Shown: positions 1 through 64,000 of the stretch, piece after piece | Position numbering within the stretch: position 1 is the stretch's first letter | Layout: the number at the start of each line of letters is the position of its first letter | IMG/VR virus record: IMGVR_UViG_3300028888_000086 | Length of the DNA: 64,000 bases | Reading direction: 5' to 3' (one strand) | DNA from: a virus | Taxonomy: Duplodnaviria > Heunggongvirae > Uroviricota > Caudoviricetes | Position numbers and translations under genes: made by a program | Notes under the pieces: model-generated | Database searches by the model: none | What the model saw: the letters and a program-made list of their open reading frames with translations, nothing else | What the model was told of the DNA's origin: nothing

Positions 1-31
1 ACTACTGCACATGTTAGTTTCTTCATAATCT

Positions 32-730
32 TCAATTATTAATATCAGTATTATAAACTACATCCATTAAATCAATAATTTTAAACTTACCAACTTCCGG
101 AAAATCATATTCTTTTTGTTCTGAATCAATTAATACATTCCAATTATTTTTATCATCACTAAAATTTAAATAATATTTTTTACCAGATTTATGAGAAATT
201 CTAAGTTTATGTATTCTAATCCACAATAAGTCACCATCATCAGTCATAACAATAGCTCCAATATTATGAGAGTATTTAAGAACTTCTGCCTGATTTTTAT
301 CGTCATTTATATACTTGAGAAGATCTATACTTAAATTTTCTCTAGACTTATATAATTTTTTAAGTCTTTCAAAAAATGCTTCATCCTCTACCAATTGACA
401 GTGAAGTGAATAAGGCATAAATCTTTTCATTTCACCGGTTTTTTCAGGATCACCAAATGAAAAACCTTCTGGAATAATTCTTACTTCATGTCTTTTTTTA
501 TCTTCAGTTTTATAAATACAATTATAAGTCATAGTTACAGCATCAAATTCTCTAATACTGTCTATAAGAACTTTTTCCATAGTATTTGTCCACTTGCTAT
601 CTTTATCTTTCTTAAAATCAACTAAAATAACAATCTGTCCAACATACTTTAAAATTTCAGCACCAGGAGTAATATACTTATAACTCCCTTTATCAAATCC
701 ATAAGTCTTTTTTAATTTATTTTTATCCAT
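32..730 (-). CDS. hypothetical protein
   Basis: 232-aa ORF, no recognisable motif; Lys-rich. Confidence 0.5.
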   Translation of the reverse strand: MDKNKLKKTYGFDKGSYKYITPGAEILKYVGQIVILVDFKKDKDSKWTNTMEKVLIDSIREFDAVTMTYNCIYKTEDKKRHEVRIIPEGFSFGDPEKTGEMKRFMPYSLHCQLVEDEAFFERLKKLYKSRENLSIDLLKYINDDKNQAEVLKYSHNIGAIVMTDDGDLLWIRIHKLRISHKSGKKYYLNFSDDKNNWNVLIDSEQKEYDFPEVGKFKIIDLMDVVYNTDINN

Positions 731-818
731 AGTATTTTAAATTTTTTAGATTTATTTTCATAATTAAGGTTTTGATATAACTTAATCCCCTTATATTTGA
801 ATTTCAAACTAAATCAGT

Positions 819-2346
819 ATGGAAGTTAGATTTATAGAGTTAATGTTTTTTAAATTGAAAATAATTATTATTGTTGTTGGTAATAAGGCTTTAGTTTTTG
901 ATAATAAAAGAAGTAATAAATGTAGATATAAATTATCTACAGCTCACTCAGTATTACATCAGTTTCCGGAATTTGAATATAAATTTATACCTGAATCTAG
1001 AGATATAGATATGATAATAATAGAGGTAATGGATAAAATAAAAAAATTATATAGATCTGATAAAATATTGAAACATAATCCAACTATTATTACCAATATT
1101 AATATGCGTATTAAAGAATCAGATAAAAATCTCTTAAATATATATTTATCATAATGATGTGGTTTTATATAGTTTCTAATAAACGGAATAAAAATTATTC
1201 TTTATATATATTATTTAAAGACGGAGATTATTATAAAGCTGTTGGTATTAAAATTAAAGAATATAATAGAAAAATAATAACTACTTATAAAACAATTGAA
1301 GAAAGTAGTGCTAAATCAGTTTTTCATTTCTCTCAAATACCACCAGATTTATTAATTATTAGTGATAATATGAAAGAATTTATGCATATTAATAAAATTC
1401 TTATGGAAAATGAAAATATCTATTATTATAGAGAAGCAAATTTTTCTTCTGAATTAGAAAATAAATTAATAAATATACTTCTTAATTATATTGAAGACTT
1501 TATTGATGATTATAGATACATATGAAAATGTATAGATGGGCAATAATAGAAGAATTTAAAACAGTTCCTTTTAGTAATAAAAAATATTCTTTTTGCTATT
1601 TAATATTTATTAGTAATATTGATTCTGTTAGGACTGGTATATTAGGATTTCGTTTAGATTCACCTAAATTAGTTGGAATAACCTATATAAAAGAAAAAAT
1701 AATTAATAATTTTAATTATTATTTAATATATTTTACTAAAAGTTTAGGGGGTTTTAATTATATCTTAAATCAATTAAATAATAATCCAGAAAATTTTATA
1801 GAAGAATATACTACTATTTCAAATATTAGTAGTAGAATTATATGTAAATTATGTATACCACCATATTTAAATGATTTAATTGATGAAAAAGTACGTTGTT
1901 TGTACACTTAAACTTATAGGATGAAAAAAATATATGTTATAGATGGTAATGTAATAGAGAAAAGTTATTCATTTAGTAAGAATAAAACCTTTAAAAAATC
2001 TTATAGATACATTTTATTTATAATTACTAATAATAAAGTTATAGATAATGAATATTTTTTACTTGGTTTTGGAATAGGAATGAATACAAATAGAAAATAT
2101 ATAACAAAAAAATCTATTATAATATTATTATATTTTCTTACAAAACTTTTAATAGTAGAGGATAAAATATATCAGAACATTAACTATTCTGTTGATATTG
2201 GTAATTTAGATAATTTTGATATTATAGAAAAAATAAAAAATAAACATAAAGTAATAAATGTCAAAAAAGAGTTTATTATAGAATTAGAAGATAATATAAT
2301 AAATGATTTTTTATATTATTATTTTAATTATGGAAAAAAGAAGTAG
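819..2346 (+). CDS. four consecutive small hypothetical ORFs (819-1154, 1154-1525, 1522-1911, 1921-2346), translationally coupled (ATGA overlaps), very AT-rich and low complexity
   Basis: Same-strand chain with overlapping stop/start. The sequences are I/N/K/Y-rich with no motifs, so they could partly be non-coding. Confidence 0.35.
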
Positions 2347-2379
2347 CTAGGTTTTTAATTTCCCAGCTACTTTTATTTT

Positions 2380-3018
2380 TTACATTAATTCTTCATTATA
2401 AACTCTTAATTTTTGTAATCTAAAGTATCTATCTAAACATTTAAATCTTGTTAAAAAATACTGTTTTCTATCTACTTCACCTGATCCACCATAAGAGATA
2501 AATATATCTTCAAAATCTATGTAAGTTTCATTTAATATTAATCTTAAATTTCCATTTTCTAGATATTTTTTAGCAGTACCAGGTTGTAATTCTGCTAATG
2601 ATATATGTGGAGTATAACTATCAAAATCACTACTTACATCATATTTATTTCTTAATCCCTTATTAATATTAAATAATCTTAAATAAAAATCAGTATTCTT
2701 TTTTAGTTTTAATATAATATAATCAGAATCATTTTCAAAACTACTTAATTCAAAAAAATTCAATACTTTAAATGCACATTCTTTTTTACATAAACTTAGT
2801 AATTTATAATAATCTTCATCTCCTAATATTGTTTTTATATCAGGTAATACTTCTTGTTTATTTACTATTTTTCCTTGTGCAAATAGTAAAGTTATATGAG
2901 AGTCCAATTCAACACCCGTATCCTTTAGATCAGTTGTATCGAAAACACAACCAAGATCTACGGGAGTCATTAAATTTACACCTAGCATTAAACAGCTATT
3001 AATTTCTTTATTTTCCAT
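2380..3018 (-). CDS. 2H phosphoesterase superfamily protein (LigT / 2'-5' RNA ligase / cyclic phosphodiesterase-like)
   Basis: Two H-x-T/S-x motifs at the spacing expected for 2H enzymes: DSHITLLFA and YTPHISLAEL; ~210 aa, typical size. Confidence 0.5.
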   Translation of the reverse strand: MENKEINSCLMLGVNLMTPVDLGCVFDTTDLKDTGVELDSHITLLFAQGKIVNKQEVLPDIKTILGDEDYYKLLSLCKKECAFKVLNFFELSSFENDSDYIILKLKKNTDFYLRLFNINKGLRNKYDVSSDFDSYTPHISLAELQPGTAKKYLENGNLRLILNETYIDFEDIFISYGGSGEVDRKQYFLTRFKCLDRYFRLQKLRVYNEELM

Positions 3019-3025
3019 AATCTAG

Positions 3026-4885
3026 TTATTTTTTCGATTTTCCTGCTCTAAATTTATTCTTCATTTTTTCTGTATCTTCTCTCAAACTACTACCACCAAC
3101 TCCATAACCTTCTTCATTAACAACCATAAGACCTAATCCTAATAAGTTGTTTAAGAATTTTTGGTTATCCTCTGTCGTAACTGCTTCTCTTGCTTTTTCT
3201 ATAAACGGTCTTGCATTTCTAGATAACAGAGCAGATAAATCCATCTCACTGATCTTTTGTCCTGTTACTCTATATCTACCTTGACCCATTATAGGTTCAT
3301 CTTTCTTTGGATTAATGTCATGGAAAGCATCGTTACCAAATAAGGATGAAGTTACTTTACTTGAATAAGACGGTATATGATGTAGTTCAATAAGAGTCAT
3401 CCATCCACACTGTAATTTCTTATCAACTGGGACAAATTTACCTGTCATATTTTTAACTACCTTTTCATATTCTTCAGCAGTTAAATTGGCTTTTAATTCA
3501 TCCAGGTCAGTTACAGAAGACTCAGGCATTAAAATTTGACTCTGAGATTCTACATTTAATTCAGTCATCCACTCTTCTACTTTACTAGGTGTGAATTCTG
3601 AATAACAACCTACATTAAAATAGTATACTTCTTCAATAGGTTTAGTATCATGAAGCTTTAAGAATTCATCAACACTTAATTTATCATAACGCCCTTGATA
3701 ATATTTGTTTATAAGTGGCATTATTTTATTTCTTCCTGTTTTTGTTTTCTTATATTCTTCAACCATTTCATATAATCTGTACGCTATCAAACCTAATGAT
3801 TCCTCTAATAATACACCAGCAATTTTTCTATTAATGGTACTATAAGGATTCATAACAACCTCTACCCTATATTGTTTTCCAGTATTTTTATCAACCATTA
3901 TAGGCATCAATTCATCTGGCAAAACAGTAGAAATAACACCTTTACCACCATATCTATTAGTTACTTTAGAACCTACCATAAGAGTTGTTACTTTAATTAA
4001 TCTTATTCTTACAGTATAGACAACTTTATAATCATCTCTATCCATAACAATAGGATCTAAGTTATCAGCAGCCACATACTCGGGGAACTTATCAAAAATT
4101 ATAGATCTATCCTTATTTTTGTTATATTCCTCAATTACAGGCTCAGAAGTAGTAGCAAATTTATAATCTACCTTTACTGACTTCGGAATTTTAGGTTTTT
4201 CATTTTTCTGAATTAATACGTCAGATACATAAGCCTCGTCTATATTATTTGGAACCTTATATCTCTCTTCTGTAGTATATTGTGAGAGATCCTTTTTACC
4301 TTCTTCTCCAAATAATCCACCTAATTTTTCATTAAGGGCTTTATTAATTTCATCTAATCGTCTTGCTGCAAAATATGTAACTAATGAATCTCCAGAATGT
4401 ACCTTAGTTCCAACAGGTATAATCCACTTTAAAGCAGAAGAAGTTTTTATATTTAATCTTATATCAATTAAACTATAGTGAGACATCCTTCTAGCATAAG
4501 ATTCAGATACAACTAAAGCATCTTCATTAACAAGACCAAACATAGCGTGGAATAAAACCAATGTATTTAAACCAGACTTATATGTATCTTCATTTAATCC
4601 AACAGCTCCAGTAATGATATCTCCCTTTTTAACAGTTTGACCTACTTTTACTTTAGGCTCTGTGTAAATACTAATATCATTTAAAGATTGAATTGCTGTT
4701 CTTCTATTAATATCAACAGTTTCACCATTATTGAGTTTAACTGTTACTTTATCAGAATCTATACTTACAACTTTTCCTTCATCATACTCAAATTTTTCAT
4801 TAAGTATGTTATTTTTAAGCTCTTCATCGTGTCCTGTGTCAACTAAAGGACGCTGAGCATTAACTAAAGGGATACTTTGTTTCAT
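3026..4885 (-). CDS. rpoB: RNA polymerase beta subunit, C-terminal exon (exon 2)
   Basis: MKQSIPLVNAQRPLVDTG aligns to bacterial NMQRQAVPL..EAPLVGTG. It also has NRYGGKGVIS (RHGNKGV motif), MNPYSTINRKIAG, and GQGRYRVTGQKISEMDLSAL (GGQRFGEMEVWAL). Confidence 0.9.
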   Translation of the reverse strand: MKQSIPLVNAQRPLVDTGHDEELKNNILNEKFEYDEGKVVSIDSDKVTVKLNNGETVDINRRTAIQSLNDISIYTEPKVKVGQTVKKGDIITGAVGLNEDTYKSGLNTLVLFHAMFGLVNEDALVVSESYARRMSHYSLIDIRLNIKTSSALKWIIPVGTKVHSGDSLVTYFAARRLDEINKALNEKLGGLFGEEGKKDLSQYTTEERYKVPNNIDEAYVSDVLIQKNEKPKIPKSVKVDYKFATTSEPVIEEYNKNKDRSIIFDKFPEYVAADNLDPIVMDRDDYKVVYTVRIRLIKVTTLMVGSKVTNRYGGKGVISTVLPDELMPIMVDKNTGKQYRVEVVMNPYSTINRKIAGVLLEESLGLIAYRLYEMVEEYKKTKTGRNKIMPLINKYYQGRYDKLSVDEFLKLHDTKPIEEVYYFNVGCYSEFTPSKVEEWMTELNVESQSQILMPESSVTDLDELKANLTAEEYEKVVKNMTGKFVPVDKKLQCGWMTLIELHHIPSYSSKVTSSLFGNDAFHDINPKKDEPIMGQGRYRVTGQKISEMDLSALLSRNARPFIEKAREAVTTEDNQKFLNNLLGLGLMVVNEEGYGVGGSSLREDTEKMKNKFRAGKSKK

Positions 4886-4892
4886 TAATATT

Positions 4893-5260
4893 CCACTAGG
4901 TTCGTTATTCCTAGTGCGTTCTCAGATAATAATATCTTGAACTGCTTATACTTTCATATAAGATTAGACTATATCTTCATCCTTAATTACTTAAGGAGCT
5001 TAGCACTTCCACTAGACTTCTAGTGTACTCTCTTTCGAGATAGTCGTTGGGGTTAAATCTATTATACTGAGTTGGTCAATTCTCAGTTTAATTATATTTA
5101 AATTTAACCTGCTGATTGCCCATTGTTTCATATTAACCTTGTTCATCATAAGTGACCAAACCTACTATAGTTAATCTTTAGGGGATTCCAGCATTTCACT
5201 AAGTGTACATAACATATTACTATGTTACTGCTCAATTTTACACAAAGCATAGAGCATCCC
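4893..5260 (-). mobile_element. group I intron (family 1, no ORF) in rpoB-like gene; boundaries +/-10 nt
   Basis: It separates ...RRIPFINSTDSVRISMG (aligns to SLIPFLEHDDANRALMG) from MKQSIPLV. Minus-strand R element CCCCAACGACUAUCUC at ~5036-5053 and S element GGAUGAAGAUAUAGUCUAAUC at ~4957-4978 are in the right order and spacing. The terminal G precedes exon 2. Confidence 0.7.
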
Positions 5261-6567
5261 ATTGAAATACGAACAGAGTCAGTAGAGTTAATAAATGGAA
5301 TACGTCTGGTTGTTGAAGAAAGTCGATAATCAGGGTGTAAGTCTATTAAATCTATTTCTTCTACATTAACCATTTTTCTTTTCATTCTATATTTTACCTC
5401 TACTTGTCCACTTTCATTAGGCTTTAATATTTTCTTATCATAATCAACAAATTCAGATGCACATACTTTAGAATTCAAATAATCAATATAAGGAATAGTT
5501 ATCTTATTAAATTCTTTATCATATACATCAAACATTACACCATCATCAGTAATATGTGTAGATACTGTTAATGAGTTTTGTTTATTTGTATTATTATTAA
5601 TAGGAGTATCAGCTAAGTCAATAAGATCCGTAAAAGTTGTATTAAAAGCCGTAGTTTCAGGTATTTGAATTTTACTACCTAAACTATCCAAATTTATAGC
5701 ATTGATTCCAGGAGGTACTTGTAAATTACTATCTCCTTTTGATTCACTAGTTCCTTTAAAAAATCTAAAAGCTAAAGTTGTAATAGCTGTAACTTCTTCT
5801 TGAATCTTATTATACTTAGTAAAATAACTAGTAATTCTTCTTCTTGCTGATATATAATTACTTCCATTACTAGATCTAAATAAGAAATTCATAAAACTAG
5901 TATATACACTATCTATCTTCTTATCAACTATCAAGTCCTTTAGTCTATCATCCCCGAAAGCTAAACACTCATCAATAAGCTTTGTAGTAATATATTCTGG
6001 CTTATAATCTAAATCTAACTTAATCTGAAATTTCTTTATTTGTATATCAGTAAGTTTTAGTTGTTCTTTTTTATCACCAGTTAGTTTATCAATGTCTTCA
6101 TACTTAATTTCTATAGCTCTTTCTGAAACACTAGGATTTAATTCATTCTGCCTTTTGATTTTTAATACACCTTTTTTGATATCATATTTTCTATTATAGT
6201 CAAAGTTTATATATTGATCTCCTACATCAGACATACGAATCCTACAGTCAAAATCTCCGTCTAATTTATTTGTTGCAATTCTATAAGCTCCTTCGATAAT
6301 AAAAGCTCCATCAATCTCTTTAGGTATTTCAAAAGTTGCATATTTTATCTCAGGGTTATCATTTAATCTATACGAAATTTCTATTAGGTGAGATGCTGTT
6401 AAACTATTTTCTATATAATAAGCAGCTGGTCTTGGTGGTTGTTCTTTAATAGTATAATCTAAATCTACTATACTATATTTCGTATTAAATGAATCCACCT
6501 TATTAAAAAACCTAGTTACTATAGTTTTAATACCATCTCTTTTTAATAATTCATTGAAATTACTCAT
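5146..6567 (-). CDS. rpoB: RNA polymerase beta subunit, N-terminal exon (true exon end ~5257-5261; ORF tail reads into the intron)
   Basis: IDGAFIIEGAYRIA (GxFIINGxERV), LQVPPGINAINLDSLG (ETPEGPNIGLI), RRIPFINSTDSVRISMG. Confidence 0.85.
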   Translation of the reverse strand: MSNFNELLKRDGIKTIVTRFFNKVDSFNTKYSIVDLDYTIKEQPPRPAAYYIENSLTASHLIEISYRLNDNPEIKYATFEIPKEIDGAFIIEGAYRIATNKLDGDFDCRIRMSDVGDQYINFDYNRKYDIKKGVLKIKRQNELNPSVSERAIEIKYEDIDKLTGDKKEQLKLTDIQIKKFQIKLDLDYKPEYITTKLIDECLAFGDDRLKDLIVDKKIDSVYTSFMNFLFRSSNGSNYISARRRITSYFTKYNKIQEEVTAITTLAFRFFKGTSESKGDSNLQVPPGINAINLDSLGSKIQIPETTAFNTTFTDLIDLADTPINNNTNKQNSLTVSTHITDDGVMFDVYDKEFNKITIPYIDYLNSKVCASEFVDYDKKILKPNESGQVEVKYRMKRKMVNVEEIDLIDLHPDYRLSSTTRRIPFINSTDSVRISMGCSMLCVKLSSNIVICYVHLVKCWNPLKINYSRFGHL

Positions 6568-6571
6568 CTTT

Positions 6572-6919
6572 TTATACTAATGATTTTATATTGATTTGTT
6601 TATACTCACAATCAACTGAATTAAAGAACTCCTCTAATTCATTCTTTATTTTATCTTTTATATCCCTAGCAGCAACATACTCACTCATAGGTAATTCTCC
6701 ACTACATCTTATAAATGCACTATAAGATACTAAATAATTATACGTATCTTTTAATTGATATATAACTAACTTTACAGAAAATCTATCATATTTTTCTGGT
6801 ATACTATTCTTTAAAGTTTCGTATAATATATCTCTGGCTTTTGTAATACTTGGATCTAAATTGTCTTCTAATATGTTGTAAGGAATTTCATAAGATAATA
6901 AAATTTCAAAATAATTCAT
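6572..6919 (-). CDS. hypothetical protein between rpoC and rpoB
   Basis: 115-aa ORF in RNAP operon context. Confidence 0.5.
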   Translation of the reverse strand: MNYFEILLSYEIPYNILEDNLDPSITKARDILYETLKNSIPEKYDRFSVKLVIYQLKDTYNYLVSYSAFIRCSGELPMSEYVAARDIKDKIKNELEEFFNSVDCEYKQINIKSLV

Positions 6920-6933
6920 AAACTTTAAAATTC

Positions 6934-7146
6934 TTAAAACTCTGCTGAATCCATAAAGTTATTAGAATTAGCAGATTTTGATTTAACTGTTGCCTTCTTT
7001 TTTATAGCAACTTCTTCTTTCTTGTCAACTGATGGGGTAGTAGAATTAACAACTACTACCTCACCATTCTTTATTGACAATTTAATATTCAAATTTAATT
7101 CATCCTCAAAATTTGGAATCTCTAAACTTAAATTTAAAACTTTCAT
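6934..7146 (-). CDS. hypothetical small protein
   Basis: 70-aa ORF in RNAP operon. Confidence 0.4.
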   Translation of the reverse strand: MKVLNLSLEIPNFEDELNLNIKLSIKNGEVVVVNSTTPSVDKKEEVAIKKKATVKSKSANSNNFMDSAEF

Positions 7147-7147
7147 T

Positions 7148-9244
7148 TTAACCTAATTTGTCGTTTACTAACAAACCTAAAATAACTTCTGACATTACGT
7201 CTCCTTGTAATGAAACCTCTCCTTTTAATGCTTTACTAATTGACTTAGAAGCAAAACCATAAGAAAGAGTTGTATAGAATGAGGGCTTATTTAATACTGC
7301 TGATTGAGTTCCTTGATACTCTATTTCCTCTATTTTTGAAGTTTTAGGATTATAAACAACTCTAGTTAATCCAGCAAATAATAACTCAATAAGCTCTTCT
7401 TGCATTGAGTGTAAATCAGTAATGCCAGTTTTTTGGAATCCATCGTCAGTAACTTCATAAAATTGTTTTCTAAAAATGGTATAAACACTATTAATATCCT
7501 TAACTTTATTAAATCTAGCAGCTATATTATCCATTCTAACAACACCATTACATATTCTATCAAATTTCTTTACTTTAGCACCATCTGGGAAATAATATAT
7601 ACATTTAGGATTATATAAATACTCTTCATTATCTATATAAACATGAATATTACCATTTTTATCCTCATCATATTTTATTATTCCATCATTAATAGCATAA
7701 CAGTCTGATACTAAAACATTTTCTTTCTCAAAATATCTTTGTCCATTACTTCCTCTAGCTCTAAGAAGATTAATTAGGCAGTTTAATTTATAGATAGGAG
7801 ATGTTGTATTATAGGCATAACAAACCTCTTCTCCAGCCTTAAACGTACTTTTACCAACAGTCACTAAATTATCTGGACGTGGATATTTTAATTCTGCTCC
7901 ACGAACTTTAAGGTAAATCCACTTACCCTCTTCTCTAAATGTACAATCTTTAGGGGCTATTAAACAACTAGTTAAATCCAGCTTCCTTTCGTGGCCGCCA
8001 TGTTTTAAGCCAAGAGCTGTTTGAGTTGTACTTTCCATAAGAGAAGTACCAAATGAGAGACCTATAGCAGCACCATCAGTAAAATCAAATTTATTTTTAC
8101 CTAATAAGTCTGGAGTTACTACATTTAAATCTCCTTTATTTTTAGTAACTATAGATCTAACTAGCACTAAATCATCTTCAGAAGGTCTAGCGATCGAGGT
8201 AGTTGGAAATACTTTACCATCTACTGTTGTTCTTCCTAATGCTTTATATCTTGGGATTAATAAACCCTGATTATCTAAATCTTCACCATCTCTATATATA
8301 TAGGAATTTAAACAATAGGAAATTTGACGGTTTAACCATCCGCTCGATGGCACACCGCTAACTTTAATAGATTGTAGTGATCTGTTTTCAATACTATGGT
8401 AGATCATATCTTTTTCATTTAATCCAGTTAATAAAGATCCCCTTGTAATAACAGGTTTTTCATCTATACCAGATATAATGAATTGAGGCATGTTTAGAGC
8501 TGAAATACTAGAAATCTTAACTCTTCCTGCTCTATTTAATTCATCTTTTAAATCGTCTGAAAATTTACCCTCAACTTCTTTTTCATAATCAGCATATTTT
8601 TTAGTTAACATAGCTAATTTTTGTTTGTCAGTAAGTTCTTCAGAGTCAGCTATTCTACAAATTTCTTTATAAGTTTCTGTATCCGTGTCTGCGAATAATG
8701 TTTTGAATGAAAATGTTACAACGCCAGCTTGAGTTACGGCTCTTAATGCCAACTTTTGTAATTCACTTCTTTTTTCTACTCCCTGTTCATCTCTATTTAA
8801 GTAAGAAGATAATTTTACAGCAGCTTTAGCATCCATTCTAGTATATGGATCTTTTAATATATTTAATTTATCTATATCAGCATCCAATATCTTAGAAATC
8901 CTTATTTTACCATAGCATGTTGTTTTACTTTTATAATCTTCACTTCCTATCTTTCCAGTAAAAACAATGGGGGTCCCGTATTTTATCTTTTTTTCAACTT
9001 CAACATCCTTTAGTAAATCCTCGTAGCTTGTATAAAAATATTTTGGATTATCTAAGTCATCGGGATTTTCTAAAACAAACTCGGTTAAAACAGCCAAACC
9101 ATTTAAAGTTTCGTGATTAAATGGAAATATTGGCATGTTATTTTTCTTATAAACATTTACATATCTTGGGGACATTTTATTGTAGGTATCTTCTGCTACA
9201 CTTTCATCAACAAGTTGAATCGAAATTTGATCCCCGTCAAAATC
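7148..9244 (-). CDS. rpoC: RNA polymerase beta' subunit exon 3 (starts at DFDGDQ; the track's TTG start at 9256 is intron sequence)
   Basis: DFDGDQISIQLV is the catalytic NADFDGDQMAVH motif; long C-terminal beta' body. Confidence 0.9.
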   Translation of the reverse strand, partial: DFDGDQISIQLVDESVAEDTYNKMSPRYVNVYKKNNMPIFPFNHETLNGLAVLTEFVLENPDDLDNPKYFYTSYEDLLKDVEVEKKIKYGTPIVFTGKIGSEDYKSKTTCYGKIRISKILDADIDKLNILKDPYTRMDAKAAVKLSSYLNRDEQGVEKRSELQKLALRAVTQAGVVTFSFKTLFADTDTETYKEICRIADSEELTDKQKLAMLTKKYADYEKEVEGKFSDDLKDELNRAGRVKISSISALNMPQFIISGIDEKPVITRGSLLTGLNEKDMIYHSIENRSLQSIKVSGVPSSGWLNRQISYCLNSYIYRDGEDLDNQGLLIPRYKALGRTTVDGKVFPTTSIARPSEDDLVLVRSIVTKNKGDLNVVTPDLLGKNKFDFTDGAAIGLSFGTSLMESTTQTALGLKHGGHERKLDLTSCLIAPKDCTFREEGKWIYLKVRGAELKYPRPDNLVTVGKSTFKAGEEVCYAYNTTSPIYKLNCLINLLRARGSNGQRYFEKENVLVSDCYAINDGIIKYDEDKNGNIHVYIDNEEYLYNPKCIYYFPDGAKVKKFDRICNGVVRMDNIAARFNKVKDINSVYTIFRKQFYEVTDDGFQKTGITDLHSMQEELIELLFAGLTRVVYNPKTSKIEEIEYQGTQSAVLNKPSFYTTLSYGFASKSISKALKGEVSLQGDVMSEVILGLLVNDKLG

Positions 9245-10736
9245 CTTGATATTCAAGCAGTTACGTTACTTCTGCCTCGTTCTCTTATGAACTGCTATAT
9301 GTCTCCATATAGAATAGACTATATCTTCATTATTAAATTTCTTAATAATGTTCCGCTTTTCCACTTACGATTTTAGTGTACTCCTGTAAAAGGATAGTCG
9401 TTGAGGAACAATAAACTTATTAGTCAGATAAGTTTTTTATTTCTTTAAATAATTCATCTAGATCTTCATATACTTTATAAGGATACTTGAAATCACTGTC
9501 TGACTTAGTTTTTATAATATTTGAGTAATAGAATACTCGTAAACCATGTTCTAAACAAAGATTTCGTTTATTATCATCCATTTTAACTCTTTCTTCAAAA
9601 GTATATTTTTTATCAAAAAATTCAGTTGGTTTAAAATGTTGTAATCCTTGACACTCTATAACTGCATTAAAGTCGGGTAAGTAAAAATCTACGTGCTGTT
9701 TTCTTTTATACTTTAACCAATCCCAGGTATATTGTTTTATTATATTAATATTATTATCTTTACAATATAATTCAATATCAACTTCTAAAATAAATCTATC
9801 TCCACAACTAGGACATCCACAATTACTTAAATGTATAGATGGTTGCTGCCAAAACGGTCCATGAGAATTACATATTATCTTAACTGGTGTAGTACAATTT
9901 ACGTACTCAACTTCATCATATCCATAAGTATCTTTATGTATTAATTTTGCGCGACGTATAAATTCTTCAGTATTAATATTAACTCCACCATTACACTCTG
10001 AACACCCATGTCCATATAAATGATCATGTGGTCTTTGAGTAAATTCTTTTTTACACCTATTACAAATCAATTTAACTGGTGTATTGATATTTACATAATT
10101 TACTTCACTGTAATCATATTTATCTTCGCCATGTACTTTTTTAGCTGCTTCTATAAAACTTTCTGTTGTGTATTTTTTATATGGACTTGGATTACATTCT
10201 TTACATCCACATCCCTGTAAAATATCAACCGGCTTAATTTCAAAATACCCATGTATATCACAATTTAGTATAACAGGCGTACTACTATTAATATAATTAA
10301 CTTTATTATATCCGTATCTATCTCCATGAATCTCTCTAGCCTTTTCTATAAACTGTTCCTGTGTATATTTTACTCCACCTTTACAGTTAGGACATCCTTG
10401 TCCACAGAGATGATTGTGTGCAGTCTGAATAAATTCATTTCTGCACTTATTACAAATTATAATAACTTTATCTTTACTTGATGTATAATTTACTTTGCTA
10501 TAATCATATTTATTTTCACCATGTACTTTTTTAGATCTTTCTATAAATTCTTCTGTTGTATATTTTTTCATTATAATTTTAGTTTATATAATTTATTTAT
10601 ATTGTTCCTGCTGATTTTCTCTATTTTATGAATTTTTAGGGTAGGTGACTAAATCCTACATTAACCTCCTATCATAAACCTAGCGAGAGTTTCCAGCATT
10701 TAACGGAATTTTAAAACACCAATTTTAAAATATTTT
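9245..10736 (-). mobile_element. group I intron B of rpoC (family 1), ~1.49 kb, carrying a homing-endonuclease ORF in a peripheral loop just upstream of P7
   Basis: R UUCCUCAACGACUAUCC (~9393-9409) and S GAAGAUAUAGUCUAUUC (~9311-9330) lie downstream of the ORF stop. The intron ends ...AUCAAG before GAU UUU GAC. The 5' exon ends in U (GCU). Confidence 0.65.
9420..10571 (-). CDS. intron-encoded homing endonuclease-like protein: 4 tandem Zn-ribbon repeats plus C-terminal Vsr/PD-(D/E)xK-like nuclease domain
   Basis: The repeat YT.E.FIE...K.HG..YDYS.VNY....P..I.C..HG.F.Q.P..HL.G.GCP.C occurs 4 times. The C-terminus has HVDFYLPDFNAVIECQGLQHF (DFYLP..N.AIE..G.QH). Confidence 0.75.
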   Translation of the reverse strand: MKKYTTEEFIERSKKVHGENKYDYSKVNYTSSKDKVIIICNKCRNEFIQTAHNHLCGQGCPNCKGGVKYTQEQFIEKAREIHGDRYGYNKVNYINSSTPVILNCDIHGYFEIKPVDILQGCGCKECNPSPYKKYTTESFIEAAKKVHGEDKYDYSEVNYVNINTPVKLICNRCKKEFTQRPHDHLYGHGCSECNGGVNINTEEFIRRAKLIHKDTYGYDEVEYVNCTTPVKIICNSHGPFWQQPSIHLSNCGCPSCGDRFILEVDIELYCKDNNINIIKQYTWDWLKYKRKQHVDFYLPDFNAVIECQGLQHFKPTEFFDKKYTFEERVKMDDNKRNLCLEHGLRVFYYSNIIKTKSDSDFKYPYKVYEDLDELFKEIKNLSD

Positions 10737-10814
10737 AGCGTTTAATGGACTACATATGGAGATTGGGAATCTAAGTACATAATCACCATCTCCAGGTTCA
10801 TTTAACCTAACTTT
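10737..10814 (-). CDS. rpoC: rpoC mini-exon 2 (78 nt), encoding KVRLNEPGDGDYVLRFPISICSPLNA
   Basis: It encodes exactly the ~26 aa missing between ...RPPTLH (exon 1) and DFDGD (exon 3). It aligns to bacterial [29 protein letters not shown]. It is preceded by G (10815) and ends in U. Confidence 0.7.
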
Positions 10815-11120
10815 CATACAAAACATTGAATATTCCGAAAAATACTTATATTTTCATATAAGACTAGACTATATCATCATCTATATTTCAAGATGGACTG
10901 CGCTTCAAAAATAGGAATTTCACCTATTTCTTACTCCATATAGGATAGTCGTTACACCTTTTTTGATTTATAATTTCAAAACTTGGCTCGGGATTGCCAT
11001 ATTATATTTCTATAACTTAGGTTTCCCCGATAGCAGAGATTTTATTTTCTCCACACCTAGCATTTACTAGTTCACAGTCTTTGCATTATAAGATCGCTCT
11101 TATAAGTCACAAATTTCTTT
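10815..11120 (-). mobile_element. group I intron A of rpoC (family 1, no ORF, ~306 nt)
   Basis: R GGUGUAACGACUAUCC (~10943-10958) and S GAUGAUGAUAUAGUCUAG (~10867-10884) are present. The 5' exon ends CAU (U). The intron ends UGUAUG. Confidence 0.7.
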
Positions 11121-12281
11121 ATGAAGTGTAGGAGGCCTATTAATAATTACTAGTTGTTTTTCTGCAAATTCCTTAAATAATTTTTGAGTTTCAGGATTAA
11201 ATGCTTCTTCTCTAGTAGCTTTCATAGCCTCTTTGTATGTAAAGTTAAGCTCTTTCTGTAGATGTTCAATAAATTTTTCTCTAAGTAATTCATAAGCAAT
11301 AGATACAGGAATACCAATTTCATCAATCTTCAAATCTGTTGCTGGAACAATTGGACATCTTGCAGAGTTTTTTGTTCTTACTCCAAATAATTCACGGGCT
11401 AAATTTTCTTTGGAGGTATTTAATAATTCAGTAGCTTCTTTTTTACCTGTATTCAAAAAAGCTCTAAGTAATGCAGTATATCTAACTTTTTCGCCAGGAG
11501 TTTTAAAGCGGCCAATTACTTCTTCATAATTCAGGTCATTACTTTTTTTATCCTGTACACAACAAAGTCTAATAATAATACTGTACCAAACTGACAATTT
11601 ACTAGACCCTTGAGTTTTCTTACCATTTTTATATTCAAAGGTAACGGGTCTCATCATTGCAGGTAATACTAAATAATATCGATTTATAAGTTTTCTGAAT
11701 TCGTTTGCTCTTTCTGGGAAGTGTTTTTCTATAATAGCTAACAGACCTTCATAAGAACATTTAGATTCATCTGTTATAAATTCAGATATTTTTAGTTCTT
11801 TCTTTGTGGGACTATAAGTAAATTGGCAAGTATCAAAAACCTTTATAGTTAATTTCTTTCCACCACGACCAGCATATCCTAAGTTTTTGAAATCATTACC
11901 TTGGAAATCTAGTTTGATAGTACTTTCAGAAAATATATCATCAAATAATTCTTTAAATATATCAAATCTCAAGTCATTTAAGTAATAAAAAGGTAATTCT
12001 ATTCTTGCAAATCTTCTCATACCTTCCTCTCTTGTAAAAACTCTAGCTCCACAAAAAGGGCAAGGTTCATGAGAGGCTCTTTTAATTTTACCACAAATAC
12101 AACGATCTTCATAGATTGACCCGAAAGCATCAACATCATAAACTCCTCCAGGTATGGGTTCAGGATAGTTGAATTTCAGGTTAAAGTCTCTATGATCAAA
12201 TAAAACTCTATCTCGACCATCACTTCTTGTATAGTCTAATATAGCTTCATCTGTTAATAATTCTAGTGATACTTTTGACAT
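11121..12281 (-). CDS. rpoC: RNA polymerase beta' subunit exon 1 (through ...INRPPTLH)
   Basis: N-terminal Zn finger CICGKIKRASHEPCPFCG, RFARIELPFYY (RMGHIEL), INRPPTLHK (LNRAPTLHR). The annotated tail EICDL* is intron read-through. Confidence 0.9.
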
Positions 12282-12297
12282 AATTTACTTTTTTTAA

Positions 12298-13383
12298 TCA
12301 TTCTGTATCTTTCCAAATAATTTTACTAGCTAATTCTGAGTCTATAGGATTTGCTTTAGACCACTCTTTCAGCATTTGTTTAACATCGGCTATAGCATCA
12401 GACCTAGTTTTATCTTTTAATTTTTCATATATACCAGGTTCAACAGCTACTTCAATTAAATCAGAAATAACATCTTGAGTTATAGCTTTAGAAGTATTCG
12501 TAAACTTGGCACGATACTCACGATAAATAACTACATCATCATAAGTTAAATTAAGGTCAGCAAATTCAGAAGAGGTTCTAATTTCAGCTGGTTCTTTATT
12601 AAACCAAGATAACTGTAATTTTCTAACACGGGCAGCAACTTGAGGTCTTCCAGCATCTTCATATCTCTGAGCTAATTCTTCTACTATATCATATTTAACA
12701 GACATAATTTTATTTAAAGCTCTATTAATTTGATTAGCATAAACCTCAGGCATTGTTGGACAGTCTATAATTAAATCATATAAACCGGATGAGAATAAAT
12801 AAATAATCAGAGCGGGTAATTGTCTCTGTTTTCTCTTTCTAGATATTGTAGAATCCTTTGATAAATCTCGGGAAGCCAAATAATCAACAAACCTAGCCAT
12901 ATATTCTCTAGCATCATCAGTAAATTTCTTATTAAATGATCCAGATTCATCTCCGAGTAAATTCTCATCCACATCCTCTCCTCTTAAAGGTGTATCAGGA
13001 GCATAAACAGAATTAACCATACGAGCATGACCTTGTCTTTGTAATAGATCTTTAACAATAAAATTAGCTGTATTAGTACTAGAATGTTTAGGATTAGCTA
13101 AAACAATAGAAGTTAAAACATCCTCTAAAGCTGTATCTGGTGATTTCTTTCCTGCTGTAAGAATATCATCATAAGCCGTACATAACCAAATTTCATCTTG
13201 AGTCATTTTACCAGCATATTGACTAGCATCTACATGTTCATTTTTAGATTCACTTTCTTCCTCTGATTCATTAGAGTCTCCTTCAGTCTCATCACCAACA
13301 TCATCGTCTGGCATTGGGAAAAAATAACTATCCTCATTTACATCAGACTCATCATCATTAAAATAATATTGATTATCTTCCAT
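12298..13383 (-). CDS. acidic hypothetical protein, first gene of the rpoC-rpoB operon (possible RNAP-associated factor)
   Basis: 361 aa with a D/E-rich N-terminus. GC is clearly higher than in flanking DNA. It is preceded by a minus-oriented promoter motif at ~13471-13495. Confidence 0.6.
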   Translation of the reverse strand: MEDNQYYFNDDESDVNEDSYFFPMPDDDVGDETEGDSNESEEESESKNEHVDASQYAGKMTQDEIWLCTAYDDILTAGKKSPDTALEDVLTSIVLANPKHSSTNTANFIVKDLLQRQGHARMVNSVYAPDTPLRGEDVDENLLGDESGSFNKKFTDDAREYMARFVDYLASRDLSKDSTISRKRKQRQLPALIIYLFSSGLYDLIIDCPTMPEVYANQINRALNKIMSVKYDIVEELAQRYEDAGRPQVAARVRKLQLSWFNKEPAEIRTSSEFADLNLTYDDVVIYREYRAKFTNTSKAITQDVISDLIEVAVEPGIYEKLKDKTRSDAIADVKQMLKEWSKANPIDSELASKIIWKDTE

Positions 13384-13544
13384 AATTTTAAATATATTTT
13401 ATATTTTCAAAATTTTTTAAAAAATATTAATTTTTATACTGACATGTTTTAATTTTTTTATGTCAGTCTTCATATATAGGATTTTTAAGGGATTTAAAGC
13501 GTGTTTTTATAATTTCAGAATAAAAAGGAAATTTTAAAACCCCG

Positions 13545-13560
13545 AAATCCTTATATATGA
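13545..13560 (+). promoter_or_regulatory. conserved promoter-like motif (AAATCCTTATATATGA) driving the tRNA cluster
   Basis: It is a family member of the AAAGCCTTATATATGTA motif, and the first tRNA starts 7 nt downstream. Confidence 0.55.
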
Positions 13561-13566
13561 TTTAAT

Positions 13567-13654
13567 GGAGAGGTGCCGAAGTTGGTCATAACGGCCTAGA
13601 CTTGAAATCTTGTGTGTCTTTATAGACCCGTGGGTTCGAATCCCACCCTCTCCG
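13567..13654 (+). tRNA. tRNA-Ser(UGA), class II with long variable arm
   Basis: Acceptor GGAGAGG/CCTCTCC, D-arm GCCG...CGGC, anticodon loop CTTGAAA, T-arm GTGGGTTCGAATCCCAC. Confidence 0.8.
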
Positions 13655-13678
13655 CTTTCAAAATAAAATAACAAAAAT

Positions 13679-14088
13679 GGCGGCATGTTGGAATTGGTAG
13701 ACAAGGCGGTCTTTTTGCCAATTAGACAAACAAAAGAGAGTGCATAGGTAAGAAATTCCTATGTAGAACCTCTCAAATTCGGTGGAAGTCTCTATGAGAA
13801 AATACCGAGCTAAATCAGATTTAATTCTGTAAATGTGTAGAGAGCAGAAGGGAGGTACCTAAGTTGAGAAAAGCATTGAGTATGACGGTAGTGCGGAGGT
13901 GTCAGCCTCAGGATTGGTTCGACTCCAAAATGCTGAGTTGCAACTTTTTCAATATGGTAATGGTGTGCTCCAGACCACAACAACACAATTAGTCGCCAAG
14001 CGTCTGAGAAAGTTGGCTATGGTAACATAGTGTGGTAGGAAAAACCGCTCCCAATTATGGGGTCCCAGTTCGACTCTGGGTGTCGCTA
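13679..14088 (+). tRNA. tRNA-Leu(UAA) interrupted by a 326-nt group I intron between U34 and A35 (exons 13679-13713 and 14040-14088)
   Basis: 5' exon GGCGGCA TG TTG GAATTGGTAGA CAA G GCGGT CUU. 3' exon AAAA ACCGC, long variable arm TCCCAATTATGGGG, T-arm CCCAGTTCGACTCTGGG, acceptor TGTCGCT (two G.U pairs with GGCGGCA). The intron ends ...GUAGG. Confidence 0.75.
13714..14039 (+). mobile_element. group I intron (family 2) in the tRNA-Leu(UAA) anticodon loop
   Basis: Canonical cyanobacterial/plastid trnL insertion site. The 5' exon ends in U and the intron ends in G. It has internal P7-like pairing UUCGACUCC / UUAGUCGCC, and shares AAUACCGAGCUAA with the AAA+ ATPase intron. Confidence 0.65.
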
Positions 14089-14136
14089 CAAAAGAGGTGA
14101 AAAATCCTCTTTTATTTTTCCGTCTATAAATCCTTA

Positions 14137-14154
14137 AAAGCCTTATATATGTAA
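14137..14154 (+). promoter_or_regulatory. promoter-like motif AAAAGCCTTATATATGTA preceding a ~140-nt structured non-coding region
   Basis: Motif family member. It sits immediately after the hairpin AGAGGTGAAAAATCCTCT plus T-run. Confidence 0.5.
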
Positions 14155-14335
14155 TGGAGATCGAGCTAATAGTTAATTCCGATTTTCCGGGGTAAAGACG
14201 CACCCGGCAACAGAAGTGGTCAAATTTATGAAAAGGGAAAGCCTGAGAATGCACCATTACGTTAGACTGTGCAAAAAACTTGGGCTTTCCTAATTTTTTT
14301 TCAAGACTTTTATGTCTTTTTATTTTTTTTCTTGA
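14155..14335 (+). ncRNA. candidate small RNA (promoter to double terminator)
   Basis: No ORF. Stems CCGGGG...CCCGG, GGAAAGCC...GGGCUUUCC plus U8, then AAGACUUUUAUGUCUU plus U-run. Promoter upstream and next gene's promoter downstream. Confidence 0.4.
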
Positions 14336-14369
14336 GAACCTTATATGTGAATTTTAAATATATATTAAA

Positions 14370-15989
14370 ATGGAAATATTAATAAATAATTCAGAATTTA
14401 AATTAACAGAAATTAATTATTTAGATCTTAATGATGTTAAAAATAATGGATCTAAATTAGAAAATTATAGATATTTAAGTAAAGGTATTATTAGTGGACC
14501 AGCTGATAATACAGATATTTGGACTTATAAAACATTTGGTGAAATTTTAATACCTATCAATATTTATAAAACTCCAGCTATATCTAAAAATAAATATTTT
14601 ATAATTGAAAGAGGGAAAACTAATATAGTTGATAAAGATTATACAAATGAAGAAATTAGTATAATGTCAGGTATAGCAAGAGCTCTAATACTAGAAAATA
14701 AATCTAAATTAACTATATATAGAAAATTAGAATTATTAGAAGGATTATTAAGATCTATAGGAAGAGTTACACCATTAAAAGAATTTTATACGTTTGGTGA
14801 TAGGCTTGATAATACTTATCAAAGTATCATTAAGTCTTTAGAGATAAATAATTTACTAAAAGATAAAAAAATAGATAAGAGATCACTAAGTTATCCATTA
14901 TATAGAGGGGGTAAGCGTTATAGTATCTATGAATTAATAAATGATTTAATAGAAGATAAGTCATTCATTTTAGATACTAAAGATTTCAAACTAGTATCTT
15001 CTAAAACTATCAATGAAAAAGTAAATACGAAAAGAGTTTCTGATGAATGGTGTAGAATAATAGGAAAAACAGGAAATAAAACAAGAGCTAATATGTCTAT
15101 AGATTTTTTAGCTAATATTCTTGTTGAAATTCCTGAAAATAATGTAGGAATTGAACCTGGAAAAATTATACATGTTACAGCTCCTAGAAAAATTTGTATT
15201 ATAAGAGATGGATTACTTATTAATTCAAAATTAATTATAAAAGTTAATTCAAAAAAATTACAACAAAAATTAGTTGGTGCTAGAATAATAAAAGAGAGAT
15301 TGTTGTATAAAAATGAATTAGTACTTGATCTTACAAAACTTCCTATAATTAATAGGAATAAGCTTAAAGTTGATATATTTGATGTAGCCCAAACTGAAGT
15401 AAGGTATACAATGTCAAGTATCGCATGTGAATATTTAAAAAGAAGAATTTACATGAGAGATAAAAAAGTATCAACTTGTCCCGAAAGATTACCAAAACCA
15501 AAAAAGAGTGACATAGAGAAATATCTAGAAAACTTAGGAATATACGGAAGTAGCTTATGTCCAACTAAAGTAAAGACAGAATCAAACTCTACTTACCTAG
15601 TTAATGAAGTGAGTGGAAAGATTTATGATATGACAAGTAGGTATTACTCTGATGAAGTATATTATTACTTTAATAATATTAGTAAGTGTAATCAAGTAGT
15701 GAAGGATTTCTTAATAGAACTAGATAATTGTTTAAAAACCAACTCATTAGATGAATTAAATGAGGTATGGAGTAAAAAACATAAAGAATATGAAAAGAGG
15801 TTAAGAGATTTAAAATTTAGATTATTATTCGGTAGAACATTCAATTTTAAATGCACTACTAATCAAAAAAAGGTGGACTACTCTTTATACTTTAATAAAG
15901 TAAGTGTTCCTATTCCATTAAGTAATAAGAGTGTATCAGTTGGTTGGAAATTTGAAACTAAAAACGCATATAGTTATGATTTTAGATAA
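14370..15989 (+). CDS. hypothetical protein (539 aa)
   Basis: Long ORF preceded by CCTTATATGTG motif at ~14338. Confidence 0.6.
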   Translation: MEILINNSEFKLTEINYLDLNDVKNNGSKLENYRYLSKGIISGPADNTDIWTYKTFGEILIPINIYKTPAISKNKYFIIERGKTNIVDKDYTNEEISIMSGIARALILENKSKLTIYRKLELLEGLLRSIGRVTPLKEFYTFGDRLDNTYQSIIKSLEINNLLKDKKIDKRSLSYPLYRGGKRYSIYELINDLIEDKSFILDTKDFKLVSSKTINEKVNTKRVSDEWCRIIGKTGNKTRANMSIDFLANILVEIPENNVGIEPGKIIHVTAPRKICIIRDGLLINSKLIIKVNSKKLQQKLVGARIIKERLLYKNELVLDLTKLPIINRNKLKVDIFDVAQTEVRYTMSSIACEYLKRRIYMRDKKVSTCPERLPKPKKSDIEKYLENLGIYGSSLCPTKVKTESNSTYLVNEVSGKIYDMTSRYYSDEVYYYFNNISKCNQVVKDFLIELDNCLKTNSLDELNEVWSKKHKEYEKRLRDLKFRLLFGRTFNFKCTTNQKKVDYSLYFNKVSVPIPLSNKSVSVGWKFETKNAYSYDFR

Positions 15990-16593
15990 TGTAAATAAAA
16001 TAGTAAATTTATTAGATTTTAATAGAACAATTAAATTTTATTATCTCGAAATTATACAGAGAAAAAAAGATAACTCGAATATAATAAAAGATAGAAAAAT
16101 ATATCAAAGATTTATAGTTAGTGCTGAAGAATTATATAAAAATTTAGAAGATATTAAACTATTGTGTAAAGTTTATAATGCTAGGGCTTACATTAGTTTA
16201 ATTGCAAAATCTAATGAAAAATTTACTAAAGAGTGTTTAAAAGCATATACAGAAAAAGTGTGTTCTAATAATTATAGTAATACATTTTTAATTCCAGAAA
16301 AAATAGTATTATTACCTCAATGTAAATGTGGTAATGGGGAGGAATTTTGGATTCTTGATGTAGACATAAAAGATATAGACTATATAAATAAACTTAAAGA
16401 AACTATCGATAAAAATTTAGTAACTGTATATGAAACTCTAAACACTCCAAACGGTTATCATTTAGTAGTTGATACTTTTAATTTAAAACACAAAGGTTTA
16501 ATATATCTTCAGGATGATAACTATGTGTTTGAAAACTTTAAATTTACATTAAGACGGGAGGCATTAACTATACTATATGCAAATATTAATTAG
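15931..16593 (+). CDS. hypothetical protein (true start probably at the internal Met MILDNVNK, ~15976)
   Basis: ORF overlaps the upstream gene end. Confidence 0.5.
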   Translation: MYQLVGNLKLKTHIVMILDNVNKIVNLLDFNRTIKFYYLEIIQRKKDNSNIIKDRKIYQRFIVSAEELYKNLEDIKLLCKVYNARAYISLIAKSNEKFTKECLKAYTEKVCSNNYSNTFLIPEKIVLLPQCKCGNGEEFWILDVDIKDIDYINKLKETIDKNLVTVYETLNTPNGYHLVVDTFNLKHKGLIYLQDDNYVFENFKFTLRREALTILYANIN

Positions 16594-16637
16594 ACTTGAA
16601 ATTCTTATATATGATACATACTTAAATTTAATATACT

Positions 16638-17141
16638 ATGAGTGTAAATGTAAAAATGAAAAGAGTTTACGTAAAATTGAAGAATGGAGAAGAAAGACCT
16701 CTTGAATTTTATCAACCTAATATAGCTGAATTTGATGAAAATGGAAATTTAAAGTTTATATGTGATGGGGGTTGTTCATATTTCAATATCTGTCCTAAAT
16801 TAAGAGACCCAAGAAATCCAGATGATCCGGATTTATGTTTCATAGATTTTTGTCAGGATTTAGGTTCCGATGACGATGGAAATAGAACAGACTTTTCTAA
16901 TATGTGTCCTGTTGATGGAACTATAGAAGCAAATTTAGGAGATCAACTAGATATATTTCAAAATATTATAAAAACTAATCCTTTCATCAGAGTCACGGAT
17001 GTAATTGAAAAAGTATGTAAGGGAGAAGATGAATTTCCTAATTTTTCATGTTATAATGAAAAACATACTAATTGTCGTTATACTAATGATATGTGTATAT
17101 TAAAATCATTGTTTCCTAAGAGCAAAGTTAAAAATGAGTGA
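16638..17141 (+). CDS. Cys-rich hypothetical protein
   Basis: 167 aa with multiple C pairs (CDGGCSYFNICP, CFIDFCQD). Confidence 0.5.
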   Translation: MSVNVKMKRVYVKLKNGEERPLEFYQPNIAEFDENGNLKFICDGGCSYFNICPKLRDPRNPDDPDLCFIDFCQDLGSDDDGNRTDFSNMCPVDGTIEANLGDQLDIFQNIIKTNPFIRVTDVIEKVCKGEDEFPNFSCYNEKHTNCRYTNDMCILKSLFPKSKVKNE

Positions 17142-18021
17142 CTATTTTTCTAATATTAATGAAGAAAAACAGTTTATACCGCCAGATTATAGTGTAGATT
17201 CAGAATCAGAAGAAAAAGAGAGTGAGGATAATATAGATGATTTAGATGAAGAATCCATAACCCCATTTGATGAAAGTGAAGAAGAAGAATTATTAGATTA
17301 TTTACATGGATCTGAAGATAAAAAAACTAAAAAAGAGGAAAAGGAGGAAACTATAATGACAACATCTCCATTTTCAGCTACACCATCAACAACTCCTTCA
17401 TGGGGTGGTTGGGGAAATACTCAACAAAATAATGGAGGAAGTTTTTGGAGTAATACTCAACAAAGTAAATCAAGTTGGGGTGGATTTGGATCATTTGGTC
17501 AGTCAACAACAACCCAAAAAGAACAAATAAATAGAAATAAAAAGGTAATATTTTGTGATTTTTTAGATTGTATTGTAGAGACTTGGCAATCAAATGGTCA
17601 ATCTGGATTACTTCCTAGAGATATATATGATTTAAAACCTAGATTTGAAGTTTGGGCGAAATTAGCAGCTTTTAATCCAGAAAAAATATATATAATTGTT
17701 CCTAGGAATTTATTACCCTCAACAAATGGACCTGATGCTTGGACTATGACATTAAATTATTTTTGCTGTAGTTTAAGTTCATTTATAAGAGTTCCTTTCA
17801 ATTGTTGTCAAATACTAGTTCAACAAATGCTAGGACAACCAAAAGAGTCTATAATTCAATCTATAATAAATTTTCCTAATTTTCCTGTTAAAAAAGAAGA
17901 AATAATTTGTATAGGAATTTATTCGGGAGAAAATGGACAAAGTAATAGAGATATACTTGCAGCTAATTTATGTGGATTGGATTATGTAGATCTAAATAAG
18001 TTAATAAATAATATGTATTAA
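17134..18021 (+). CDS. hypothetical protein with acidic N-terminus and S/T/G/W-rich low-complexity linker
   Basis: TTPSWGGWGNTQQNNGGSFWSNTQQSKSSWGGFGSFG region; start overlaps the upstream stop. Confidence 0.5.
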   Translation: MSDYFSNINEEKQFIPPDYSVDSESEEKESEDNIDDLDEESITPFDESEEEELLDYLHGSEDKKTKKEEKEETIMTTSPFSATPSTTPSWGGWGNTQQNNGGSFWSNTQQSKSSWGGFGSFGQSTTTQKEQINRNKKVIFCDFLDCIVETWQSNGQSGLLPRDIYDLKPRFEVWAKLAAFNPEKIYIIVPRNLLPSTNGPDAWTMTLNYFCCSLSSFIRVPFNCCQILVQQMLGQPKESIIQSIINFPNFPVKKEEIICIGIYSGENGQSNRDILAANLCGLDYVDLNKLINNMY

Positions 18022-18045
18022 TACTAATTAAAATCAATTTAAATC

Positions 18046-18354
18046 ATGATTAAATCTGATAATTACAAATTAAAATGGATTGATGAAGGAGGTATATTTT
18101 TCCCAGTTAATGGAAATACTATATTACATTCATCATTAGGTCCTGGTGTCTGGAAAGTTGTACCTAGTCCTCGTATGAATGATGGAAGATTAGGACTAAC
18201 TAAAGTATGTGATAAATTTGAATTCGAATACAAAATTTATGACATAGGAAATAAAAGCTTCAGAGATAAAGTTATTAATGTCTGGAATTCTGATCTGTTT
18301 ATAGAAGATGGAAGAAATTTAGGCATAATAATGAATGGAACAAAAGGAACGGGT
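18046..18354 (+). CDS. AAA+ ATPase exon 1 (ends ...NGTKGTG, first half of Walker A)
   Basis: The ORF ends exactly at GTKGTG-stop and the exon ends in U (GGU). Confidence 0.7.
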
Positions 18355-18616
18355 TAAATAAATAGCCCTTCTTCTAAGGAATTAGAAGAATTTTTAAGGA
18401 ACGAATTCGGTGAAGGCTGTGATGCTAATACCGAGCTAACAGAAATAATTACGTAAGGTATTTCTGTAGTGTAGAGCATAGTAGTTGAATAAATATAATA
18501 CTACCAAGAGCGCTCCTTACCCCAACTGAAATAAGTGGGTAAAAATATATGCCGAGCTTATAAGAAGAAGAATTATAAGAGTCTAGGGATAAAAAGCTCT
18601 AGAGATAACAAAACTG
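18355..18616 (+). mobile_element. group I intron (family 2) splitting the P-loop codons of the AAA+ ATPase gene
   Basis: Joining the exons gives GTKGTG|KTVSAKLLCNELNMPVLIVDSDF, i.e. GxxGxGKT. The intron contains AAUACCGAGCUAA and CCGAGCUUAUAAG, shared with the trnL intron, and ends ...AACUG. Confidence 0.65.
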
Positions 18617-19549
18617 AAAACCGTATCAGCTAAACTTCTCTGTAATGAACTTAATATGCCTGTATTAATTGTTGATAGTGATTTTGAAGGTAGAATCTTA
18701 GAATTTATACAAAATTTAGATTATGAATGTGTAGTTCTTATTGATGAAGCCGAAAAAACATTTAAAGACGAAAGAGATAACAGTGAAGTTTTATTGAAGC
18801 TTATTGACGGAATATATAATAGATCCAGAAAATTATATATTCTCACTACTAATAAATTAACTGTAAATGAAAATTTATTAGGAAGACCAGGTAGAATCAG
18901 ATATATACAAGAATTCAATAATCTTGATCCTAAATTGATATCACTGTATTTAGATGACAATTTAAAGGATAAAGAAAAGAAACAATACGTAACTGAAATT
19001 GTAGATCTTTTAGAAATCTCAACTATCGACATTCTCAAAAATGTTGTAGATGAGGTTAATATGTTTGGTGAAATTCCTGAAGATTCGCCAATGAATATTC
19101 CAAGAGGTAAGTACGTATTTGATATTCTTAAATTGTGGGGTTGTACCGAAGATGATATTCCAGATGTTAAAAAGTTTCTGGATAAACATAAGACTTCTGG
19201 AAAATCGTTATATGAATGGTTATATAATAAAGCAAATGATGAAGATCTTCCAGAAGAATATAAAGATACAGAAGATAACTACTACAATTATGAACTTCTA
19301 AGAAATGAATTTGGATATACCAATAGTTGTACATATTCTACAATAGATAAACTTTCTACAAAGTATAGTACAATGTGGAAAGACTGTGATACCTCTATAG
19401 GTAGAGTATTAACAGAACCAGATGCATTCCATAAAGAAGGTGGAGATTATAATTTTATGCTAATTGAAGGGAGATATGATAAGGAAGTTTATCTTTGCGT
19501 ATTACTAAAACAAAGAAAATCTCCAACATTATATCATGGAGTATATTAA
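18617..19549 (+). CDS. AAA+ ATPase exon 2 (Walker B VVLIDEAE, sensor-1 TTN, Arg finger RPGRIR)
   Basis: Classic AAA second region of homology LLGRPGRIRY. The frame is open upstream of the annotated Met back to 18617. Confidence 0.75.
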   Translation, partial: KTVSAKLLCNELNMPVLIVDSDFEGRILEFIQNLDYECVVLIDEAEKTFKDERDNSEVLLKLIDGIYNRSRKLYILTTNKLTVNENLLGRPGRIRYIQEFNNLDPKLISLYLDDNLKDKEKKQYVTEIVDLLEISTIDILKNVVDEVNMFGEIPEDSPMNIPRGKYVFDILKLWGCTEDDIPDVKKFLDKHKTSGKSLYEWLYNKANDEDLPEEYKDTEDNYYNYELLRNEFGYTNSCTYSTIDKLSTKYSTMWKDCDTSIGRVLTEPDAFHKEGGDYNFMLIEGRYDKEVYLCVLLKQRKSPTLYHGVY

Positions 19550-19561
19550 AAAAAAGAAAGA

Positions 19562-19592
19562 AGAGTAGAATTATTCTACTCTTTTTATTTTA
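19562..19592 (+). terminator. hairpin AGAGTAGAATTATTCTACTCT plus T-run
   Basis: Inverted repeat followed by TTTTTATTTT after the gene end. Confidence 0.6.
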
Positions 19593-19609
19593 TGTGTCGA
19601 AAAAAAAAG

Positions 19610-19737
19610 AGAAGGTGTCAAAACCTGGGTATATACCCAACCTTCTCAATAGACCTTAAAACCGTCACGGTAAAATATTCTTACCCATTTTAAAGATTAT
19701 GAAACACTCCACATTTATTTCATATATAAGGCTTTGA
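19610..19737 (-). ncRNA. candidate ~110-nt small RNA on the minus strand (promoter at 19721-19737, terminator hairpin GAGAAGGU...ACCUUCUC plus U9)
   Basis: Orphan minus-oriented promoter motif with no ORF downstream (only a 7-codon MGKNILP). Palindromic loop GGGUAUAUACCC. Confidence 0.4.
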
Positions 19738-19763
19738 AGGATTAAAAAAGAATGGGAGATGTT

Positions 19764-22739
19764 TCACTCCACATTCTTTCTAAGATCCATAAGTATGTTA
19801 TCAGTAAACTGCTCAATACTAGAGCTAATATTTTCTGTTTCTTCATTATAGAATCCACATAAAATTTGTTCTGATAATATTCTTTTAGTTCTTATAAAAT
19901 CAAATCTTCTTTTATCCCAAGACCAATTTTCATCAGACTTTAACTGAATTACGACTTGTGGAATATAGACGTTTATCTCTGAAAATTTAGATCCACGTCT
20001 AGCTATTCTCCCAACTAACTGCACATAATCAGCATTAGTCCACGGTAAACTTAAGATTACTATTTTATTACAGCATTTTTGAAGTCCATCAATACCGGTT
20101 CCAATAGGGCTAGATGCAATAATAATATCACAATCTCCACTAATGAATTTATCCTCTAGTATTGAATTTCTATCTTTTACATCAACTTCTCCAGTATATA
20201 TTTCATAGGTAAATCCTTTTTCTTTTACCCACGACTCAATAATTGGAATAGATAACGTACTAATACTATAAATAATAGTTTTAGATTTAATTTCATCTTT
20301 AACTGAATCAAGTTTAATTCTAGTTAAGGCTTTATCAACTGTACTCCATGACATCTTATCTTGACTTATAAGACTGCTTTTAATATCAGTTCCATTAACT
20401 TCATTAAAATATGTATTAGTCTTTATGTCAAAATCAGAATTTCCAAAGATTCTAATACCGTTTTCAAATAACTCATACCTAGCAAGAACTTTATTTTTTA
20501 TAGTCCTGTTTCTAGTTTTGAATTTAGGATTTACACCACTAAGTAATCCCAAGACTGAATGAAGCTCAGTTAGGTCATTCTTAAAAGGTGTTGCTGATAA
20601 TCCTAAGACCTTGAGTTTTGGATTGTGTTTTTGTGCTTCCATTCTCATAATCTTTAGATATCTGTAAGTATTAGACTCTTTTGAATCTTCCATCTTTTTT
20701 GCTCTCTGTATTTCATCAAGTACTATAAAATCAACCATACCAGATTTAACTAGATTCATTATAGGTTCCTCTAAAATATCAGAAGTCCTAAATTTATCAT
20801 AGTTAATCAAGATATAATTAAATTTGTTCTCATCTATAGCATCAAGACAATTTTTATTTCCATTATAATCAATTACTATGCTATCTTTTTTATAGCATTT
20901 CTTTATTTCTCTTTTAACTGTATCTTTAACAGACAAAGGAGAAACATATATAGTAATTCTCATTCTGGAATATCTTGAAGCATACAGAGCACTTAATGTT
21001 TTACCACTACCAACTTCGGACCAGTTTCCAAAATACGGAGTCCTATTTAATTTATAAGCTACGTATTTTTGAAGTAAATCAGGTCTTAATGTATCTGGTA
21101 AACAATATATACAGGTAGTATCAAGATTAAAAACTTCATTGTACTCTCCTAATACAATTTCTCTTATCTCCCACAACCAATCTGAATGTTCAGATTTCTT
21201 TAATGATTTTAATTCTTCGATTGTAATATATAAATTGCTATAAGAGTCATTAATTATCTCTTGCCAAAAATCTTTGACCTTCTTTACTTTAAGTAGATCA
21301 TATAATTCCCCACTTAAAGTAATATTAGCAAGTATTTTTTCAAGAGTAAGCACGGTTTTCATACATCTAGAAATGCCAAATATTTTTTCTCTTTCTGGCA
21401 TCTCATAACCCAGATCCTCAGCTAATCTTCCTATAGTATCTCTTCTGTTCTGAGTATCTATTTCCGTTGATGCTATCTTATCTATAGCACTTCCAGAACA
21501 CTCAAGACCCAAAAGAACTAAATCATCAAAATCAAGATATTCAAAATCAAAAATTGTAATATCCTGAAGTCTTGGATCCAGGTTATATATAGGACCTTCT
21601 TTATATTTTTCTATCAGCTCTTTGAATTTAGGTTCATTTTTATGTACATAGAGAAAATTGTATAATCCAATTTCCTTTTTATTAGAGGGTTTAGGAAGTC
21701 TATTGTGTTTTATACAAAATTCTTCCAATTCTTCATATGTATAGTGGTTAAATCTATCATATTTTTCCCACAGTTCCTTAAATCTAGGTTCATTTTTATG
21801 CTTTCTAAAAAATTGATATAAACCAGTTTCAGTTTCCCCTCTATACTGACTAGGAAGTCTATTATTCTTTTTACAAAATTCTTCCAATTCTTCATACGTA
21901 TAATAATGAATTTTATTATATTTTTTATATAATTCTTTAAATCTTGGTTCATTTTTATGCTTTCTAAAAAATCGATATAAACCACCTTCTTCTTTATATT
22001 CACTACTTGGAAGTCTATTATGTTTTATACAAAATTCTTCCAATTCTTCATACGTATACTTCTTATCAGATTTACCATATTTTTCTATTAATTTCTTAAA
22101 CCTAGGCTCATCTTTATCTCTATGATAAACTAGAAATTGATATAATCTAATTTCTTCTTTATCAGAAGATTTAGGAAGTCTATTGTGTTTTATACAAAAT
22201 TCTTCCAATTCTTCATACGTATACTTCTTATCAGATTTACCATATTTTTCTATTAATTTCTTAAATCTAGGCTCATCTTTATGTATTCTAAGATATTGAT
22301 ATAGACCTTTTTCACTATATTTAGGAAGTCTATTGTGTTTTATACAAAATTCTTCCAATTCTTCGAATGTATTAAAATGATAGAGCCTGTGGAGTTTACC
22401 ATATTTTTCTATCAATTTCTTAAACCTAGGCTCATTTTTATGTATTCTAAGAAATTGATATAAACCAGTTTCCCCTTTATTTTTATTTTGTGGAAGTCTA
22501 TTATTCTTTTTACAAAATTCTTCCAGATCTTCATATATATATTTTTTATGGATTTTACTATAATTTTCCCACAATTCTTTAAATCTTGGTTCATTTTTAT
22601 ATTTCCAAAAAAATCGATATAAACTGCTTTCTTCTCTATACTTTTTTTGTGGAAGTCTATTATTCTTTTTACAAAATTCTTCCAATTCTTCATACGTATA
22701 AATTTTACTTTTGTTTCTTTTTTCTTCTTTGTTTTTCAT
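19764..22739 (-). CDS. SF2 helicase with 9 N-terminal ~45-aa tandem repeats (helicase-associated 'HA'-domain-like)
   Basis: Repeat YTYEELEEFCKKNNRLP...GLYQFL..HKNEPRFKELxEKY occurs 9 times. Helicase motifs GSGKT (I), VLDEIQ (II), GLSATP (III), GTGIDGLQ. Confidence 0.8.
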   Translation of the reverse strand: MKNKEEKRNKSKIYTYEELEEFCKKNNRLPQKKYREESSLYRFFWKYKNEPRFKELWENYSKIHKKYIYEDLEEFCKKNNRLPQNKNKGETGLYQFLRIHKNEPRFKKLIEKYGKLHRLYHFNTFEELEEFCIKHNRLPKYSEKGLYQYLRIHKDEPRFKKLIEKYGKSDKKYTYEELEEFCIKHNRLPKSSDKEEIRLYQFLVYHRDKDEPRFKKLIEKYGKSDKKYTYEELEEFCIKHNRLPSSEYKEEGGLYRFFRKHKNEPRFKELYKKYNKIHYYTYEELEEFCKKNNRLPSQYRGETETGLYQFFRKHKNEPRFKELWEKYDRFNHYTYEELEEFCIKHNRLPKPSNKKEIGLYNFLYVHKNEPKFKELIEKYKEGPIYNLDPRLQDITIFDFEYLDFDDLVLLGLECSGSAIDKIASTEIDTQNRRDTIGRLAEDLGYEMPEREKIFGISRCMKTVLTLEKILANITLSGELYDLLKVKKVKDFWQEIINDSYSNLYITIEELKSLKKSEHSDWLWEIREIVLGEYNEVFNLDTTCIYCLPDTLRPDLLQKYVAYKLNRTPYFGNWSEVGSGKTLSALYASRYSRMRITIYVSPLSVKDTVKREIKKCYKKDSIVIDYNGNKNCLDAIDENKFNYILINYDKFRTSDILEEPIMNLVKSGMVDFIVLDEIQRAKKMEDSKESNTYRYLKIMRMEAQKHNPKLKVLGLSATPFKNDLTELHSVLGLLSGVNPKFKTRNRTIKNKVLARYELFENGIRIFGNSDFDIKTNTYFNEVNGTDIKSSLISQDKMSWSTVDKALTRIKLDSVKDEIKSKTIIYSISTLSIPIIESWVKEKGFTYEIYTGEVDVKDRNSILEDKFISGDCDIIIASSPIGTGIDGLQKCCNKIVILSLPWTNADYVQLVGRIARRGSKFSEINVYIPQVVIQLKSDENWSWDKRRFDFIRTKRILSEQILCGFYNEETENISSSIEQFTDNILMDLRKNVE

Positions 22740-22816
22740 AATTTTTTTAATTTTAATTGTTAATACTTGAAAATAAAAACAAGTAAATAGGATTTTATTA
22801 CCTATTTACTTCTCTA

Positions 22817-22833
22817 CATATATAAGGCTTTTA
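22817..22833 (-). promoter_or_regulatory. promoter motif (minus orientation) for the 991-aa helicase gene, followed by 5'-UTR hairpin GTAAATAGG...CCTATTTAC
   Basis: ACATATATAAGGCTTTT; divergent with the plus-strand motif at 22887-22904. Confidence 0.55.
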
Positions 22834-22923
22834 AGAATTATTAAATGGAATTTCTGAAATGCTTAAAACACGCTTAAAACGGTTAAAAATTCTTATATAT
22901 GTAAATATTAAATTTTATTAATT

Positions 22924-23313
22924 ATGTCAAATGAATTTTTATTAAATCTAGAAAACAAATTACAAGGTTGTGGTACTAGATTAAAAGAACTACATTGGAA
23001 CGCACCTAGTTTAAGTGTTCATAAATTAGTTGATGAATTTACAACAGAATTTAGAGAATTTGAAGATAATTTAATGGAAAATGCTCAGGCTCTTTTTGGT
23101 TTTATCGAAGTTGGTGATTTAAATCCAGTATTACCTGAAGCTAAAAATTTTATTGAATTATTAGAAGATGTAAGAGGTATGCTTGTAAATATTAAAAAAG
23201 AAGCTAAAGATAGTTTAATGTGGAGTGGAATTATAAATATCGTAGATGACTTCTTTGCAACTATTAATAAATATATCTACTTATCTAATATAGTAAAACG
23301 TTCTAATGATTAA
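22924..23313 (+). CDS. hypothetical protein
   Basis: 129-aa ORF with promoter motif 20 nt upstream and a terminator hairpin at ~23324-23348. Confidence 0.6.
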   Translation: MSNEFLLNLENKLQGCGTRLKELHWNAPSLSVHKLVDEFTTEFREFEDNLMENAQALFGFIEVGDLNPVLPEAKNFIELLEDVRGMLVNIKKEAKDSLMWSGIINIVDDFFATINKYIYLSNIVKRSND

Positions 23314-23417
23314 AAACTAAGGGATAGAAGTTAAGTTTCTATCTCTTTTTATTTTCTTAAAAACCTTATTTATGATAAATTAGAATAAAAAAATAAATAT
23401 AAATATAAATAAATAAT

Positions 23418-24856
23418 ATGAAAGAAGAAAGGGCTAGAGAAATATATAAAAAGGTTAAGGATTTTGCTTGGAATAATACAGATAAACAAGAAGAATTTTG
23501 GAGAACTTTATTAAATGAAACAACTCCAGAAGATAGAAAAGATATCTATATTTTCCTAGATAATGATTTTACGGAATTTTCATTTATTAGTGAAACACCT
23601 AATGCACCTGATGATACCTGTAGATGTTTAATTGATGAAAAAGATGGAGTTAAAAATTACTGCTTCTATCTAAGTCCTGGAATCTACTGGCAGAACGTCC
23701 ATCACTTATTAAATGCATTGGGATTTACAGCAGAACCAGCATGAAATTCGATGATTTAAAGATTGGAGATAATCTAGTATGTCTAAGAATAAAAGATGAT
23801 ATAGCTATTCATTTTAATCTAAAAATTACTGCAAAAGCTCTCTATAGTTTTTCTGTTATTTCTGATACGTTAGATACATATACTTTTATTGTACCAACGG
23901 ATAAAAAAGTAAACGGAAAAATTGTATTGTTAGATAATGGCAGTGATAATTTTGATGAGAGTATTCGAGAGTATTTATTTGAAACCCTCGAAGATTGTAA
24001 GAAATTCGCTATTAACTATTATAAACAGAGAATAAAAAACTATGAAGAAACTATTCAAAGAGTTAAAACCTGGTGATACTATATTTTTAGTAGGAAGCCC
24101 AGATTTTATAGCACATGAAGATTTAGTAGAGAATTTTAGTCTTTTTAAAATCAAAGATATTATTCCTACGTTAGATGGAAAAAGAAATCAAATCATATGT
24201 CTAAGTGGAGAATTTTATAGTATACTTACAGATATAAAAGAAAAAAAGATTTCTTATTTTACTACTTTAAAAGATGTGGATATTACAGGTCATCAAGCTT
24301 CAATACGAATTGATGAGTGGTCTGAAAAATTTACAAAAACTATATCAGAGTATAGAACTTTCTTATGTTTTCCTGATGTTAATTCTGGACTTGATTTCCT
24401 AGAAAAAAGATTCAAGAAATATTTAGAAGATATAAAAGAAAGTAAAGAAATAAACAAAAAAATTATAGAAAAGTGAAAATACTATTACTTATGATATTAT
24501 GTCATATTATTGATGATTTTGTACTTCAGCCAATATGTCTAAGTAAATTAAAACAAAAAGAATGGTGGGAACGTAATATTGGAACTAAAGAATATGGAAT
24601 GCCACTTATGTATAAATGCGATTATAAAGCTGCTCTAATTATACACTCACTAAGTTGGTCAATAATGATAAACTTACCTTTGTTTTTATTTACTTCAGAT
24701 TTAGCTATTGGATTATCTGTATTTATTAATTGTATTATTCATTATATTATAGACGATTTAAAAGCTAATAAAAAGAAAATAAACCTTCAAATTGACCAAA
24801 GTATACATATTGTACAAATTTTCTTGACATATATTATATTATCACTTCTAAAATAA
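23418..24856 (+). CDS. operon of four translationally coupled hypothetical proteins (23418-23744, 23741-24076, 24042-24476, 24473-24856; the last is a multi-TM membrane protein)
   Basis: ATGA overlaps join the ORFs. 24473-24856 has four hydrophobic segments. Confidence 0.55.
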
Positions 24857-24904
24857 ATAAAAAAGAAAGATAGATTAATTTCTATCTTCTTTTATTTTTA
24901 TATC

Positions 24905-25756
24905 TTAGTTAGAGAACAGTTTATTATATTTTTCTAATGTCTCATCTTCTGCTTCTTTACCCCATCTTGAATAAATAACTACACCCCTTGAAGTTAATGA
25001 GCAAATAAATGGGTCTTCTGGTCGTCTGTAGAATCTTATACTTCTAGGAGCATCTTTCATTTCATTTCTAGGAGCAGCTATAAACATTTTACTATCCACT
25101 TTATGAACAGTTACGTCACAGATTTTTCTCACTTCTTTTTCTGGTAAATAAGATCTTAAATAATTTTTTATATAAGATTGAGAGCTCTCTCTTATTAATA
25201 TAAATGGTAGAGTTTTTAAAAACTTTTTAGTAGACAGTCTTAAATCTCCTGAAGAACGAAACGTATGTATCTCTGTTATTCTATATGTATTAAGATTATA
25301 ATATTCTCTCAACATTAATGGTGATGGACTTATAAAGTTATGACTGAGATTTTCTATCTTATCTTTGGCATTTTTTATCTCTTGTAGATTTTTATCTGGT
25401 ACAACTCCAAGATAATCAGAAAATTCTCTACAAATAAGATTATACTTTTTAATTAAATAAATAAAGTCTTCTATTTTAATTAATATTGTATTTTCTCCAA
25501 AATAATTCTTTAATTCTTTTATAAGCAATAATGACTCTAAAGCGGTTTTAATGGTATTATTAAAATTCTCACCTTTTTTAATTATTTCTGTTCTATCTCT
25601 TAGTATCTTAGAATTAAAAAATCCCAATTCACCCATTAACTCTAAACTATTATTTTTTGATGAATTAAGTTTAGAATTTAATTTACTAAGAGCTGTTAAA
25701 TCATTTACAAAATTAACTGTTTTTTCTTCTAGTTCTTTTTCTAATGTACTAAACAT
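24905..25756 (-). CDS. hypothetical protein
   Basis: 283-aa ORF; a convergent terminator hairpin lies at 24863-24888. Confidence 0.55.
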   Translation of the reverse strand: MFSTLEKELEEKTVNFVNDLTALSKLNSKLNSSKNNSLELMGELGFFNSKILRDRTEIIKKGENFNNTIKTALESLLLIKELKNYFGENTILIKIEDFIYLIKKYNLICREFSDYLGVVPDKNLQEIKNAKDKIENLSHNFISPSPLMLREYYNLNTYRITEIHTFRSSGDLRLSTKKFLKTLPFILIRESSQSYIKNYLRSYLPEKEVRKICDVTVHKVDSKMFIAAPRNEMKDAPRSIRFYRRPEDPFICSLTSRGVVIYSRWGKEAEDETLEKYNKLFSN

Positions 25757-25843
25757 AATATTTTATTTTTAATAATTTACATATATTAGGTTTTGAAATA
25801 CTTATAATTGAATATAAAATAAACAACTTAATCGTCAATAGTT

Positions 25844-26416
25844 ATGTTTAATAGTAAATTAAAAAATGCTACACTAGATGAAATGATGGTAGCTATTAAA
25901 AGAAATGTTAAACCTTCAAAATGTATAGAAAATTTTGAAGGATTGTTGAGAGAAATTAAAGATGAACGAATTATTAACATTTTTATTAAAGAAATGTATG
26001 GATTCTTATCTGATTTATTTAATTTATTTCATGAGATAGATAAAATAAGCAGTAAAGAAATAAAAGCAAAGATGTTAACAAAAGAGTTCATTAAGCCAGA
26101 AAATTACTTTAAAAACTCTAAAAAGTTAGCAGATAAAATAATGAGATACAGAGCAGCTTATGAGTTTTTAAATAAAAGGTTTACAACATTTACTAGAACA
26201 ACAAATAAAACTCCAGTAAATATTAAGTATAAAGAAGCAGTGGAGTTAGTAAATGATAAAACTTGGGATAAAACAGAAGATGAAATAAAAGAATTAGCAA
26301 GAAAAGTAATGCTTCTGTATAATCATATTCCGGCTATATATAAAGCTCTCATACAAACAAAAAGAAGAAAATTAGGACTTGATTGTAATTCTAAAAAGTT
26401 TAAAGAACAGGTATAG
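25844..26416 (+). CDS. hypothetical protein
   Basis: 190-aa ORF; terminator at 26439-26468. Confidence 0.55.
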   Translation: MFNSKLKNATLDEMMVAIKRNVKPSKCIENFEGLLREIKDERIINIFIKEMYGFLSDLFNLFHEIDKISSKEIKAKMLTKEFIKPENYFKNSKKLADKIMRYRAAYEFLNKRFTTFTRTTNKTPVNIKYKEAVELVNDKTWDKTEDEIKELARKVMLLYNHIPAIYKALIQTKRRKLGLDCNSKKFKEQV

Positions 26417-26475
26417 TCCATAATTATCTTCAAAAAAAAGAAGAATAGAAGTTAAATCTACTCTTCTATTATTTT

Positions 26476-27018
26476 TTATATACTAGCTATTATAGTATAA
26501 TCATCAGAAAATTCTATAATTAAATTTTGTAAACACTCATTTAAAGACTTAGTAAAATTTAATAAGGTTTCATATGTTCCCCAACCATTAGGAGAGTTAA
26601 ATTTTTCTAGATCCGTTTTATTATCTTTTAAATATTTATAACCAATTTCTATACCATCAATATATTTTTGATCTACATATTTAAAATTTAATACATCAGG
26701 ATGCCATAAATAATCATACAATGTCTTATCATTTATTGGAACATTTCTAGCCATTTGACCTAGATTATGTGTTATATTACCACTCCAAATAGTATTAGTC
26801 TCATATTCTACTTCATTAATATTACTTAAGTCTATATTAGGAAAATAAGCTTTAACCTCATCTATTGTTTTTAATTCTACAACTTCTCCATCCTTCCTTA
26901 CATATACGCCGGTTCCTTTATGTTTTACTGGTTTAGTTGAAATAATATCTAAATCTAAACTCATATATTTAATTGATTTATAAACTTTTCTTTTCCATGC
27001 TCTGTATTTAATTCCCAT
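26476..27018 (-). CDS. hypothetical protein (likely starts at the internal Met MSLDLDI, ~26961)
   Basis: ORF downstream of the Thg1-like gene. Confidence 0.5.
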   Translation of the reverse strand: MGIKYRAWKRKVYKSIKYMSLDLDIISTKPVKHKGTGVYVRKDGEVVELKTIDEVKAYFPNIDLSNINEVEYETNTIWSGNITHNLGQMARNVPINDKTLYDYLWHPDVLNFKYVDQKYIDGIEIGYKYLKDNKTDLEKFNSPNGWGTYETLLNFTKSLNECLQNLIIEFSDDYTIIASI

Positions 27019-27758
27019 CCATCATGAGATTTCCATACACTTCTTAAATAATCACCATATTCTTCTGAGTGATGCATTTCTTCTTCTTTCCATATAAATC
27101 TACCAAACTTTTTACCAGCATCATAATCATTCCAATCTATATTATATTTAGACTTTAATAATTCTATCTGCTCATCTGAATTTAAATTTAGTAGATCATT
27201 GTGAGATATGTAAGTTTGAGCTGCCTGTTGTTTGCTATTCTTTATACAGTCTAATTGTCTATATAAAAACCAAGCATAAACATCATTATCATTATCTACA
27301 TTAAAAGCTTTACAGTCAAACTGAAAAGGCTTATATTTACTAAATAAATCATTAACTCCTTCAATAATATCTCTAAAACTGGCACATTCACAGATAGATA
27401 AATTATGCTTTATCATCTCTAAGTTAAAAAATCCAGTTGCAATAGAAGAAATTAAACTATTTAACTTACATAACCTATATTCAAAAAATGGCTGATTTAT
27501 TTCATTTCTAGAGTCAATAAAGAAAGAAATCTCATCACTTTGAACATAAGCAAATTTACAACATTGAATTTCTTTACTTGTATATTCCGCTGTTTTATTC
27601 ATTAAGTCTATAAAGAAATCATCGAATGGCCTCTTAAATTTCTTCTTTATTCTCTTACTAAAACTCCTACCATCTATCATACAAATTAATGGTAAATCCT
27701 TGTTTAATTTATAATTAACTCTCTCTCTATACTCATTAAACTTTTCTTCTAATGTCAT
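26961..27758 (-). CDS. Thg1-like protein (tRNA-His guanylyltransferase / 3'-5' nucleotidyltransferase family)
   Basis: ICMIDGRSFSK matches Thg1 VVRIDGKKFHEF, and AYVQSDEISFF matches AFGESDEYSFIL. The size fits. Confidence 0.6.
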   Translation of the reverse strand: MTLEEKFNEYRERVNYKLNKDLPLICMIDGRSFSKRIKKKFKRPFDDFFIDLMNKTAEYTSKEIQCCKFAYVQSDEISFFIDSRNEINQPFFEYRLCKLNSLISSIATGFFNLEMIKHNLSICECASFRDIIEGVNDLFSKYKPFQFDCKAFNVDNDNDVYAWFLYRQLDCIKNSKQQAAQTYISHNDLLNLNSDEQIELLKSKYNIDWNDYDAGKKFGRFIWKEEEMHHSEEYGDYLRSVWKSHDGWELNTEHGKEKFINQLNI

Positions 27759-27760
27759 AA

Positions 27761-27973
27761 TTACTGTTTTATTCTATTAAAAAATGAAGGTAATAATAAT
27801 TTAGATAAAATGAATAAACAACATGCTCCTAAATAAGTTATTTTACTTAAATTAAAAATAGGCATAACTAAATTCCAACAGGGCCATATTATCAATCCAT
27901 AAAAGAAACCTTTAATTAAAATAACTAATAAACTTAATAAATTCGTTGCTACTATTTCAATTAGATCTTTCAT
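27761..27973 (-). CDS. small membrane protein
   Basis: 70 aa with 2 hydrophobic helices. Confidence 0.45.
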   Translation of the reverse strand: MKDLIEIVATNLLSLLVILIKGFFYGLIIWPCWNLVMPIFNLSKITYLGACCLFILSKLLLPSFFNRIKQ

Positions 27974-28032
27974 AATAATTTATATATTCAATTATAAGAT
28001 TTTTAAAACCTTATATATGTAAAATTTTAATT

Positions 28033-28761
28033 ATGACTAAAATACAAGAAACTATAGAAAAAGAATCAAAAGAACTAAATATAAAAGAACAAGAACTAAA
28101 TAAAAAAATAGAGGAATTATTAGAATCTTTTGACTATTATAATAACATAGTAGAAAAATTAAGAAAAATGTTTATCGAGTATGAAATATATGATAATATA
28201 ATATGTTTTTCTACTTTAGAAAATAATAGTGATATCTTAAACATTAATCTTGATATAAACTATGTTATTAAAATACTTTATAACGATAATATATTTCAAT
28301 TTAATGCGGTTGATTTTAAAAATAATGATACAAAATTCAATGTATACATATATAATATAAAAAATAATATAATTAAATATACATCAGATAATTTTGAAAA
28401 TTTAAAAAATGATATAATTAAATGGTTATTAACTATCTAAAAATAAAATATGTTTAAAGATTTTATAGAATTGTTTAAAAAGAAAGAATTTAATGCAGAA
28501 AATTGTAGAAATATACAAAATAAATCAATATTAGGAAAATCAAATATTAAAATAAACGAAATAACTTCTTTAATAAAATATAAAGTTTCTAATTCAAATT
28601 ATGAAACTACTGTTATATTTACAATTGATAAAGATGAAGAAATTATTTACCAAGAAGTTACTAAGCATTTTAAAGATTTAGGGTTTATAGTATTGGTTAA
28701 AAAGTTTGAAGAATTGGGAGATCAAGAGTTTATAATAATATCTTGGGTAAAACCTGAATAA
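28033..28761 (+). CDS. two hypothetical proteins (28033-28440, 28450-28761)
   Basis: Promoter motif at 28005-28022, 11 nt before the ATG. Confidence 0.55.
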
Positions 28762-28784
28762 AATAAAAAGAGTAGAAATTTAAT

Positions 28785-29237
28785 CTACTCTTTACTTTTT
28801 ATTTTAGCTATACCAGAAAAAGTTTTATTAATAAATTCCTTTTCAAGTTCTGTTAATTTTTTTCCTTTTGTATAATCCAACATATAATTACCTAATAATT
28901 CTTGCTCCTCTATTTCATTCTTTATTATTATATTTACAGTATTCCAGAAATTTCTAATCTCTTGTGGAATACTACCATTATTAATTATTAACTTATTTAC
29001 AACAACCACACCTTTATTATAAATTTCATATAATAATAATGCTTGGTCTATTTTTTCTATAGAGTACTTCAAAAATTTTTCACTTACTCTATTAGAATCA
29101 TTTGTCAATTCATCTGTAATATATTCAGTTGTTTCTAATTCAAGCCTTTCTATTTTATTTAGAGAATCTTTTGCTTTTTCTAATAATTCATTTAGATTAC
29201 TTACTAACTTTTCAATACTTACTTCATTCATACTCAT
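28785..29237 (-). CDS. hypothetical coiled-coil protein
   Basis: 150-aa ORF downstream of the helicase. Confidence 0.5.
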   Translation of the reverse strand: MSMNEVSIEKLVSNLNELLEKAKDSLNKIERLELETTEYITDELTNDSNRVSEKFLKYSIEKIDQALLLYEIYNKGVVVVNKLIINNGSIPQEIRNFWNTVNIIIKNEIEEQELLGNYMLDYTKGKKLTELEKEFINKTFSGIAKIKSKE

Positions 29238-29241
29238 ATTA

Positions 29242-31293
29242 TTAATCTTTTTTCTTTATTAATTCATATCCTCTATCATATTTTCCAGTCTCTTTATTTA
29301 ATACAGTACAATCCTTAACTTCAAAATACTCCTCGAGATCACTAGCCTTTGCTTTCTTAGTATAATTTAGGGAATCATATAAGTTTTGTAAATCTTCTTT
29401 TATTGAGTTTCTAGAATATTTACTACCCTCTTGATAATTAGAATATATTTTATCTTTTAAATCTTCTTTATTAAACAAAGTAGCTTGATATTCTTTTTCA
29501 ATCTTAGTAATGTTATATCCTAATGCATATAATCTACTGGGCCCTAAAATCTCATAATATTTTTTATAAGTTAGTGGGATTTGATCTAATACTATTCCTC
29601 TTTCATTATCAGTTAAAGGATAAGTACATAACATTCCCATCTTTTCTCTAAATAATTTCTTATCCAAGAAGTCTACTAAAAAATCATGTATTTTATTAGA
29701 AAATTTATCGGATACTAAGTTATTTTCTTCAAGTGAATTAAAAACAGTAAATCTATCTTTGTAATCTACCTGTTGTATTTCAAATGCTCTTTTTTCAGAT
29801 ATCATTACTAACTTATTAAAAACTGGGTAAATATTTTCTCCAGAATGTTTATCTACTGCTACATAATTATTTTTATAATTAAAAGATTTTGCAACATCTT
29901 GATAAGTTTCTGCTAAATCATGTTTTGCATCTAGTGTAGAAGTCTCACTATAAGATTGTAATAAATTTTGAGTTTTCTTTGTCTTTGCTTGTATATATTC
30001 TTCAAACTCTTCTTGGGATTTCTTATCCTTAGATGATTTGTAATAAAACTCAGCACGATTCTTCCAGGGATTCTCTATTAATCTTTGTCTACCAAGTATC
30101 TGAGGAAGATCTAATGAAATATCAACAGAAAGAGTCTCAAAGTTAGCATCTGATAGTATAAAAGTTCTTGCATTTGTAGAATAAAAGTCTGCACCAAGAT
30201 AAACAGTACGAGTACAAAAAGTAAACATTTTATGTTTCTCTCCCCTTACAGGAATTTTACCAATATCAAATCCTTTACCTAATTTTTTCTTTATCTTAGT
30301 GTTATTGTTTAGGTCAGATTGAGAACATAATATATTACATTCTTCTGGTAATAGTTTACATCCCTTAATTATATCACATATATTTTTTACAGAATTAACA
30401 AAAAATACAGCTTCTCTAGACTCTATTATATTAATATTTCCTTGTTCATCCTTATAAGTAAACTTCTCAAAATTACCAGATTTATATTCATTAATAATCT
30501 CTTTTGCTTTACTTACTATTGATTTTGTAAATCTAACTTTCAAGTCCGGTTTTACTACTCTACCAGGTTGCTCACTTTCCCAATCTAACTCATAATAGGG
30601 GAGATCTTTAAATTCATCTAGTTCTTTTAAGTATTTATCTATCATAGGTGTAGCAGAAACAAAACATACTTTATTAATATTTTGTAATTGATTAACAAAA
30701 GTAAGTTCAGTATCTGACTTAAAACGTGAGTCTGTAAAAATGCTTTGGAACTCATCAATAATTATATGAAATTCTTGTATAATATTTCTATAAGATAAAT
30801 ACTCTTTAAGAATCCTAAAAGAGTCATAGGTAACAATTATTTTTGGAGTTCTTTTATTAAATATACAATCATGTAAGTAATTATCCAAGTCCATATTAAG
30901 TTTAGCAATAGATTCTTTTATCTTTTTATTTAATTCTTCTTTTTCTTCTTTGGTTAACTCTCTAGGTATCGATCCTCTAGTAATTTTAGTCAAATCTTTA
31001 TCTACAAAAAGATCTCTAATATACTCATTTCTGTAATAAAATAATTCCCCTTTATGCTGATCATATTTATTCTGGAGTAACATTAATCTAGGGGAACATA
31101 ATATTATAGGAATATTACAAGTTAAGCAATATTCAGTATAACCGCATCCTGGTATTTTTTTATCTAATATATGAGGAAACTGAAAGCTATTTAAATTATA
31201 TTCTTTCCAATTTCCTATATATCTTATTCCTCCTGGTACAATAATAGAATATTTATTTTCTTCTAATTGTATAATATTTAAACTACTATTCAT
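29242..31293 (-). CDS. SF2 (DEFQ-box) helicase
   Basis: HIIIDEFQ (motif II) and VCFVSATP (motif III); 683 aa. Confidence 0.65.
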   Translation of the reverse strand: MNSSLNIIQLEENKYSIIVPGGIRYIGNWKEYNLNSFQFPHILDKKIPGCGYTEYCLTCNIPIILCSPRLMLLQNKYDQHKGELFYYRNEYIRDLFVDKDLTKITRGSIPRELTKEEKEELNKKIKESIAKLNMDLDNYLHDCIFNKRTPKIIVTYDSFRILKEYLSYRNIIQEFHIIIDEFQSIFTDSRFKSDTELTFVNQLQNINKVCFVSATPMIDKYLKELDEFKDLPYYELDWESEQPGRVVKPDLKVRFTKSIVSKAKEIINEYKSGNFEKFTYKDEQGNINIIESREAVFFVNSVKNICDIIKGCKLLPEECNILCSQSDLNNNTKIKKKLGKGFDIGKIPVRGEKHKMFTFCTRTVYLGADFYSTNARTFILSDANFETLSVDISLDLPQILGRQRLIENPWKNRAEFYYKSSKDKKSQEEFEEYIQAKTKKTQNLLQSYSETSTLDAKHDLAETYQDVAKSFNYKNNYVAVDKHSGENIYPVFNKLVMISEKRAFEIQQVDYKDRFTVFNSLEENNLVSDKFSNKIHDFLVDFLDKKLFREKMGMLCTYPLTDNERGIVLDQIPLTYKKYYEILGPSRLYALGYNITKIEKEYQATLFNKEDLKDKIYSNYQEGSKYSRNSIKEDLQNLYDSLNYTKKAKASDLEEYFEVKDCTVLNKETGKYDRGYELIKKKD

Positions 31294-31643
31294 ATTATAT
31301 TATATTAAATTTATTTACATTATTTTCACAGACGGGCTGGCCTTGTGCAAGCCCAACCTAATAAATTACTGATTTTTATATTTATTTTATTTCTTTTTTT
31401 CATATATAGGATTTTTAAGGGATAATAAGTGTGTTTTTTACATTTCATGAGAAAATTTTAGGGATGTTACAAAGAATACTATTAAATATGTAAAAATGAG
31501 AAAAAATGTAAAATATCTCATAAATAACACAGGGGTCTATTCAAGAGTAAAAAAGTCTGGAAATTTTTTCTGTAACGAAGTGGAAAGAAAAAATTTGGGC
31601 AACTCCTAGGCTGCCCCTCTGTCTTTAAAAATGGGAAATTTTC

Positions 31644-31934
31644 TTATTTTCTTTCTATTTTCCAATTAAGTTTTATGATAAGTTTCAGTGTTTCCATCGC
31701 TGTATTTCTATCATACTCTTTTTCTGATTCTGGTAATTCATTGTAAGGGACTAAGCATGGGTGTTGTTTTAATTCATCATTTCTAACTTCTCCATAGCTC
31801 CATCCTTGATCAATTCTTTGTTTAGCCCAGATATCGTGTACATTTTCTGCAATTTGTTCACGTAATTCAATAAGTTCTTCTGGTAATTTAATTCCTTCTG
31901 TGTTAATTGGTTTAGGATTATAAGTTTCTTTCAT
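31644..31934 (-). CDS. RyR-domain protein
   Basis: AENVHDIWAKQRIDQGWSYG...HPCLVPYNELPESEKEYDR matches the RyR repeat consensus. GC is higher than in flanks. A GC-rich terminator hairpin lies at ~31598-31620. Confidence 0.6.
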   Translation of the reverse strand: MKETYNPKPINTEGIKLPEELIELREQIAENVHDIWAKQRIDQGWSYGEVRNDELKQHPCLVPYNELPESEKEYDRNTAMETLKLIIKLNWKIERK

Positions 31935-32154
31935 TTTACTTAGATTTAATTTAATTTAATTTCAATAATAAGGATTTGAAGAATTATTAAAAAAGAAGGA
32001 AGTTTCACCATCCCGGCTACTTCTTCCTAAAAATGTCATACAAAAACAACTGAATTATTGAGAATCATGCTTCCTCACATATATAAGGATTTCAGCTCTC
32101 TTTATTTTTAATTTATTTTTTACCATCTTTAAGTATTTTAATTTTTTCATAGTA

Positions 32155-33000
32155 TTAATTTATAATTTTATATTTATTTAATTCTCTTATTAATTCTTCC
32201 TTGGTAATCTCATTAAGGTTTATATATTCTTTTTCTATATACATTCCGGACTGTACCTGTGTTTGTATAACCCCATATAAATTACCATATAAAAAATCTA
32301 TATAAACAGAAAATAATGATACTTCTTCATAAAATTCTTCTTCTTTTTTAAGAAAATCTAATCTTATTTCATTATTTTCAATAGTATTAGTGATTAAATT
32401 AATATAACTCTTACAAACAGCTCCTATAGATTCCATTACAGGTTTTATTACAGGATCTATTATTTTATTGCAATAATATATATAATTTTGGAGTAAGAAA
32501 TTTATGTGTGGTGTTTTATCTTGACAATCTTGAATATATAAAACCTCTTCTAAGTTTTTTAAGTTTAGTCTATAAAATGGATTTATATTTTGATAAGATG
32601 TATCTTCTTCTATTAATCCAATTCCTCCTTTATAACCATCATCACCACACAATGTTTCATTTAAGGATAAGAAGGAATCTATTATATTAATTTCACCATA
32701 GACAATAATAGATTCACAGTAAAACCAATCATAGTTAATCTTTTTATCTATTTCTTTATATTTTATTCCACTACATAAATCATCTTCACTATATGGTATA
32801 TTTTCATTAAAAGAATATATATCTATACAATAAAGAATCATTTCTACAGATACTTTATTATTATTGTTGCTAGTATAGATTCTGTGGGTATATAAATCTT
32901 GTACTTTATTATTTTCAATATAAGGGTCAAATATAATACCACTTAGTTTAAAATTTTTCTTTTCTAAAAATTCTATATAGTCTTTTCCTGTTGTAGACAT
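32155..33000 (-). CDS. hypothetical protein
   Basis: 281-aa ORF. Confidence 0.5.
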   Translation of the reverse strand: MSTTGKDYIEFLEKKNFKLSGIIFDPYIENNKVQDLYTHRIYTSNNNNKVSVEMILYCIDIYSFNENIPYSEDDLCSGIKYKEIDKKINYDWFYCESIIVYGEINIIDSFLSLNETLCGDDGYKGGIGLIEEDTSYQNINPFYRLNLKNLEEVLYIQDCQDKTPHINFLLQNYIYYCNKIIDPVIKPVMESIGAVCKSYINLITNTIENNEIRLDFLKKEEEFYEEVSLFSVYIDFLYGNLYGVIQTQVQSGMYIEKEYINLNEITKEELIRELNKYKIIN

Positions 33001-33069
33001 TATTTATTTTATATTATCATTTATAAGAGTTTTAAATTCCTTATATATGAAAATTAAAAAAATATTAAT

Positions 33070-33453
33070 ATGTTAGCAGAAATTATTTTATGTGTATTGT
33101 TTGTATTATTTATCTTTCTTTTTATATTTTGTTTTATAGAAGAGAGAAAAAATTTAGGAGTTTTAAGTCTCATTTTAGCTTTATTTGCTGGTGTATTTTT
33201 TATATCTATACCATCTAAGGAGTATATAAATAATACTATAGATTATTATAACAGTTTAAAAAATCAGGTAGAGGTATTACAAGAATTAGATCCAGAATGT
33301 AAAGAGGTTGTTATAAATACTTTTTCACCTAGATTGTATTCTGAAGTTAATCGTATTAATGAATTAATAGAGTTTAATAAATCTAGAATTGGAACTTGGA
33401 ATGAGTTTATGATTTCTAAAGATATAGCAAGTTTAGAAAAAATAGAATATTAA
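33070..33453 (+). CDS. 2-TM membrane protein, paralog family A
   Basis: N-terminal hydrophobic helices; the C-terminal RIGTWNEFMISKDIASLEKI resembles the 34417 and 59342 paralogs. Confidence 0.55.
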   Translation: MLAEIILCVLFVLFIFLFIFCFIEERKNLGVLSLILALFAGVFFISIPSKEYINNTIDYYNSLKNQVEVLQELDPECKEVVINTFSPRLYSEVNRINELIEFNKSRIGTWNEFMISKDIASLEKIEY

Positions 33454-33458
33454 ATATT

Positions 33459-34214
33459 ATGAAAATATATCGTGCAGTTTTTGAATATAATAATGCAGAT
33501 TCTTGTGAATGGGAAAGATGGGATAGAGAGGTATCATCTTGGTATTTGAATAGAGAATTAGCAGAAAGTCATATACCTTTTCTTAAAAATTTTAAAGATT
33601 ATTTGCAGGATTATTATTCAGATAGTTATTGTTTTAGATGTAACGATCCATTTATAGAAGAACGAGAAGTATCTGAAAAAATCATCCCTCTTAATTTAGT
33701 AGATGCAGATAATATTCCTTTTACTGAGTTTAAGTATTTGAAATATAATGGACCTTTAGAAATAACTGAAAGACTATTAAAAGTTGATTTTCCAGTAGGT
33801 TTAAGTAGTTTTGATCTTATTTTATATATAGGTGATGAAGAATTTATTGTTAATGTAAATAGTGGAAATGTTTATAGAGTTAGTAAAAAATCAAACTATT
33901 ATAAATATTCTCAAGATGTAAGAGATAGACTTATTAATATTTGTAAAGAATATTATATTTCTATGAAAGCTTTATATAAAAAATTTGAAAAATCTTATAA
34001 AGCACTAGATAATGAAGAAAAAAGTAATTGGTGGGAACTTCAGAGAGTTTGTGGAGTTGAGTATGTTATAAAATTTTTATCTCAAGACTATAGATTAAAG
34101 TTAACAGAAGATTCAAAACATGGATTAAAAGAAGAATTAATTAGTTGGAGAAGTAAAAGTTTTCCTAAATATAGAGAATCATTAAAAAAATTATTAGAAT
34201 TTATACAAAAATGA
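33459..34214 (+). CDS. hypothetical protein
   Basis: 251-aa ORF. Confidence 0.5.
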   Translation: MKIYRAVFEYNNADSCEWERWDREVSSWYLNRELAESHIPFLKNFKDYLQDYYSDSYCFRCNDPFIEEREVSEKIIPLNLVDADNIPFTEFKYLKYNGPLEITERLLKVDFPVGLSSFDLILYIGDEEFIVNVNSGNVYRVSKKSNYYKYSQDVRDRLINICKEYYISMKALYKKFEKSYKALDNEEKSNWWELQRVCGVEYVIKFLSQDYRLKLTEDSKHGLKEELISWRSKSFPKYRESLKKLLEFIQK

Positions 34215-34416
34215 CAGAAGAAGAATTTTATCAGAATGCAGCTATATCAGCAATGCAAGGACTTATGGAAATAGGTGGAAAACTTGGGCTTGTTGTTGAT
34301 GCATTTCCTGAATTTTTAGCTGAACATTCATTTAAAATAGCTGATGAATTATTAAAAGAGTATAAAAAAAGAAGACCTAAGAGTGATTAAAGCTCTTAGA
34401 TTTTCTTTATATATTT

Positions 34417-34821
34417 TTATTCTTTTTCTACGTAATTAAGTAATTGTAAATTTGCGATTTTTTCTGAATATAACCAACCAACCCACCATGAATCTTTATA
34501 GACTTTATGTTTTTCTATATATTTATTCATTTCGTAGATATCATCAAATAGTTCTGATTGAGCTATTATTTTATTGTTATTTTCAGATGATATATTATTA
34601 TTTACTTGTTCTATTGCTATTTTTAATTCTTCATATTTAGCAATATCATATTTTATTTTATTTTTCCAGGGAAGATCAATAATTAAAGCTATAAGAACTA
34701 TTGATAACATAAGTCCTAAAATTGTAATAGGATATACAAAATCACTATCATTATTAATTCCCTTAATAAATCCAATAATACATATTACTAATAAAATTGT
34801 AATAATTGTAAATACTAACAT
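34417..34821 (-). CDS. 2-TM membrane protein, paralog family A
   Basis: C-terminal DSWWVGWLYSEKIANLQLL matches DSWWDGYQYSEKIGNLKKI of 59342-59749. Confidence 0.55.
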   Translation of the reverse strand: MLVFTIITILLVICIIGFIKGINNDSDFVYPITILGLMLSIVLIALIIDLPWKNKIKYDIAKYEELKIAIEQVNNNISSENNNKIIAQSELFDDIYEMNKYIEKHKVYKDSWWVGWLYSEKIANLQLLNYVEKE

Positions 34822-34863
34822 ATTTTAATTTGTTATTGTTATTATATATAAGGGTTTGAGAAC

Positions 34864-35865
34864 TTATTTATCATTTATTAGACTGCTTGAATATTGAGAA
34901 ATTACTTGACATTCAGCTGTATTTCTAAAAGTATCTAAATCTCGAGAATTACAATATGACATAGCAGAACATAAGTAATCATGCATATTTTCTACCCATC
35001 CTTCTAAAGTATATTGTTTCTTTAATATAATTTCTCTCCCTTCTGATGTTTTTAATTCTGTAGATTTTTTACCCATTTGTTTTTGTGCTTTTTTAGTAGA
35101 CATTCCATAATAAGATACTGGATCACCTACATTTTCTCCTTTTTTAGCAGCTACAGTAAATAATTTTCCACACATTACATAATCAGCACCTAAAGCAATA
35201 CACTTTATAACCTCTGAATAACTAGAGATACCTCCATCAGCTATAATTTTACATTTACCTAATATTTTTGTTTTTATTTTTCTTATATCATCAAGTAAGG
35301 AAGCTAATGGATAGTGTACTCCAGTTTGCGTAGAAGATAAACAAGATGATCCCCCACCAATCCCCACTCTAATAAAATCCGCACCAGCATTTTCGTATTT
35401 TTCATAAGTTTCTGGATTTGCTATATTTCCTACCATTACAACAACATTAGTACCAAATTTATTTTTTAATTTTTTACATAAGTCTATTTGTTTTTTCATA
35501 TGTCCATTAGCTACATCAATTAAAATATGATATCTAATACTTTTTGCAGGTACAGGAAACTCTAATATATCTTCTACTTCTTTAATTGAAAAAGCACAAA
35601 AATATTTAGTCATTAATTCAACTCTTTTTTTAGATGATACTGTTCTAGGAATTATAACAGATATACCCAATTTATCATATTCCTTATAATTATTTTCATC
35701 TAATACACAGGACATAGGAGCAGTAATAAGAGGTAAATATTCTTCTCTTTTTCCAGTAATATCAAAACAAGTAGGATTACATTCAGATCTACTTTCAATT
35801 TCACTTATAACACTAGGAATAATACTAATATCCCTTAATGAATACAATGTTTCTTTATAAATCAT
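34864..35865 (-). CDS. guaC: GMP reductase / IMP dehydrogenase-family TIM-barrel enzyme (GuaC-like, no CBS domains)
   Basis: IDVANGH (IDVANGY), IRVGIGGGSSCLSSTQTGVHYPLASL ([27 protein letters not shown], catalytic Cys), ADGGI; ~333 aa. Confidence 0.65.
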   Translation of the reverse strand: MIYKETLYSLRDISIIPSVISEIESRSECNPTCFDITGKREEYLPLITAPMSCVLDENNYKEYDKLGISVIIPRTVSSKKRVELMTKYFCAFSIKEVEDILEFPVPAKSIRYHILIDVANGHMKKQIDLCKKLKNKFGTNVVVMVGNIANPETYEKYENAGADFIRVGIGGGSSCLSSTQTGVHYPLASLLDDIRKIKTKILGKCKIIADGGISSYSEVIKCIALGADYVMCGKLFTVAAKKGENVGDPVSYYGMSTKKAQKQMGKKSTELKTSEGREIILKKQYTLEGWVENMHDYLCSAMSYCNSRDLDTFRNTAECQVISQYSSSLINDK

Positions 35866-36012
35866 ATATTTTAATTATTTTAGTATTTTCATATATAAGA
35901 TTAGAGAGCATTTTAAAGAGCATTTTTTATATTTTAAAAATTAAGCCTGAAATCCTTAATTATGAAATGAATAAATTAATTATAATTAACAAACTTAAAA
36001 AAAATAAATGTT

Positions 36013-36576
36013 ATGAATTTTTATAGTTTTTATGGATTTATTGCGTTACTTACATCATTATTATTTTTAGGACAATTAGTTTTAGGTCTTATTGGCGGAC
36101 TTGATTTCGGAATTGATGTTGATGTTGATTCCGATACAGATCTAGATGTAAGTGCAGATAATGACGTTGGATTTGAGATTAGTTCTCTAGTATCACCAAA
36201 AGGAATATTACATTTCTTGCTTGGTGGGTCTTGGTATTTAGTTTTAGCTGAATATACAAGAGGAGGATCTTTAACCTGGTATGATTATTTAATAGCTATT
36301 GGAGTTGGTTTTATACTAGCTCTTATGATGGCATTGCTCTACTGGGGAATGAGTAAATTAGAGTCAGAAAAGAAAAAGGAATCCGGAGAAGATTTAGTTG
36401 GAAGAGGTGGAACTATTTATTTAGCATCGAATGAAAGTGGTATTCACATTATAACTACTGTAATAAATGGTGCCTCTACTGAATTAACCGTAAAATCTAA
36501 ATCTGGAAAAGAATATAAAACTGGTGATTTAGTTACAATCCAGAGTTATGAACAAGGAATTTATTATATTGAATAA
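36013..36576 (+). CDS. NfeD-like membrane protein (partner of SPFH/flotillin proteins)
   Basis: N-terminal TM helices, acidic linker, and C-terminal OB-like segment GRGGTIYLASNESGIHIITTVINGASTELTVKSKSGKEYKTGDLVTI. It sits immediately upstream of the flotillin gene, as in yuaF-floT. Confidence 0.65.
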   Translation: MNFYSFYGFIALLTSLLFLGQLVLGLIGGLDFGIDVDVDSDTDLDVSADNDVGFEISSLVSPKGILHFLLGGSWYLVLAEYTRGGSLTWYDYLIAIGVGFILALMMALLYWGMSKLESEKKKESGEDLVGRGGTIYLASNESGIHIITTVINGASTELTVKSKSGKEYKTGDLVTIQSYEQGIYYIE

Positions 36577-36618
36577 CCTTATAACTAACTTAATTATTAA
36601 CAACAAAATTCAAAAGTC

Positions 36619-38781
36619 ATGAGTACACAATTAATTTTTGTGATCGTGAGTATAGTAGCATTAGTGTTACTATCGACTGTTGTACTGATCTTAACTCGGT
36701 ACAAAAAATGTAAATCAGACGAACTTCTAATCGTCTATGGTAGAACTTCAAAAAAGAAACTAAGATCTGCCAAGGATGGTGAGAAGGTTGAAATCGATTC
36801 TAGCAACTGTAAGTGCATTCAAGGTGGTGCAAAGTTTATTATCCCAGTAATTCAGGGATATTCGATCCTTAAGATGACACCGAAACAAATTGTATGTAAC
36901 TTAACGAATGCTCTTGACCTTCAAAAGATTGAGACATCGGTTAAGACTGTTATTACTGTTGCTATTTCTAAGACTCCAAGCGTTCAAATTAATGCCGCGA
37001 CTAGATTATTAGGATTAGATGACAAAGAAACTAGTTCGCTCATAAGTGAGATCTGTTTCGGTTCTTTGAGACTAGTGGTTTCTGAGATGTTACTTGAAGA
37101 TCTTGTTAATTCGAGAGATAAGTTTTTGGAACTCTGTAAGACAAGAATTGGATCTGAACTTGAAAAGATTGGTTTTGACTTAATCAATATCAATATTTCA
37201 GAAATTTCCGATAATGCTCACTACCTAGAAAATCTTGGTAAGAGTGCTGAGGCACGTGCTACATTTACTGCAAAGAGTGAGATTGAAAAGCGTACTAAGG
37301 AAGGTGAAATCGCGATAGCCACTCAGAAACAAGAGAAGGAAGTAAAACTCTCTGAAATTTCTCGTGATAAGGAAATTCAAGTTTCTGAAAACAAGAAACA
37401 GCAGGATATTAGAACTGCTGAAATTGAACGTGATAGGGTTACCACAACGGAAACAACTAAGAAGGAACAGGAAGTTTCTCTTAGGGATATCGAACGTGAG
37501 AAAAAAGTTCAAATAGCTGAGAAAGCCAAAGAGGAAACAGTTAAGATTCGTGAAGTTGAAAAGAATCAAACTTTGGAAACAGCCTCACTTGAAAGAGAAG
37601 AGGCTGAAAAGAAGTCTGAAATTGAACGTGATAAGCAAATTACTATTGCAACGAATCAGAGTGAACAAGCCCAGAAAGTGGCTGAACAAGAAAAACTTAA
37701 ACAATCTGAAGTTGCAAAACAATCTGCTGAGGCTCAAACTGCTGTTGCTACCGCTAATGCAGAACGTGATGCTAAGATTGCTGAACAAGAATCAAAATCT
37801 GAGGCGGCCCAAGCTAAATCTCGTCAAGATGCAGCAGCTAGTGTAGTAGAGGCTGAACAAAATGCTGAAGCTAGAAAAGAAACTGCTAAACAAGAGGCTA
37901 TAGCTAAGAAGAAAGAGGCTGAACAAAAATCAGAATCTGCTCAGGCTAAGGCTACTCAAGAGAAAGAAGCTCAAATAGCAGAATATGACTCTAGTCGTCG
38001 TAAGAGAACAGCTGAAGCAGATAAAACTGCTACAATTACGGAAAATACTGCTGGTATTGAAATTGCAAAATCAGATGCTCAGTTAGGTAAGGAACAAGCT
38101 GAGTCTCAGAAAATCATTGGTGAGAGTAAAGCTCAGTCTGAACAGGCTATTGGTATCGCCCAAGCCAGGAAGGATGAGGAAATTGCAGTAGCTCAGGCTA
38201 AGGCAGAAAAAGCCAAGCAGGAAGCAACTATCATGGTTGGTACTGAAATTGAGGCCGACAGAAAGAGAACTGAAGCTAAAGGTAAGAAGGATTCTACTAT
38301 TACTGAAGCTGAAGGTGAAGCCGAAGCAATTAAATTGAAAGCTTTTGCAGAAGCTGAAGCAATTAAGGCTAAAAAACTTGCAGAAGCTCAAGGAGAACTT
38401 GCTCTTGCAGAAGTACAAAAAGTACTTGAAGCAGCTAAATCCGAATCTTTGGCGAATCTTGCAAAAGCTAATGTTGCTGCAGAAGCTCAAATTAGTTGGA
38501 TTCTTAGAGATCAGTATGCTGAGATGATTGAAGCTGATTCAAAGAAATTTGAACATCTTACAACAGGTGATATCAAGATTATTGGTGGTACTGATACTGC
38601 TGGTAAGTTTTTGAAAGACACCGTTCAAGCTGTTCAACAATCTTCAATGCTCAGTGAATTTTTACCAGGTCTTGGAGGAGTTTTAGGAAAATTGGATAAA
38701 TTCGATAAAAAGAATCAAGTCCAATCGAGTGAAAATTCAGAGCAATTAGAAGCTCCAGAAGAACCTGAGTCAAAAGAATAA
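36619..38781 (+). CDS. floT: flotillin-like SPFH-domain protein with long E/A/K/Q-rich coiled coil (FloT/YuaG-like)
   Basis: N-terminal TM helix, SPFH-like region, AEAEAIKAK...AEAQ flotillin-type EA repeats, and conserved C-terminal IIGG.D. GC is ~40% against ~25% in the surroundings. Confidence 0.75.
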   Translation: MSTQLIFVIVSIVALVLLSTVVLILTRYKKCKSDELLIVYGRTSKKKLRSAKDGEKVEIDSSNCKCIQGGAKFIIPVIQGYSILKMTPKQIVCNLTNALDLQKIETSVKTVITVAISKTPSVQINAATRLLGLDDKETSSLISEICFGSLRLVVSEMLLEDLVNSRDKFLELCKTRIGSELEKIGFDLININISEISDNAHYLENLGKSAEARATFTAKSEIEKRTKEGEIAIATQKQEKEVKLSEISRDKEIQVSENKKQQDIRTAEIERDRVTTTETTKKEQEVSLRDIEREKKVQIAEKAKEETVKIREVEKNQTLETASLEREEAEKKSEIERDKQITIATNQSEQAQKVAEQEKLKQSEVAKQSAEAQTAVATANAERDAKIAEQESKSEAAQAKSRQDAAASVVEAEQNAEARKETAKQEAIAKKKEAEQKSESAQAKATQEKEAQIAEYDSSRRKRTAEADKTATITENTAGIEIAKSDAQLGKEQAESQKIIGESKAQSEQAIGIAQARKDEEIAVAQAKAEKAKQEATIMVGTEIEADRKRTEAKGKKDSTITEAEGEAEAIKLKAFAEAEAIKAKKLAEAQGELALAEVQKVLEAAKSESLANLAKANVAAEAQISWILRDQYAEMIEADSKKFEHLTTGDIKIIGGTDTAGKFLKDTVQAVQQSSMLSEFLPGLGGVLGKLDKFDKKNQVQSSENSEQLEAPEEPESKE

Positions 38782-38825
38782 TAAAATTAGAATAGATAAG
38801 AAATAAAATCTTATCTATTCTTTTA

Positions 38826-38846
38826 TTAAGAAAAAAAAGAAAGGCT
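38826..38846 (+). terminator. GC hairpin AAAGGCTCAAAGGCCTTTTTT after floT-like gene
   Basis: Palindromic AGGCCT core plus T-run. Confidence 0.6.
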
Positions 38847-38954
38847 CAAAGGCCTTTTTTAAAATTTGATAACGGTTTCCAGGTTTAACCTGGTTATTTA
38901 TATAATTTGTAGTGTCTTATATCGCTTTTTCTACTATTATGCGGGTAATTATTT

Positions 38955-39143
38955 TTACCAATCTTCGCCGCTAAATAGCGACACAATTACCATCACTGCA
39001 ATAATGGGCCAACAAAGTCCTGTTATACAGCAACGAATGACTCCCTTAAGAGTACTACTTTCGGGATGTACTAATACCCCGACAATCATGGCTATGATAG
39101 CCGATATGATTAAATATAAATAAACAGTCATAAAACAATACAC
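38955..39143 (-). CDS. small hydrophobic membrane protein (62 aa), relatively GC-rich
   Basis: Driven by the minus-oriented promoter at 39233-39252 plus a 5' hairpin. Sequence MTVYLYLIISAIIAMIVGVLV. Preferred over the overlapping plus-strand ORF 38866-39123. Confidence 0.5.
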   Translation of the reverse strand: MYCFMTVYLYLIISAIIAMIVGVLVHPESSTLKGVIRCCITGLCWPIIAVMVIVSLFSGEDW

Positions 39144-39199
39144 TATTTTTTACAGAGGTTGTGGTTCCTCTTTTAGTTAATATTTGATTACGATACAAA

Positions 39200-39900
39200 A
39201 AAAAATAAACAGATATATTAATTTACCTGTTTACATATATAAGGCTTTCAAGGATTATTAAACGGTCGAAAATTTAAAGCCAAAAAAAATCAATTAAAAT
39301 ACTTAAATTTATAATTGAATATCAGGCTTTTATTACTACGACCGAAATTAATAAAACACACTTTATAAACATTAAAAATCTTATAAATAGAAAAAAAGAA
39401 CCCAGCTTTAATGCCGAGAAAGAAATTTAGGTTTTCTTATTATATTAGAAGTTATTGTTTTCTTAATTTAATTTTGACTTCACTTATTATTGATTTATAG
39501 TTATATCGTTTTGTGAATTTAATATAATCTAAATCTTTTATTCTTAGTCTAGGTAATATCATAACAACACCTCCTTTCAAATTTTTACCTAGGGTTCTTT
39601 TACCAGCAATGTTATATTTTGCTGGTTTTTTTTGTTAATAATTTCGAAAATAAAAATAAACAAGTATTTAATTTACCTGTTTACATATATAAGGTTTTGA
39701 AGGATTATTAAACGGTCGACACTTTAAAGCCAAAAATCAATTAAATACTTAGATCTATAATTGAATATTCTCGGCTTTTATTATTACGACCGAAATTAAT
39801 AAAACACACTTTATAAACATTAAAAATCTTATAAATAGAAAAAAAAGAAAGAACCCAAGATTAAACTTAGGAAAGAAAGAATAATTTGCTTTCTTATCTA
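39200..39900. repeat. two tandem ~250-bp repeat copies (~39200-39445 and ~39648-39900; period ~450 bp). Each holds a minus-oriented promoter plus TSS hairpin and a conserved structured element (nested stems CGGTCG...CGACCG / AAAGCC...GGCTTT) with an identical 60-nt block
   Basis: Direct sequence comparison: cgaccgaaattaataaaacacactttataaacattaaaaatcttataaatagaaaaaaa is identical in both copies. Confidence 0.7.
39500..39610 (-). CDS. small ORF (~35 aa, MILPRLRIKDLDYIKFTKRYNYK...) with the only canonical Shine-Dalgarno (GAAAGGAGGTG) seen in the window
   Basis: Downstream of the repeat-copy-2 promoter on the minus strand. The SD sits 7 nt before the ATG. Confidence 0.35.
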
Positions 39901-40202
39901 TCGTAGAATTAAGTCTTTTTACGGAACTTAATTATATTTTCTTTTGTAATGGATTTTTGATTATATTTGGTTCTTAATTTTACATAATCTATATTATCCA
40001 TATTAGTTTTAAGTTTAAATTCTATCAATTTTCTTACACATCCTTTCTAATTTTTGATAGACTTTCTTTTCCTAGGATTTTAATAGTCCTAGGTTTTTCT
40101 TTTTTGTTAATTTGTTTCGAATAGGGAGATATTTCACTCCCTGGGTTTTAAGTTGTTGCGTTTGATATTAATCGATTAATGTCTTCTTCTGTTGATAATA
40201 CT

Positions 40203-40451
40203 TCATTTTGTGAAGTTTTTAACCAATCTAGTAATGTTACTAGTAGTGCAAAGCATAGGAACTAAAATACCTGCAATTAAACAGTTATTTTCAGTATTTT
40301 TATAGTACATTTTAGTATTCCTGTATTTACTTGGACTTGGAACATTACCTATAAATATCTCTCTTATCTCACTCTTTTTATTATTCTTTTTCACTTTTTG
40401 TTTTTTCTCAATTTTAATGAGTTTTAGAATTTTTTTAATAGATTTTTTCAT
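40203..40451 (-). CDS. small basic hypothetical protein
   Basis: 82-aa K-rich ORF. Confidence 0.35.
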   Translation of the reverse strand: MKKSIKKILKLIKIEKKQKVKKNNKKSEIREIFIGNVPSPSKYRNTKMYYKNTENNCLIAGILVPMLCTTSNITRLVKNFTK

Positions 40452-40489
40452 ATTGTTAAATTTTAAATTGTTATTGTTTCGATGGAAGG

Positions 40490-41107
40490 TTAAATAACCT
40501 CCCCAGATTTTTGCTTGTTTATGAAATTTATTACAAAGCTAAATGTAAATAGTTTTCCATCCTTGAAGAAACCTAGTCTTATGTTCATTAGTTCTTCTAC
40601 GGATTTCTTGCCCATACCATCAGCATTCTTGTCAATATTGAAGTAAAATAAGTCTCCTATAGCATTCCATGCAGTTCTTTTATAACTCTTCTCTTTTTTC
40701 TCTTCCCAATCTTTCCACTTGAGTCCACGTTCTCCCATATAAGTTCTTTCATATTCCTCTTCATGGCGATCGATACAGTTTATCAATCTAACTGAAATAT
40801 TATTTTTATTATGGTACTTCATTAAATCTACCAAATTCATAGATTTAAGCATCACTAATGAGTTGTTATCCAGCTCATCAGATAATACTTCATATAGATT
40901 TAAAAGTTTCTTCTCATTCTCAAGTTGTTTTAATTTTGAGAGAGTTACTAATCCTCCATCTCTTATTTCTCCTTCTTTTCTTATTTGTTCAACTGTCTTT
41001 AGCCCTCGCATTTCCATAACAAGGCTTTTCAAGTCTTTTACCTTTATTGTGATTGTGTCTTCTGGATCACAATTATCACAAATAATTTTAATCGTTTCAT
41101 AATTCAT
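40490..41107 (-). CDS. hypothetical protein
   Basis: 205 aa; promoter (minus) at 41232-41252 with a 5'-UTR module. Confidence 0.55.
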   Translation of the reverse strand: MNYETIKIICDNCDPEDTITIKVKDLKSLVMEMRGLKTVEQIRKEGEIRDGGLVTLSKLKQLENEKKLLNLYEVLSDELDNNSLVMLKSMNLVDLMKYHNKNNISVRLINCIDRHEEEYERTYMGERGLKWKDWEEKKEKSYKRTAWNAIGDLFYFNIDKNADGMGKKSVEELMNIRLGFFKDGKLFTFSFVINFINKQKSGEVI

Positions 41108-41306
41108 AATTTATCCTTTCTTTTTTTGTTAATTTAATTCTTGAAAATAAAATAAATGTTATCATAATTTTACCTATAATAACATTTACTACTATGTGTT
41201 CCGACTTCGTTCCGTAAACTTCACTAGTCTTCACATATATAAGGCTTTCAAGAATTATTAAATGGAAAAATAAAAAGAGAGAATTTTATTTTCCCTCTTT
41301 ATTTTT

Positions 41307-43033
41307 TTAATTTAATGAGTTTAATAATGTATTGAATTCATCTTCTTCTTTCTTTTCATTTGTATAAAAATCTGGAAGTTTATTTAATACATTTTCAACT
41401 TTCTCTAATTCCTTTAATGATTTGATTTTTACAATTAATTTCTCAAAATCATTTCTCCATGAGGAAAATTTAAACCCACCAATAATAACATCATCTCTAT
41501 CAATATCTTTTCCTAACAATTCTTTAGTAGCTTGAATCATAAAGGTAGTTCTCCCTACTAAACTTGCATAGATATTAATTAACTTTTCTTCATTATCAAT
41601 AATTCTCAGAGGAGTAGATTTATTATTTTCATCCCATAGAATAAGATTAGTCTCATACTCCTTTGAATTTTTCTCTACTAATTTCTCTAATTCTTCTTTT
41701 CTTTTTGTTAATTCTTTTACTTTTTTCTGAATTAACTCATCTCTGTTTTCTTTTTTACTCATATTTCTTTTATATCTTTAACTGGTAATTTGAAATGTGG
41801 TATATTTTTACAATCTGATATATAACTTAAATTATTATCTTTTAGTAAATCATATAAAGAATCACTGTAATATCCATCTTTTGTTTTGTATATTAAGTTG
41901 GTTCCATTAGATATACAGTCATCTTCATATTTAGTTCTATTTCTTTTTATATCATTTATCACACTTATATCAACTTCTGGATAAACTATTTCTCCGTACC
42001 AAGCTCCATCTTTACGTTCACTTTTTCCAATATCAGAGAATTTATTTATTACATTTCCAGACTTTCCAACTTCAATAAATGGATATAGAGAGTAATAATG
42101 CTGTCCTCTATAATATGCATCTCTAGTATCAACTTCTATACCTTTACATAGTTTTACAGATTTACCATCATCTAAAATAATAGCTCTGGTATTCCAATAT
42201 GCTTCCCAAGTTAAATCTCCAGTTCCTACATATCTATATTCTTTACATTTTTTAGTAGGTATAGGTATAAATGTTTCTATAAATTCATCACTACTATTCC
42301 AAAACTCTAGAGAATAAGCAGTTAAAGAAAATCTATATTTAATATCATTTATTTCCTCTTTATCAATAACATTATCTAAGACCTTTACTAATATTGAATT
42401 TAAATTTTTAGAATACAATATCTTTTTCTTGTTTGGATCTATAAATAATGACTTAGTAAAATATTTTGTTCCTAGTCTATTTTGTATTTTGAAATCCCCA
42501 ACATAAACTAGAATTTCATCACCTTTGAATTTATATGAACTACCAATAACTAAATCAGACTTTTTTGTTTCGGGCTTACTAAATAAACTATCAGAAAGTG
42601 TTTTAGACTCCTTATAATCATCTGTACACTCTGGAATAAGAACTAAATCTATACCATTCCACCCATAACAAAATTTTCCATCTAAGCCTTTTCCTTTATA
42701 ACAGTCAACCCAATCTAAAATCCAAAGTAAATTATCTATTGTTATTTCTATTTCAAAACCACGAGGATCATAAACCCTACAATATGACTGTCTATGATTC
42801 CATCCTGAACTATATCCACCAGCATGTTTATTTAATATGAAACCACTTATAGGATCATTAGAAAAAATATTATCACCTAAACTTGAATCTCTCCATGATT
42901 GCCAGGATGTTTCTTTTCTTAATTCTCCTTTTTGATCATAATAAATAACATAAGCTAATTTTCCAGTATATGTACCACCTCTTTTTTGATATCCTACTTT
43001 AATCTGTTTTGGTATAAAAAATGTACTACTCAT
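41307..43033 (-). CDS. two-gene operon of unknown function (41759-43033, 424 aa; 41307-41762, 151 aa coiled-coil), translationally coupled
   Basis: ATGA overlap; no recognisable catalytic motifs. Confidence 0.55.
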
Positions 43034-43162
43034 TTATATTTATTGTTTAATCTCATTTATAAGGTTTTTCAGTGTTATATTTTTGCTTTTCATTTAACTT
43101 ATTTTCCTTATATTTGGACTAGATAATAAAGTCTAGTCTTTGTATATTAATATTAAAGTAAA

Positions 43163-45650
43163 ATGAATAGAAGAATAGTAATTATTGATCCAGAAGAAAC
43201 CCAAGATAGTGTAAAATATTGGGGATTAGGATTAGGAACTGAGATTTATTTAACAGACTCTCTCAGTAAATTAAGCGATCAAGAGTTAAAAAATGGATTA
43301 AGTTTGGGACCTACTGATGCTGCTATGTTAGTCGGTGGAGGTGGATTTAACTTCTTCTTTGAAAAAACTGGTCTTCATGCTGGGATTAGAAGTGAGAACT
43401 GGTTTGATTGTACTAAGTTAGATCGTCTTAGTGTTGAAGGTGGATCTTATGTTAAAGTTCAAGCAGATTTACCAACACTAGAAGAGATTAAGTATTTTAT
43501 GAGTCCTGAATTTACTCAAGATGTAGATTTCTCATGGTTTAAGTCTAAGGTTATTCATGATTTCCAAGGCGCTATGAGATTCTTAGATTGGTTAGATAGT
43601 TTGCCAATGGATGAAGATTTTGCGGCGGATATCGAGGCAAGTGGTTTCCCGATGGATAAATGGTATGAGTGGTCTGGTGTATCAATCTGTAATAAAAACT
43701 TTGGAGGATTTATTAGCTTTACAGATATTAGATTTACTGCAACTAAAGAACAATATGAAGAGTTATTAAAGAAGTTAGGATTCTTTCTTACTAAACGAAT
43801 GAGTCATATTTGGACTTTTAATATGGGTTATGAGTTCCTGGCGTTTCATAGGATGTTAGGAGTAGATCTTTATAATTTATGTGATGCTGGAGTTTATAAT
43901 ATACTTGACGGATACCATAAAGATAAAAAATATAGTTTAAAGTGGACTGCACAGAGAGTAGTAAAAGCAAAAGTCTGGGATACTGAATTTGATTGGATTT
44001 CTGATATAGTTGATTCAATGCTTTATACAGTTGAAGGAAAGTTGAAAAAGGAAAAACATAAAGTGCTAAAAGTAACTCCAGAAAATTATAAATTAACAAA
44101 TGAATGGAAAGCTTTATGTAATAGATATCCTGAATATGTAAATGAATTTGAATCACTTATGTCTATCTATTTTGGAAATCCTTACATGATAATTCCTAGT
44201 GAGATTTTAGGTAAGTATTGTAATTTAGATGCTTTCTATACTTTGATGATACATTTGACTGAAAAACATTTATATACAGATAAAGCTAGAGAAGTATTTT
44301 TAGATAATATGAGATTAGCAACTAGACTTCACTCGTGTGGAATGCCTAAAGATGAAGAATATAGAGCAGCTTATGAACAATACTGTAAAGAGCAATCTGC
44401 ATTTGGAATTACTTATACAGCTATGGCCCGTTGTTTCTATAAGATGGAAAAACATAAAAAACTCATGGCAAATATAGATAAGTATTCAGACGTTGCTAAA
44501 AAAATGCTATATTCAAATAGATTCTTTAATGGTGATCCTATTGCTATTACTAAAGATATCCTAATTAATAATGTAGATGAACTTGATGCTTATGAATTAG
44601 GTTTAAATGAGGGAAAGTTATTAATGGATTATGGACCTGAATTTGCCGAAAAATTTATAGAGTATACAAGAGAAGCTATGGAAGAGTGTGAGATGATTAA
44701 GCTATATAAGAAAACAGGCCAAAAAGTATTAAAAAAGAAAATAGATAATACTGTTGGTGGGAAGAAAAAACTTATACAGGTACTTAGTCAAAAAATCATA
44801 CCTTTAATTGGACTTGATAAAATAAAAATTAATAATAAACATATAGAGCTTGAAAAATATTTATATTATAAAAGAGCTTATGATGAATTAACAAACGTAG
44901 TTAATACTCAATTAGGGGATATCTATCATATTCCTAAAGAAGTATATGCATTTGGTAGAAGAATGGAATTACTTGAATATAATAATTTAATAGTTTCTGA
45001 ATATTTTAAATGTTCTTCACCTATAGAAAACGACGAAATAGCAAAAGAATTAACAGAACTATTTAAACCACAGACTATATTTCTTGCTACCATATTTACG
45101 ATGACTCAGCAACTTCCAAATGCTGAAAAATACTATAGTGAATTAGGTATTAACACAATTGAAGAAGCTTATGAACATTTTATGAGTAATTGGAAAGCTT
45201 ATGCAAATGATGGTATACCTGTAGGACAAACACAATATCCAGAACAAATTTATACAGAGGCAGGTACATTCTATAAAAACATATCTTTAGATCCAGTTAA
45301 AGATGTTTGGACTTCCTTCGATGGATATCATGCAGAGTCCCAATTTTTCAAGTATGTAGATGATCAGTATTTAGAATATGAAAAACCATTTAGTCCAAGT
45401 GATTTAGATAATATTTGGTTCTTTCATAGAAAAATGACAATTAATTATTTAAGATATAAGAAATATGAAAAGATAAGAAGTACGTATTTATGTGGAATGT
45501 TTGAAGCAACTGATAAATGGGTTCTCGAAGATCCTAATAGTCATGTTGTTATTAGAGAATGTGATGAAAATGAACCAGGAGCAATAAAAAAGATGTTTGC
45601 TCATTTCGCTTGTATGGAGAAACAAACAAAGCGCTGGTCATCGGGTGAAA
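43163..45650 (+). CDS. polA: family A DNA polymerase exon 1 (3'-5' exonuclease plus N-terminal polymerase region; exon end approximate, the ORF tail to 45679 reads into the intron)
   Basis: DIEASG (Exo I DxE) and QTKRWSSGE (TGRLSSSDP region). Confidence 0.75.
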
Positions 45651-45894
45651 TGTTAGCCCCTCTATATAGTGATATATAGAGAAAATCCTGAATATGCTGG
45701 AAACTCCTAAAGCTTTATCTACCAAAGTGTGAAAATGATAAAGATATTACAATGGACAATCAGCAGGGATAACTCTGTAAAAAGAGAAGCCCTCAACGAC
45801 TACCAAGGGACATCTAAAATAAAATTAGATGAAGGTATAGTCTAAACCCAAAATAAAATATCTCGAAAGGGAGGGTATCAATTGTATCACACAA
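45651..45894 (+). mobile_element. group I intron 1 of polA (family 1, no ORF; boundaries +/-30 nt)
   Basis: R CCUCAACGACUACC (~45790-45803) and S GAUGAAGGUAUAGUCUAAACCC (~45829-45850) on the plus strand. These are reverse complements of the rpoB/rpoC intron elements. Confidence 0.6.
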
Positions 45895-46529
45895 TAATCT
45901 CAAAATCAGATATAAAAAGTACCATTTGTTCTTATCCAGGACATTTATTAAGTTATTTTGATATAAGTTCAGCGGAGGTAAAGAGTGCTGGATTTATGTC
46001 GAAAGACGAAAACTTAATAAATATGTTTAAAAATAATATTGATGTATATATAGCAACAGCAAAATCGTATCTTCAAGATAGATGGGATACATTAACTAAA
46101 AAAGAGCAAAAAGCATTTAGAAAAACATTTAAAACTGTTACACTTGCACTTATTTACGGGCAGGGCGTTAATGCCCTAGCTAGTAGATTAAACATTACTA
46201 AGCAGGATGCTCAAGCTATTGTAGATCAAGTTTATACTTCTTATCCAAAACTTAGAGAATATATTAAAGAACAACAAGAATATCCATTACATCACAACGG
46301 AAGAGTGCGAACTTTCTTTGGAGATGTTTTGGTTGCAGAAGAATGGAAATATTATTTAAAAGCTACAGATCCATATGAAAAAAAAGCATTAGCCGCTCGA
46401 ATTGGCAGGGCTGGGAGCAACTATCCCATACAAGGTGGCACGAGCCTGGCGATGAGCAGTGGTTTCTTTAACGACCTACGAGTAGCAAAACAAGAAGGTT
46501 GGGATTTAACAAGTTTTATAACGGTCCAT
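45895..46529 (+). CDS. polA: family A DNA polymerase exon 2 (motif A through motif C His)
   Basis: SYFDISSAEVK (DYSQIELR), TLALIYGQGVNALASRL...YTSYPKLREYI (motif B/O-helix region), NYPIQGGTSLAMS, ending ...TVH| at the H of the catalytic VHDE. Confidence 0.8.
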
Positions 46530-46815
46530 AAGTAAAATTGTGGCATACTGAAGTAATTTAGTATGAAAAAGATTGTGAACTCATATATGTGAGGTGTCTA
46601 AGAAAATAAAAAATCTTAGGCTAACGGTAAAAGCTAAGTTAGAAATAATATGCTAATACCGTGCCAAGTCAGAAATGAAAGGTGTAGAGACTATCCTTTA
46701 TGGAGTAGGTTTATAGTGAAATTCTATATTCCGAAGTGCAATCCATCTTGCAATATAGATGATGATATAGTCCAGCTCTAATGGAAACATTAGGAGAAAG
46801 CGGATTCTAATACTT
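46530..46815 (+). mobile_element. group I intron 2 of polA (family 1), inserted inside motif C between His and Asp
   Basis: The 5' exon ends CAU. R GGUGUAGAGACUAUCC (~46678-46693) and S GAUGAUGAUAUAGUCCAGC (~46759-46777) are nearly identical to rpoC intron A. The 3' end is approximate. Confidence 0.6.
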
Positions 46816-47186
46816 GTGATTTTCCAGCAGATAAATTATGGGATATCAGAAAATTTTACGATCATAACTTTACAGATTTTTGCTATGAAATGACAGGAAT
46901 TCAGTTATTGTTTGATATCTTAATTGGAGCGTCATATCAAGATGCATGTGAAGCTAAATCAATAGATGATAATACTGTAGAATTAACGGGTAACGCACGA
47001 TCCCATTTAATGATTATACAAAAACTAAATGAATGTCCTGGTCTAAAATATACTATAGACATGAATATAGATGATATAGTACCAGATTTTGAAACTAATT
47101 GTACAAAAAGATTTATAAAAGAAGCAGGATGTTCGTTTGTTATGGATAATTCAAAATATTCAATCAAGTATACAAGATTGAGTTAA
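46816..47186 (+). CDS. polA: family A DNA polymerase exon 3 (C-terminal tail; contains annotated ORF 46890-47186)
   Basis: The open frame extends upstream of the Met to ~46795 and would begin DDFPAD... after VH, giving VHDD. IIQKLNECPGLKYTIDMNI resembles the Pol I C-terminal IHQLMENCTRLDVPLLVEV. Confidence 0.5.
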
Positions 47187-47227
47187 AAATAAATAGAGGA
47201 AGGAAATTAATCCAACCTCTATCTTTT

Positions 47228-48850
47228 TTATTTGGTTTTATATGTATTAATCTCTTTTATCAGACCCTCTTTATTAGTTATTATTGGCGAAAAATAATTT
47301 GATATGCTATTATTTATAAGTACTTTCTCTTCTTTTCCAGCACCAGATAAATTGGGATCATAATAATAAAGAATTTTTATATTGTGTTGATTACATAAAT
47401 TATACTTTGTTAAATCTCTTTTATACCCTTCATTAAATGCTAGTAAACCTCCAAAATAATCTACTGGAATAAAATGTTGATCTCCATGAGCTTCTATAGC
47501 TATGTTAAAGTCTTCTAAATAAAAATCTAGTTTTAAATTTTTATTATATTTTAGCCACGTAAATGTTTTCTGAAAGTGATATTTTATTTTTAGTTCGTCT
47601 AATATCTCTCTAACTGAGTTTTCTAGCATTGAAATTATTTCATCTACATATACTAATTGTTCAGGAAGTGTTAATGATTTTCGATAAAGAGAATAGTATC
47701 TCTTTTGAAATTCCGATGGATTTTTTATATTATTTGTATTTATAAACTCTTGAAATTCTTGTACAGTATTTATATTATCAATTAATCCATTTGGTAAAAA
47801 TTTTTGTATTCTATTTGGATAGATAACTTTTGAAGTTAGTTTAAGATGTGTTAGCCTACTATAGATATCATTAAATCTTTTTCTAAAATCAGAAGGAGAT
47901 TGTATATTTTCTTTATTTATCAATTCTTGGAAGTCTGTTTCAGAATTGTACTTTTTTAATTCTGAATTAGATTTTGGTCTTAAAGGAAACTCTAATTTTG
48001 AATCCCACTTATTTCTTAGTATTTTAGCATACATAGACATATTAGACCTTCTTATTTCATCTAAATATACTATTTTATTTACTATTATATAATTTTGTAT
48101 ATAATCAAAAGTATATAAATCTAATTCCGAGTTTTGTAATTTTAATTCTGTATATCCAACATCTTCAGATTTTATGCCAAGCTTCCTCATACGTTTATCA
48201 ACTTTAGGGAACCTATTTAACATATCAGCTACATTCTTAATATTATTCTCTTCTATGAATTTCTTGAAGTCTTCAATTGTATTTAATTTCGAAGTATCTA
48301 ACCATCCAGGAAATGTTAATAGTCTATTTCCCTTCTTAAGATATCCAAAGTCCAGTGCCCATTTATACTCAGTTTTATAATTTTCTCGAAAGTCCTTTGG
48401 GCTAGATATATTATTATCGTTAATAAACTTCTGAAATTCTTCTATAGATCTTAATTTATTTTCCCTTTCGTATTTTAATGGATTTTTATATTTTATCTCT
48501 TTAGCTAGATGTTTTCCAACTAATTTTTTATATGTTGAGGGAAATCTGGAATTAAAGTCTGAATAATTCTCTATATTGTTCTCGTCAACAAATTTTTGAA
48601 AGTCTTCTAAATTATTCAGATTTTTATTCGTTTTAAAATCTCTAGTCTTTTCAGTATACACTACATCATCATTGAACTTCAGATATTTAAGTCTACTATG
48701 AACCTTAAGATATCTTTTCTTTAAATCAGAGTTACTTTTTATATTGTTATTCGCAATAAATCTCTGAAAATGATCTAATTCTGTGAAATCTTTTGCATTT
48801 ATTTCATCATTAGATACTCCAATTTTGTCAAAACTTTTTATATTATTCAT
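47228..48850 (-). CDS. homing-endonuclease-like protein: 6 N-terminal ~40-aa repeats plus C-terminal Vsr/PD-(D/E)xK-like nuclease (paralog of the rpoC intron ORF nuclease domain)
   Basis: Repeat (L/I)E(D/E)FQKFI.ENNI....DF..R(F/Y) occurs 6 times. The C-terminus has LKLDFYLEDFNIAIEAHGDQHF. Confidence 0.7.
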   Translation of the reverse strand: MNNIKSFDKIGVSNDEINAKDFTELDHFQRFIANNNIKSNSDLKKRYLKVHSRLKYLKFNDDVVYTEKTRDFKTNKNLNNLEDFQKFVDENNIENYSDFNSRFPSTYKKLVGKHLAKEIKYKNPLKYERENKLRSIEEFQKFINDNNISSPKDFRENYKTEYKWALDFGYLKKGNRLLTFPGWLDTSKLNTIEDFKKFIEENNIKNVADMLNRFPKVDKRMRKLGIKSEDVGYTELKLQNSELDLYTFDYIQNYIIVNKIVYLDEIRRSNMSMYAKILRNKWDSKLEFPLRPKSNSELKKYNSETDFQELINKENIQSPSDFRKRFNDIYSRLTHLKLTSKVIYPNRIQKFLPNGLIDNINTVQEFQEFINTNNIKNPSEFQKRYYSLYRKSLTLPEQLVYVDEIISMLENSVREILDELKIKYHFQKTFTWLKYNKNLKLDFYLEDFNIAIEAHGDQHFIPVDYFGGLLAFNEGYKRDLTKYNLCNQHNIKILYYYDPNLSGAGKEEKVLINNSISNYFSPIITNKEGLIKEINTYKTK

Positions 48851-49178
48851 GAGTTTTAATGTTTTTAATTTTAATCCCAGAACAATAACTGGATCAAGTA
48901 AGTTAATTTATTGTAATTGTGATTCCATAATGTTTATAGTGAAGGGCTTTCTCAGTTAGCTAATCTAATACTCACCCTTCAAACATCATGAATAATTTGA
49001 AACTTGAGAGAACGAACAAAAGGAGTACGCAAAAATACACACTCTTCTCATTGTCTCCTCTCACTTATAAGATTCAAACCCCGTCATAAGCGCATTTTTA
49101 TCATTTCAGGCATTATAAAACTTAGAATACGCTTATAGACTTTTTATTTCAAGCGATATTTAGTTTTTAATATTTGAA

Positions 49179-50885
49179 ATGAAGTTTTTGCGCTTTATAA
49201 GTTTGTTTAGCTTTATATATGAGAGAAAAAACTTAATATATATGATAGATAAAGAAACTTTTACTAATGAGATAGAAAAATTAGAAACAACGAAAGAAAA
49301 GGGAGATTATTTTTTAGAAGTATTATCTAAAGAGTTTTTTCCAGAAGAGGAGATTACTTTCTTAGATGGCTCAGGTGATGGAGGAATTGATGCTTATTTT
49401 ACTTGTATCGATGAAAATATAAGTAAATGGTCTATAATACAATCTAAACATGGAAGTTCTTATAAAGGTACTGATTCCATTTGTTGTGATTTTTCTAAAA
49501 TATTTATACACCTAGAAGATAAAGAGTATTATGGAAAAGATAATGTATTTTTATATTTAAGAGATTTTATAAAAGAATCTAGTGAAAAAATAATTATACT
49601 CTATCTTTTAACAGATAATAAAATAAGTGACTCTGAATTAAATTCATTCAAAACAATAAAAAATATATTTTCTGAACGATATAATATTAAATTTGAAGTT
49701 GAAAATTTATATCCTGATCTATTATATGAAAAAACATCTACAGAAAAGATATATAATATTGAATTACCTGGAAATTTTATAAAAGATGATGGATCTGGGG
49801 AACTAGTAGGAAAAGTAAAAATTAGTGATTTATTTAATTTCATGAAGAATTTTAAATCACTAGCTGGCGATATTAAATTATTATATAAATCAAATATTCG
49901 TCTTTACTTATCAAATAAACTAGCAAAAGCCATAGCTAGTACACTTAGTAATGATCCTGATAAATTTTTTGAATATAATAATGGAATAACAATTCTTACT
50001 AATGGAATAAATTATAATGAAAAAGGAGTATTAATTTTATGTAATCCTGATTGTAACAATGGATGTCAAACATCATTGACTATCTATAAATATATTGAAA
50101 ATTCTAAAATAGTTCCTAATTCTAATTTATGTGTTACTATAATTGATATTTCTAAAAAATCAAAAGAAGAAATAGTAAAAATAACAGAATGTAGAAATAA
50201 ACAAACAGCTGTAAAATCTGTTGGAAGTATATTTGTTCTGGATAAAAGAGTTGAGGAAATAAAAAACATACTTAAAAATGATTATGGAAAAATATTACAG
50301 ACTAAAAAAGGAGAATATAGTCCTAAAAAGATCGATTTTGTAGATTTAATGAGTATGTGTTTTTGTATAATTGATGGTACTCCTGGTATAGCTAAATTAA
50401 AAAATGCCGAACACTATAATTCTAAAACAGGTGATGATTTTATAACAAAATTAAAAGATGATAGAGAATTATTATTATTGAGTTATAGATTAGCGGAGAT
50501 TTGTGAATTACTTAATAAAAGATCATATAAATATCGAGTAGAGAGTTTAAGATATGCTCAAATATCAATTCTTTACACAATACTAGAAAAAGCTGTTGGA
50601 TCTGATAAAGGAAAAATGTTAAAAATACTCAATGACAATGATTTATATGATTATTTTATGAAATCAGCTACTGGATTAATCAGAATATATACAGATATTA
50701 AATCAAGGACAAAGGCAAAGTTTTTGTTTGATTATGAGAATGTAGATAATTTAGAAAGATTGAGTAAGTTATTAGATTTAAATACATCTCCAAAATTAAA
50801 TGAATTAATATCTAGTTGGTTTGAATTTACTTATAAAGAAAAAACTGATATTATAGATAAAGTTGAAAAAATATTAAAAAGTTAA
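49179..50885 (+). CDS. AIPR-like abortive-infection / PD-(D/E)xK nuclease-family protein (true start probably the Met of MIDKETF at ~49242, downstream of the promoter motif at 49208-49224)
   Basis: The N-terminus has GSGDGGIDAYFTCIDEN...IIQSKH (D..E.K nuclease-like signature) followed by a long alpha-helical body, matching AIPR architecture. Confidence 0.5.
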   Translation: MKFLRFISLFSFIYERKNLIYMIDKETFTNEIEKLETTKEKGDYFLEVLSKEFFPEEEITFLDGSGDGGIDAYFTCIDENISKWSIIQSKHGSSYKGTDSICCDFSKIFIHLEDKEYYGKDNVFLYLRDFIKESSEKIIILYLLTDNKISDSELNSFKTIKNIFSERYNIKFEVENLYPDLLYEKTSTEKIYNIELPGNFIKDDGSGELVGKVKISDLFNFMKNFKSLAGDIKLLYKSNIRLYLSNKLAKAIASTLSNDPDKFFEYNNGITILTNGINYNEKGVLILCNPDCNNGCQTSLTIYKYIENSKIVPNSNLCVTIIDISKKSKEEIVKITECRNKQTAVKSVGSIFVLDKRVEEIKNILKNDYGKILQTKKGEYSPKKIDFVDLMSMCFCIIDGTPGIAKLKNAEHYNSKTGDDFITKLKDDRELLLLSYRLAEICELLNKRSYKYRVESLRYAQISILYTILEKAVGSDKGKMLKILNDNDLYDYFMKSATGLIRIYTDIKSRTKAKFLFDYENVDNLERLSKLLDLNTSPKLNELISSWFEFTYKEKTDIIDKVEKILKS

Positions 50886-50944
50886 GAGAGCTGAAATATG
50901 TTCTCTTTTTCTTTTTCTTTTTATTTTTCCTTCTAATATTCCTT

Positions 50945-50962
50945 GAAAGCCTTATATATGTA
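50945..50962 (+). promoter_or_regulatory. promoter motif AAAGCCTTATATATGTA plus TSS hairpin AAACAGG...CTTGTTT plus downstream module TTTATTTTCAAAATATTAACAAT
   Basis: The same composite occurs at 52002-52078, 22745-22833(-), 41130-41252(-), 39180-39252(-). Confidence 0.55.
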
Positions 50963-51042
50963 AACAGGTAAATTAAATACTTGTTTATTCTTTTTTATTT
51001 TCAAAATATTAACAATTAAAAACCTCGCAATGTATAGGTTAA

Positions 51043-51381
51043 TTGTATATTACTATGAGATTTATGTATTTCGTAGAAGGTGGATTTGATTGTCCTAGTA
51101 TTTACAAATCACTCAAAGATTTATCAACCTGGATTGAACGTGTTTGTGATCATGAGAAAACAAACTTTACTGCAATGCTTGATATAGATGATTATGAATG
51201 TGGGATTTATCTTGTGACACATATTGACTTCAGTGTCAAGAGAAACATAAGGTGTTTGAAAAATCACTTTTACAAGCCGGGACTATATCAACAAGTCGAA
51301 AGTGTTCTTTTAAGGTTTGGTGATGGTGGTGATACGTATAAGATAACCAGGGCAGTCTTATCTGAAATAAACAAGGGATGA
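51043..51381 (+). CDS. hypothetical protein
   Basis: 112 aa; terminator hairpin GGGATGAAACACTCCC at ~51376-51392. Confidence 0.55.
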   Translation: MYITMRFMYFVEGGFDCPSIYKSLKDLSTWIERVCDHEKTNFTAMLDIDDYECGIYLVTHIDFSVKRNIRCLKNHFYKPGLYQQVESVLLRFGDGGDTYKITRAVLSEINKG

Positions 51382-51416
51382 AACACTCCCTTTTATTTTT
51401 CCGTCTATAAAACGTT

Positions 51417-51600
51417 GAAAGCCTTATATATGTACAATAAGTACAAAAAATTCAGTTGGTGACGCCTGGAACTCACTGCAAATAAAAACGAGAGAAGGAA
51501 AATAGGGCATTTTATAAGAGTTGAGATAGATATTCTCAACTCTTTTTTTCGGTCGTATATTTAGAATTTAATTTTCGCTTATATATTATTTCTTTTAAGC
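51417..51600 (+). ncRNA. candidate small RNA unit: promoter (51417-51434), ~110 nt without a credible ORF, terminator GAGTTGAGATAGATATTCTCAACTC plus T7, then a second long hairpin TTCGGTCG...CGACCG plus T6
   Basis: Only a 10-codon ORF starts inside the promoter motif. Two consecutive terminator structures follow. Confidence 0.35.
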
Positions 51601-51679
51601 GTTATTTTAATTCTTATATTTCGACCGTTTTTTATTCTTCAAAGCCTTATATATGTATTAACAATTTAAATTATTAACT

Positions 51680-51949
51680 ATGAATAAAGACAAACTAATT
51701 TCAATTGGTATTTCCTCAATAGTAGGAGGATTATTTGGAGGGCTTGTATGTTGTATTAAAGATGCCCTGTTTGAGAAAGATGTAAAAAAGTCAACCAGTT
51801 TAAAAGAAGCTGGGAAATCATTTGGTAGAGGATTTTTAATTGGATCTGCTCTAAGTGGACTTCAAGAGACTTTCTTCTATGACGGAAGAGAAAAGTTCAA
51901 AGAAAAAGTGATTGAAGAAGAAGTGAGAAGGAGAACTACTAACAAATGA
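51680..51949 (+). CDS. small membrane/glycine-zipper protein
   Basis: GISSIVGGLFGGLVCC and GFLIGSALSG; promoter at 51641-51657. Confidence 0.5.
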   Translation: MNKDKLISIGISSIVGGLFGGLVCCIKDALFEKDVKKSTSLKEAGKSFGRGFLIGSALSGLQETFFYDGREKFKEKVIEEEVRRRTTNK

Positions 51950-52080
51950 GAATAAGGAGGGTTGAAATATACCCTTTTGTTTTTTCCGTCCATTAATCCT
52001 TAAAAGCTTTATATATGTAAGCAGGTAAAAAAATACTTGTTTATTTTTATTTTCAAAGTTTAACAATAAAACAAGAAACT

Positions 52081-52257
52081 ATGGAAGATTATCAAATTAT
52101 TTTACATTCGGATGGAGAGGTTGAAATTATAGATCATGTAGCTAGTTATGATCGTGAAGTTGAAGATAATAATTTTGACCTTATACAGTTTGAAAAGAAT
52201 GTTGAAGAAGATTTGAGAATTTTAGAAGAGTTAAGAATAATGTTGGAGAGTAATTAA
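52081..52257 (+). CDS. small acidic ORF (58 aa, MEDYQIILHSDGEVEII...) not in the track
   Basis: Preceded by the composite promoter/5'-UTR module at 52002-52078; ends TAA. Confidence 0.4.
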   Translation: MEDYQIILHSDGEVEIIDHVASYDREVEDNNFDLIQFEKNVEEDLRILEELRIMLESN

Positions 52258-52418
52258 TCCAACATTTTTTTATCCCTTCAAACCCTTATATATGTGAAGG
52301 CTAATAAAGTCGGAACAATAAGTAAATGTTATTGTAAGTAAAACTATAATAATATTTATTTTTATTTTTCGAGAATTAAATTAACAAGAATTATTAACAA
52401 ATTAAAATAGAATAAATT

Positions 52419-55400
52419 ATGAGAAAAAATAATGGAAAAGAAATTATGCCAGAAGAAATGTTAAGAAACTATATGATTTCTAAAGGCGTGGATAAAGCAA
52501 TAGATATAACTATAGAGTGGAATAAAGTAAAAAAGAATTATAACGGAGAGTATTTTATTCCTGATAGTAATTATGTAAAAAAGATTTTTGGTAAAACAAT
52601 ATTTGAATTCCTAAACATGAGTAAAAAAGGTAAAATGAAAAATGCAATGCCTGAGGATATGTTAAGGAATTTAATGATTGAAAACGGTGTTGATAAAGCA
52701 ATAAATATAAAAAATGCATGGAATAAAGTAAAAAAGAATTATAACGGAGAGTATTTTATTCCTGAATCGACATACGTAATAAAAACTTATGGTAAAACAA
52801 TACATCAAATTTTATGTATACCTACATTATCATCTCTTATGCCAGAGGATATGTTAAGGGATTTGATGATTGAAAACGGTGTTGATAAAATAAGAAACAA
52901 TCGAAAAATTTGGGATAAAATAGTGGATAAATATGATGGAGAATATTTTATTCCAAAATCAACAAATGTAAAAAGGGCTTATGGTAAAACAATACATCAA
53001 ATTTTAAATATGTCTTTGATCATGCCTGAGGATATGTTAAGGAATTTAATGATTGAAAACGGTGTTGATAAAGCACAAGATAAATGGAGAGAGTGGAATA
53101 AAGTAAAAAAGAATTACAACGGAGAGTATTTTATCTGTAGCTCTGGAGGTGTAAAAAGAATTTATGGAAAGACTGTATATGAGTTTTTTAATGAATTAGG
53201 ATATTATTTAAAAGAACGAGTTATTAATTTTCTTTCACTCCACATTGAAGACCTAGCTATGATGGATAAACCAGAGCTTCTTCAGTTAGGAATGTTAGGA
53301 GATTTGCCGAAAGAAGAACATAAAAAACTCATTGACTATCCTAAAGGGGAAGAGAAAGTAGGATTTATTAAAGAAATGGTTGAACGTCTAAAAAATCCTA
53401 AAGAAAATCAAGAGGAGGTAGAGACGTTTAATGAATTTCTAAATGAAGATGTTGATAAACCTGAAGAAACAGAGTCTTCTAATAAAGAAGAAACTGAATT
53501 TGAAAAAGGGCTTCATAAAGGATTAGAAATTGTTGAGAATTCTAAATCATATAACTTAGAAAAGCAAATCTCAGATCTTTTTGGTGGATTGAATGCTTTA
53601 GGTAATTTCAAACATAGTGATTTTACTAGTGAGGAAGCAATAGATTATATTGTAAGTTTCGAAATTCAGAAACTTTGGAATATAGTCATCTGCAATCCCA
53701 CCGAAGCTATGAGATTAATTGAAGAACAAATGCTTCAAAGAGGGAGTAGTGAGTTTTTCAGGAAAGTTATTAATGAGTTTATAAGACAGCATAATGAAGT
53801 AATTAATTTTATAATTCCGGATGGTTATTCATTTCCGTTCCAACCAACTTTAATGCAAAAATTGACTGCATTTATGGTTCTAGAAAAAGAACAGACAGCT
53901 AATTGGAGTGAAACTGGTTCGGGAAAAACTTTATCTGGAGTTCTATCATCAAGAGCTATAGATTCAAGAATAACTTTTGTAATAGCCGTAAACTCAACTA
54001 TAAATAACTGGACAGATGATGCTATTAAAAAAGCTTATCCAGACAGTAAAGTTTATAGAAAGAGTAATATAACAGATACTACAATTTTAGATAGAAATTT
54101 TCATAATTACGTAGTAGTTAATTATGAGGAGTTCCAAAATTCTAATAAATTCTTGAATAAATGGAAACCGTTCTTGATAAATAATAAAGTAGATTTTGTT
54201 ATCTTAGATGAAATTCAAAAAGTAAAAGCGAATAGTCGAGATAGCATGACTAACCGAAGAATAGTCATAGAAAATCTACTACAAGAGATAGACAAGAAAT
54301 GTGGTCGTGATTTAGAAAAAGAAGGTCGTAAAGTACCTATTCTTGCTCTATCTGCTACTCCTGTGATCAATAGTGTTAATGAGGGATTATCTATTATATC
54401 TCTCTTAAGGGGGATAGATTATACTAGTAAAAGAAATACTAGAAAGTCTGCATTAGCTTGTCATTTTGATATAGTTAAAATGGGCTTAAGACTAGTTGAA
54501 GAATCTCCTGCTATTGAGAAGTTAATTACATTCCCAATAAAAAGGGATATAAAAGATATTTCTGGAATTAATATAAAAGGAAATAAAAACTTCTTAGTCG
54601 CTATTGATGTTTGTGGTTGCTTGATTAAAATTGGAGAGTGCATCAGAAGAGGATATTTACAGCCAGGAATTCCTACTGTAATTTATACTGAATTAGTTAC
54701 TGATGTTATTGATCCTATTATTGGATTTCTTCAAGCAAACAATTTCAGAGTTGGTGAATTTACTGGTAGAAATGAAAGTACAAGAGAGATAATAAAAGAA
54801 GGTTTTATTGCAGGTAAATATGATGTATTAATTGCATCTAAACCAATTACAACTGGTGTAAATGGATTACAGAAAGTATGCAATAGGATTATTCCGATAG
54901 TTCTCCCGTGGACTTATGCAGAATATCATCAACTTATTGGAAGATTAAATCGTAAAGGAACTATATTTGATGAAGTACAGGTTATAATACCTACCATCGA
55001 GTATACTAATTCCGACAATGAAGTTTGGTCGCTTGATAATAATAGATTAGCTAGAATACATTATAAACAAATATTAGCTGATGTTATTATGACTGGAAAT
55101 ATTCCTGATGATATAATAACTACAGAACAAGCTTATAAATTAGCTAAAGATAAATTTCTTACCTTTATAAATAATGAAGGAGGTAGTGAAAAATCTAGGG
55201 AAATTCCAGTACAAGCAGCTGAACTTAAACCTGCACCACCTAAAGCAAGACCTGAGGGACAAGGAAATCAGAGAGATTACTTTTCTGAATTTCAAGGTAT
55301 TAATCAAAGAATATCAACCTCAACTTGTGATGGTGTATTTAGTAAGATCTTCAAAAATAAAGAAGATTGGGAAAATTACCACAACTTAAGAGAAAAGGCA

Positions 55401-55847
55401 ATTGGACAAAACCAGCCGCTAAAAATTATATCTCAAGATTTCTTAAAGTCTAAAAAACATAAGATTATTGGAGATATGGGATGTGGTATGAATCAGTTTA
55501 AAACATTATTACCAGAAAACTATGAAGTTATTTCTGTGGATATGTATGCGGCTGATGATACAGTGAAAGTATGTAATCTTATGGATACCTCAAAAATTAT
55601 TCCAAATGAAAGTTTAGATATCGCAGTATATTGTTTATCATTATGGAGTAGAGATTGGAGAGAAATTTTAAAAGATGCATACAGAATTTTAGATTATGAT
55701 GGAAAGATTATAATAGTTGAACCTGTTAGCTCATCATCGAAAAGTATTGATAAAATGAGACAAACCTTAATTGAAAATGGATTTACAAACATTTCAACAA
55801 CTAAGGATGGAGAAGATAAATTCTATTATATGACAGCCAATAAATAA
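52419..55847 (+). CDS. giant multidomain protein: 4 N-terminal ~55-aa repeats, then SF2 helicase, then C-terminal class I SAM-dependent methyltransferase
   Basis: Repeat MPEDMLRNLMIENGVDKA...WNKVKKNYNGEYFIP...YGKTI occurs 4 times. Helicase motifs GSGKT, ILDEIQ, LSATP, TTGVNGLQ. MTase motifs IIGDMGCGMN (motif I) and IIIVEP (motif IV region). Confidence 0.75.
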   Translation: MRKNNGKEIMPEEMLRNYMISKGVDKAIDITIEWNKVKKNYNGEYFIPDSNYVKKIFGKTIFEFLNMSKKGKMKNAMPEDMLRNLMIENGVDKAINIKNAWNKVKKNYNGEYFIPESTYVIKTYGKTIHQILCIPTLSSLMPEDMLRDLMIENGVDKIRNNRKIWDKIVDKYDGEYFIPKSTNVKRAYGKTIHQILNMSLIMPEDMLRNLMIENGVDKAQDKWREWNKVKKNYNGEYFICSSGGVKRIYGKTVYEFFNELGYYLKERVINFLSLHIEDLAMMDKPELLQLGMLGDLPKEEHKKLIDYPKGEEKVGFIKEMVERLKNPKENQEEVETFNEFLNEDVDKPEETESSNKEETEFEKGLHKGLEIVENSKSYNLEKQISDLFGGLNALGNFKHSDFTSEEAIDYIVSFEIQKLWNIVICNPTEAMRLIEEQMLQRGSSEFFRKVINEFIRQHNEVINFIIPDGYSFPFQPTLMQKLTAFMVLEKEQTANWSETGSGKTLSGVLSSRAIDSRITFVIAVNSTINNWTDDAIKKAYPDSKVYRKSNITDTTILDRNFHNYVVVNYEEFQNSNKFLNKWKPFLINNKVDFVILDEIQKVKANSRDSMTNRRIVIENLLQEIDKKCGRDLEKEGRKVPILALSATPVINSVNEGLSIISLLRGIDYTSKRNTRKSALACHFDIVKMGLRLVEESPAIEKLITFPIKRDIKDISGINIKGNKNFLVAIDVCGCLIKIGECIRRGYLQPGIPTVIYTELVTDVIDPIIGFLQANNFRVGEFTGRNESTREIIKEGFIAGKYDVLIASKPITTGVNGLQKVCNRIIPIVLPWTYAEYHQLIGRLNRKGTIFDEVQVIIPTIEYTNSDNEVWSLDNNRLARIHYKQILADVIMTGNIPDDIITTEQAYKLAKDKFLTFINNEGGSEKSREIPVQAAELKPAPPKARPEGQGNQRDYFSEFQGINQRISTSTCDGVFSKIFKNKEDWENYHNLREKAIGQNQPLKIISQDFLKSKKHKIIGDMGCGMNQFKTLLPENYEVISVDMYAADDTVKVCNLMDTSKIIPNESLDIAVYCLSLWSRDWREILKDAYRILDYDGKIIIVEPVSSSSKSIDKMRQTLIENGFTNISTTKDGEDKFYYMTANK

Positions 55848-55863
55848 TCAAAATATAAGGGAA

Positions 55864-55895
55864 GGGAGTGAAATATCTCCCTTTTTATTTTTTTT
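55864..55895 (+). terminator. hairpin GGGAGTGAAATATCTCCC plus T-run
   Basis: Perfect inverted repeat after the giant gene, immediately followed by promoter motif 55901-55916. Confidence 0.65.
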
Positions 55896-55932
55896 TCTTT
55901 AAACTCTTATATGTAATATAAATCTAAAAAGT

Positions 55933-57220
55933 ATGAAATTAAATATATTATCTGAGAAAACTACAGTAAAAAGAAAACCTGAGTATTGGGTTAGTCTATA
56001 TTATGAAAATGAAACAGTTGGAAAATATATATTTTCTAAACTTACAAATGACCTAGAAAGATTTATAGAAATTCTTCAGGATATTAGTAAAAGGTATGAA
56101 ATAGAAAATGGAAAATTCTGTTGTTATTTTTCAGATGAGTTAAATAGAATGTTTGAAGAAGATCATGAAGCATACGATTTCTTAATGTGTCTAAACAGTC
56201 ATAATTACTGTTATGATTTAGTAAATGAAGATAATGAATTTGAGTATGCATTTATGGGATTTAAAGTAGAATATATAGACGAAAACGGAGATTGGCATAA
56301 CATAAAAATAGAAAATGATGAAAAATAAAAACAGCAAGAATAATACAACTCCAGAAGAAAGGAGAATTTTAGCAGAGTCTTATCTTAGGTGGTTAAAAGA
56401 ATATGGAGATGATTTTGATAAAAGTCAAATAGTTGAAACAGATGAGAGAATATTTTTATTATGTGCTGAAAAAGAGTATGACTATGGAGGCCTTAGTTTA
56501 AAAAATATTGGATATACGCCAGAAGAGATAGAACAAGGATTAATAAAAAGTGGATATTACAAGGAAAATAAATCAGTTAAGCACTTTATAGATTGGTTTA
56601 ATGAAAAATATTAAAAAAATAGAAAATGGCTAAACATAAGAAAATTAGTAAGAAAGATAAAAAAATTAAGAATATTTATAAAGTAGATAATAGATCTAGT
56701 CGAGATACTTTCTTAAAATGGTTAGATGAATGTGGAAATGATTTACTGTATTTTAGTGGAGTCTTAAGTTGTTGTGGTTCTGACGGTCCTAATATAACAT
56801 TAGATAAAGTAGGTAAAGCTCATTTTAACATGCCTGAAGAAGTAGAAGATTACTTACAGGACCAAGGATTATATGAAGAAATGGATGTAATATGTGATAC
56901 GGTTCATTATAATCCTCCGTCTAAACACTATATAGACTGGTTTAAAGAAAAAATTATCCATAAAAATGAGTAAAACATATAAAAAGAAAGTTAAGTCTAA
57001 TTTATTTAAAAACGGAGAACATGGCCACCACAATACTTTATCTAGAGAATTTAAAGGGGTAGATGCTGGTGGTTGGTTAGTTAAATCATTCAGAGGACTT
57101 ATTGATAGACGTGATTATGAGTCTGATAGAAATAAAGGTATTAGACGAATTATGAATAAGAAAAGACGTATATCAATGAAAAGAAATGTACAAAAAGAAT
57201 TAAAGAATGAATTAGAATAA
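55933..57220 (+). CDS. four small hypothetical proteins (55933-56328, 56315-56614, 56626-56973, 56966-57220); the 2nd and 3rd are paralogs
   Basis: YLRWLKEYGDDF...HFIDWFNEKY matches FLKWLDECGNDL...HYIDWFKEKI. Confidence 0.5.
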
Positions 57221-57253
57221 AAAGAAGTAGAGGGATTTGTTTCCCTCTATTTT

Positions 57254-59087
57254 TTACCACTTATTTGTACGTGTTTTTATATAATCTCTATAAATTATAT
57301 TAAGAACATTAAGCGGAATATTTTGTTTGTTTAATGTTTTTAATTTTATTGTATGTCCTGATTTACTAATTATTCTTCCACCGCTTACTTCAAATAATAG
57401 TGCTGGTTTAGTATAATTAGATCCATATTGCTGAAATGATTTAATTTTTCCACTATACTCTAAACCATACCTTTTTATTGTAAATTCTATTTCTGGTATA
57501 CAAACATAACTATAGGTTGGTCCAAAATAGAAATGATTGAATATAGTTTTTATTAAATCTTCCTTTTTCATATTATTTTTTAACTTTTAATTGTCTATAT
57601 AGTGTGTGTATCCAATATCCATAGAGCTCATTATATAATTCTGGAAACTCTTTTAGTAATTCATTAATATCAAATAAATTATACACTCTACATATATAAT
57701 TTCTGTTTTTAATATCTACTAACTCAAAAGATTCCGAATTTATAGTTGCTTCGACTTTTAATATATCTAAGCATCTAATTTCTCCTCTAGAATTCAAACA
57801 ATCTTTTATCTTTTTTAAATCTTCTTTTTTCATACTATTTCTTCTTTATCATTCTTATACTGTTTCATAAGCCATCTCATAAATCTCCGCCTACCTGAAA
57901 ATAAACCATAAGATTTCATAGGCCACCAATAACCACTAAAATTACGACTTGCCCCAAACCTTTTTGCGTTTTCAAATGTAAGATATGAGAAGAAAAGGTC
58001 TAAAGGTTCTTCTATATATACACCCTTTATTGGAATTGATCTGAATATTCTTAATATTGCAATACATATTCCACACTCCTGTTTATTTCTAAGTAATTTA
58101 TGAGCTTCTTTTAGTATATCAATTCTTTTCATATATTTTAATTTCTTCTTTATCATTTCTATATTTCCACATAAGCCATCTCATAAATTTACGGCGTCCT
58201 GAAAATAAACCGTATTCTCCTGGTTCCCACCAATATGGTCTTTCAGGATCTGCCCCAAAAGGTTCAGCATATTTTCTCTTCAGCAAGGGAAAAATATCGT
58301 TAGGGCTACAAGATAATCCATAAGCGTTTATCAGGAATGAAATTGCAGTACATATACCGTTATTCCCATGTCTTTTTAGCAAATAATGAGCTTCCTTAAG
58401 TATATCAATTCTTTTCATTTTTTATCTAATATTTTATGAACTACTACCAGAACTAACTTACTATTAGCCCCATCAATAATTCTTTTATCTACATAATAGA
58501 ATTCTAAATTTTCATTATTATCTCCAAAATGTAGAATAATTGAATCATGTCGTTGTGGTATTTCTCCATTCCAATTTGGCCACTGTTTAATATAGTTGCC
58601 TTCTTTGTCTATAAATTCAAGTGTCATATTATATTAAATTTTCAAGTACATATAAAATTCCAGCTTCTGTTGCTTGTTCAGGACTATCACAATTTCCTTC
58701 TTGCCAAAATGCTCTATCATCATATCTAGAATCAATAAGGCCAGTTTCTCCAAGATGTTGAATAAAAGTCCATATTGTATAACTGTATGAGATTTTTAAT
58801 TTACCATCTTTAGTTGTTAAATAATCATCCATAACAGTTTCTACAATGATATTATATTTCTTTCTAATCCATTTACAAGCTACATTAAGAGTTGGAGCAG
58901 GTATCCAAGTATCTTCTGGTAGTGAAAATTCATCTATTTTATCAAATAATTCTGCAAAACCATCTTCATGAATAAGATAATATTTTATAACTTCTCCTTC
59001 AAATCCCTTTTCGTTTAGGAGTTTTGCTATTTCACTTGATACATAATCTTCTTTAATATTATTTTCTTGTATATTCTTATTAATCAT
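57254..59087 (-). CDS. six small hypothetical proteins on the minus strand (57254-57571, 57573-57833, 57830-58156, 58119-58418, 58415-58627, 58629-59087), including a tandem paralog pair 57830/58119
   Basis: MKRIDILKEAH...YGLFSGRR(R/K)FMRWLM..Y(K/R)NDKEEI is shared. The convergent terminator AGAGGGATTTGTTTCCCTCT lies at 57226-57246. Confidence 0.5.
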
Positions 59088-59341
59088 ATTTTATTTATTT
59101 TTCTATAAATAAGGCTTTGAAATTAGATTTTTACGTTTTATAAGTTCGATTAGCTTTATATATGTGAAAACCTAGTTTATTTTTTAATTAATCTATATAG
59201 TGGTTATAATATTATTCAAATAAATGCATTAAGAAGTAGTGATGATAAAAATGCAAAATGTAGACAAATAAAAGAAAATCTAATTATGAATTATTAAAAC
59301 CTTAAAACTCTTATATATGTAAAAATTAAAATTATAAAATT

Positions 59342-59749
59342 ATGGGAGTAATATATTTAAATATTGGATTAGCAATTTTTAATTTTATTTTAGCATGTAT
59401 TATTATTGCACTTGGGTTTTTTAATAATAAATCTTCTTTTGTATATGCAGGTATATTTAATTTAGTTGTTGCTTTATTTATCTCTTATATTACTTATTCT
59501 ACATATAATAGAAATGTAATGACTAAAATAAAAGAAGAAGATATCGAATCTTATTATAAATACTTGGTAGAAAAAATAAAACAGGATACCACCACATTGA
59601 ATAAAACGGATTTATTATTTTCAATAGAACCTGAAGTAGATGAAATAAATAAAATTATTGAAATTAATAGAAATAATTATGATTCTTGGTGGGATGGATA
59701 TCAGTATTCAGAAAAAATTGGAAATTTAAAAAAGATTAGATTATATTAA
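59342..59749 (+). CDS. 2-TM membrane protein, paralog family A
   Basis: Same architecture and C-terminal motif as 34417-34821; promoter at 59305-59322. Confidence 0.55.
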   Translation: MGVIYLNIGLAIFNFILACIIIALGFFNNKSSFVYAGIFNLVVALFISYITYSTYNRNVMTKIKEEDIESYYKYLVEKIKQDTTTLNKTDLLFSIEPEVDEINKIIEINRNNYDSWWDGYQYSEKIGNLKKIRLY

Positions 59750-59850
59750 AAGCCTATATAGAAAAAGAAGTAAATACGGAAAATTAAATCCGTATTTATT
59801 TTTTATACATACATTCATGTGATTCAATAGCTAATCCTTTTTCTTTATAC

Positions 59851-60759
59851 TCATATTTGAATATTATTAAATAAAGATAATGCTTCAGATAGCAAGTAAA
59901 CAAAATTCTGTTTATTGCCAACATAACCTTCGTAAATTCTTCTGCTATTAAGGAAATGCCAACCATCATCTTCACCTAAAGTAAGAATATTAAAATACCT
60001 CTTATTATTAGATACAATAGCGATTCCCCCATTACTATCAAGAGCATATACTCTAACAATATTACTATCCCTATATACTCTTGTAATTGGAAAATTAGTA
60101 TACATTCCATCTTGACCACCAACTTCTCTCCATATTTTTGACATATCGCTGTTAATAGTACAATCAAGCTCTAAATCTTCAGATATATCTTGTTTTGTGG
60201 CCATTTCTTTTCTATAATTAAAGACTTCTTCTCGATTTTTATCATAATCTTTAATATAAAATAATGGAATTTCAATAATGTTAGTCTTTTCAATTTTTGC
60301 CATAAACTTTTATTTATTATTCAATTTATACATATCCTCAGGTGCTTCTAATGCCAATCCTTTTTCAATTAATCCTCTATAATCAAAGTAATGTGCGTTA
60401 AGCCAATTAAATAAAGTTATATATTCTTCTGTTGGACACTCTGTTTCATCATCCCACAGCCCTTGACGATGATATCTGATCTGTACTTGTCCACTCCAGA
60501 TATTCCAAACATATTTTTTTGATAATTCTTTTTTCTCCTCATCTGTCATTGATGATAAAGATCGGAGATAAGGCTTGACATCTTCTATTGTATAAGTTAG
60601 TCCAAAATCATCCATAATATCACAATGTCCATCTTCTTCATCAATAAACAGGCATTGAATTATATGATACTGTCTGACTGTACCACAATATATTTTTATT
60701 TTATAAGGAAACCTCGCACATAGGTCTTTTAGTAATAGTTCCTTTTCTTCTTGTGTCAT
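59851..60759 (-). CDS. two hypothetical proteins (59851-60303, 60310-60759)
   Basis: 150- and 149-aa ORFs. Confidence 0.5.
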
Positions 60760-60766
60760 AATTAAA

Positions 60767-61207
60767 TTAACTTAAAATTAATCTTATTGATAATAGTTCA
60801 ACTTGTTTATAAATTCCACAAAGTTTTAGAACATGTTGAAGTTCATGGACATACCTAATATGAATACCATCTACATGACAATACTGACAACTTATCTCAA
60901 CAAAGAAATTAGAAGGGTCGTCCATATATACACTAACAAACATTCTTTCGTCTGGTGTTTCTTGATGACTCCACACATAGGTATTATCACAACAGTCTAT
61001 CTCTTTAATAGACGTAATGCTTTTAGGTATTCTGTTTTTCTTAAACCCATTCTTTTCAAGGATTTCTGGAATGAGTGGTACTGGTTGGAAATTAAATATA
61101 TCATCATCAGATAAAGAGAAAGTTTCTTCTGTAACTTGAAAATAATATTTCTTTCCCTATGCTTCCCAACTATACCAACCCCCAATCATTAACTCTTCTT
61201 TTTTCAT
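60767..61207 (-). pseudogene. 147-codon gene with a single in-frame TAG (~61157-61159) between MKKEELMIGGWYSWEA and GKKYYFQVTEETF...; could be a pseudogene, a sequencing error or programmed readthrough
   Basis: One frame stays open from ATG 61207 to stop 60767 except for one amber. The track splits it into 60767-60976 (GTG start) and an out-of-frame 60997-61185. Confidence 0.4.
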
Positions 61208-61213
61208 CTTATT

Positions 61214-61696
61214 TTATATTAATAATATATTTTTAATTTTTAATGCTTTTTCAATTGGAATTAATACACTTTTTGGTATACGTGGTTCACTTAAATACCA
61301 ACATGCGCATTTTATAGGTTCATCATAATCCCAATCTTTTCCAACATAAGCACAATCTTTTCTAGGAGATCCAGCACAACATTTTTCATCACCTTCTTTG
61401 TTTTCATATCCACAAGAAAACTCACGAAGTTCATACAATTCTCCTACAGGTGTGAGTTTTTTATCATGTTTTTCAATTAACTCTTTTGTATAATTATATG
61501 GTTCACCAATTAATGTTTTTGGATGTGGCTTATTATACCAAGAGAGACATCTATTATCGTGAGGAGCTCCAGGTATAAACGCATACTCTACATATCTGCC
61601 CTTTTCATCTTCACGTAAATAAACATATTTATCTAATTCGTGATATAGAGTAGCCTCTAATTCTAATTTTTCTAGATCTTCTTTAGTTGGTATCAT
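61214..61696 (-). CDS. Cys-rich hypothetical protein
   Basis: 160 aa; CxxC-like pairs (CCAGSPRKDC, CACW). Confidence 0.5.
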   Translation of the reverse strand: MIPTKEDLEKLELEATLYHELDKYVYLREDEKGRYVEYAFIPGAPHDNRCLSWYNKPHPKTLIGEPYNYTKELIEKHDKKLTPVGELYELREFSCGYENKEGDEKCCAGSPRKDCAYVGKDWDYDEPIKCACWYLSEPRIPKSVLIPIEKALKIKNILLI

Positions 61697-61741
61697 ATTA
61701 TATTATATTTTCATAGTTAAGGGTTTGACTAAAAAAAAATA

Positions 61742-61770
61742 AGAGGAGTTTATTTCCTCTTTATTATTGT
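61742..61770 (-). terminator. hairpin AGAGGAGTTTATTTCCTCT plus U-run (on the minus strand) ending the minus-strand tRNA operon
   Basis: Inverted repeat with adjacent A9 on the plus strand, which is a T-run on the minus strand. Confidence 0.55.
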
Positions 61771-61774
61771 TGTG

Positions 61775-61848
61775 TCGGAACGAAAGGATTTGAACCTTCG
61801 ACATCTTGGTCCCAAACCAAGCATTCTACCGAGCTGAATTACGTTCCG
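61775..61848 (-). tRNA. tRNA-Pro(UGG)
   Basis: Acceptor CGGAACG/CGTTCCG, anticodon arm CTTGG TTTGGGA CCAAG, T-arm GAAGGTTCAAATCCTTT. Confidence 0.8.
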
Positions 61849-61876
61849 AAGTTTTTTGTTATTTGTTTTGAAAATG

Positions 61877-61962
61877 CGGAGGCTACTGGGCTCGAACCAG
61901 TGCGTCCTTTCAGACCTACCAGTTTAGCAAACTGGCCCCTTCACCAACTTGGGTAAGCCTCC
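61877..61962 (-). tRNA. tRNA-Ser(GCU), class II
   Basis: Acceptor GGAGGCT/AGCCTCC, anticodon arm CCAGT TTGCTAA ACTGG, long variable arm, T-arm CTGGTTCGAGCCCAG. Confidence 0.8.
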
Positions 61963-61979
61963 ATTTGTTATTTATCTTG

Positions 61980-62052
61980 AGTAGTAGACGGGTCTCGAAC
62001 CCGCGACCTCGAACTTGGAAGGATCGCGCTCTACCAACTGAGCTACTACTAC
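61980..62052 (-). tRNA. tRNA-Gly(UCC)
   Basis: Acceptor GTAGTAG/CTACTAC, D-arm GCTCAGTTGGTAGAGC, anticodon loop CTTCCAA, T-arm GCGGGTTCGAGACCCGT. Confidence 0.75.
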
Positions 62053-62078
62053 TTGTTATATTTATGATGTGAAACTTT

Positions 62079-62162
62079 TTACAAATAGTAGAAGTGGGTG
62101 GATTCGAACCACCGAACCTATAAAGGAGCGGATTTACAGTCCGCCGCAATTGACCAACTATG
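62079..62162 (-). tRNA. tRNA-Tyr(GUA), bacterial-type with long variable arm
   Basis: Acceptor AGAGGTG/CACTTCT (one G.U), anticodon arm GCGGA CTGTAAA TCCGC, T-arm GGTGGTTCGAATCCACC. Confidence 0.75.
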
Positions 62163-62259
62163 CGACACCTCTACAATCACCAACTATAAGGATTTCAAGG
62201 CTTTCAAACTGCAATAAATAAAATATAAAATAAAGGGATAGAATAAATCCCTTTATCAA

Positions 62260-62733
62260 TTAATTGCATATGTTCCACTTTCCACCTGATGTTCCCCAAA
62301 TAATATTTCTATCATCAAAAGTGGGATAAGGCGATATCGATGGTGGAAATAAATATTGTAATTGATTTGATATATAATAGAATTTATCTTCTAAAGACTT
62401 AATATCTTTTTTACAAGATTCTAATTCTTGTTTATACTTATTTATTTCTTCATCTTTTTCTTTTAAGAATTCTTTTATGAGATTTTCTGGATTATCTATA
62501 TTCTCTTCTATAAATCTAAATAAATACATTTTCATAATTTCTATAGTTTCATCTTTATCTAAAATCTCATTTATTCTCTTAGTAAGTTCTTCTTTTATTA
62601 TTTTATCATCTACGTTGTTGCTGTTAGAACATAGATTTTCTATTAGTCCATCCCAAGTAGTAGCACTGGCTCCGGTGTATAGTTTATTATCAGTAATAAC
62701 ACTATTAGGTACTTTCATTTTAATTCCTTCCAT
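62260..62733 (-). CDS. hypothetical coiled-coil protein
   Basis: 157-aa ORF. Confidence 0.5.
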   Translation of the reverse strand: MEGIKMKVPNSVITDNKLYTGASATTWDGLIENLCSNSNNVDDKIIKEELTKRINEILDKDETIEIMKMYLFRFIEENIDNPENLIKEFLKEKDEEINKYKQELESCKKDIKSLEDKFYYISNQLQYLFPPSISPYPTFDDRNIIWGTSGGKWNICN

Positions 62734-62737
62734 TATT

Positions 62738-63469
62738 TTAGTTTATTTTTCCTTGAGGGTTATGATTTATTTTATAAGGTGCTTCAAACAATTCCATAAT
62801 TCCTAAACACCTATAAACTATATTATTATAGGATCCAGAGTAATGTGTATGATAATGACCATAAAACCAATAATCAGTATTTATAGACTCTAATACATAA
62901 TTTAAATATTTTCTGGAATCTATAATATTTTTATATTGATATTCTGGTAAGTTACCTCTTTTTATTATTGGTTCAAAACATAGAGGAGCTTCATGAGAGA
63001 TTATAATATCTACTCTTCCTGGTAAATCATTATATTTTTTCTCAATAACTTCATTTTCCCACCAACAAGGTAATTTATGTTTTCTTTTTCTTATTTCATT
63101 ATCTTTTATTCTATCTTCTATATCAGTACTATTGGCTCCACCTATTGTATATATTTTTCTTCCTGATATATTATAAATTTTATGATCTTCAAGAAATTCT
63201 AATCTTTTATAATTTTTTGGATTTATAAAAAAGCTAGGGTCATCATGATTTCCTCTAATTGTATGAAGGTTAATATCATTTTTCTCTAATCTTTTTTCTA
63301 CATTTTTATAAACACTATTCAATGTTTTATCAAAGCCAACTCCAAAATCACCTAATATTATAACATCAGCTTTATTTATATTAAATCTCTCTGTTAAATT
63401 ATAAACCAAATTTTTTAATTCTCCATGTATATCTCCACAAAAGATTAATAATCTATCGTCGTCATTCAT
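62738..63469 (-). CDS. calcineurin-like metallophosphoesterase
   Basis: The three classic motifs of the phosphoesterase fold are present: GDIHGE, GDFGVGFD and GNHD, later followed by SHEAP and GHYHTHYS. Confidence 0.65.
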   Translation of the reverse strand: MNDDDRLLIFCGDIHGELKNLVYNLTERFNINKADVIILGDFGVGFDKTLNSVYKNVEKRLEKNDINLHTIRGNHDDPSFFINPKNYKRLEFLEDHKIYNISGRKIYTIGGANSTDIEDRIKDNEIRKRKHKLPCWWENEVIEKKYNDLPGRVDIIISHEAPLCFEPIIKRGNLPEYQYKNIIDSRKYLNYVLESINTDYWFYGHYHTHYSGSYNNIVYRCLGIMELFEAPYKINHNPQGKIN

Positions 63470-63678
63470 ATTAAATTTGGGTCATTTAAAATTAATTCCA
63501 TAAGTTCTCTTTTTTCTTCAAAATTTAATTTTTTATAGAGCTCCGGTAAAGCTTTATGCATTTTTATTTCTCCTATAGCTATAGATATCATACTATCATC
63601 TGAAATTATATTTATATCTTTAGAATAATAATTACCATAATCATCTGGGTAAAATATTTTACTATAGTGTTCTTCCAT
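63466..63678 (-). CDS. small hypothetical protein
   Basis: 70-aa ORF coupled to the phosphoesterase gene. Confidence 0.4.
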   Translation of the reverse strand: MEEHYSKIFYPDDYGNYYSKDINIISDDSMISIAIGEIKMHKALPELYKKLNFEEKRELMELILNDPNLI

Positions 63679-64000
63679 ATTTAAATATCTATTTTTAAAA
63701 TCATATCTAAAAACTTCATTTTACCATCTGATGATAATTTCTTGTAATCATTAGCTAATTTATTAATCAAATCCGATTCGTAGATAATACTACTTTGTTG
63801 AATATCAGCAGTGGTAGTAGCTGTAGCTGTATTATAATAATATGCTTTCATTTAATTCATTTTTTATTTCAGTTGTTAATATATAATCCATTATTTTATA
63901 TTTAGTATCTATATCTGCTTTATTAAATAAATCAACAAAATCAATAAAAACTTTATTTTGACCTTTTGTATACGCTCTTATATGCTTATTAAAAGATTCT

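Follow-up and report, generated by a model that had tools for sequence, protein, structure and literature searches.

Family A DNA polymerase (PolA) genes are known to harbor introns at the sites that in E. coli numbering are 674, 676 and 881 (PMC3428280). SPO1, SP82, Bastille and Pf-WMP3 carry introns at 674 and phiL7 carries one at 676 (PMC3428280), and the PolA genes of Bastillevirinae hold two or three introns each (PMC11878797). Polymerase introns of both the SPO1 type and Bastillevirinae have been found to self-splice in experiments (PMC3428280, PMC11878797). In SPO1, SP82, Bastille, Pf-WMP3 and phiL7 the group I introns lie in the TGRLSS-PNLQNIP region; the first intron of the polA gene analyzed here follows the equivalent RWSSG, and its site equals 672-676 only within alignment uncertainty (3-residue gap, RLSSTDPNLQNIP versus RWSSG---YHTII). 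As in our gene, several introns can occur in one gene of the SPO1 type or of Bastillevirinae, but those introns, ~800 nt long on average, in most cases carry a gene for an HNH or other endonuclease, whereas ours are 238 and 273 nt long and have no ORF. The T7-like phages PhiI and W31 use site 881, the His of the motif C sequence VHD, which at the residue level is also the site of our second intron. Their introns reportedly contain an HNH homing endonuclease ORF, whereas ours is without an ORF and lies in a very divergent 1170-aa polymerase of a gut jumbo phage.

Jug gut jumbo phages, whose genomes span 360-402 kb, contain some 18.5 group I introns in each genome; splicing is backed by metatranscriptome reads for 37 of 76 predicted introns (PMC12880540). 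Jug and the intron-rich crAss-like phages are large gut phages of 27-30% GC that use the standard genetic code, with about 18 short (~206 nt) introns per genome in essential genes, numerous free-standing homing endonucleases and DNA polymerase genes that are split (PMC12880540, PMC7886860). The window, by which we mean the whole 64,000-nt stretch of DNA analyzed, resembles them in its GC content (about 27%), in its intron density (at least five introns in 64 kb) and in having PolA homologues on 340-408 kb contigs. However, identity between its PolA and the polymerases of ~400-kb IMG/VR contigs is only 43-50%, and its closest relative is a 293.7-kb wolf-gut scaffold (L002). The two-intron polA reported here is an ordinary case of what has already been reported for phage polymerase genes and for such phages, and it changes no concept. 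It is a further example of introns landing repeatedly at the His|Asp junction of motif C and in the RWSS/TGRLSS region of PolA lineages that are very distant from one another.

Exon structure and the joined polymerase

The + strand from 43163 to 47186 is very probably a single gene of three exons for a 1170-aa family A DNA polymerase, interrupted by two ORF-less group I introns that are predicted to splice (Table 1). The initial annotation had proposed the same three-exon, two-intron arrangement, which is borne out by matches to the Rfam model RF00028 and by colinear homologues. We set the exon boundaries by alignment to 13 uninterrupted homologues and by DNA colinearity with relatives in which the intron sites are empty. 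The reading frames as called (43163-45679, 45882-46535 and 46890-47186, all +) differ from this map: the first overruns exon 1, which ends at 45646, by 11 codons into intron 1; the second begins with a TTG at 45882, versus an exon 2 start at 45885; and the third begins with an ATG at 46890, versus an exon 3 start at 46803. Gene callers split polA into an 838-aa "exonuclease" ORF and two orphan ORFs, and the database entries of relatives are truncated likewise; the exon map recovers the 1170-aa enzyme.

Table 1. Positions of the polA exons, intron elements and neighboring gene in the window
Feature	Position	Strand	Description
polA exon 1	43163-45646	+	828 codons; N-terminal region, 3'-5' exonuclease motifs, thumb/fingers to KRWSSG; last bases ggT
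Group I intron 1	45647-45884	+	238 nt, no ORF; in-frame stop 45677-45679; terminal G 45884
Intron 1 P1	45643-45646/45656-45659	+	Exon GGGU with GCCC; splice after U of U-G wobble
Intron 1 P2, P3	P2 45660-45681; P3 45686-45689/45807-45810		
Intron 1 P4, P5a, P6a	P4 45695-45700/45760-45765; P5a 45713-45719/45737-45743; P6a 45773-45786		
Intron 1 P7, P8	P7 45798-45802/45838-45842; P8 45812-45830		P7 GACUA/UAGUC
Intron 1 P9	45846-45849/45873-45876		Around hairpin 45861-45872
polA exon 2	45885-46529	+	215 codons; YHTIIS start, motif A SYFDISSAEVK, motif B RKTFKTVTLALIYG, NYPIQGGTS, ITVH end; last bases caT
Group I intron 2	46530-46802	+	273 nt, no ORF; stop 46533-46535; terminal G 46802
Intron 2 P1	46526-46531/46538-46543	+	CCAUAA with UUGUGG; splice after U of U-G wobble
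Intron 2 P2, P3	P2 46544-46565; P3 46572-46577/46737-46742		Two hairpins, 46580-46593 and 46598-46619
Intron 2 P4, P6/P6a	P4 46624-46628/46658-46662; P6/P6a 46663-46683		
Intron 2 P7, P7.1, P7.2	P7 46689-46693/46768-46772; P7.1 46694-46704; P7.2 46708-46732		
Intron 2 P8, P9	P8 46744-46761; P9 46778-46793		P9 with GAAA loop
polA exon 3	46803-47186	+	127 codons and stop; DSNTCDFPAD with catalytic Asp of motif C, PolA C-terminus IQLLFDILIGASYQDA, then ~80-aa extension
Homing-endonuclease-like gene, free-standing	47228-48850	-	Convergent with polA, 41 nt from its stop

Joining the exons yields a CDS of 3513 nt with a single stop at its end. The resulting protein shows no indels when aligned to 13-21 uninterrupted homologues (1150-1230 aa), also across the junctions RWSSG|YHTIIS and ITVH|DSNTC. 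Exon 1 is colinear with residues 1-828 of these homologues, and in the wolf-gut scaffold it is joined directly to exon 2. Against Pfam PF00476 (DNA_pol_A), the joined protein scored 93.7 bits (cut-off 34.3) in one continuous match that runs to the end of the profile (aa 835-1088, profile positions 138-379 of 381); exon 2 alone scored 88.1 bits over profile positions 139-307 and can be aligned to motifs A-C of Taq Pol I. Invariant in our alignment A3 are the exonuclease residues D156-x-E158 (DIEASG), N220/E224 and Y352/D356, in agreement with the earlier assignment of an exonuclease domain to exon 1, and the polymerase residues D854 (motif A), K911/Y919/G920 (motif B) and H1043-D1044 (motif C). 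Our scan for promoters and terminators gave no signal above chance within the polA gene.

The second interruption had been placed inside motif C, with exon 2 ending at its His, and our alignments to homologues and to the Taq motifs agree. The last codon of exon 2 is that His (cat, 46527-46529), followed by aag taa, and intron 2 is inserted between it and the catalytic Asp. H1043, D1044 and S1045 are invariant in alignments A1 and A3, the exon 2/3 junction is free of indels, and the window's "fitvhdsn" lines up with "llqvhdel" of Taq. The initial annotation had exon 3 start at ~46795 and restore VH-DD. Appending the third exon does restore motif C, but the start is 46803 and the restored sequence reads VH|DS. 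The frame of the third ORF stays open upstream to 46794, and a start there, at the first in-frame position after a G and at the end of the Rfam model match, would add EKA before DSNT, which is found in no homologue. Nor is the tail quoted earlier, IIQKLNECPGLKYTIDMNI, Pol I-like; it lies past the end of the Pfam match (aa 1088, profile position 379 of 381). The true Pol I-like C-terminus is IQLLFDILIGASYQDA, and the residues beyond it, including that tail, form the ~80-aa extension, which is conserved only in this phage polymerase family.

Two group I introns of different architecture

In short-range scans, intron 2 matched RF00028 (Intron_gpI) at 46572-46794 with 52.7 bits (E 4.3e-12; gathering score 50) and intron 1 at 45637-45865 with 48.0 bits (E 1.1e-10). 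Although intron 1 thus falls 2 bits below the gathering score, we accepted it as a group I intron because of its P1 wobble, its terminal G and its helices. The gathering-score scan of the whole window called no intron, an E-value scan over the same length picked up just the intron in rpoC (RNA polymerase beta'), and a scan of a 6.6-kb sub-range returned nothing, though that range contains this 69-bit rpoC match. These long-range misses are a filter artefact, not biology; short ranges recover the introns.

Only the R/S (P7, J8/7) core sequence is common to the two polA introns. Intron 1 has P5a and no P7.1/P7.2, and intron 2 has P7.1/P7.2 together with two hairpins between P3 and P4. The earlier finding of family-1 R/S cores in both gaps therefore stands for the core itself but not for the grouping, since the two introns are not one family. 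For intron 2, a nine-sequence family alignment contained 62 pairs, with 91% of cells paired and P7 invariant; 28 pairs had changed on both sides, versus 3-8 in slid controls, and the covariation score was reached by none of 500 shuffles. Compensatory changes between intron 2 and its relatives fall in P2, P3, P4, P6, P6a, P7.2 and P8. Rfam builds P3 of this family from the second hairpin's 3' strand; we replaced that P3 by AUUGUG/UGCAAU, which is paired in all nine sequences and includes two covarying pairs. The literature yielded nothing relevant on P3.1/P3.2 elements of group I introns. For intron 1, whose copies are 95% identical in the relative L001 and 74% identical in nrdD of Lak-B, comparison with the Lak-B copy showed both strands changed in P2, P3, P5a, P8 and P9a, as judged by eye and with only three informative sequences. 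Minimum free energy z-scores were -2.74 for intron 1 and -4.46 for intron 2. In relatives, P1 covaries with the exon (GCGAU/GUCGC, GGAU/GUCC, UCAU/GUGA and CUAU/GUAG).

Both insertion sites occur empty in relatives. The wolf-gut scaffold joins 45646 to 45885 without intron 1, with flanks 95-98% identical, and holds a 93% identical copy of intron 2. In L003 and L141, 46529 is joined to 46803. About 20 related IMG/VR loci have introns at the VH|DS site, which is empty in others; the relatives L022 and L046 carry 1.2-kb introns there with a ~300-aa ORF that gives a weak GIY-YIG match (E 0.04).

Predicted splicing and competing readings

Based on the DNA sequence, polA would be transcribed as one pre-mRNA in which each intron folds into a P3-P9 catalytic core. 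Exogenous guanosine would attack after the U of the P1 wobble pair (45646 and 46529), and the freed 3'-OH would then attack after the terminal G (45884 and 46802). Ligation would give KRWSSG-YHTIIS and ITVH-DSNTC, restoring motif C. On unspliced RNA, translation would end after 11 codons of intron 1 or after 2 codons of intron 2, so polymerase activity would depend on splicing.

Instead, the introns could be decayed remnants that no longer splice, leaving a pseudogene or separate exon-encoded polypeptides that assemble. Such decay would fit the lack of an endonuclease ORF in either intron and the score of intron 1 just under the Rfam gathering score, and splicing is here a prediction from DNA. 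We nevertheless consider decay most unlikely. The helices stay paired across the differences among the window, L002, L001 and more distant copies, and neither exon frame is disrupted (96% and 84% amino acid identity to relatives). Exons 2 and 3 lack a conserved start codon where they actually begin, and the second break splits adjacent residues of a catalytic motif (H|D). No further PolA match was found among the scanned ORFs of the 64-kb window.

For intron 1, the exact 3' end can also be questioned. A 3' site after G45875, used always or in part, would add three residues (RWSSG-YQL-YHTIIS). Position 45876 is in frame and preceded by a G, and the UAUCA that follows is identical to the five bases with which exon 2 opens and could therefore form the same P10 with UGUUA (45651-45655); at the chosen site, P10 has one U-U mismatch. 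Yet more than 20 homologues all lack an insertion at this junction, the segment absent from L002 ends exactly at 45884, and G45873-45875 and U45876 are already paired with ACCC 45846-45849 in P9, a pairing kept in the Lak-B copy. Use of this site is therefore very unlikely, and we retain 45884 as the end of intron 1. An end at G45869 was rejected; it would give RWSSG-GGYQL-YHTIIS, with five extra residues found in no homologue, and L002 sets the end at 45884.

Distribution and spread of the introns

Intron 1 is found in the window and L001 and not in L002; intron 2 is found in the window and L002 and not in L003 or L141. L002 and L001 have further insertions in motif A that are absent from the window, and relatives in this polymerase family are interrupted at five or more sites. 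That close relatives differ in presence and absence at exact sites indicates intron mobility over evolutionary time. The family is densely stocked with natural group I ribozymes of very small size. Against the GenBank phage collection, exon 1 (tblastn) and 25 kb (megablast) had no match; only the introns matched, in Lak-B, Clostridioides and SPbeta-like phages.

Introns 1 and 2 contain no homing endonuclease gene, the ORFs of 38 and 43 aa inside them being due to chance, so their spread would need recombination, trans-acting free-standing endonucleases or reverse splicing. The product of the convergent gene at 47228-48850 matched the PHROG family phrog_9084, "homing endonuclease" (E 2.6e-15, aa 406-494), and phrog_559 (E 7e-12), and L003 has an HNH_3 gene at the equivalent position. 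Collaborative homing, in which ORF-less introns work together with free-standing endonucleases, has been reported (Zeng, Bonocora & Shub 2009; Bonocora & Shub 2009; both cited in PMC3428280). The window likewise has an endonuclease-less intron in an essential gene adjoining a homing-endonuclease-like gene, and by this analogy alone the gene could possibly act in trans as a mobility factor for the polA introns.

The initial annotation described intron 2 as nearly identical to the rpoC intron over ~100 nt and took this as recent spread between genes, which would mean that intron 2 was recently copied from rpoC into polA within this genome. The two do form one structural family and can be aligned from end to end. 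However, BLAST identity is only 75% over 225 nt, and identity reaches just 77% in the best 100 columns (89% in the best 50, in the P3'-P8-J8/7-P7' core), whereas recent spread would predict an intragenomic pair more than 95% identical. The 93% identity to the same-site copy in L002 exceeds this, and introns in other phage genomes or at other polA sites are about as close to intron 2 as the rpoC intron is (68-77%). The guide sequences also differ (GUGG versus GUGA), each fitting its own exon. The figures therefore indicate a common family and leave recent spread unsupported, and we regard recent copying from rpoC as extremely improbable.

ORF-less mini-introns of gut jumbo phages might jump between unrelated essential genes by guide-directed reverse splicing, not endonuclease homing, an idea that we put forward tentatively and think rather unlikely. 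If true, the conserved Gly and His codons of catalytic motifs would be hit because of their RNA sequence. Relatives of intron 1 occur in nrdD, both of Lak and of many IMG/VR phages, as well as in another PolA (motif B), an AAA_24/Sak4-like ATPase and a RecA-like P-loop. For most of these copies, the target sites are alike only in the 5' exon end GGGU, complementary to an unchanged GCCC guide, and the window polA and Lak nrdD sites have the heptamer AUCGGGU in common. Relatives of intron 2 occupy four or more sites, all with a YYAU end.

Exon structure of the split DNA polymerase gene

Three serial ORFs (43163-45679, 45882-46535, and 46890-47186) were found by ORF scan on the + strand of the AT-rich window (G+C ~27%). 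A search with a provisional spliced polA protein returned 285 homologues, many of which were uninterrupted (1150-1230 aa, 100% query coverage) and many others cut short, reaching 70-89% of query length. When we aligned 13 of the uninterrupted homologues, the joins KRWSSG^YHTIIS and LTSFITVH^DSNTCDFPAD (^ marks the junction) were free of indels, which sets the exons as tabulated and gives a spliced coding sequence of 3513 nt, or 1170 aa. In L002, a 293.7-kb wolf-gut scaffold with 95.5% identity to the window over 45400-45646 and 97.9% over 45885-45979, the flanks at 45646 and 45885 abut (8481^8482) and intron 1 is absent; hence, intron 1 is exactly 45647-45884. No intron was present at the motif C site in the related locus L003 (69% aa identity) or metagenome contig L141 (74% aa), and their DNA is continuous through GTCCAC^GA..., which sets intron 2 at 46530-46802. 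Through this DNA comparison with relatives, the predicted exon edges were confirmed base by base.

The initial annotation of a three-exon family A polymerase gene with an intron splitting motif C is therefore real, and its main interpretation is correct. The proposed exon 3 join indeed restores motif C (VH^DSNTC), but exon 3 starts at 46803 rather than ~46795, and the restored residues are DS rather than DD. Continuity with the PolA profile, suggested as a check, was borne out: the spliced protein matches Pfam DNA_pol_A in a single stretch (aa 835-1088, profile 138-379/381, 93.7 bits), and exon 2 alone extends only to profile position 307. The C-terminal ~80 residues lie past the end of the profile and make up an extension conserved only within this phage polymerase family; the tail originally quoted as Pol I-like falls within it. 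In a PDB search, FDISSAEVK aligned to Taq LDYSQIELR (motif A) and FITVHDSN to Taq LLQVHDEL (motif C), which puts intron 2 between the His and the catalytic Asp. The top profile matches, 9qhs and 9qli, are recently solved large polymerases with the RWSS-FHTI motif in common. Intron 1 is positioned after RWSSG, the counterpart of Pol I TGRLSS.

Features of polA and other genes in the window (RF00028, Rfam Intron_gpI)
Feature	Coordinates	Strand	Evidence or remarks
polA exon 1	43163-45646	+	alignment to uninterrupted homologues and empty-site DNA
Intron 1	45647-45884	+	RF00028 match 45637-45865, 48.0 bits, E 1.1e-10 (short-range scan; gathering score 50)
polA exon 2	45885-46529	+	alignment to uninterrupted homologues and empty-site DNA
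Intron 2	46530-46802	+	RF00028 match 46572-46794, 52.7 bits, E 4.3e-12 (short-range scan; gathering score 50)
polA exon 3	46803-47186	+	alignment to uninterrupted homologues and empty-site DNA
rpoC intron A	10836-11120 (285 nt)	-	RF00028 69.4 bits; RNA polymerase beta'-like gene; intron 2 family
rpoC mini-exon	10737-10835 (99 nt)	-	EYSMF...SPLNA; between introns A and B
rpoC intron B	about 9245-10736	-	contains homing-endonuclease-like ORF
Intron B homing-endonuclease-like ORF	9420-10571	within - strand intron	phrog_559 E 2e-91, DUF4379
Further group I intron	4945-5254	-	RF00028 74.7 bits, E 3e-19
AIPR (abortive-infection-type) protein gene	49179-50885	+	PF10592 E 2e-23; downstream of polA
Helicase and Methyltransf_8 fusion, 1142 aa	52419-55847	+	downstream of polA
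Four clustered tRNA genes	61775-62172	-	
Lone tRNA gene	13567-13654	+	
alpha_tmRNA weak match	14108-14225	+	26.6 bits, below gathering score 50; 450 nt downstream of lone tRNA

Ribozyme folds and intron families

Intron 2 pairs CCAUAA with UUGUGG in P1, ends at G46802, and contains P2, P3 (AUUGUG/UGCAAU), P4-P6a, P7, P7.1, P7.2, P8, and a GAAA-capped P9, with P10 possible to the exon 3 start (GAUU/AAUU). In a family alignment of nine introns, including intron 2 and its L002 counterpart, rpoC intron A, and introns at polA sites 913 and 832 of IMG/VR phages, 91% of cells were paired, both sides were changed in 28 of 62 pairs versus 3-8 when partners were slid, and the covariation score was reached by none of 500 shuffles. 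Two conserved hairpins (window 46572-46619; linkers AAC...GGUGU...GCUA) stand between the P3 5' strand and P4 instead of the usual 3-nt J3/4, and P3 is not placeable by Rfam's model. This layout also occurs in the yonO-splitting intron of Bacillus phage phi3T (L140 about 1243-1640).

It had been claimed that intron 2 is nearly identical to rpoC intron A over ~100 nt, pointing to recent spread. Sequence comparison places both in one family and lends no support to recent intragenomic spread: they are 75% identical over 225 nt, and the figure rises to only 77% in the best 100-column stretch and to 89% in the best 50-column stretch, which covers the P3'-P8-P7' core. Introns from other phages, at other sites, resemble intron 2 about as closely (68-77%).

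Introns 1 and 2 belong to separate structural families, with only the P7/J8/7 core in common. Intron 1 pairs exon GGGU with GCCC in P1, ends at G45884, and was assigned a 9-bp P2, P3, P4, P5/P5a, P6/P6a, P7 (GACUA/UAGUC), P8, and a P9 that surrounds a GAAA-capped hairpin. Its last 12 nt (GGG UAUCAAUUG) repeat the opening five bases of exon 2, UAUCA (window 45873-45890). A second 3' splice site is thereby available in frame at 45875^45876, and its use would insert YQL. Beyond L001, a relative with 96% aa identity, the nearest relatives of intron 1 are in Prevotella Lak-B megaphages (74%) and Clostridioides phages; in the Lak-B copy, both strands are altered in P2, P3, P5a, P8, and P9a.

The conserved P5a-loop/P4 pattern of the intron 1 family was carried by 91 IMG/VR stretches. 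The best nhmmer matches lie mostly in nrdD, at ...DR(I/V)IG^Y; other hosts are conventional PolA motif B, an AAA_24 ATPase, a RecA-like P-loop protein, and a tape-measure-like protein. Most of these best matches have GGGU at the 5' exon end against an unchanged GCCC guide, and exon and guide are changed together in some copies, such as those of the Clostridioides phages (GCGAU/GUCGC) and L112 (GGAU/GUCC). AUCGGGU is the sole sequence common to the window polA and Lak nrdD insertion sites. While this pattern fits guide-sequence-dependent site choice, exon-guide pairing would be equally needed for splicing after any type of insertion and is thus no proof of reverse splicing. In the Lak-B1 Prevotella phage (L047 2208-2760), nrdD is broken after ...SLYDRIIG; the intron there shares 74% identity with intron 1 and has a perfect 6-bp P10 (AUUUAA/UUAAAU), and the GenBank record carries no annotation.

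Insertion sites in related and published polymerase genes

Introns 1 and 2 both lack an endonuclease gene. Adjoining the polA 3' end is a free-standing homing-endonuclease-like gene (47228-48850, - strand; phrog_9084, E 2.6e-15). Its 540-aa product has repeats at the N-terminus and a homing-endonuclease-like domain at the C-terminus; in L003, the equivalent position is taken by an HNH_3 gene.

Relatives differ in which sites are filled. L002 has intron 2 (93% identity) and, after ...SAEV (8577-8847), a different 271-nt insertion that the window lacks; L001 has intron 1 and an ORF-containing 920-nt insertion at FDI^SSAEV (4391-5310). We compared the spliced protein with 43 IMG/VR loci by tblastn and found uninterrupted genes on ~400-kb contigs and interrupted ones on ~340-kb contigs, with breaks near aa 832, 855/860, 913-917, 1010, and 1043. 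A member of the intron 2 family, the site-832 intron of those phages is inserted in phase 2, 11 nt downstream of window site 1. At VH^DS, ~20 loci carry introns of at least three other lineages (294-314 nt), and the site is empty in L019, L029, L031, L039, L004, and L034. In L022 and L046, the VH^DS introns are 1.2 kb long with a ~300-aa GIY-YIG-like ORF, a weak match (Pfam E 0.04) with no PHROG match. Among relatives including L046, L027, L001, and L002, up to five interruptions were seen in one gene (L046 5001-12660, near aa 830, 882, 917, 1010, and 1043). Insertions are also present in motif A (after FDI, SAEV) and motif B (after FKT/RKR), and several are 0.9-1.9 kb long.

In established Klenow numbering, H881-D882-E883 is the motif C triplet, which makes 881 its His. 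Intron 2 thus sits at a position already reported for T7-like phages. The three known phage PolA intron sites, in E. coli numbering, are 674 (SPO1, SP82, Bastille, Pf-WMP3), 676 (phiL7), and 881 (PhiI, W31) (PMC3428280). Intron 1 maps to the 672-676 hot spot, to within the uncertainty left by a 3-residue gap in our alignment. Polymerase genes of Bastillevirinae can carry two or three introns, whose splicing has been demonstrated (PMC11878797). Genomes of gut jumbo "Jug" phages hold on average 18.5 short group I introns, alongside many free-standing endonucleases, and their polymerase genes are split; of 76 introns predicted there, 37 have splicing backed by metatranscriptome reads (PMC12880540). 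A similar tendency is seen in crAss-like phages (PMC7886860). With five or more introns in 64 kb, the window has these traits in common with such phages. The polA split is a well-supported but ordinary case of a known phenomenon, and the chief practical value of its exon map is correct annotation.

Other split genes and recovery of introns by Rfam

The RNA polymerase beta'-like gene (window 9245-11120, - strand) is also in pieces. One exon ends ...VIINRPPTLH at 11121, and the exon after intron B begins DFDGDQISIQ at 9244; with SPLNA on the other side, intron B splits the catalytic NA^DFDGD motif. The further group I intron lies between an Rpb2_6-like ORF (3026-4885) and ORF 5146-6567, which suggests that a beta-like subunit gene is interrupted too.

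Both polA introns were missed by whole-window Rfam scans. Over 64 kb, the gathering scan found none of the five window introns and the E-value scan one; a 6.6-kb range gave none. We attribute this loss of AT-rich introns in long scans to speed filters. Ranges of 400-1800 nt recovered all five, three above the gathering score.

Follow-up and report, generated by a model that had tools for sequence, protein, structure and literature searches.

The locus analyzed here raises the question of what a gene from an abortive-infection family does in the genome of a phage. Few abortive-infection families were named earlier than AIPR/AbiU1, which is often encoded in restriction-modification (R-M) operons and is mechanistically unstudied. 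The gene lies in a window of 64,000 nucleotides (the whole stretch of DNA that was analyzed), which has a G+C content of ~27% and contains five tRNA genes. This stretch had been described as a viral genome, rightly so: PHROG matches to RNA polymerase beta, helicase, and homing endonuclease mark a large phage. Further, a relative of the AIPR gene is found on a contig of 293.7 kb (L003). The phage is probably a jumbo phage from metagenomes of the animal-gut or rumen type. A nucleotide search with the region and a tblastn search with the AIPR protein against 50,697 GenBank phage genomes produced no match, and that collection contains no close relative of the phage.

At 3026-4885 (-) and 11100-12281 (-) the window encodes parts of the beta subunit of a multisubunit RNA polymerase of the phage type (PHROG 3295 and 2987). 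With an identity of no more than about 26%, their closest matches come from Staphylococcus, Listeria, and Bacillus jumbo phages. Four tRNA genes, Pro-TGG, Ser-GCT, Gly-TCC, and Tyr-GTA, are clustered at 61774-62172 (-), and a separate tRNA-Ser-TGA is located at 13567-13655 (+). Among other products of the window are a 720-aa protein with an SPFH/Band 7 domain (36619-38781 (+), E 2.6e-14) and a 131-aa protein (55933-56328 (+)) with a weak, sub-threshold match to the immunity protein CdiI_4 (E 8e-4).

Gene, start codon, and transcription unit

The ATG-to-stop ORF of the locus, 49179-50885 (+), has 568 codons for amino acids and was scanned against several family collections. The Pfam AIPR model (PF10592) matches with E=2.2e-23 and 83.9-84.2 bits, against a curated cut-off of 25, over profile positions 2-286 of 308; the match is to a central segment, residues 237-490 in the numbering of the long ORF (aa 216-469 of the 547-aa form defined below). 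The PADLOC model AbiU (PDLC02357) matches with E=1.1e-22, residues 48-481 being aligned with profile positions 33-488 of 537, and PHROG 1841, "Abi alpha-like abortive infection mechanism", matches with E=9e-24. The PHROG category of the phage copies is "moron / host takeover". All 87 database homologues have PF10592. Since the three profile matches and the homologues agree, a chance ORF is excluded and the gene is real; its product is, on this evidence, an intact member of the AIPR/AbiU1 family, the assignment already made in the preliminary description. The features of the transcription unit, and the copies of the promoter motif elsewhere in the window, are as follows.

49242-50885 (+): corrected AIPR/AbiU1-family coding sequence, 547 aa and the stop codon (PF10592 E=1.7e-23 on the 547-aa form)
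49179-49241 (+): spurious 5' extension of 21 codons, non-coding, overlapping the promoter and containing its motif, with the frame closed in L003 and a separate tiny ORF in L004
49174-49221 (+): phage-type promoter block, with TTTGAAAT at 49174-49181, TTTGCGCTTTAT at 49187-49198, and TTAGCTTTATATATG at 49207-49221
50884-50917 (+): intrinsic-terminator-like hairpin followed by a T-run, starting one base past the stop codon
14137, 19735(-), 22831(-), 39248(-), 41248(-), 50946, 51418, 51641, 52003: main-class copies of the promoter motif

Four observations agree with the earlier proposal that the real start is the methionine of MIDKETF at ~49242. The 547-aa product is identical to a database protein (P0001), whose gene call starts at this residue, Met22 of the long ORF. 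With lengths of 541-555 aa, the orthologues can be aligned over the full length of the 547-aa form, and their N-termini (MNKEEF, MNSKEDF, or MINSKEEF) line up with MIDKETF. The frame of the upstream ATG meets a stop ahead of the AIPR ATG in L003, and in a second relative, L004, it is a separate ORF of 31 codons. Finally, the distance from the motif to the ATG is 20 nt, similar to the spacing at another gene of the window (motif end 51655, ATG 51680). The peptides quoted earlier from the N-terminal region are present as written, GSGDGGIDAYF at nt 49368-49400 and IIQSKH at nt 49434-49451.

The motif WWAGCYTTATATATG occurs in 11 exact copies in the window, and one of them, at 49207-49221, is the copy that had been reported inside the annotated ORF; the nine copies checked against the ORF list are all intergenic. 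Nine copies have a longer common upstream consensus, TTTTTCCGTCTATAA..CCTT.AAAGCCTTATATATG. A variant class consists of the copies at 49207 and 59150, which have ~40 more upstream bases in common, TTTGAAAT...TTT[G/A]CG[C/T]TTTATAAGTT, and a sister copy of the AIPR promoter block lies at about 59117-59164. The recurring motif ends in TTATATATG, with an AAAGCC class preceded by TTTTTCCGTCTATAA and a TTAGC class preceded by TTTGAAAT..TTTGCG; these may be two temporal classes, read by the RNA polymerase of the phage itself. From its recurrence and position we infer that the motif is a promoter, and if so, its place within the 5' end of the long ORF excludes the ATG at 49179 as a start. The promoter block of ~50 nt is kept upstream of the AIPR gene in all four orthologous loci for which DNA was fetched. 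A scan for sigma-70 promoters produced 19 matches, against 18.9 expected.

Downstream, the hairpin at 50884-50917 folds with -12.6 kcal/mol (z = -3.0), and the terminator scan found two terminators in the region against 0.3 expected. Since this hairpin directly follows the stop codon and the next promoter motif lies beyond it at 50946, the AIPR gene looks monocistronic, with a predicted unit of 49174-50917. Another terminator-like hairpin with a T-run is present on the minus strand at 49023-49044, within the 390 nt that separate AIPR from the divergent endonuclease gene, where no gene lies upstream on that strand for termination.

Domain plan of the AIPR protein

An AlphaFold model was built from an alignment of 43 sequences, with a mean pLDDT of 86. 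The models show three modules, a head with a restriction-endonuclease fold, a ParB/sulfiredoxin-like core, and a helical tail.

49242-49736 (+): PD-(D/E)xK (FokI/Mrr-like) endonuclease-fold head, aa 1-165
49749-50240 (+): AIPR-domain core with a ParB/sulfiredoxin-like fold, aa ~170 to ~333
50244-50882 (+): C-terminal helical region, aa 335-547, model pLDDT 75-96

The head contains the motifs D42-G-x-G-D46-G-G-I-D50 (nt 49365-49391) and Q67-S-K69 (nt 49440-49448). The alignment has no substitution at D46 or D50, and Q67, S68, and K69 are conserved in at least 90% of the sequences. D50 is placed in the model just ahead of the strand 51-56, and QSK closes the strand 61-69, a predicted layout that corresponds to a classical PD...(D/E)xK site in which Q takes the place of the acidic residue. 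An alpha-beta-beta-beta-alpha-beta core, an acidic residue at the start of a strand, and (D/E/Q)xK on the next one, the features expected of a PD-(D/E)xK domain, are all present. Thus both an AIPR match and a nuclease fold, the absence of which had been named as refuting the preliminary description, were detected. At the level of sequence the head has no Pfam match at E up to 10, and a phmmer search with it against 1.84 billion representative proteins gave only 36 matches. Because all of those examined are AIPR proteins or their fragments, the head can be regarded as a private N-terminal accessory module of one AIPR subfamily, rather than a family-defining one. In this respect the preliminary description, which had recognized AIPR by its N-terminal head, needs amendment: the nuclease-fold head stands, but the Pfam AIPR model matches the core, not the head.

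The motifs of the core, invariant or nearly so, are N218-x-R220, N246-N-G-I-T250 (nt 49977-49991), N273-G-C-Q-T277 (nt 50058-50072), and N319-x-Q321. Residues N218, R220, N247, G248, T250, N273, G274, Q276, and N319 are invariant in the 43 sequences and present here. Over the whole protein, 13 of 13 family-invariant residues and nearly all near-invariant ones are retained, including the putative catalytic D...QxK. When aa 170-405 were modeled separately (pLDDT 84.5, pTM 0.68), the matches to restriction enzymes were all gone, and the top ten structural matches were exclusively proteins of the ParB/sulfiredoxin fold: PadC (6.0), BrxU (5.8), two sulfiredoxins, the Pnob8 ParB-N domain, SspE, KorB, Atu1540, SbnI, and a free serine kinase. 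Therefore the endonuclease fold is assigned to the head, and the ParB/sulfiredoxin-like fold to the core. AIPR has been described as a ParB-superfamily core fused to another nuclease domain (PMC3632139), and both parts of this description are found in the model of the phage protein. NGCQT occupies the position of the DGQQR/DGQHR motif of DUF262 and DndB, which binds phosphate in these proteins (PMC4619093), and it is without the Asp and Arg of that motif.

The Pfam AIPR match extends into the first part of the helical region, as far as aa 469 (nt 50648), and no separate family or fold match was found for the region. Accordingly the "long helical body" of the preliminary description can be kept for the tail, but the Pfam-defined AIPR core is predicted to be an alpha/beta domain of the ParB/sulfiredoxin type. 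Pfam searches of the isolated head and of all 43 members found no nuclease, DUF262, DUF1524, ParBc, or DndB model, and a profile search of all PDB sequences gave one spurious match of 22 residues, with no solved AIPR structure detectable by sequence.

Genomic neighborhood and descent

The gene arrangements in the window and in three related loci are given below.

Window: polA exon 3, a homing-endonuclease gene (-), AIPR
L005: polA exon 3, an HNH_3-NUMOD1 endonuclease gene (-), AIPR, a nucleoside deoxyribosyltransferase gene
L003: ThyX, then AIPR
L004: AIPR, then convergent genes, with PTH2 and ClpP nearby

An all-against-all comparison of the ORFs within 4 kb on either side in the four loci detected no conserved partner, antitoxin, or immunity gene; besides AIPR, these intervals share only the 3' exon of polA, which is common to two of the loci, the window and L005. 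The PADLOC models produced nothing significant for the neighbors. Given the promoter block in four of four loci, no shared partner, and no PADLOC match among the neighbors, AIPR appears to be a single-gene unit. Linkage to R-M systems or defense islands, which is typical of the family, though not strictly defining, was not found for the phage copies. In bacteria, AIPR genes are embedded in R-M operons (PMC3506569). The nearest bacterial relatives are located in defense islands: one homologue lies within a type I hsdM-hsdS-AIPR-hsdR operon, adjoined by genes for a HigB-like toxin and an HTH-peptidase, and another adjoins a reverse transcriptase and HicAB.

Two neighbors were considered as possible partners and rejected. 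The upstream divergent gene does not travel with AIPR, the 540-aa endonuclease of the window and the HNH_3-NUMOD1 protein of L005 being unrelated. A gene for a helicase-methyltransferase of 1142 aa, located 1.5 kb downstream of AIPR, has separate promoters and is missing from the other loci, and was not retained as an R-M partner. The latter gene (52419-55847 (+)) encodes four N-terminal repeats of ~60 aa (MPE[ED]MLRN.MI.[KN]GVDKA...NYNGEYFIP), with a ResIII/DEAD helicase after them and Methyltransf_8 at the C-terminus; the protein has weak matches to DrmD-like helicases in PADLOC and no relative in IMG/VR.

The free-standing gene at 47228-48850 (-), between polA exon 3 and AIPR, encodes the homing-endonuclease-like protein of 540 aa, with about seven N-terminal repeats FQKFI..NNI.S.SDF..RY and a C-terminal domain that matches PHROG 9084, "homing endonuclease" (E 2.6e-15). 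Its paralog at 9420-10571 (-), matching the same PHROGs, lies between other large ORFs in the RNA polymerase beta region. In L005 the slot between polA exon 3 and AIPR holds the gene of the HNH_3 and NUMOD1 homing endonuclease at 532-2019 (-). Endonuclease genes appear to have an insertion hotspot downstream of polA.

The polA gene itself, encoding a family A DNA polymerase, occupies 43163-47186 (+) and consists of three exons split by two small predicted group I introns that contain no ORF.

About 45647-45869 (+): first polA intron (Rfam RF00028)
About 46530-46802 (+): second polA intron (Rfam RF00028)

A sensitive Rfam scan placed RF00028 at 46572-46794 (52.7 bits, gathering score 50, E=4.5e-12) and at 45637-45865 (48 bits, E=1.2e-10); both introns were missed by a default-filter Rfam scan of the whole window. 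Exon 1 extends from 43163 to about 45646 and ends at the TGRLSS-like QTKRWSSG, the junction of intron 1 being uncertain by a few bases. Exon 2 contains motifs A and B (Pfam DNA_pol_A positions 139-307) and ends in ITVH. When U46529 is joined to G46803, polA motif C is restored as VH/DS, which places the second intron within this motif. L005 supports 46803 as the 3' splice site, since its orthologous polA ORF starts at exactly the same DSNT.

Orthologues of the AIPR protein were found in four or five related phages, at 59-80% identity, and form with it a clade of five to six sequences (59-100%). The next-nearest relatives are bacterial AIPR proteins with about 28% identity and a length of about 617 aa, ~70 aa more than the 547 aa of the phage protein. 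The ORFs are full-length and intact in all five or six relatives. Pairwise dN/dS values for four orthologues, over the whole length, are 0.19-0.38, with dS near saturation, and are indicative of purifying selection. Between the window and the 293.7-kb contig L003, the AIPR proteins are 61% identical, and two backbone proteins are 64% and 49% identical. As the divergence of AIPR is similar to that of the backbone genes, the gene is judged to be as old as the clade. Distant AIPR relatives, at no more than 37% identity over the matched segments, were identified on 22 viral contigs of IMG/VR. Virus-borne AIPR is not new in itself, in agreement with the existence of PHROG 1841.

Possible functions and relation to known systems

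We suggest, with moderate confidence, that the AIPR protein is a stand-alone DNA nuclease acting against non-self DNA, most plausibly the genomes of co-infecting phages. In the mechanism proposed, a single polypeptide would combine an N-terminal head that is a metal-dependent DNA endonuclease with a ParB-like core and a helical tail that, on binding DNA or a nucleotide cue, allow the head to cleave. The control by the core and tail is modeled on the DUF262/ParB-like sensor modules of GmrSD, BrxU, and SspE; ParB domains of the DUF262 type are sensors and NTPases that activate a fused nuclease (PMC12065111). With NGCQT in place of DGQQR/DGQHR, the analogy to an NTP sensor is weakened and may not hold. 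The phage would make AIPR during infection and destroy non-self DNA, leading to superinfection exclusion, its own genome being spared by some property; nothing in the window indicates how the phage DNA would escape. That the gene is functional is supported by the dN/dS values, the backbone-like divergence, and the retention of all invariant residues, and the bacterial homologues, in an R-M operon or beside a reverse transcriptase and HicAB, give the family a defense pedigree. The literature search returned neither a demonstrated biochemical activity for any AIPR protein nor work linking AIPR with ParB.

The main rival, which we consider doubtful, is a host-takeover nuclease that degrades or nicks the host chromosome for shut-off or nucleotide salvage. 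Its predicted enzymology would be the same as that of a nuclease against non-self DNA, and genes of DNA metabolism lie next to AIPR in several loci, namely polA in the window and L005, ThyX in L003, and nucleoside deoxyribosyltransferase in L005. Besides, a phage with pieces of its own multisubunit RNA polymerase would plausibly tolerate the loss of host DNA. However, this position is not conserved, L004 having PTH2 and ClpP instead, and the characterized contexts of the AIPR family are all related to defense. The changing neighborhoods, at least three different ones in four relatives with the promoter always alongside, could also point to a selfish cassette, that is, a homing-type nuclease element moving with its own promoter between sites in related phages. 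AIPR adjoins free-standing homing endonuclease genes in two loci, and the region has two group I introns. Such mobility is nevertheless improbable: divergence similar to that of the backbone genes agrees with vertical inheritance accompanied by rearrangement of the genomes, the window and L005 have polA exon 3, homing endonuclease, and AIPR in a common order, the two adjoining homing endonucleases show no relationship to one another or to AIPR, and the family is without known homing activity.

As an anti-defense decoy, the phage copy would mimic and poison, in a dominant-negative manner, the host AIPR subunit of an R-M-linked system, and the occurrence of bacterial AIPR genes in R-M operons (PMC3506569) means that interaction partners may exist in the hosts. 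We regard this as quite improbable, since every one of the 13 invariant residues is kept, the putative catalytic D...QxK among them, purifying selection (dN/dS 0.19-0.38) extends over the whole length, and about 28% identity to any bacterial AIPR is poor for mimicry. That the gene is left over from a bacterial defense gene gained by horizontal transfer, and is now decaying or inert with no current role, would be in line with the ~70 additional residues of the nearest bacterial relatives (about 617 versus 547 aa). It is highly improbable and largely refuted by the intact ORFs in the relatives, the purifying selection, and the conserved promoter and motifs.

The preferred reading, a nuclease against non-self DNA, has an extended form that we rate as unlikely, in which AIPR is an offensive weapon of a virulent jumbo phage and clears all ordinary DNA, that of the host as well as that of rival phages. 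The phage genome would then differ chemically or physically from other DNA, either by a modified base or by replicating in a shielded compartment, as is known for other giant phages that have RNA polymerases of their own, and the ParB-like core would tell ordinary DNA from phage DNA. If true, this would define a substrate logic for the AIPR family for the first time. In any case the phage clade could be a clean entry point to the family, being compact, partner-free, conserved for as long as the clade has existed, and unambiguous in its domain plan, and its protein could suit expression, structure determination, and substrate tests. For phage biology, the locus adds one more virus keeping a "defense" gene for its own use, a useful and unsurprising case of a well-established theme.

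Among known systems, the closest is AIPR/AbiU1 itself (Lactococcus lactis; AbiU in PADLOC). The phage protein resembles it in HMM matches far above threshold, in having all of N-x-R, NNGIT, NGCQT, and N-x-Q, and in the predicted combination of a ParB-superfamily core with another nuclease domain (PMC3632139). Unlike the bacterial genes, the phage copy resides in a jumbo phage under a phage promoter, outside any bacterial defense island or R-M operon, and it is ~70 aa shorter than the nearest bacterial group, ~28% identical to it, and a member of a clade of its own. GmrSD, BrxU, and SspE differ in three respects: their domain order is reversed, the nuclease of phage AIPR being N-terminal; their nuclease is of the DUF1524 HNH type, whereas that of AIPR is of the predicted PD-(D/E)xK type; and they have DGQQR where AIPR has NGCQT. 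Membership in the GmrSD/DUF262 type IV restriction systems was rejected, as neither DUF262 nor DUF1524 is found in the 43 members and the resemblance is at the fold level only. FokI/Mrr-type cleavage domains, which also form the effector heads of Avs4, LlaBIII, MspJI, and AspBHI, are comparable to the AIPR head, which is without a sequence-level match to any Pfam nuclease model. MzaE of the MZA system has the AIPR core in common with the phage protein (local matches to NCBIfam NF041935 and PADLOC MzaE), but identity with MzaE was rejected: the score is 25.2 bits against an equivalog cut-off of 1050, ~80 residues are matched, and there are no MzaA-D-like neighbors. Overall, every sequence and fold feature looked for in an AIPR/AbiU1 protein was found, with the typical R-M linkage missing, and the new element here is a compact, phage-borne subclade; the family was known before, and the kind of system is not new.
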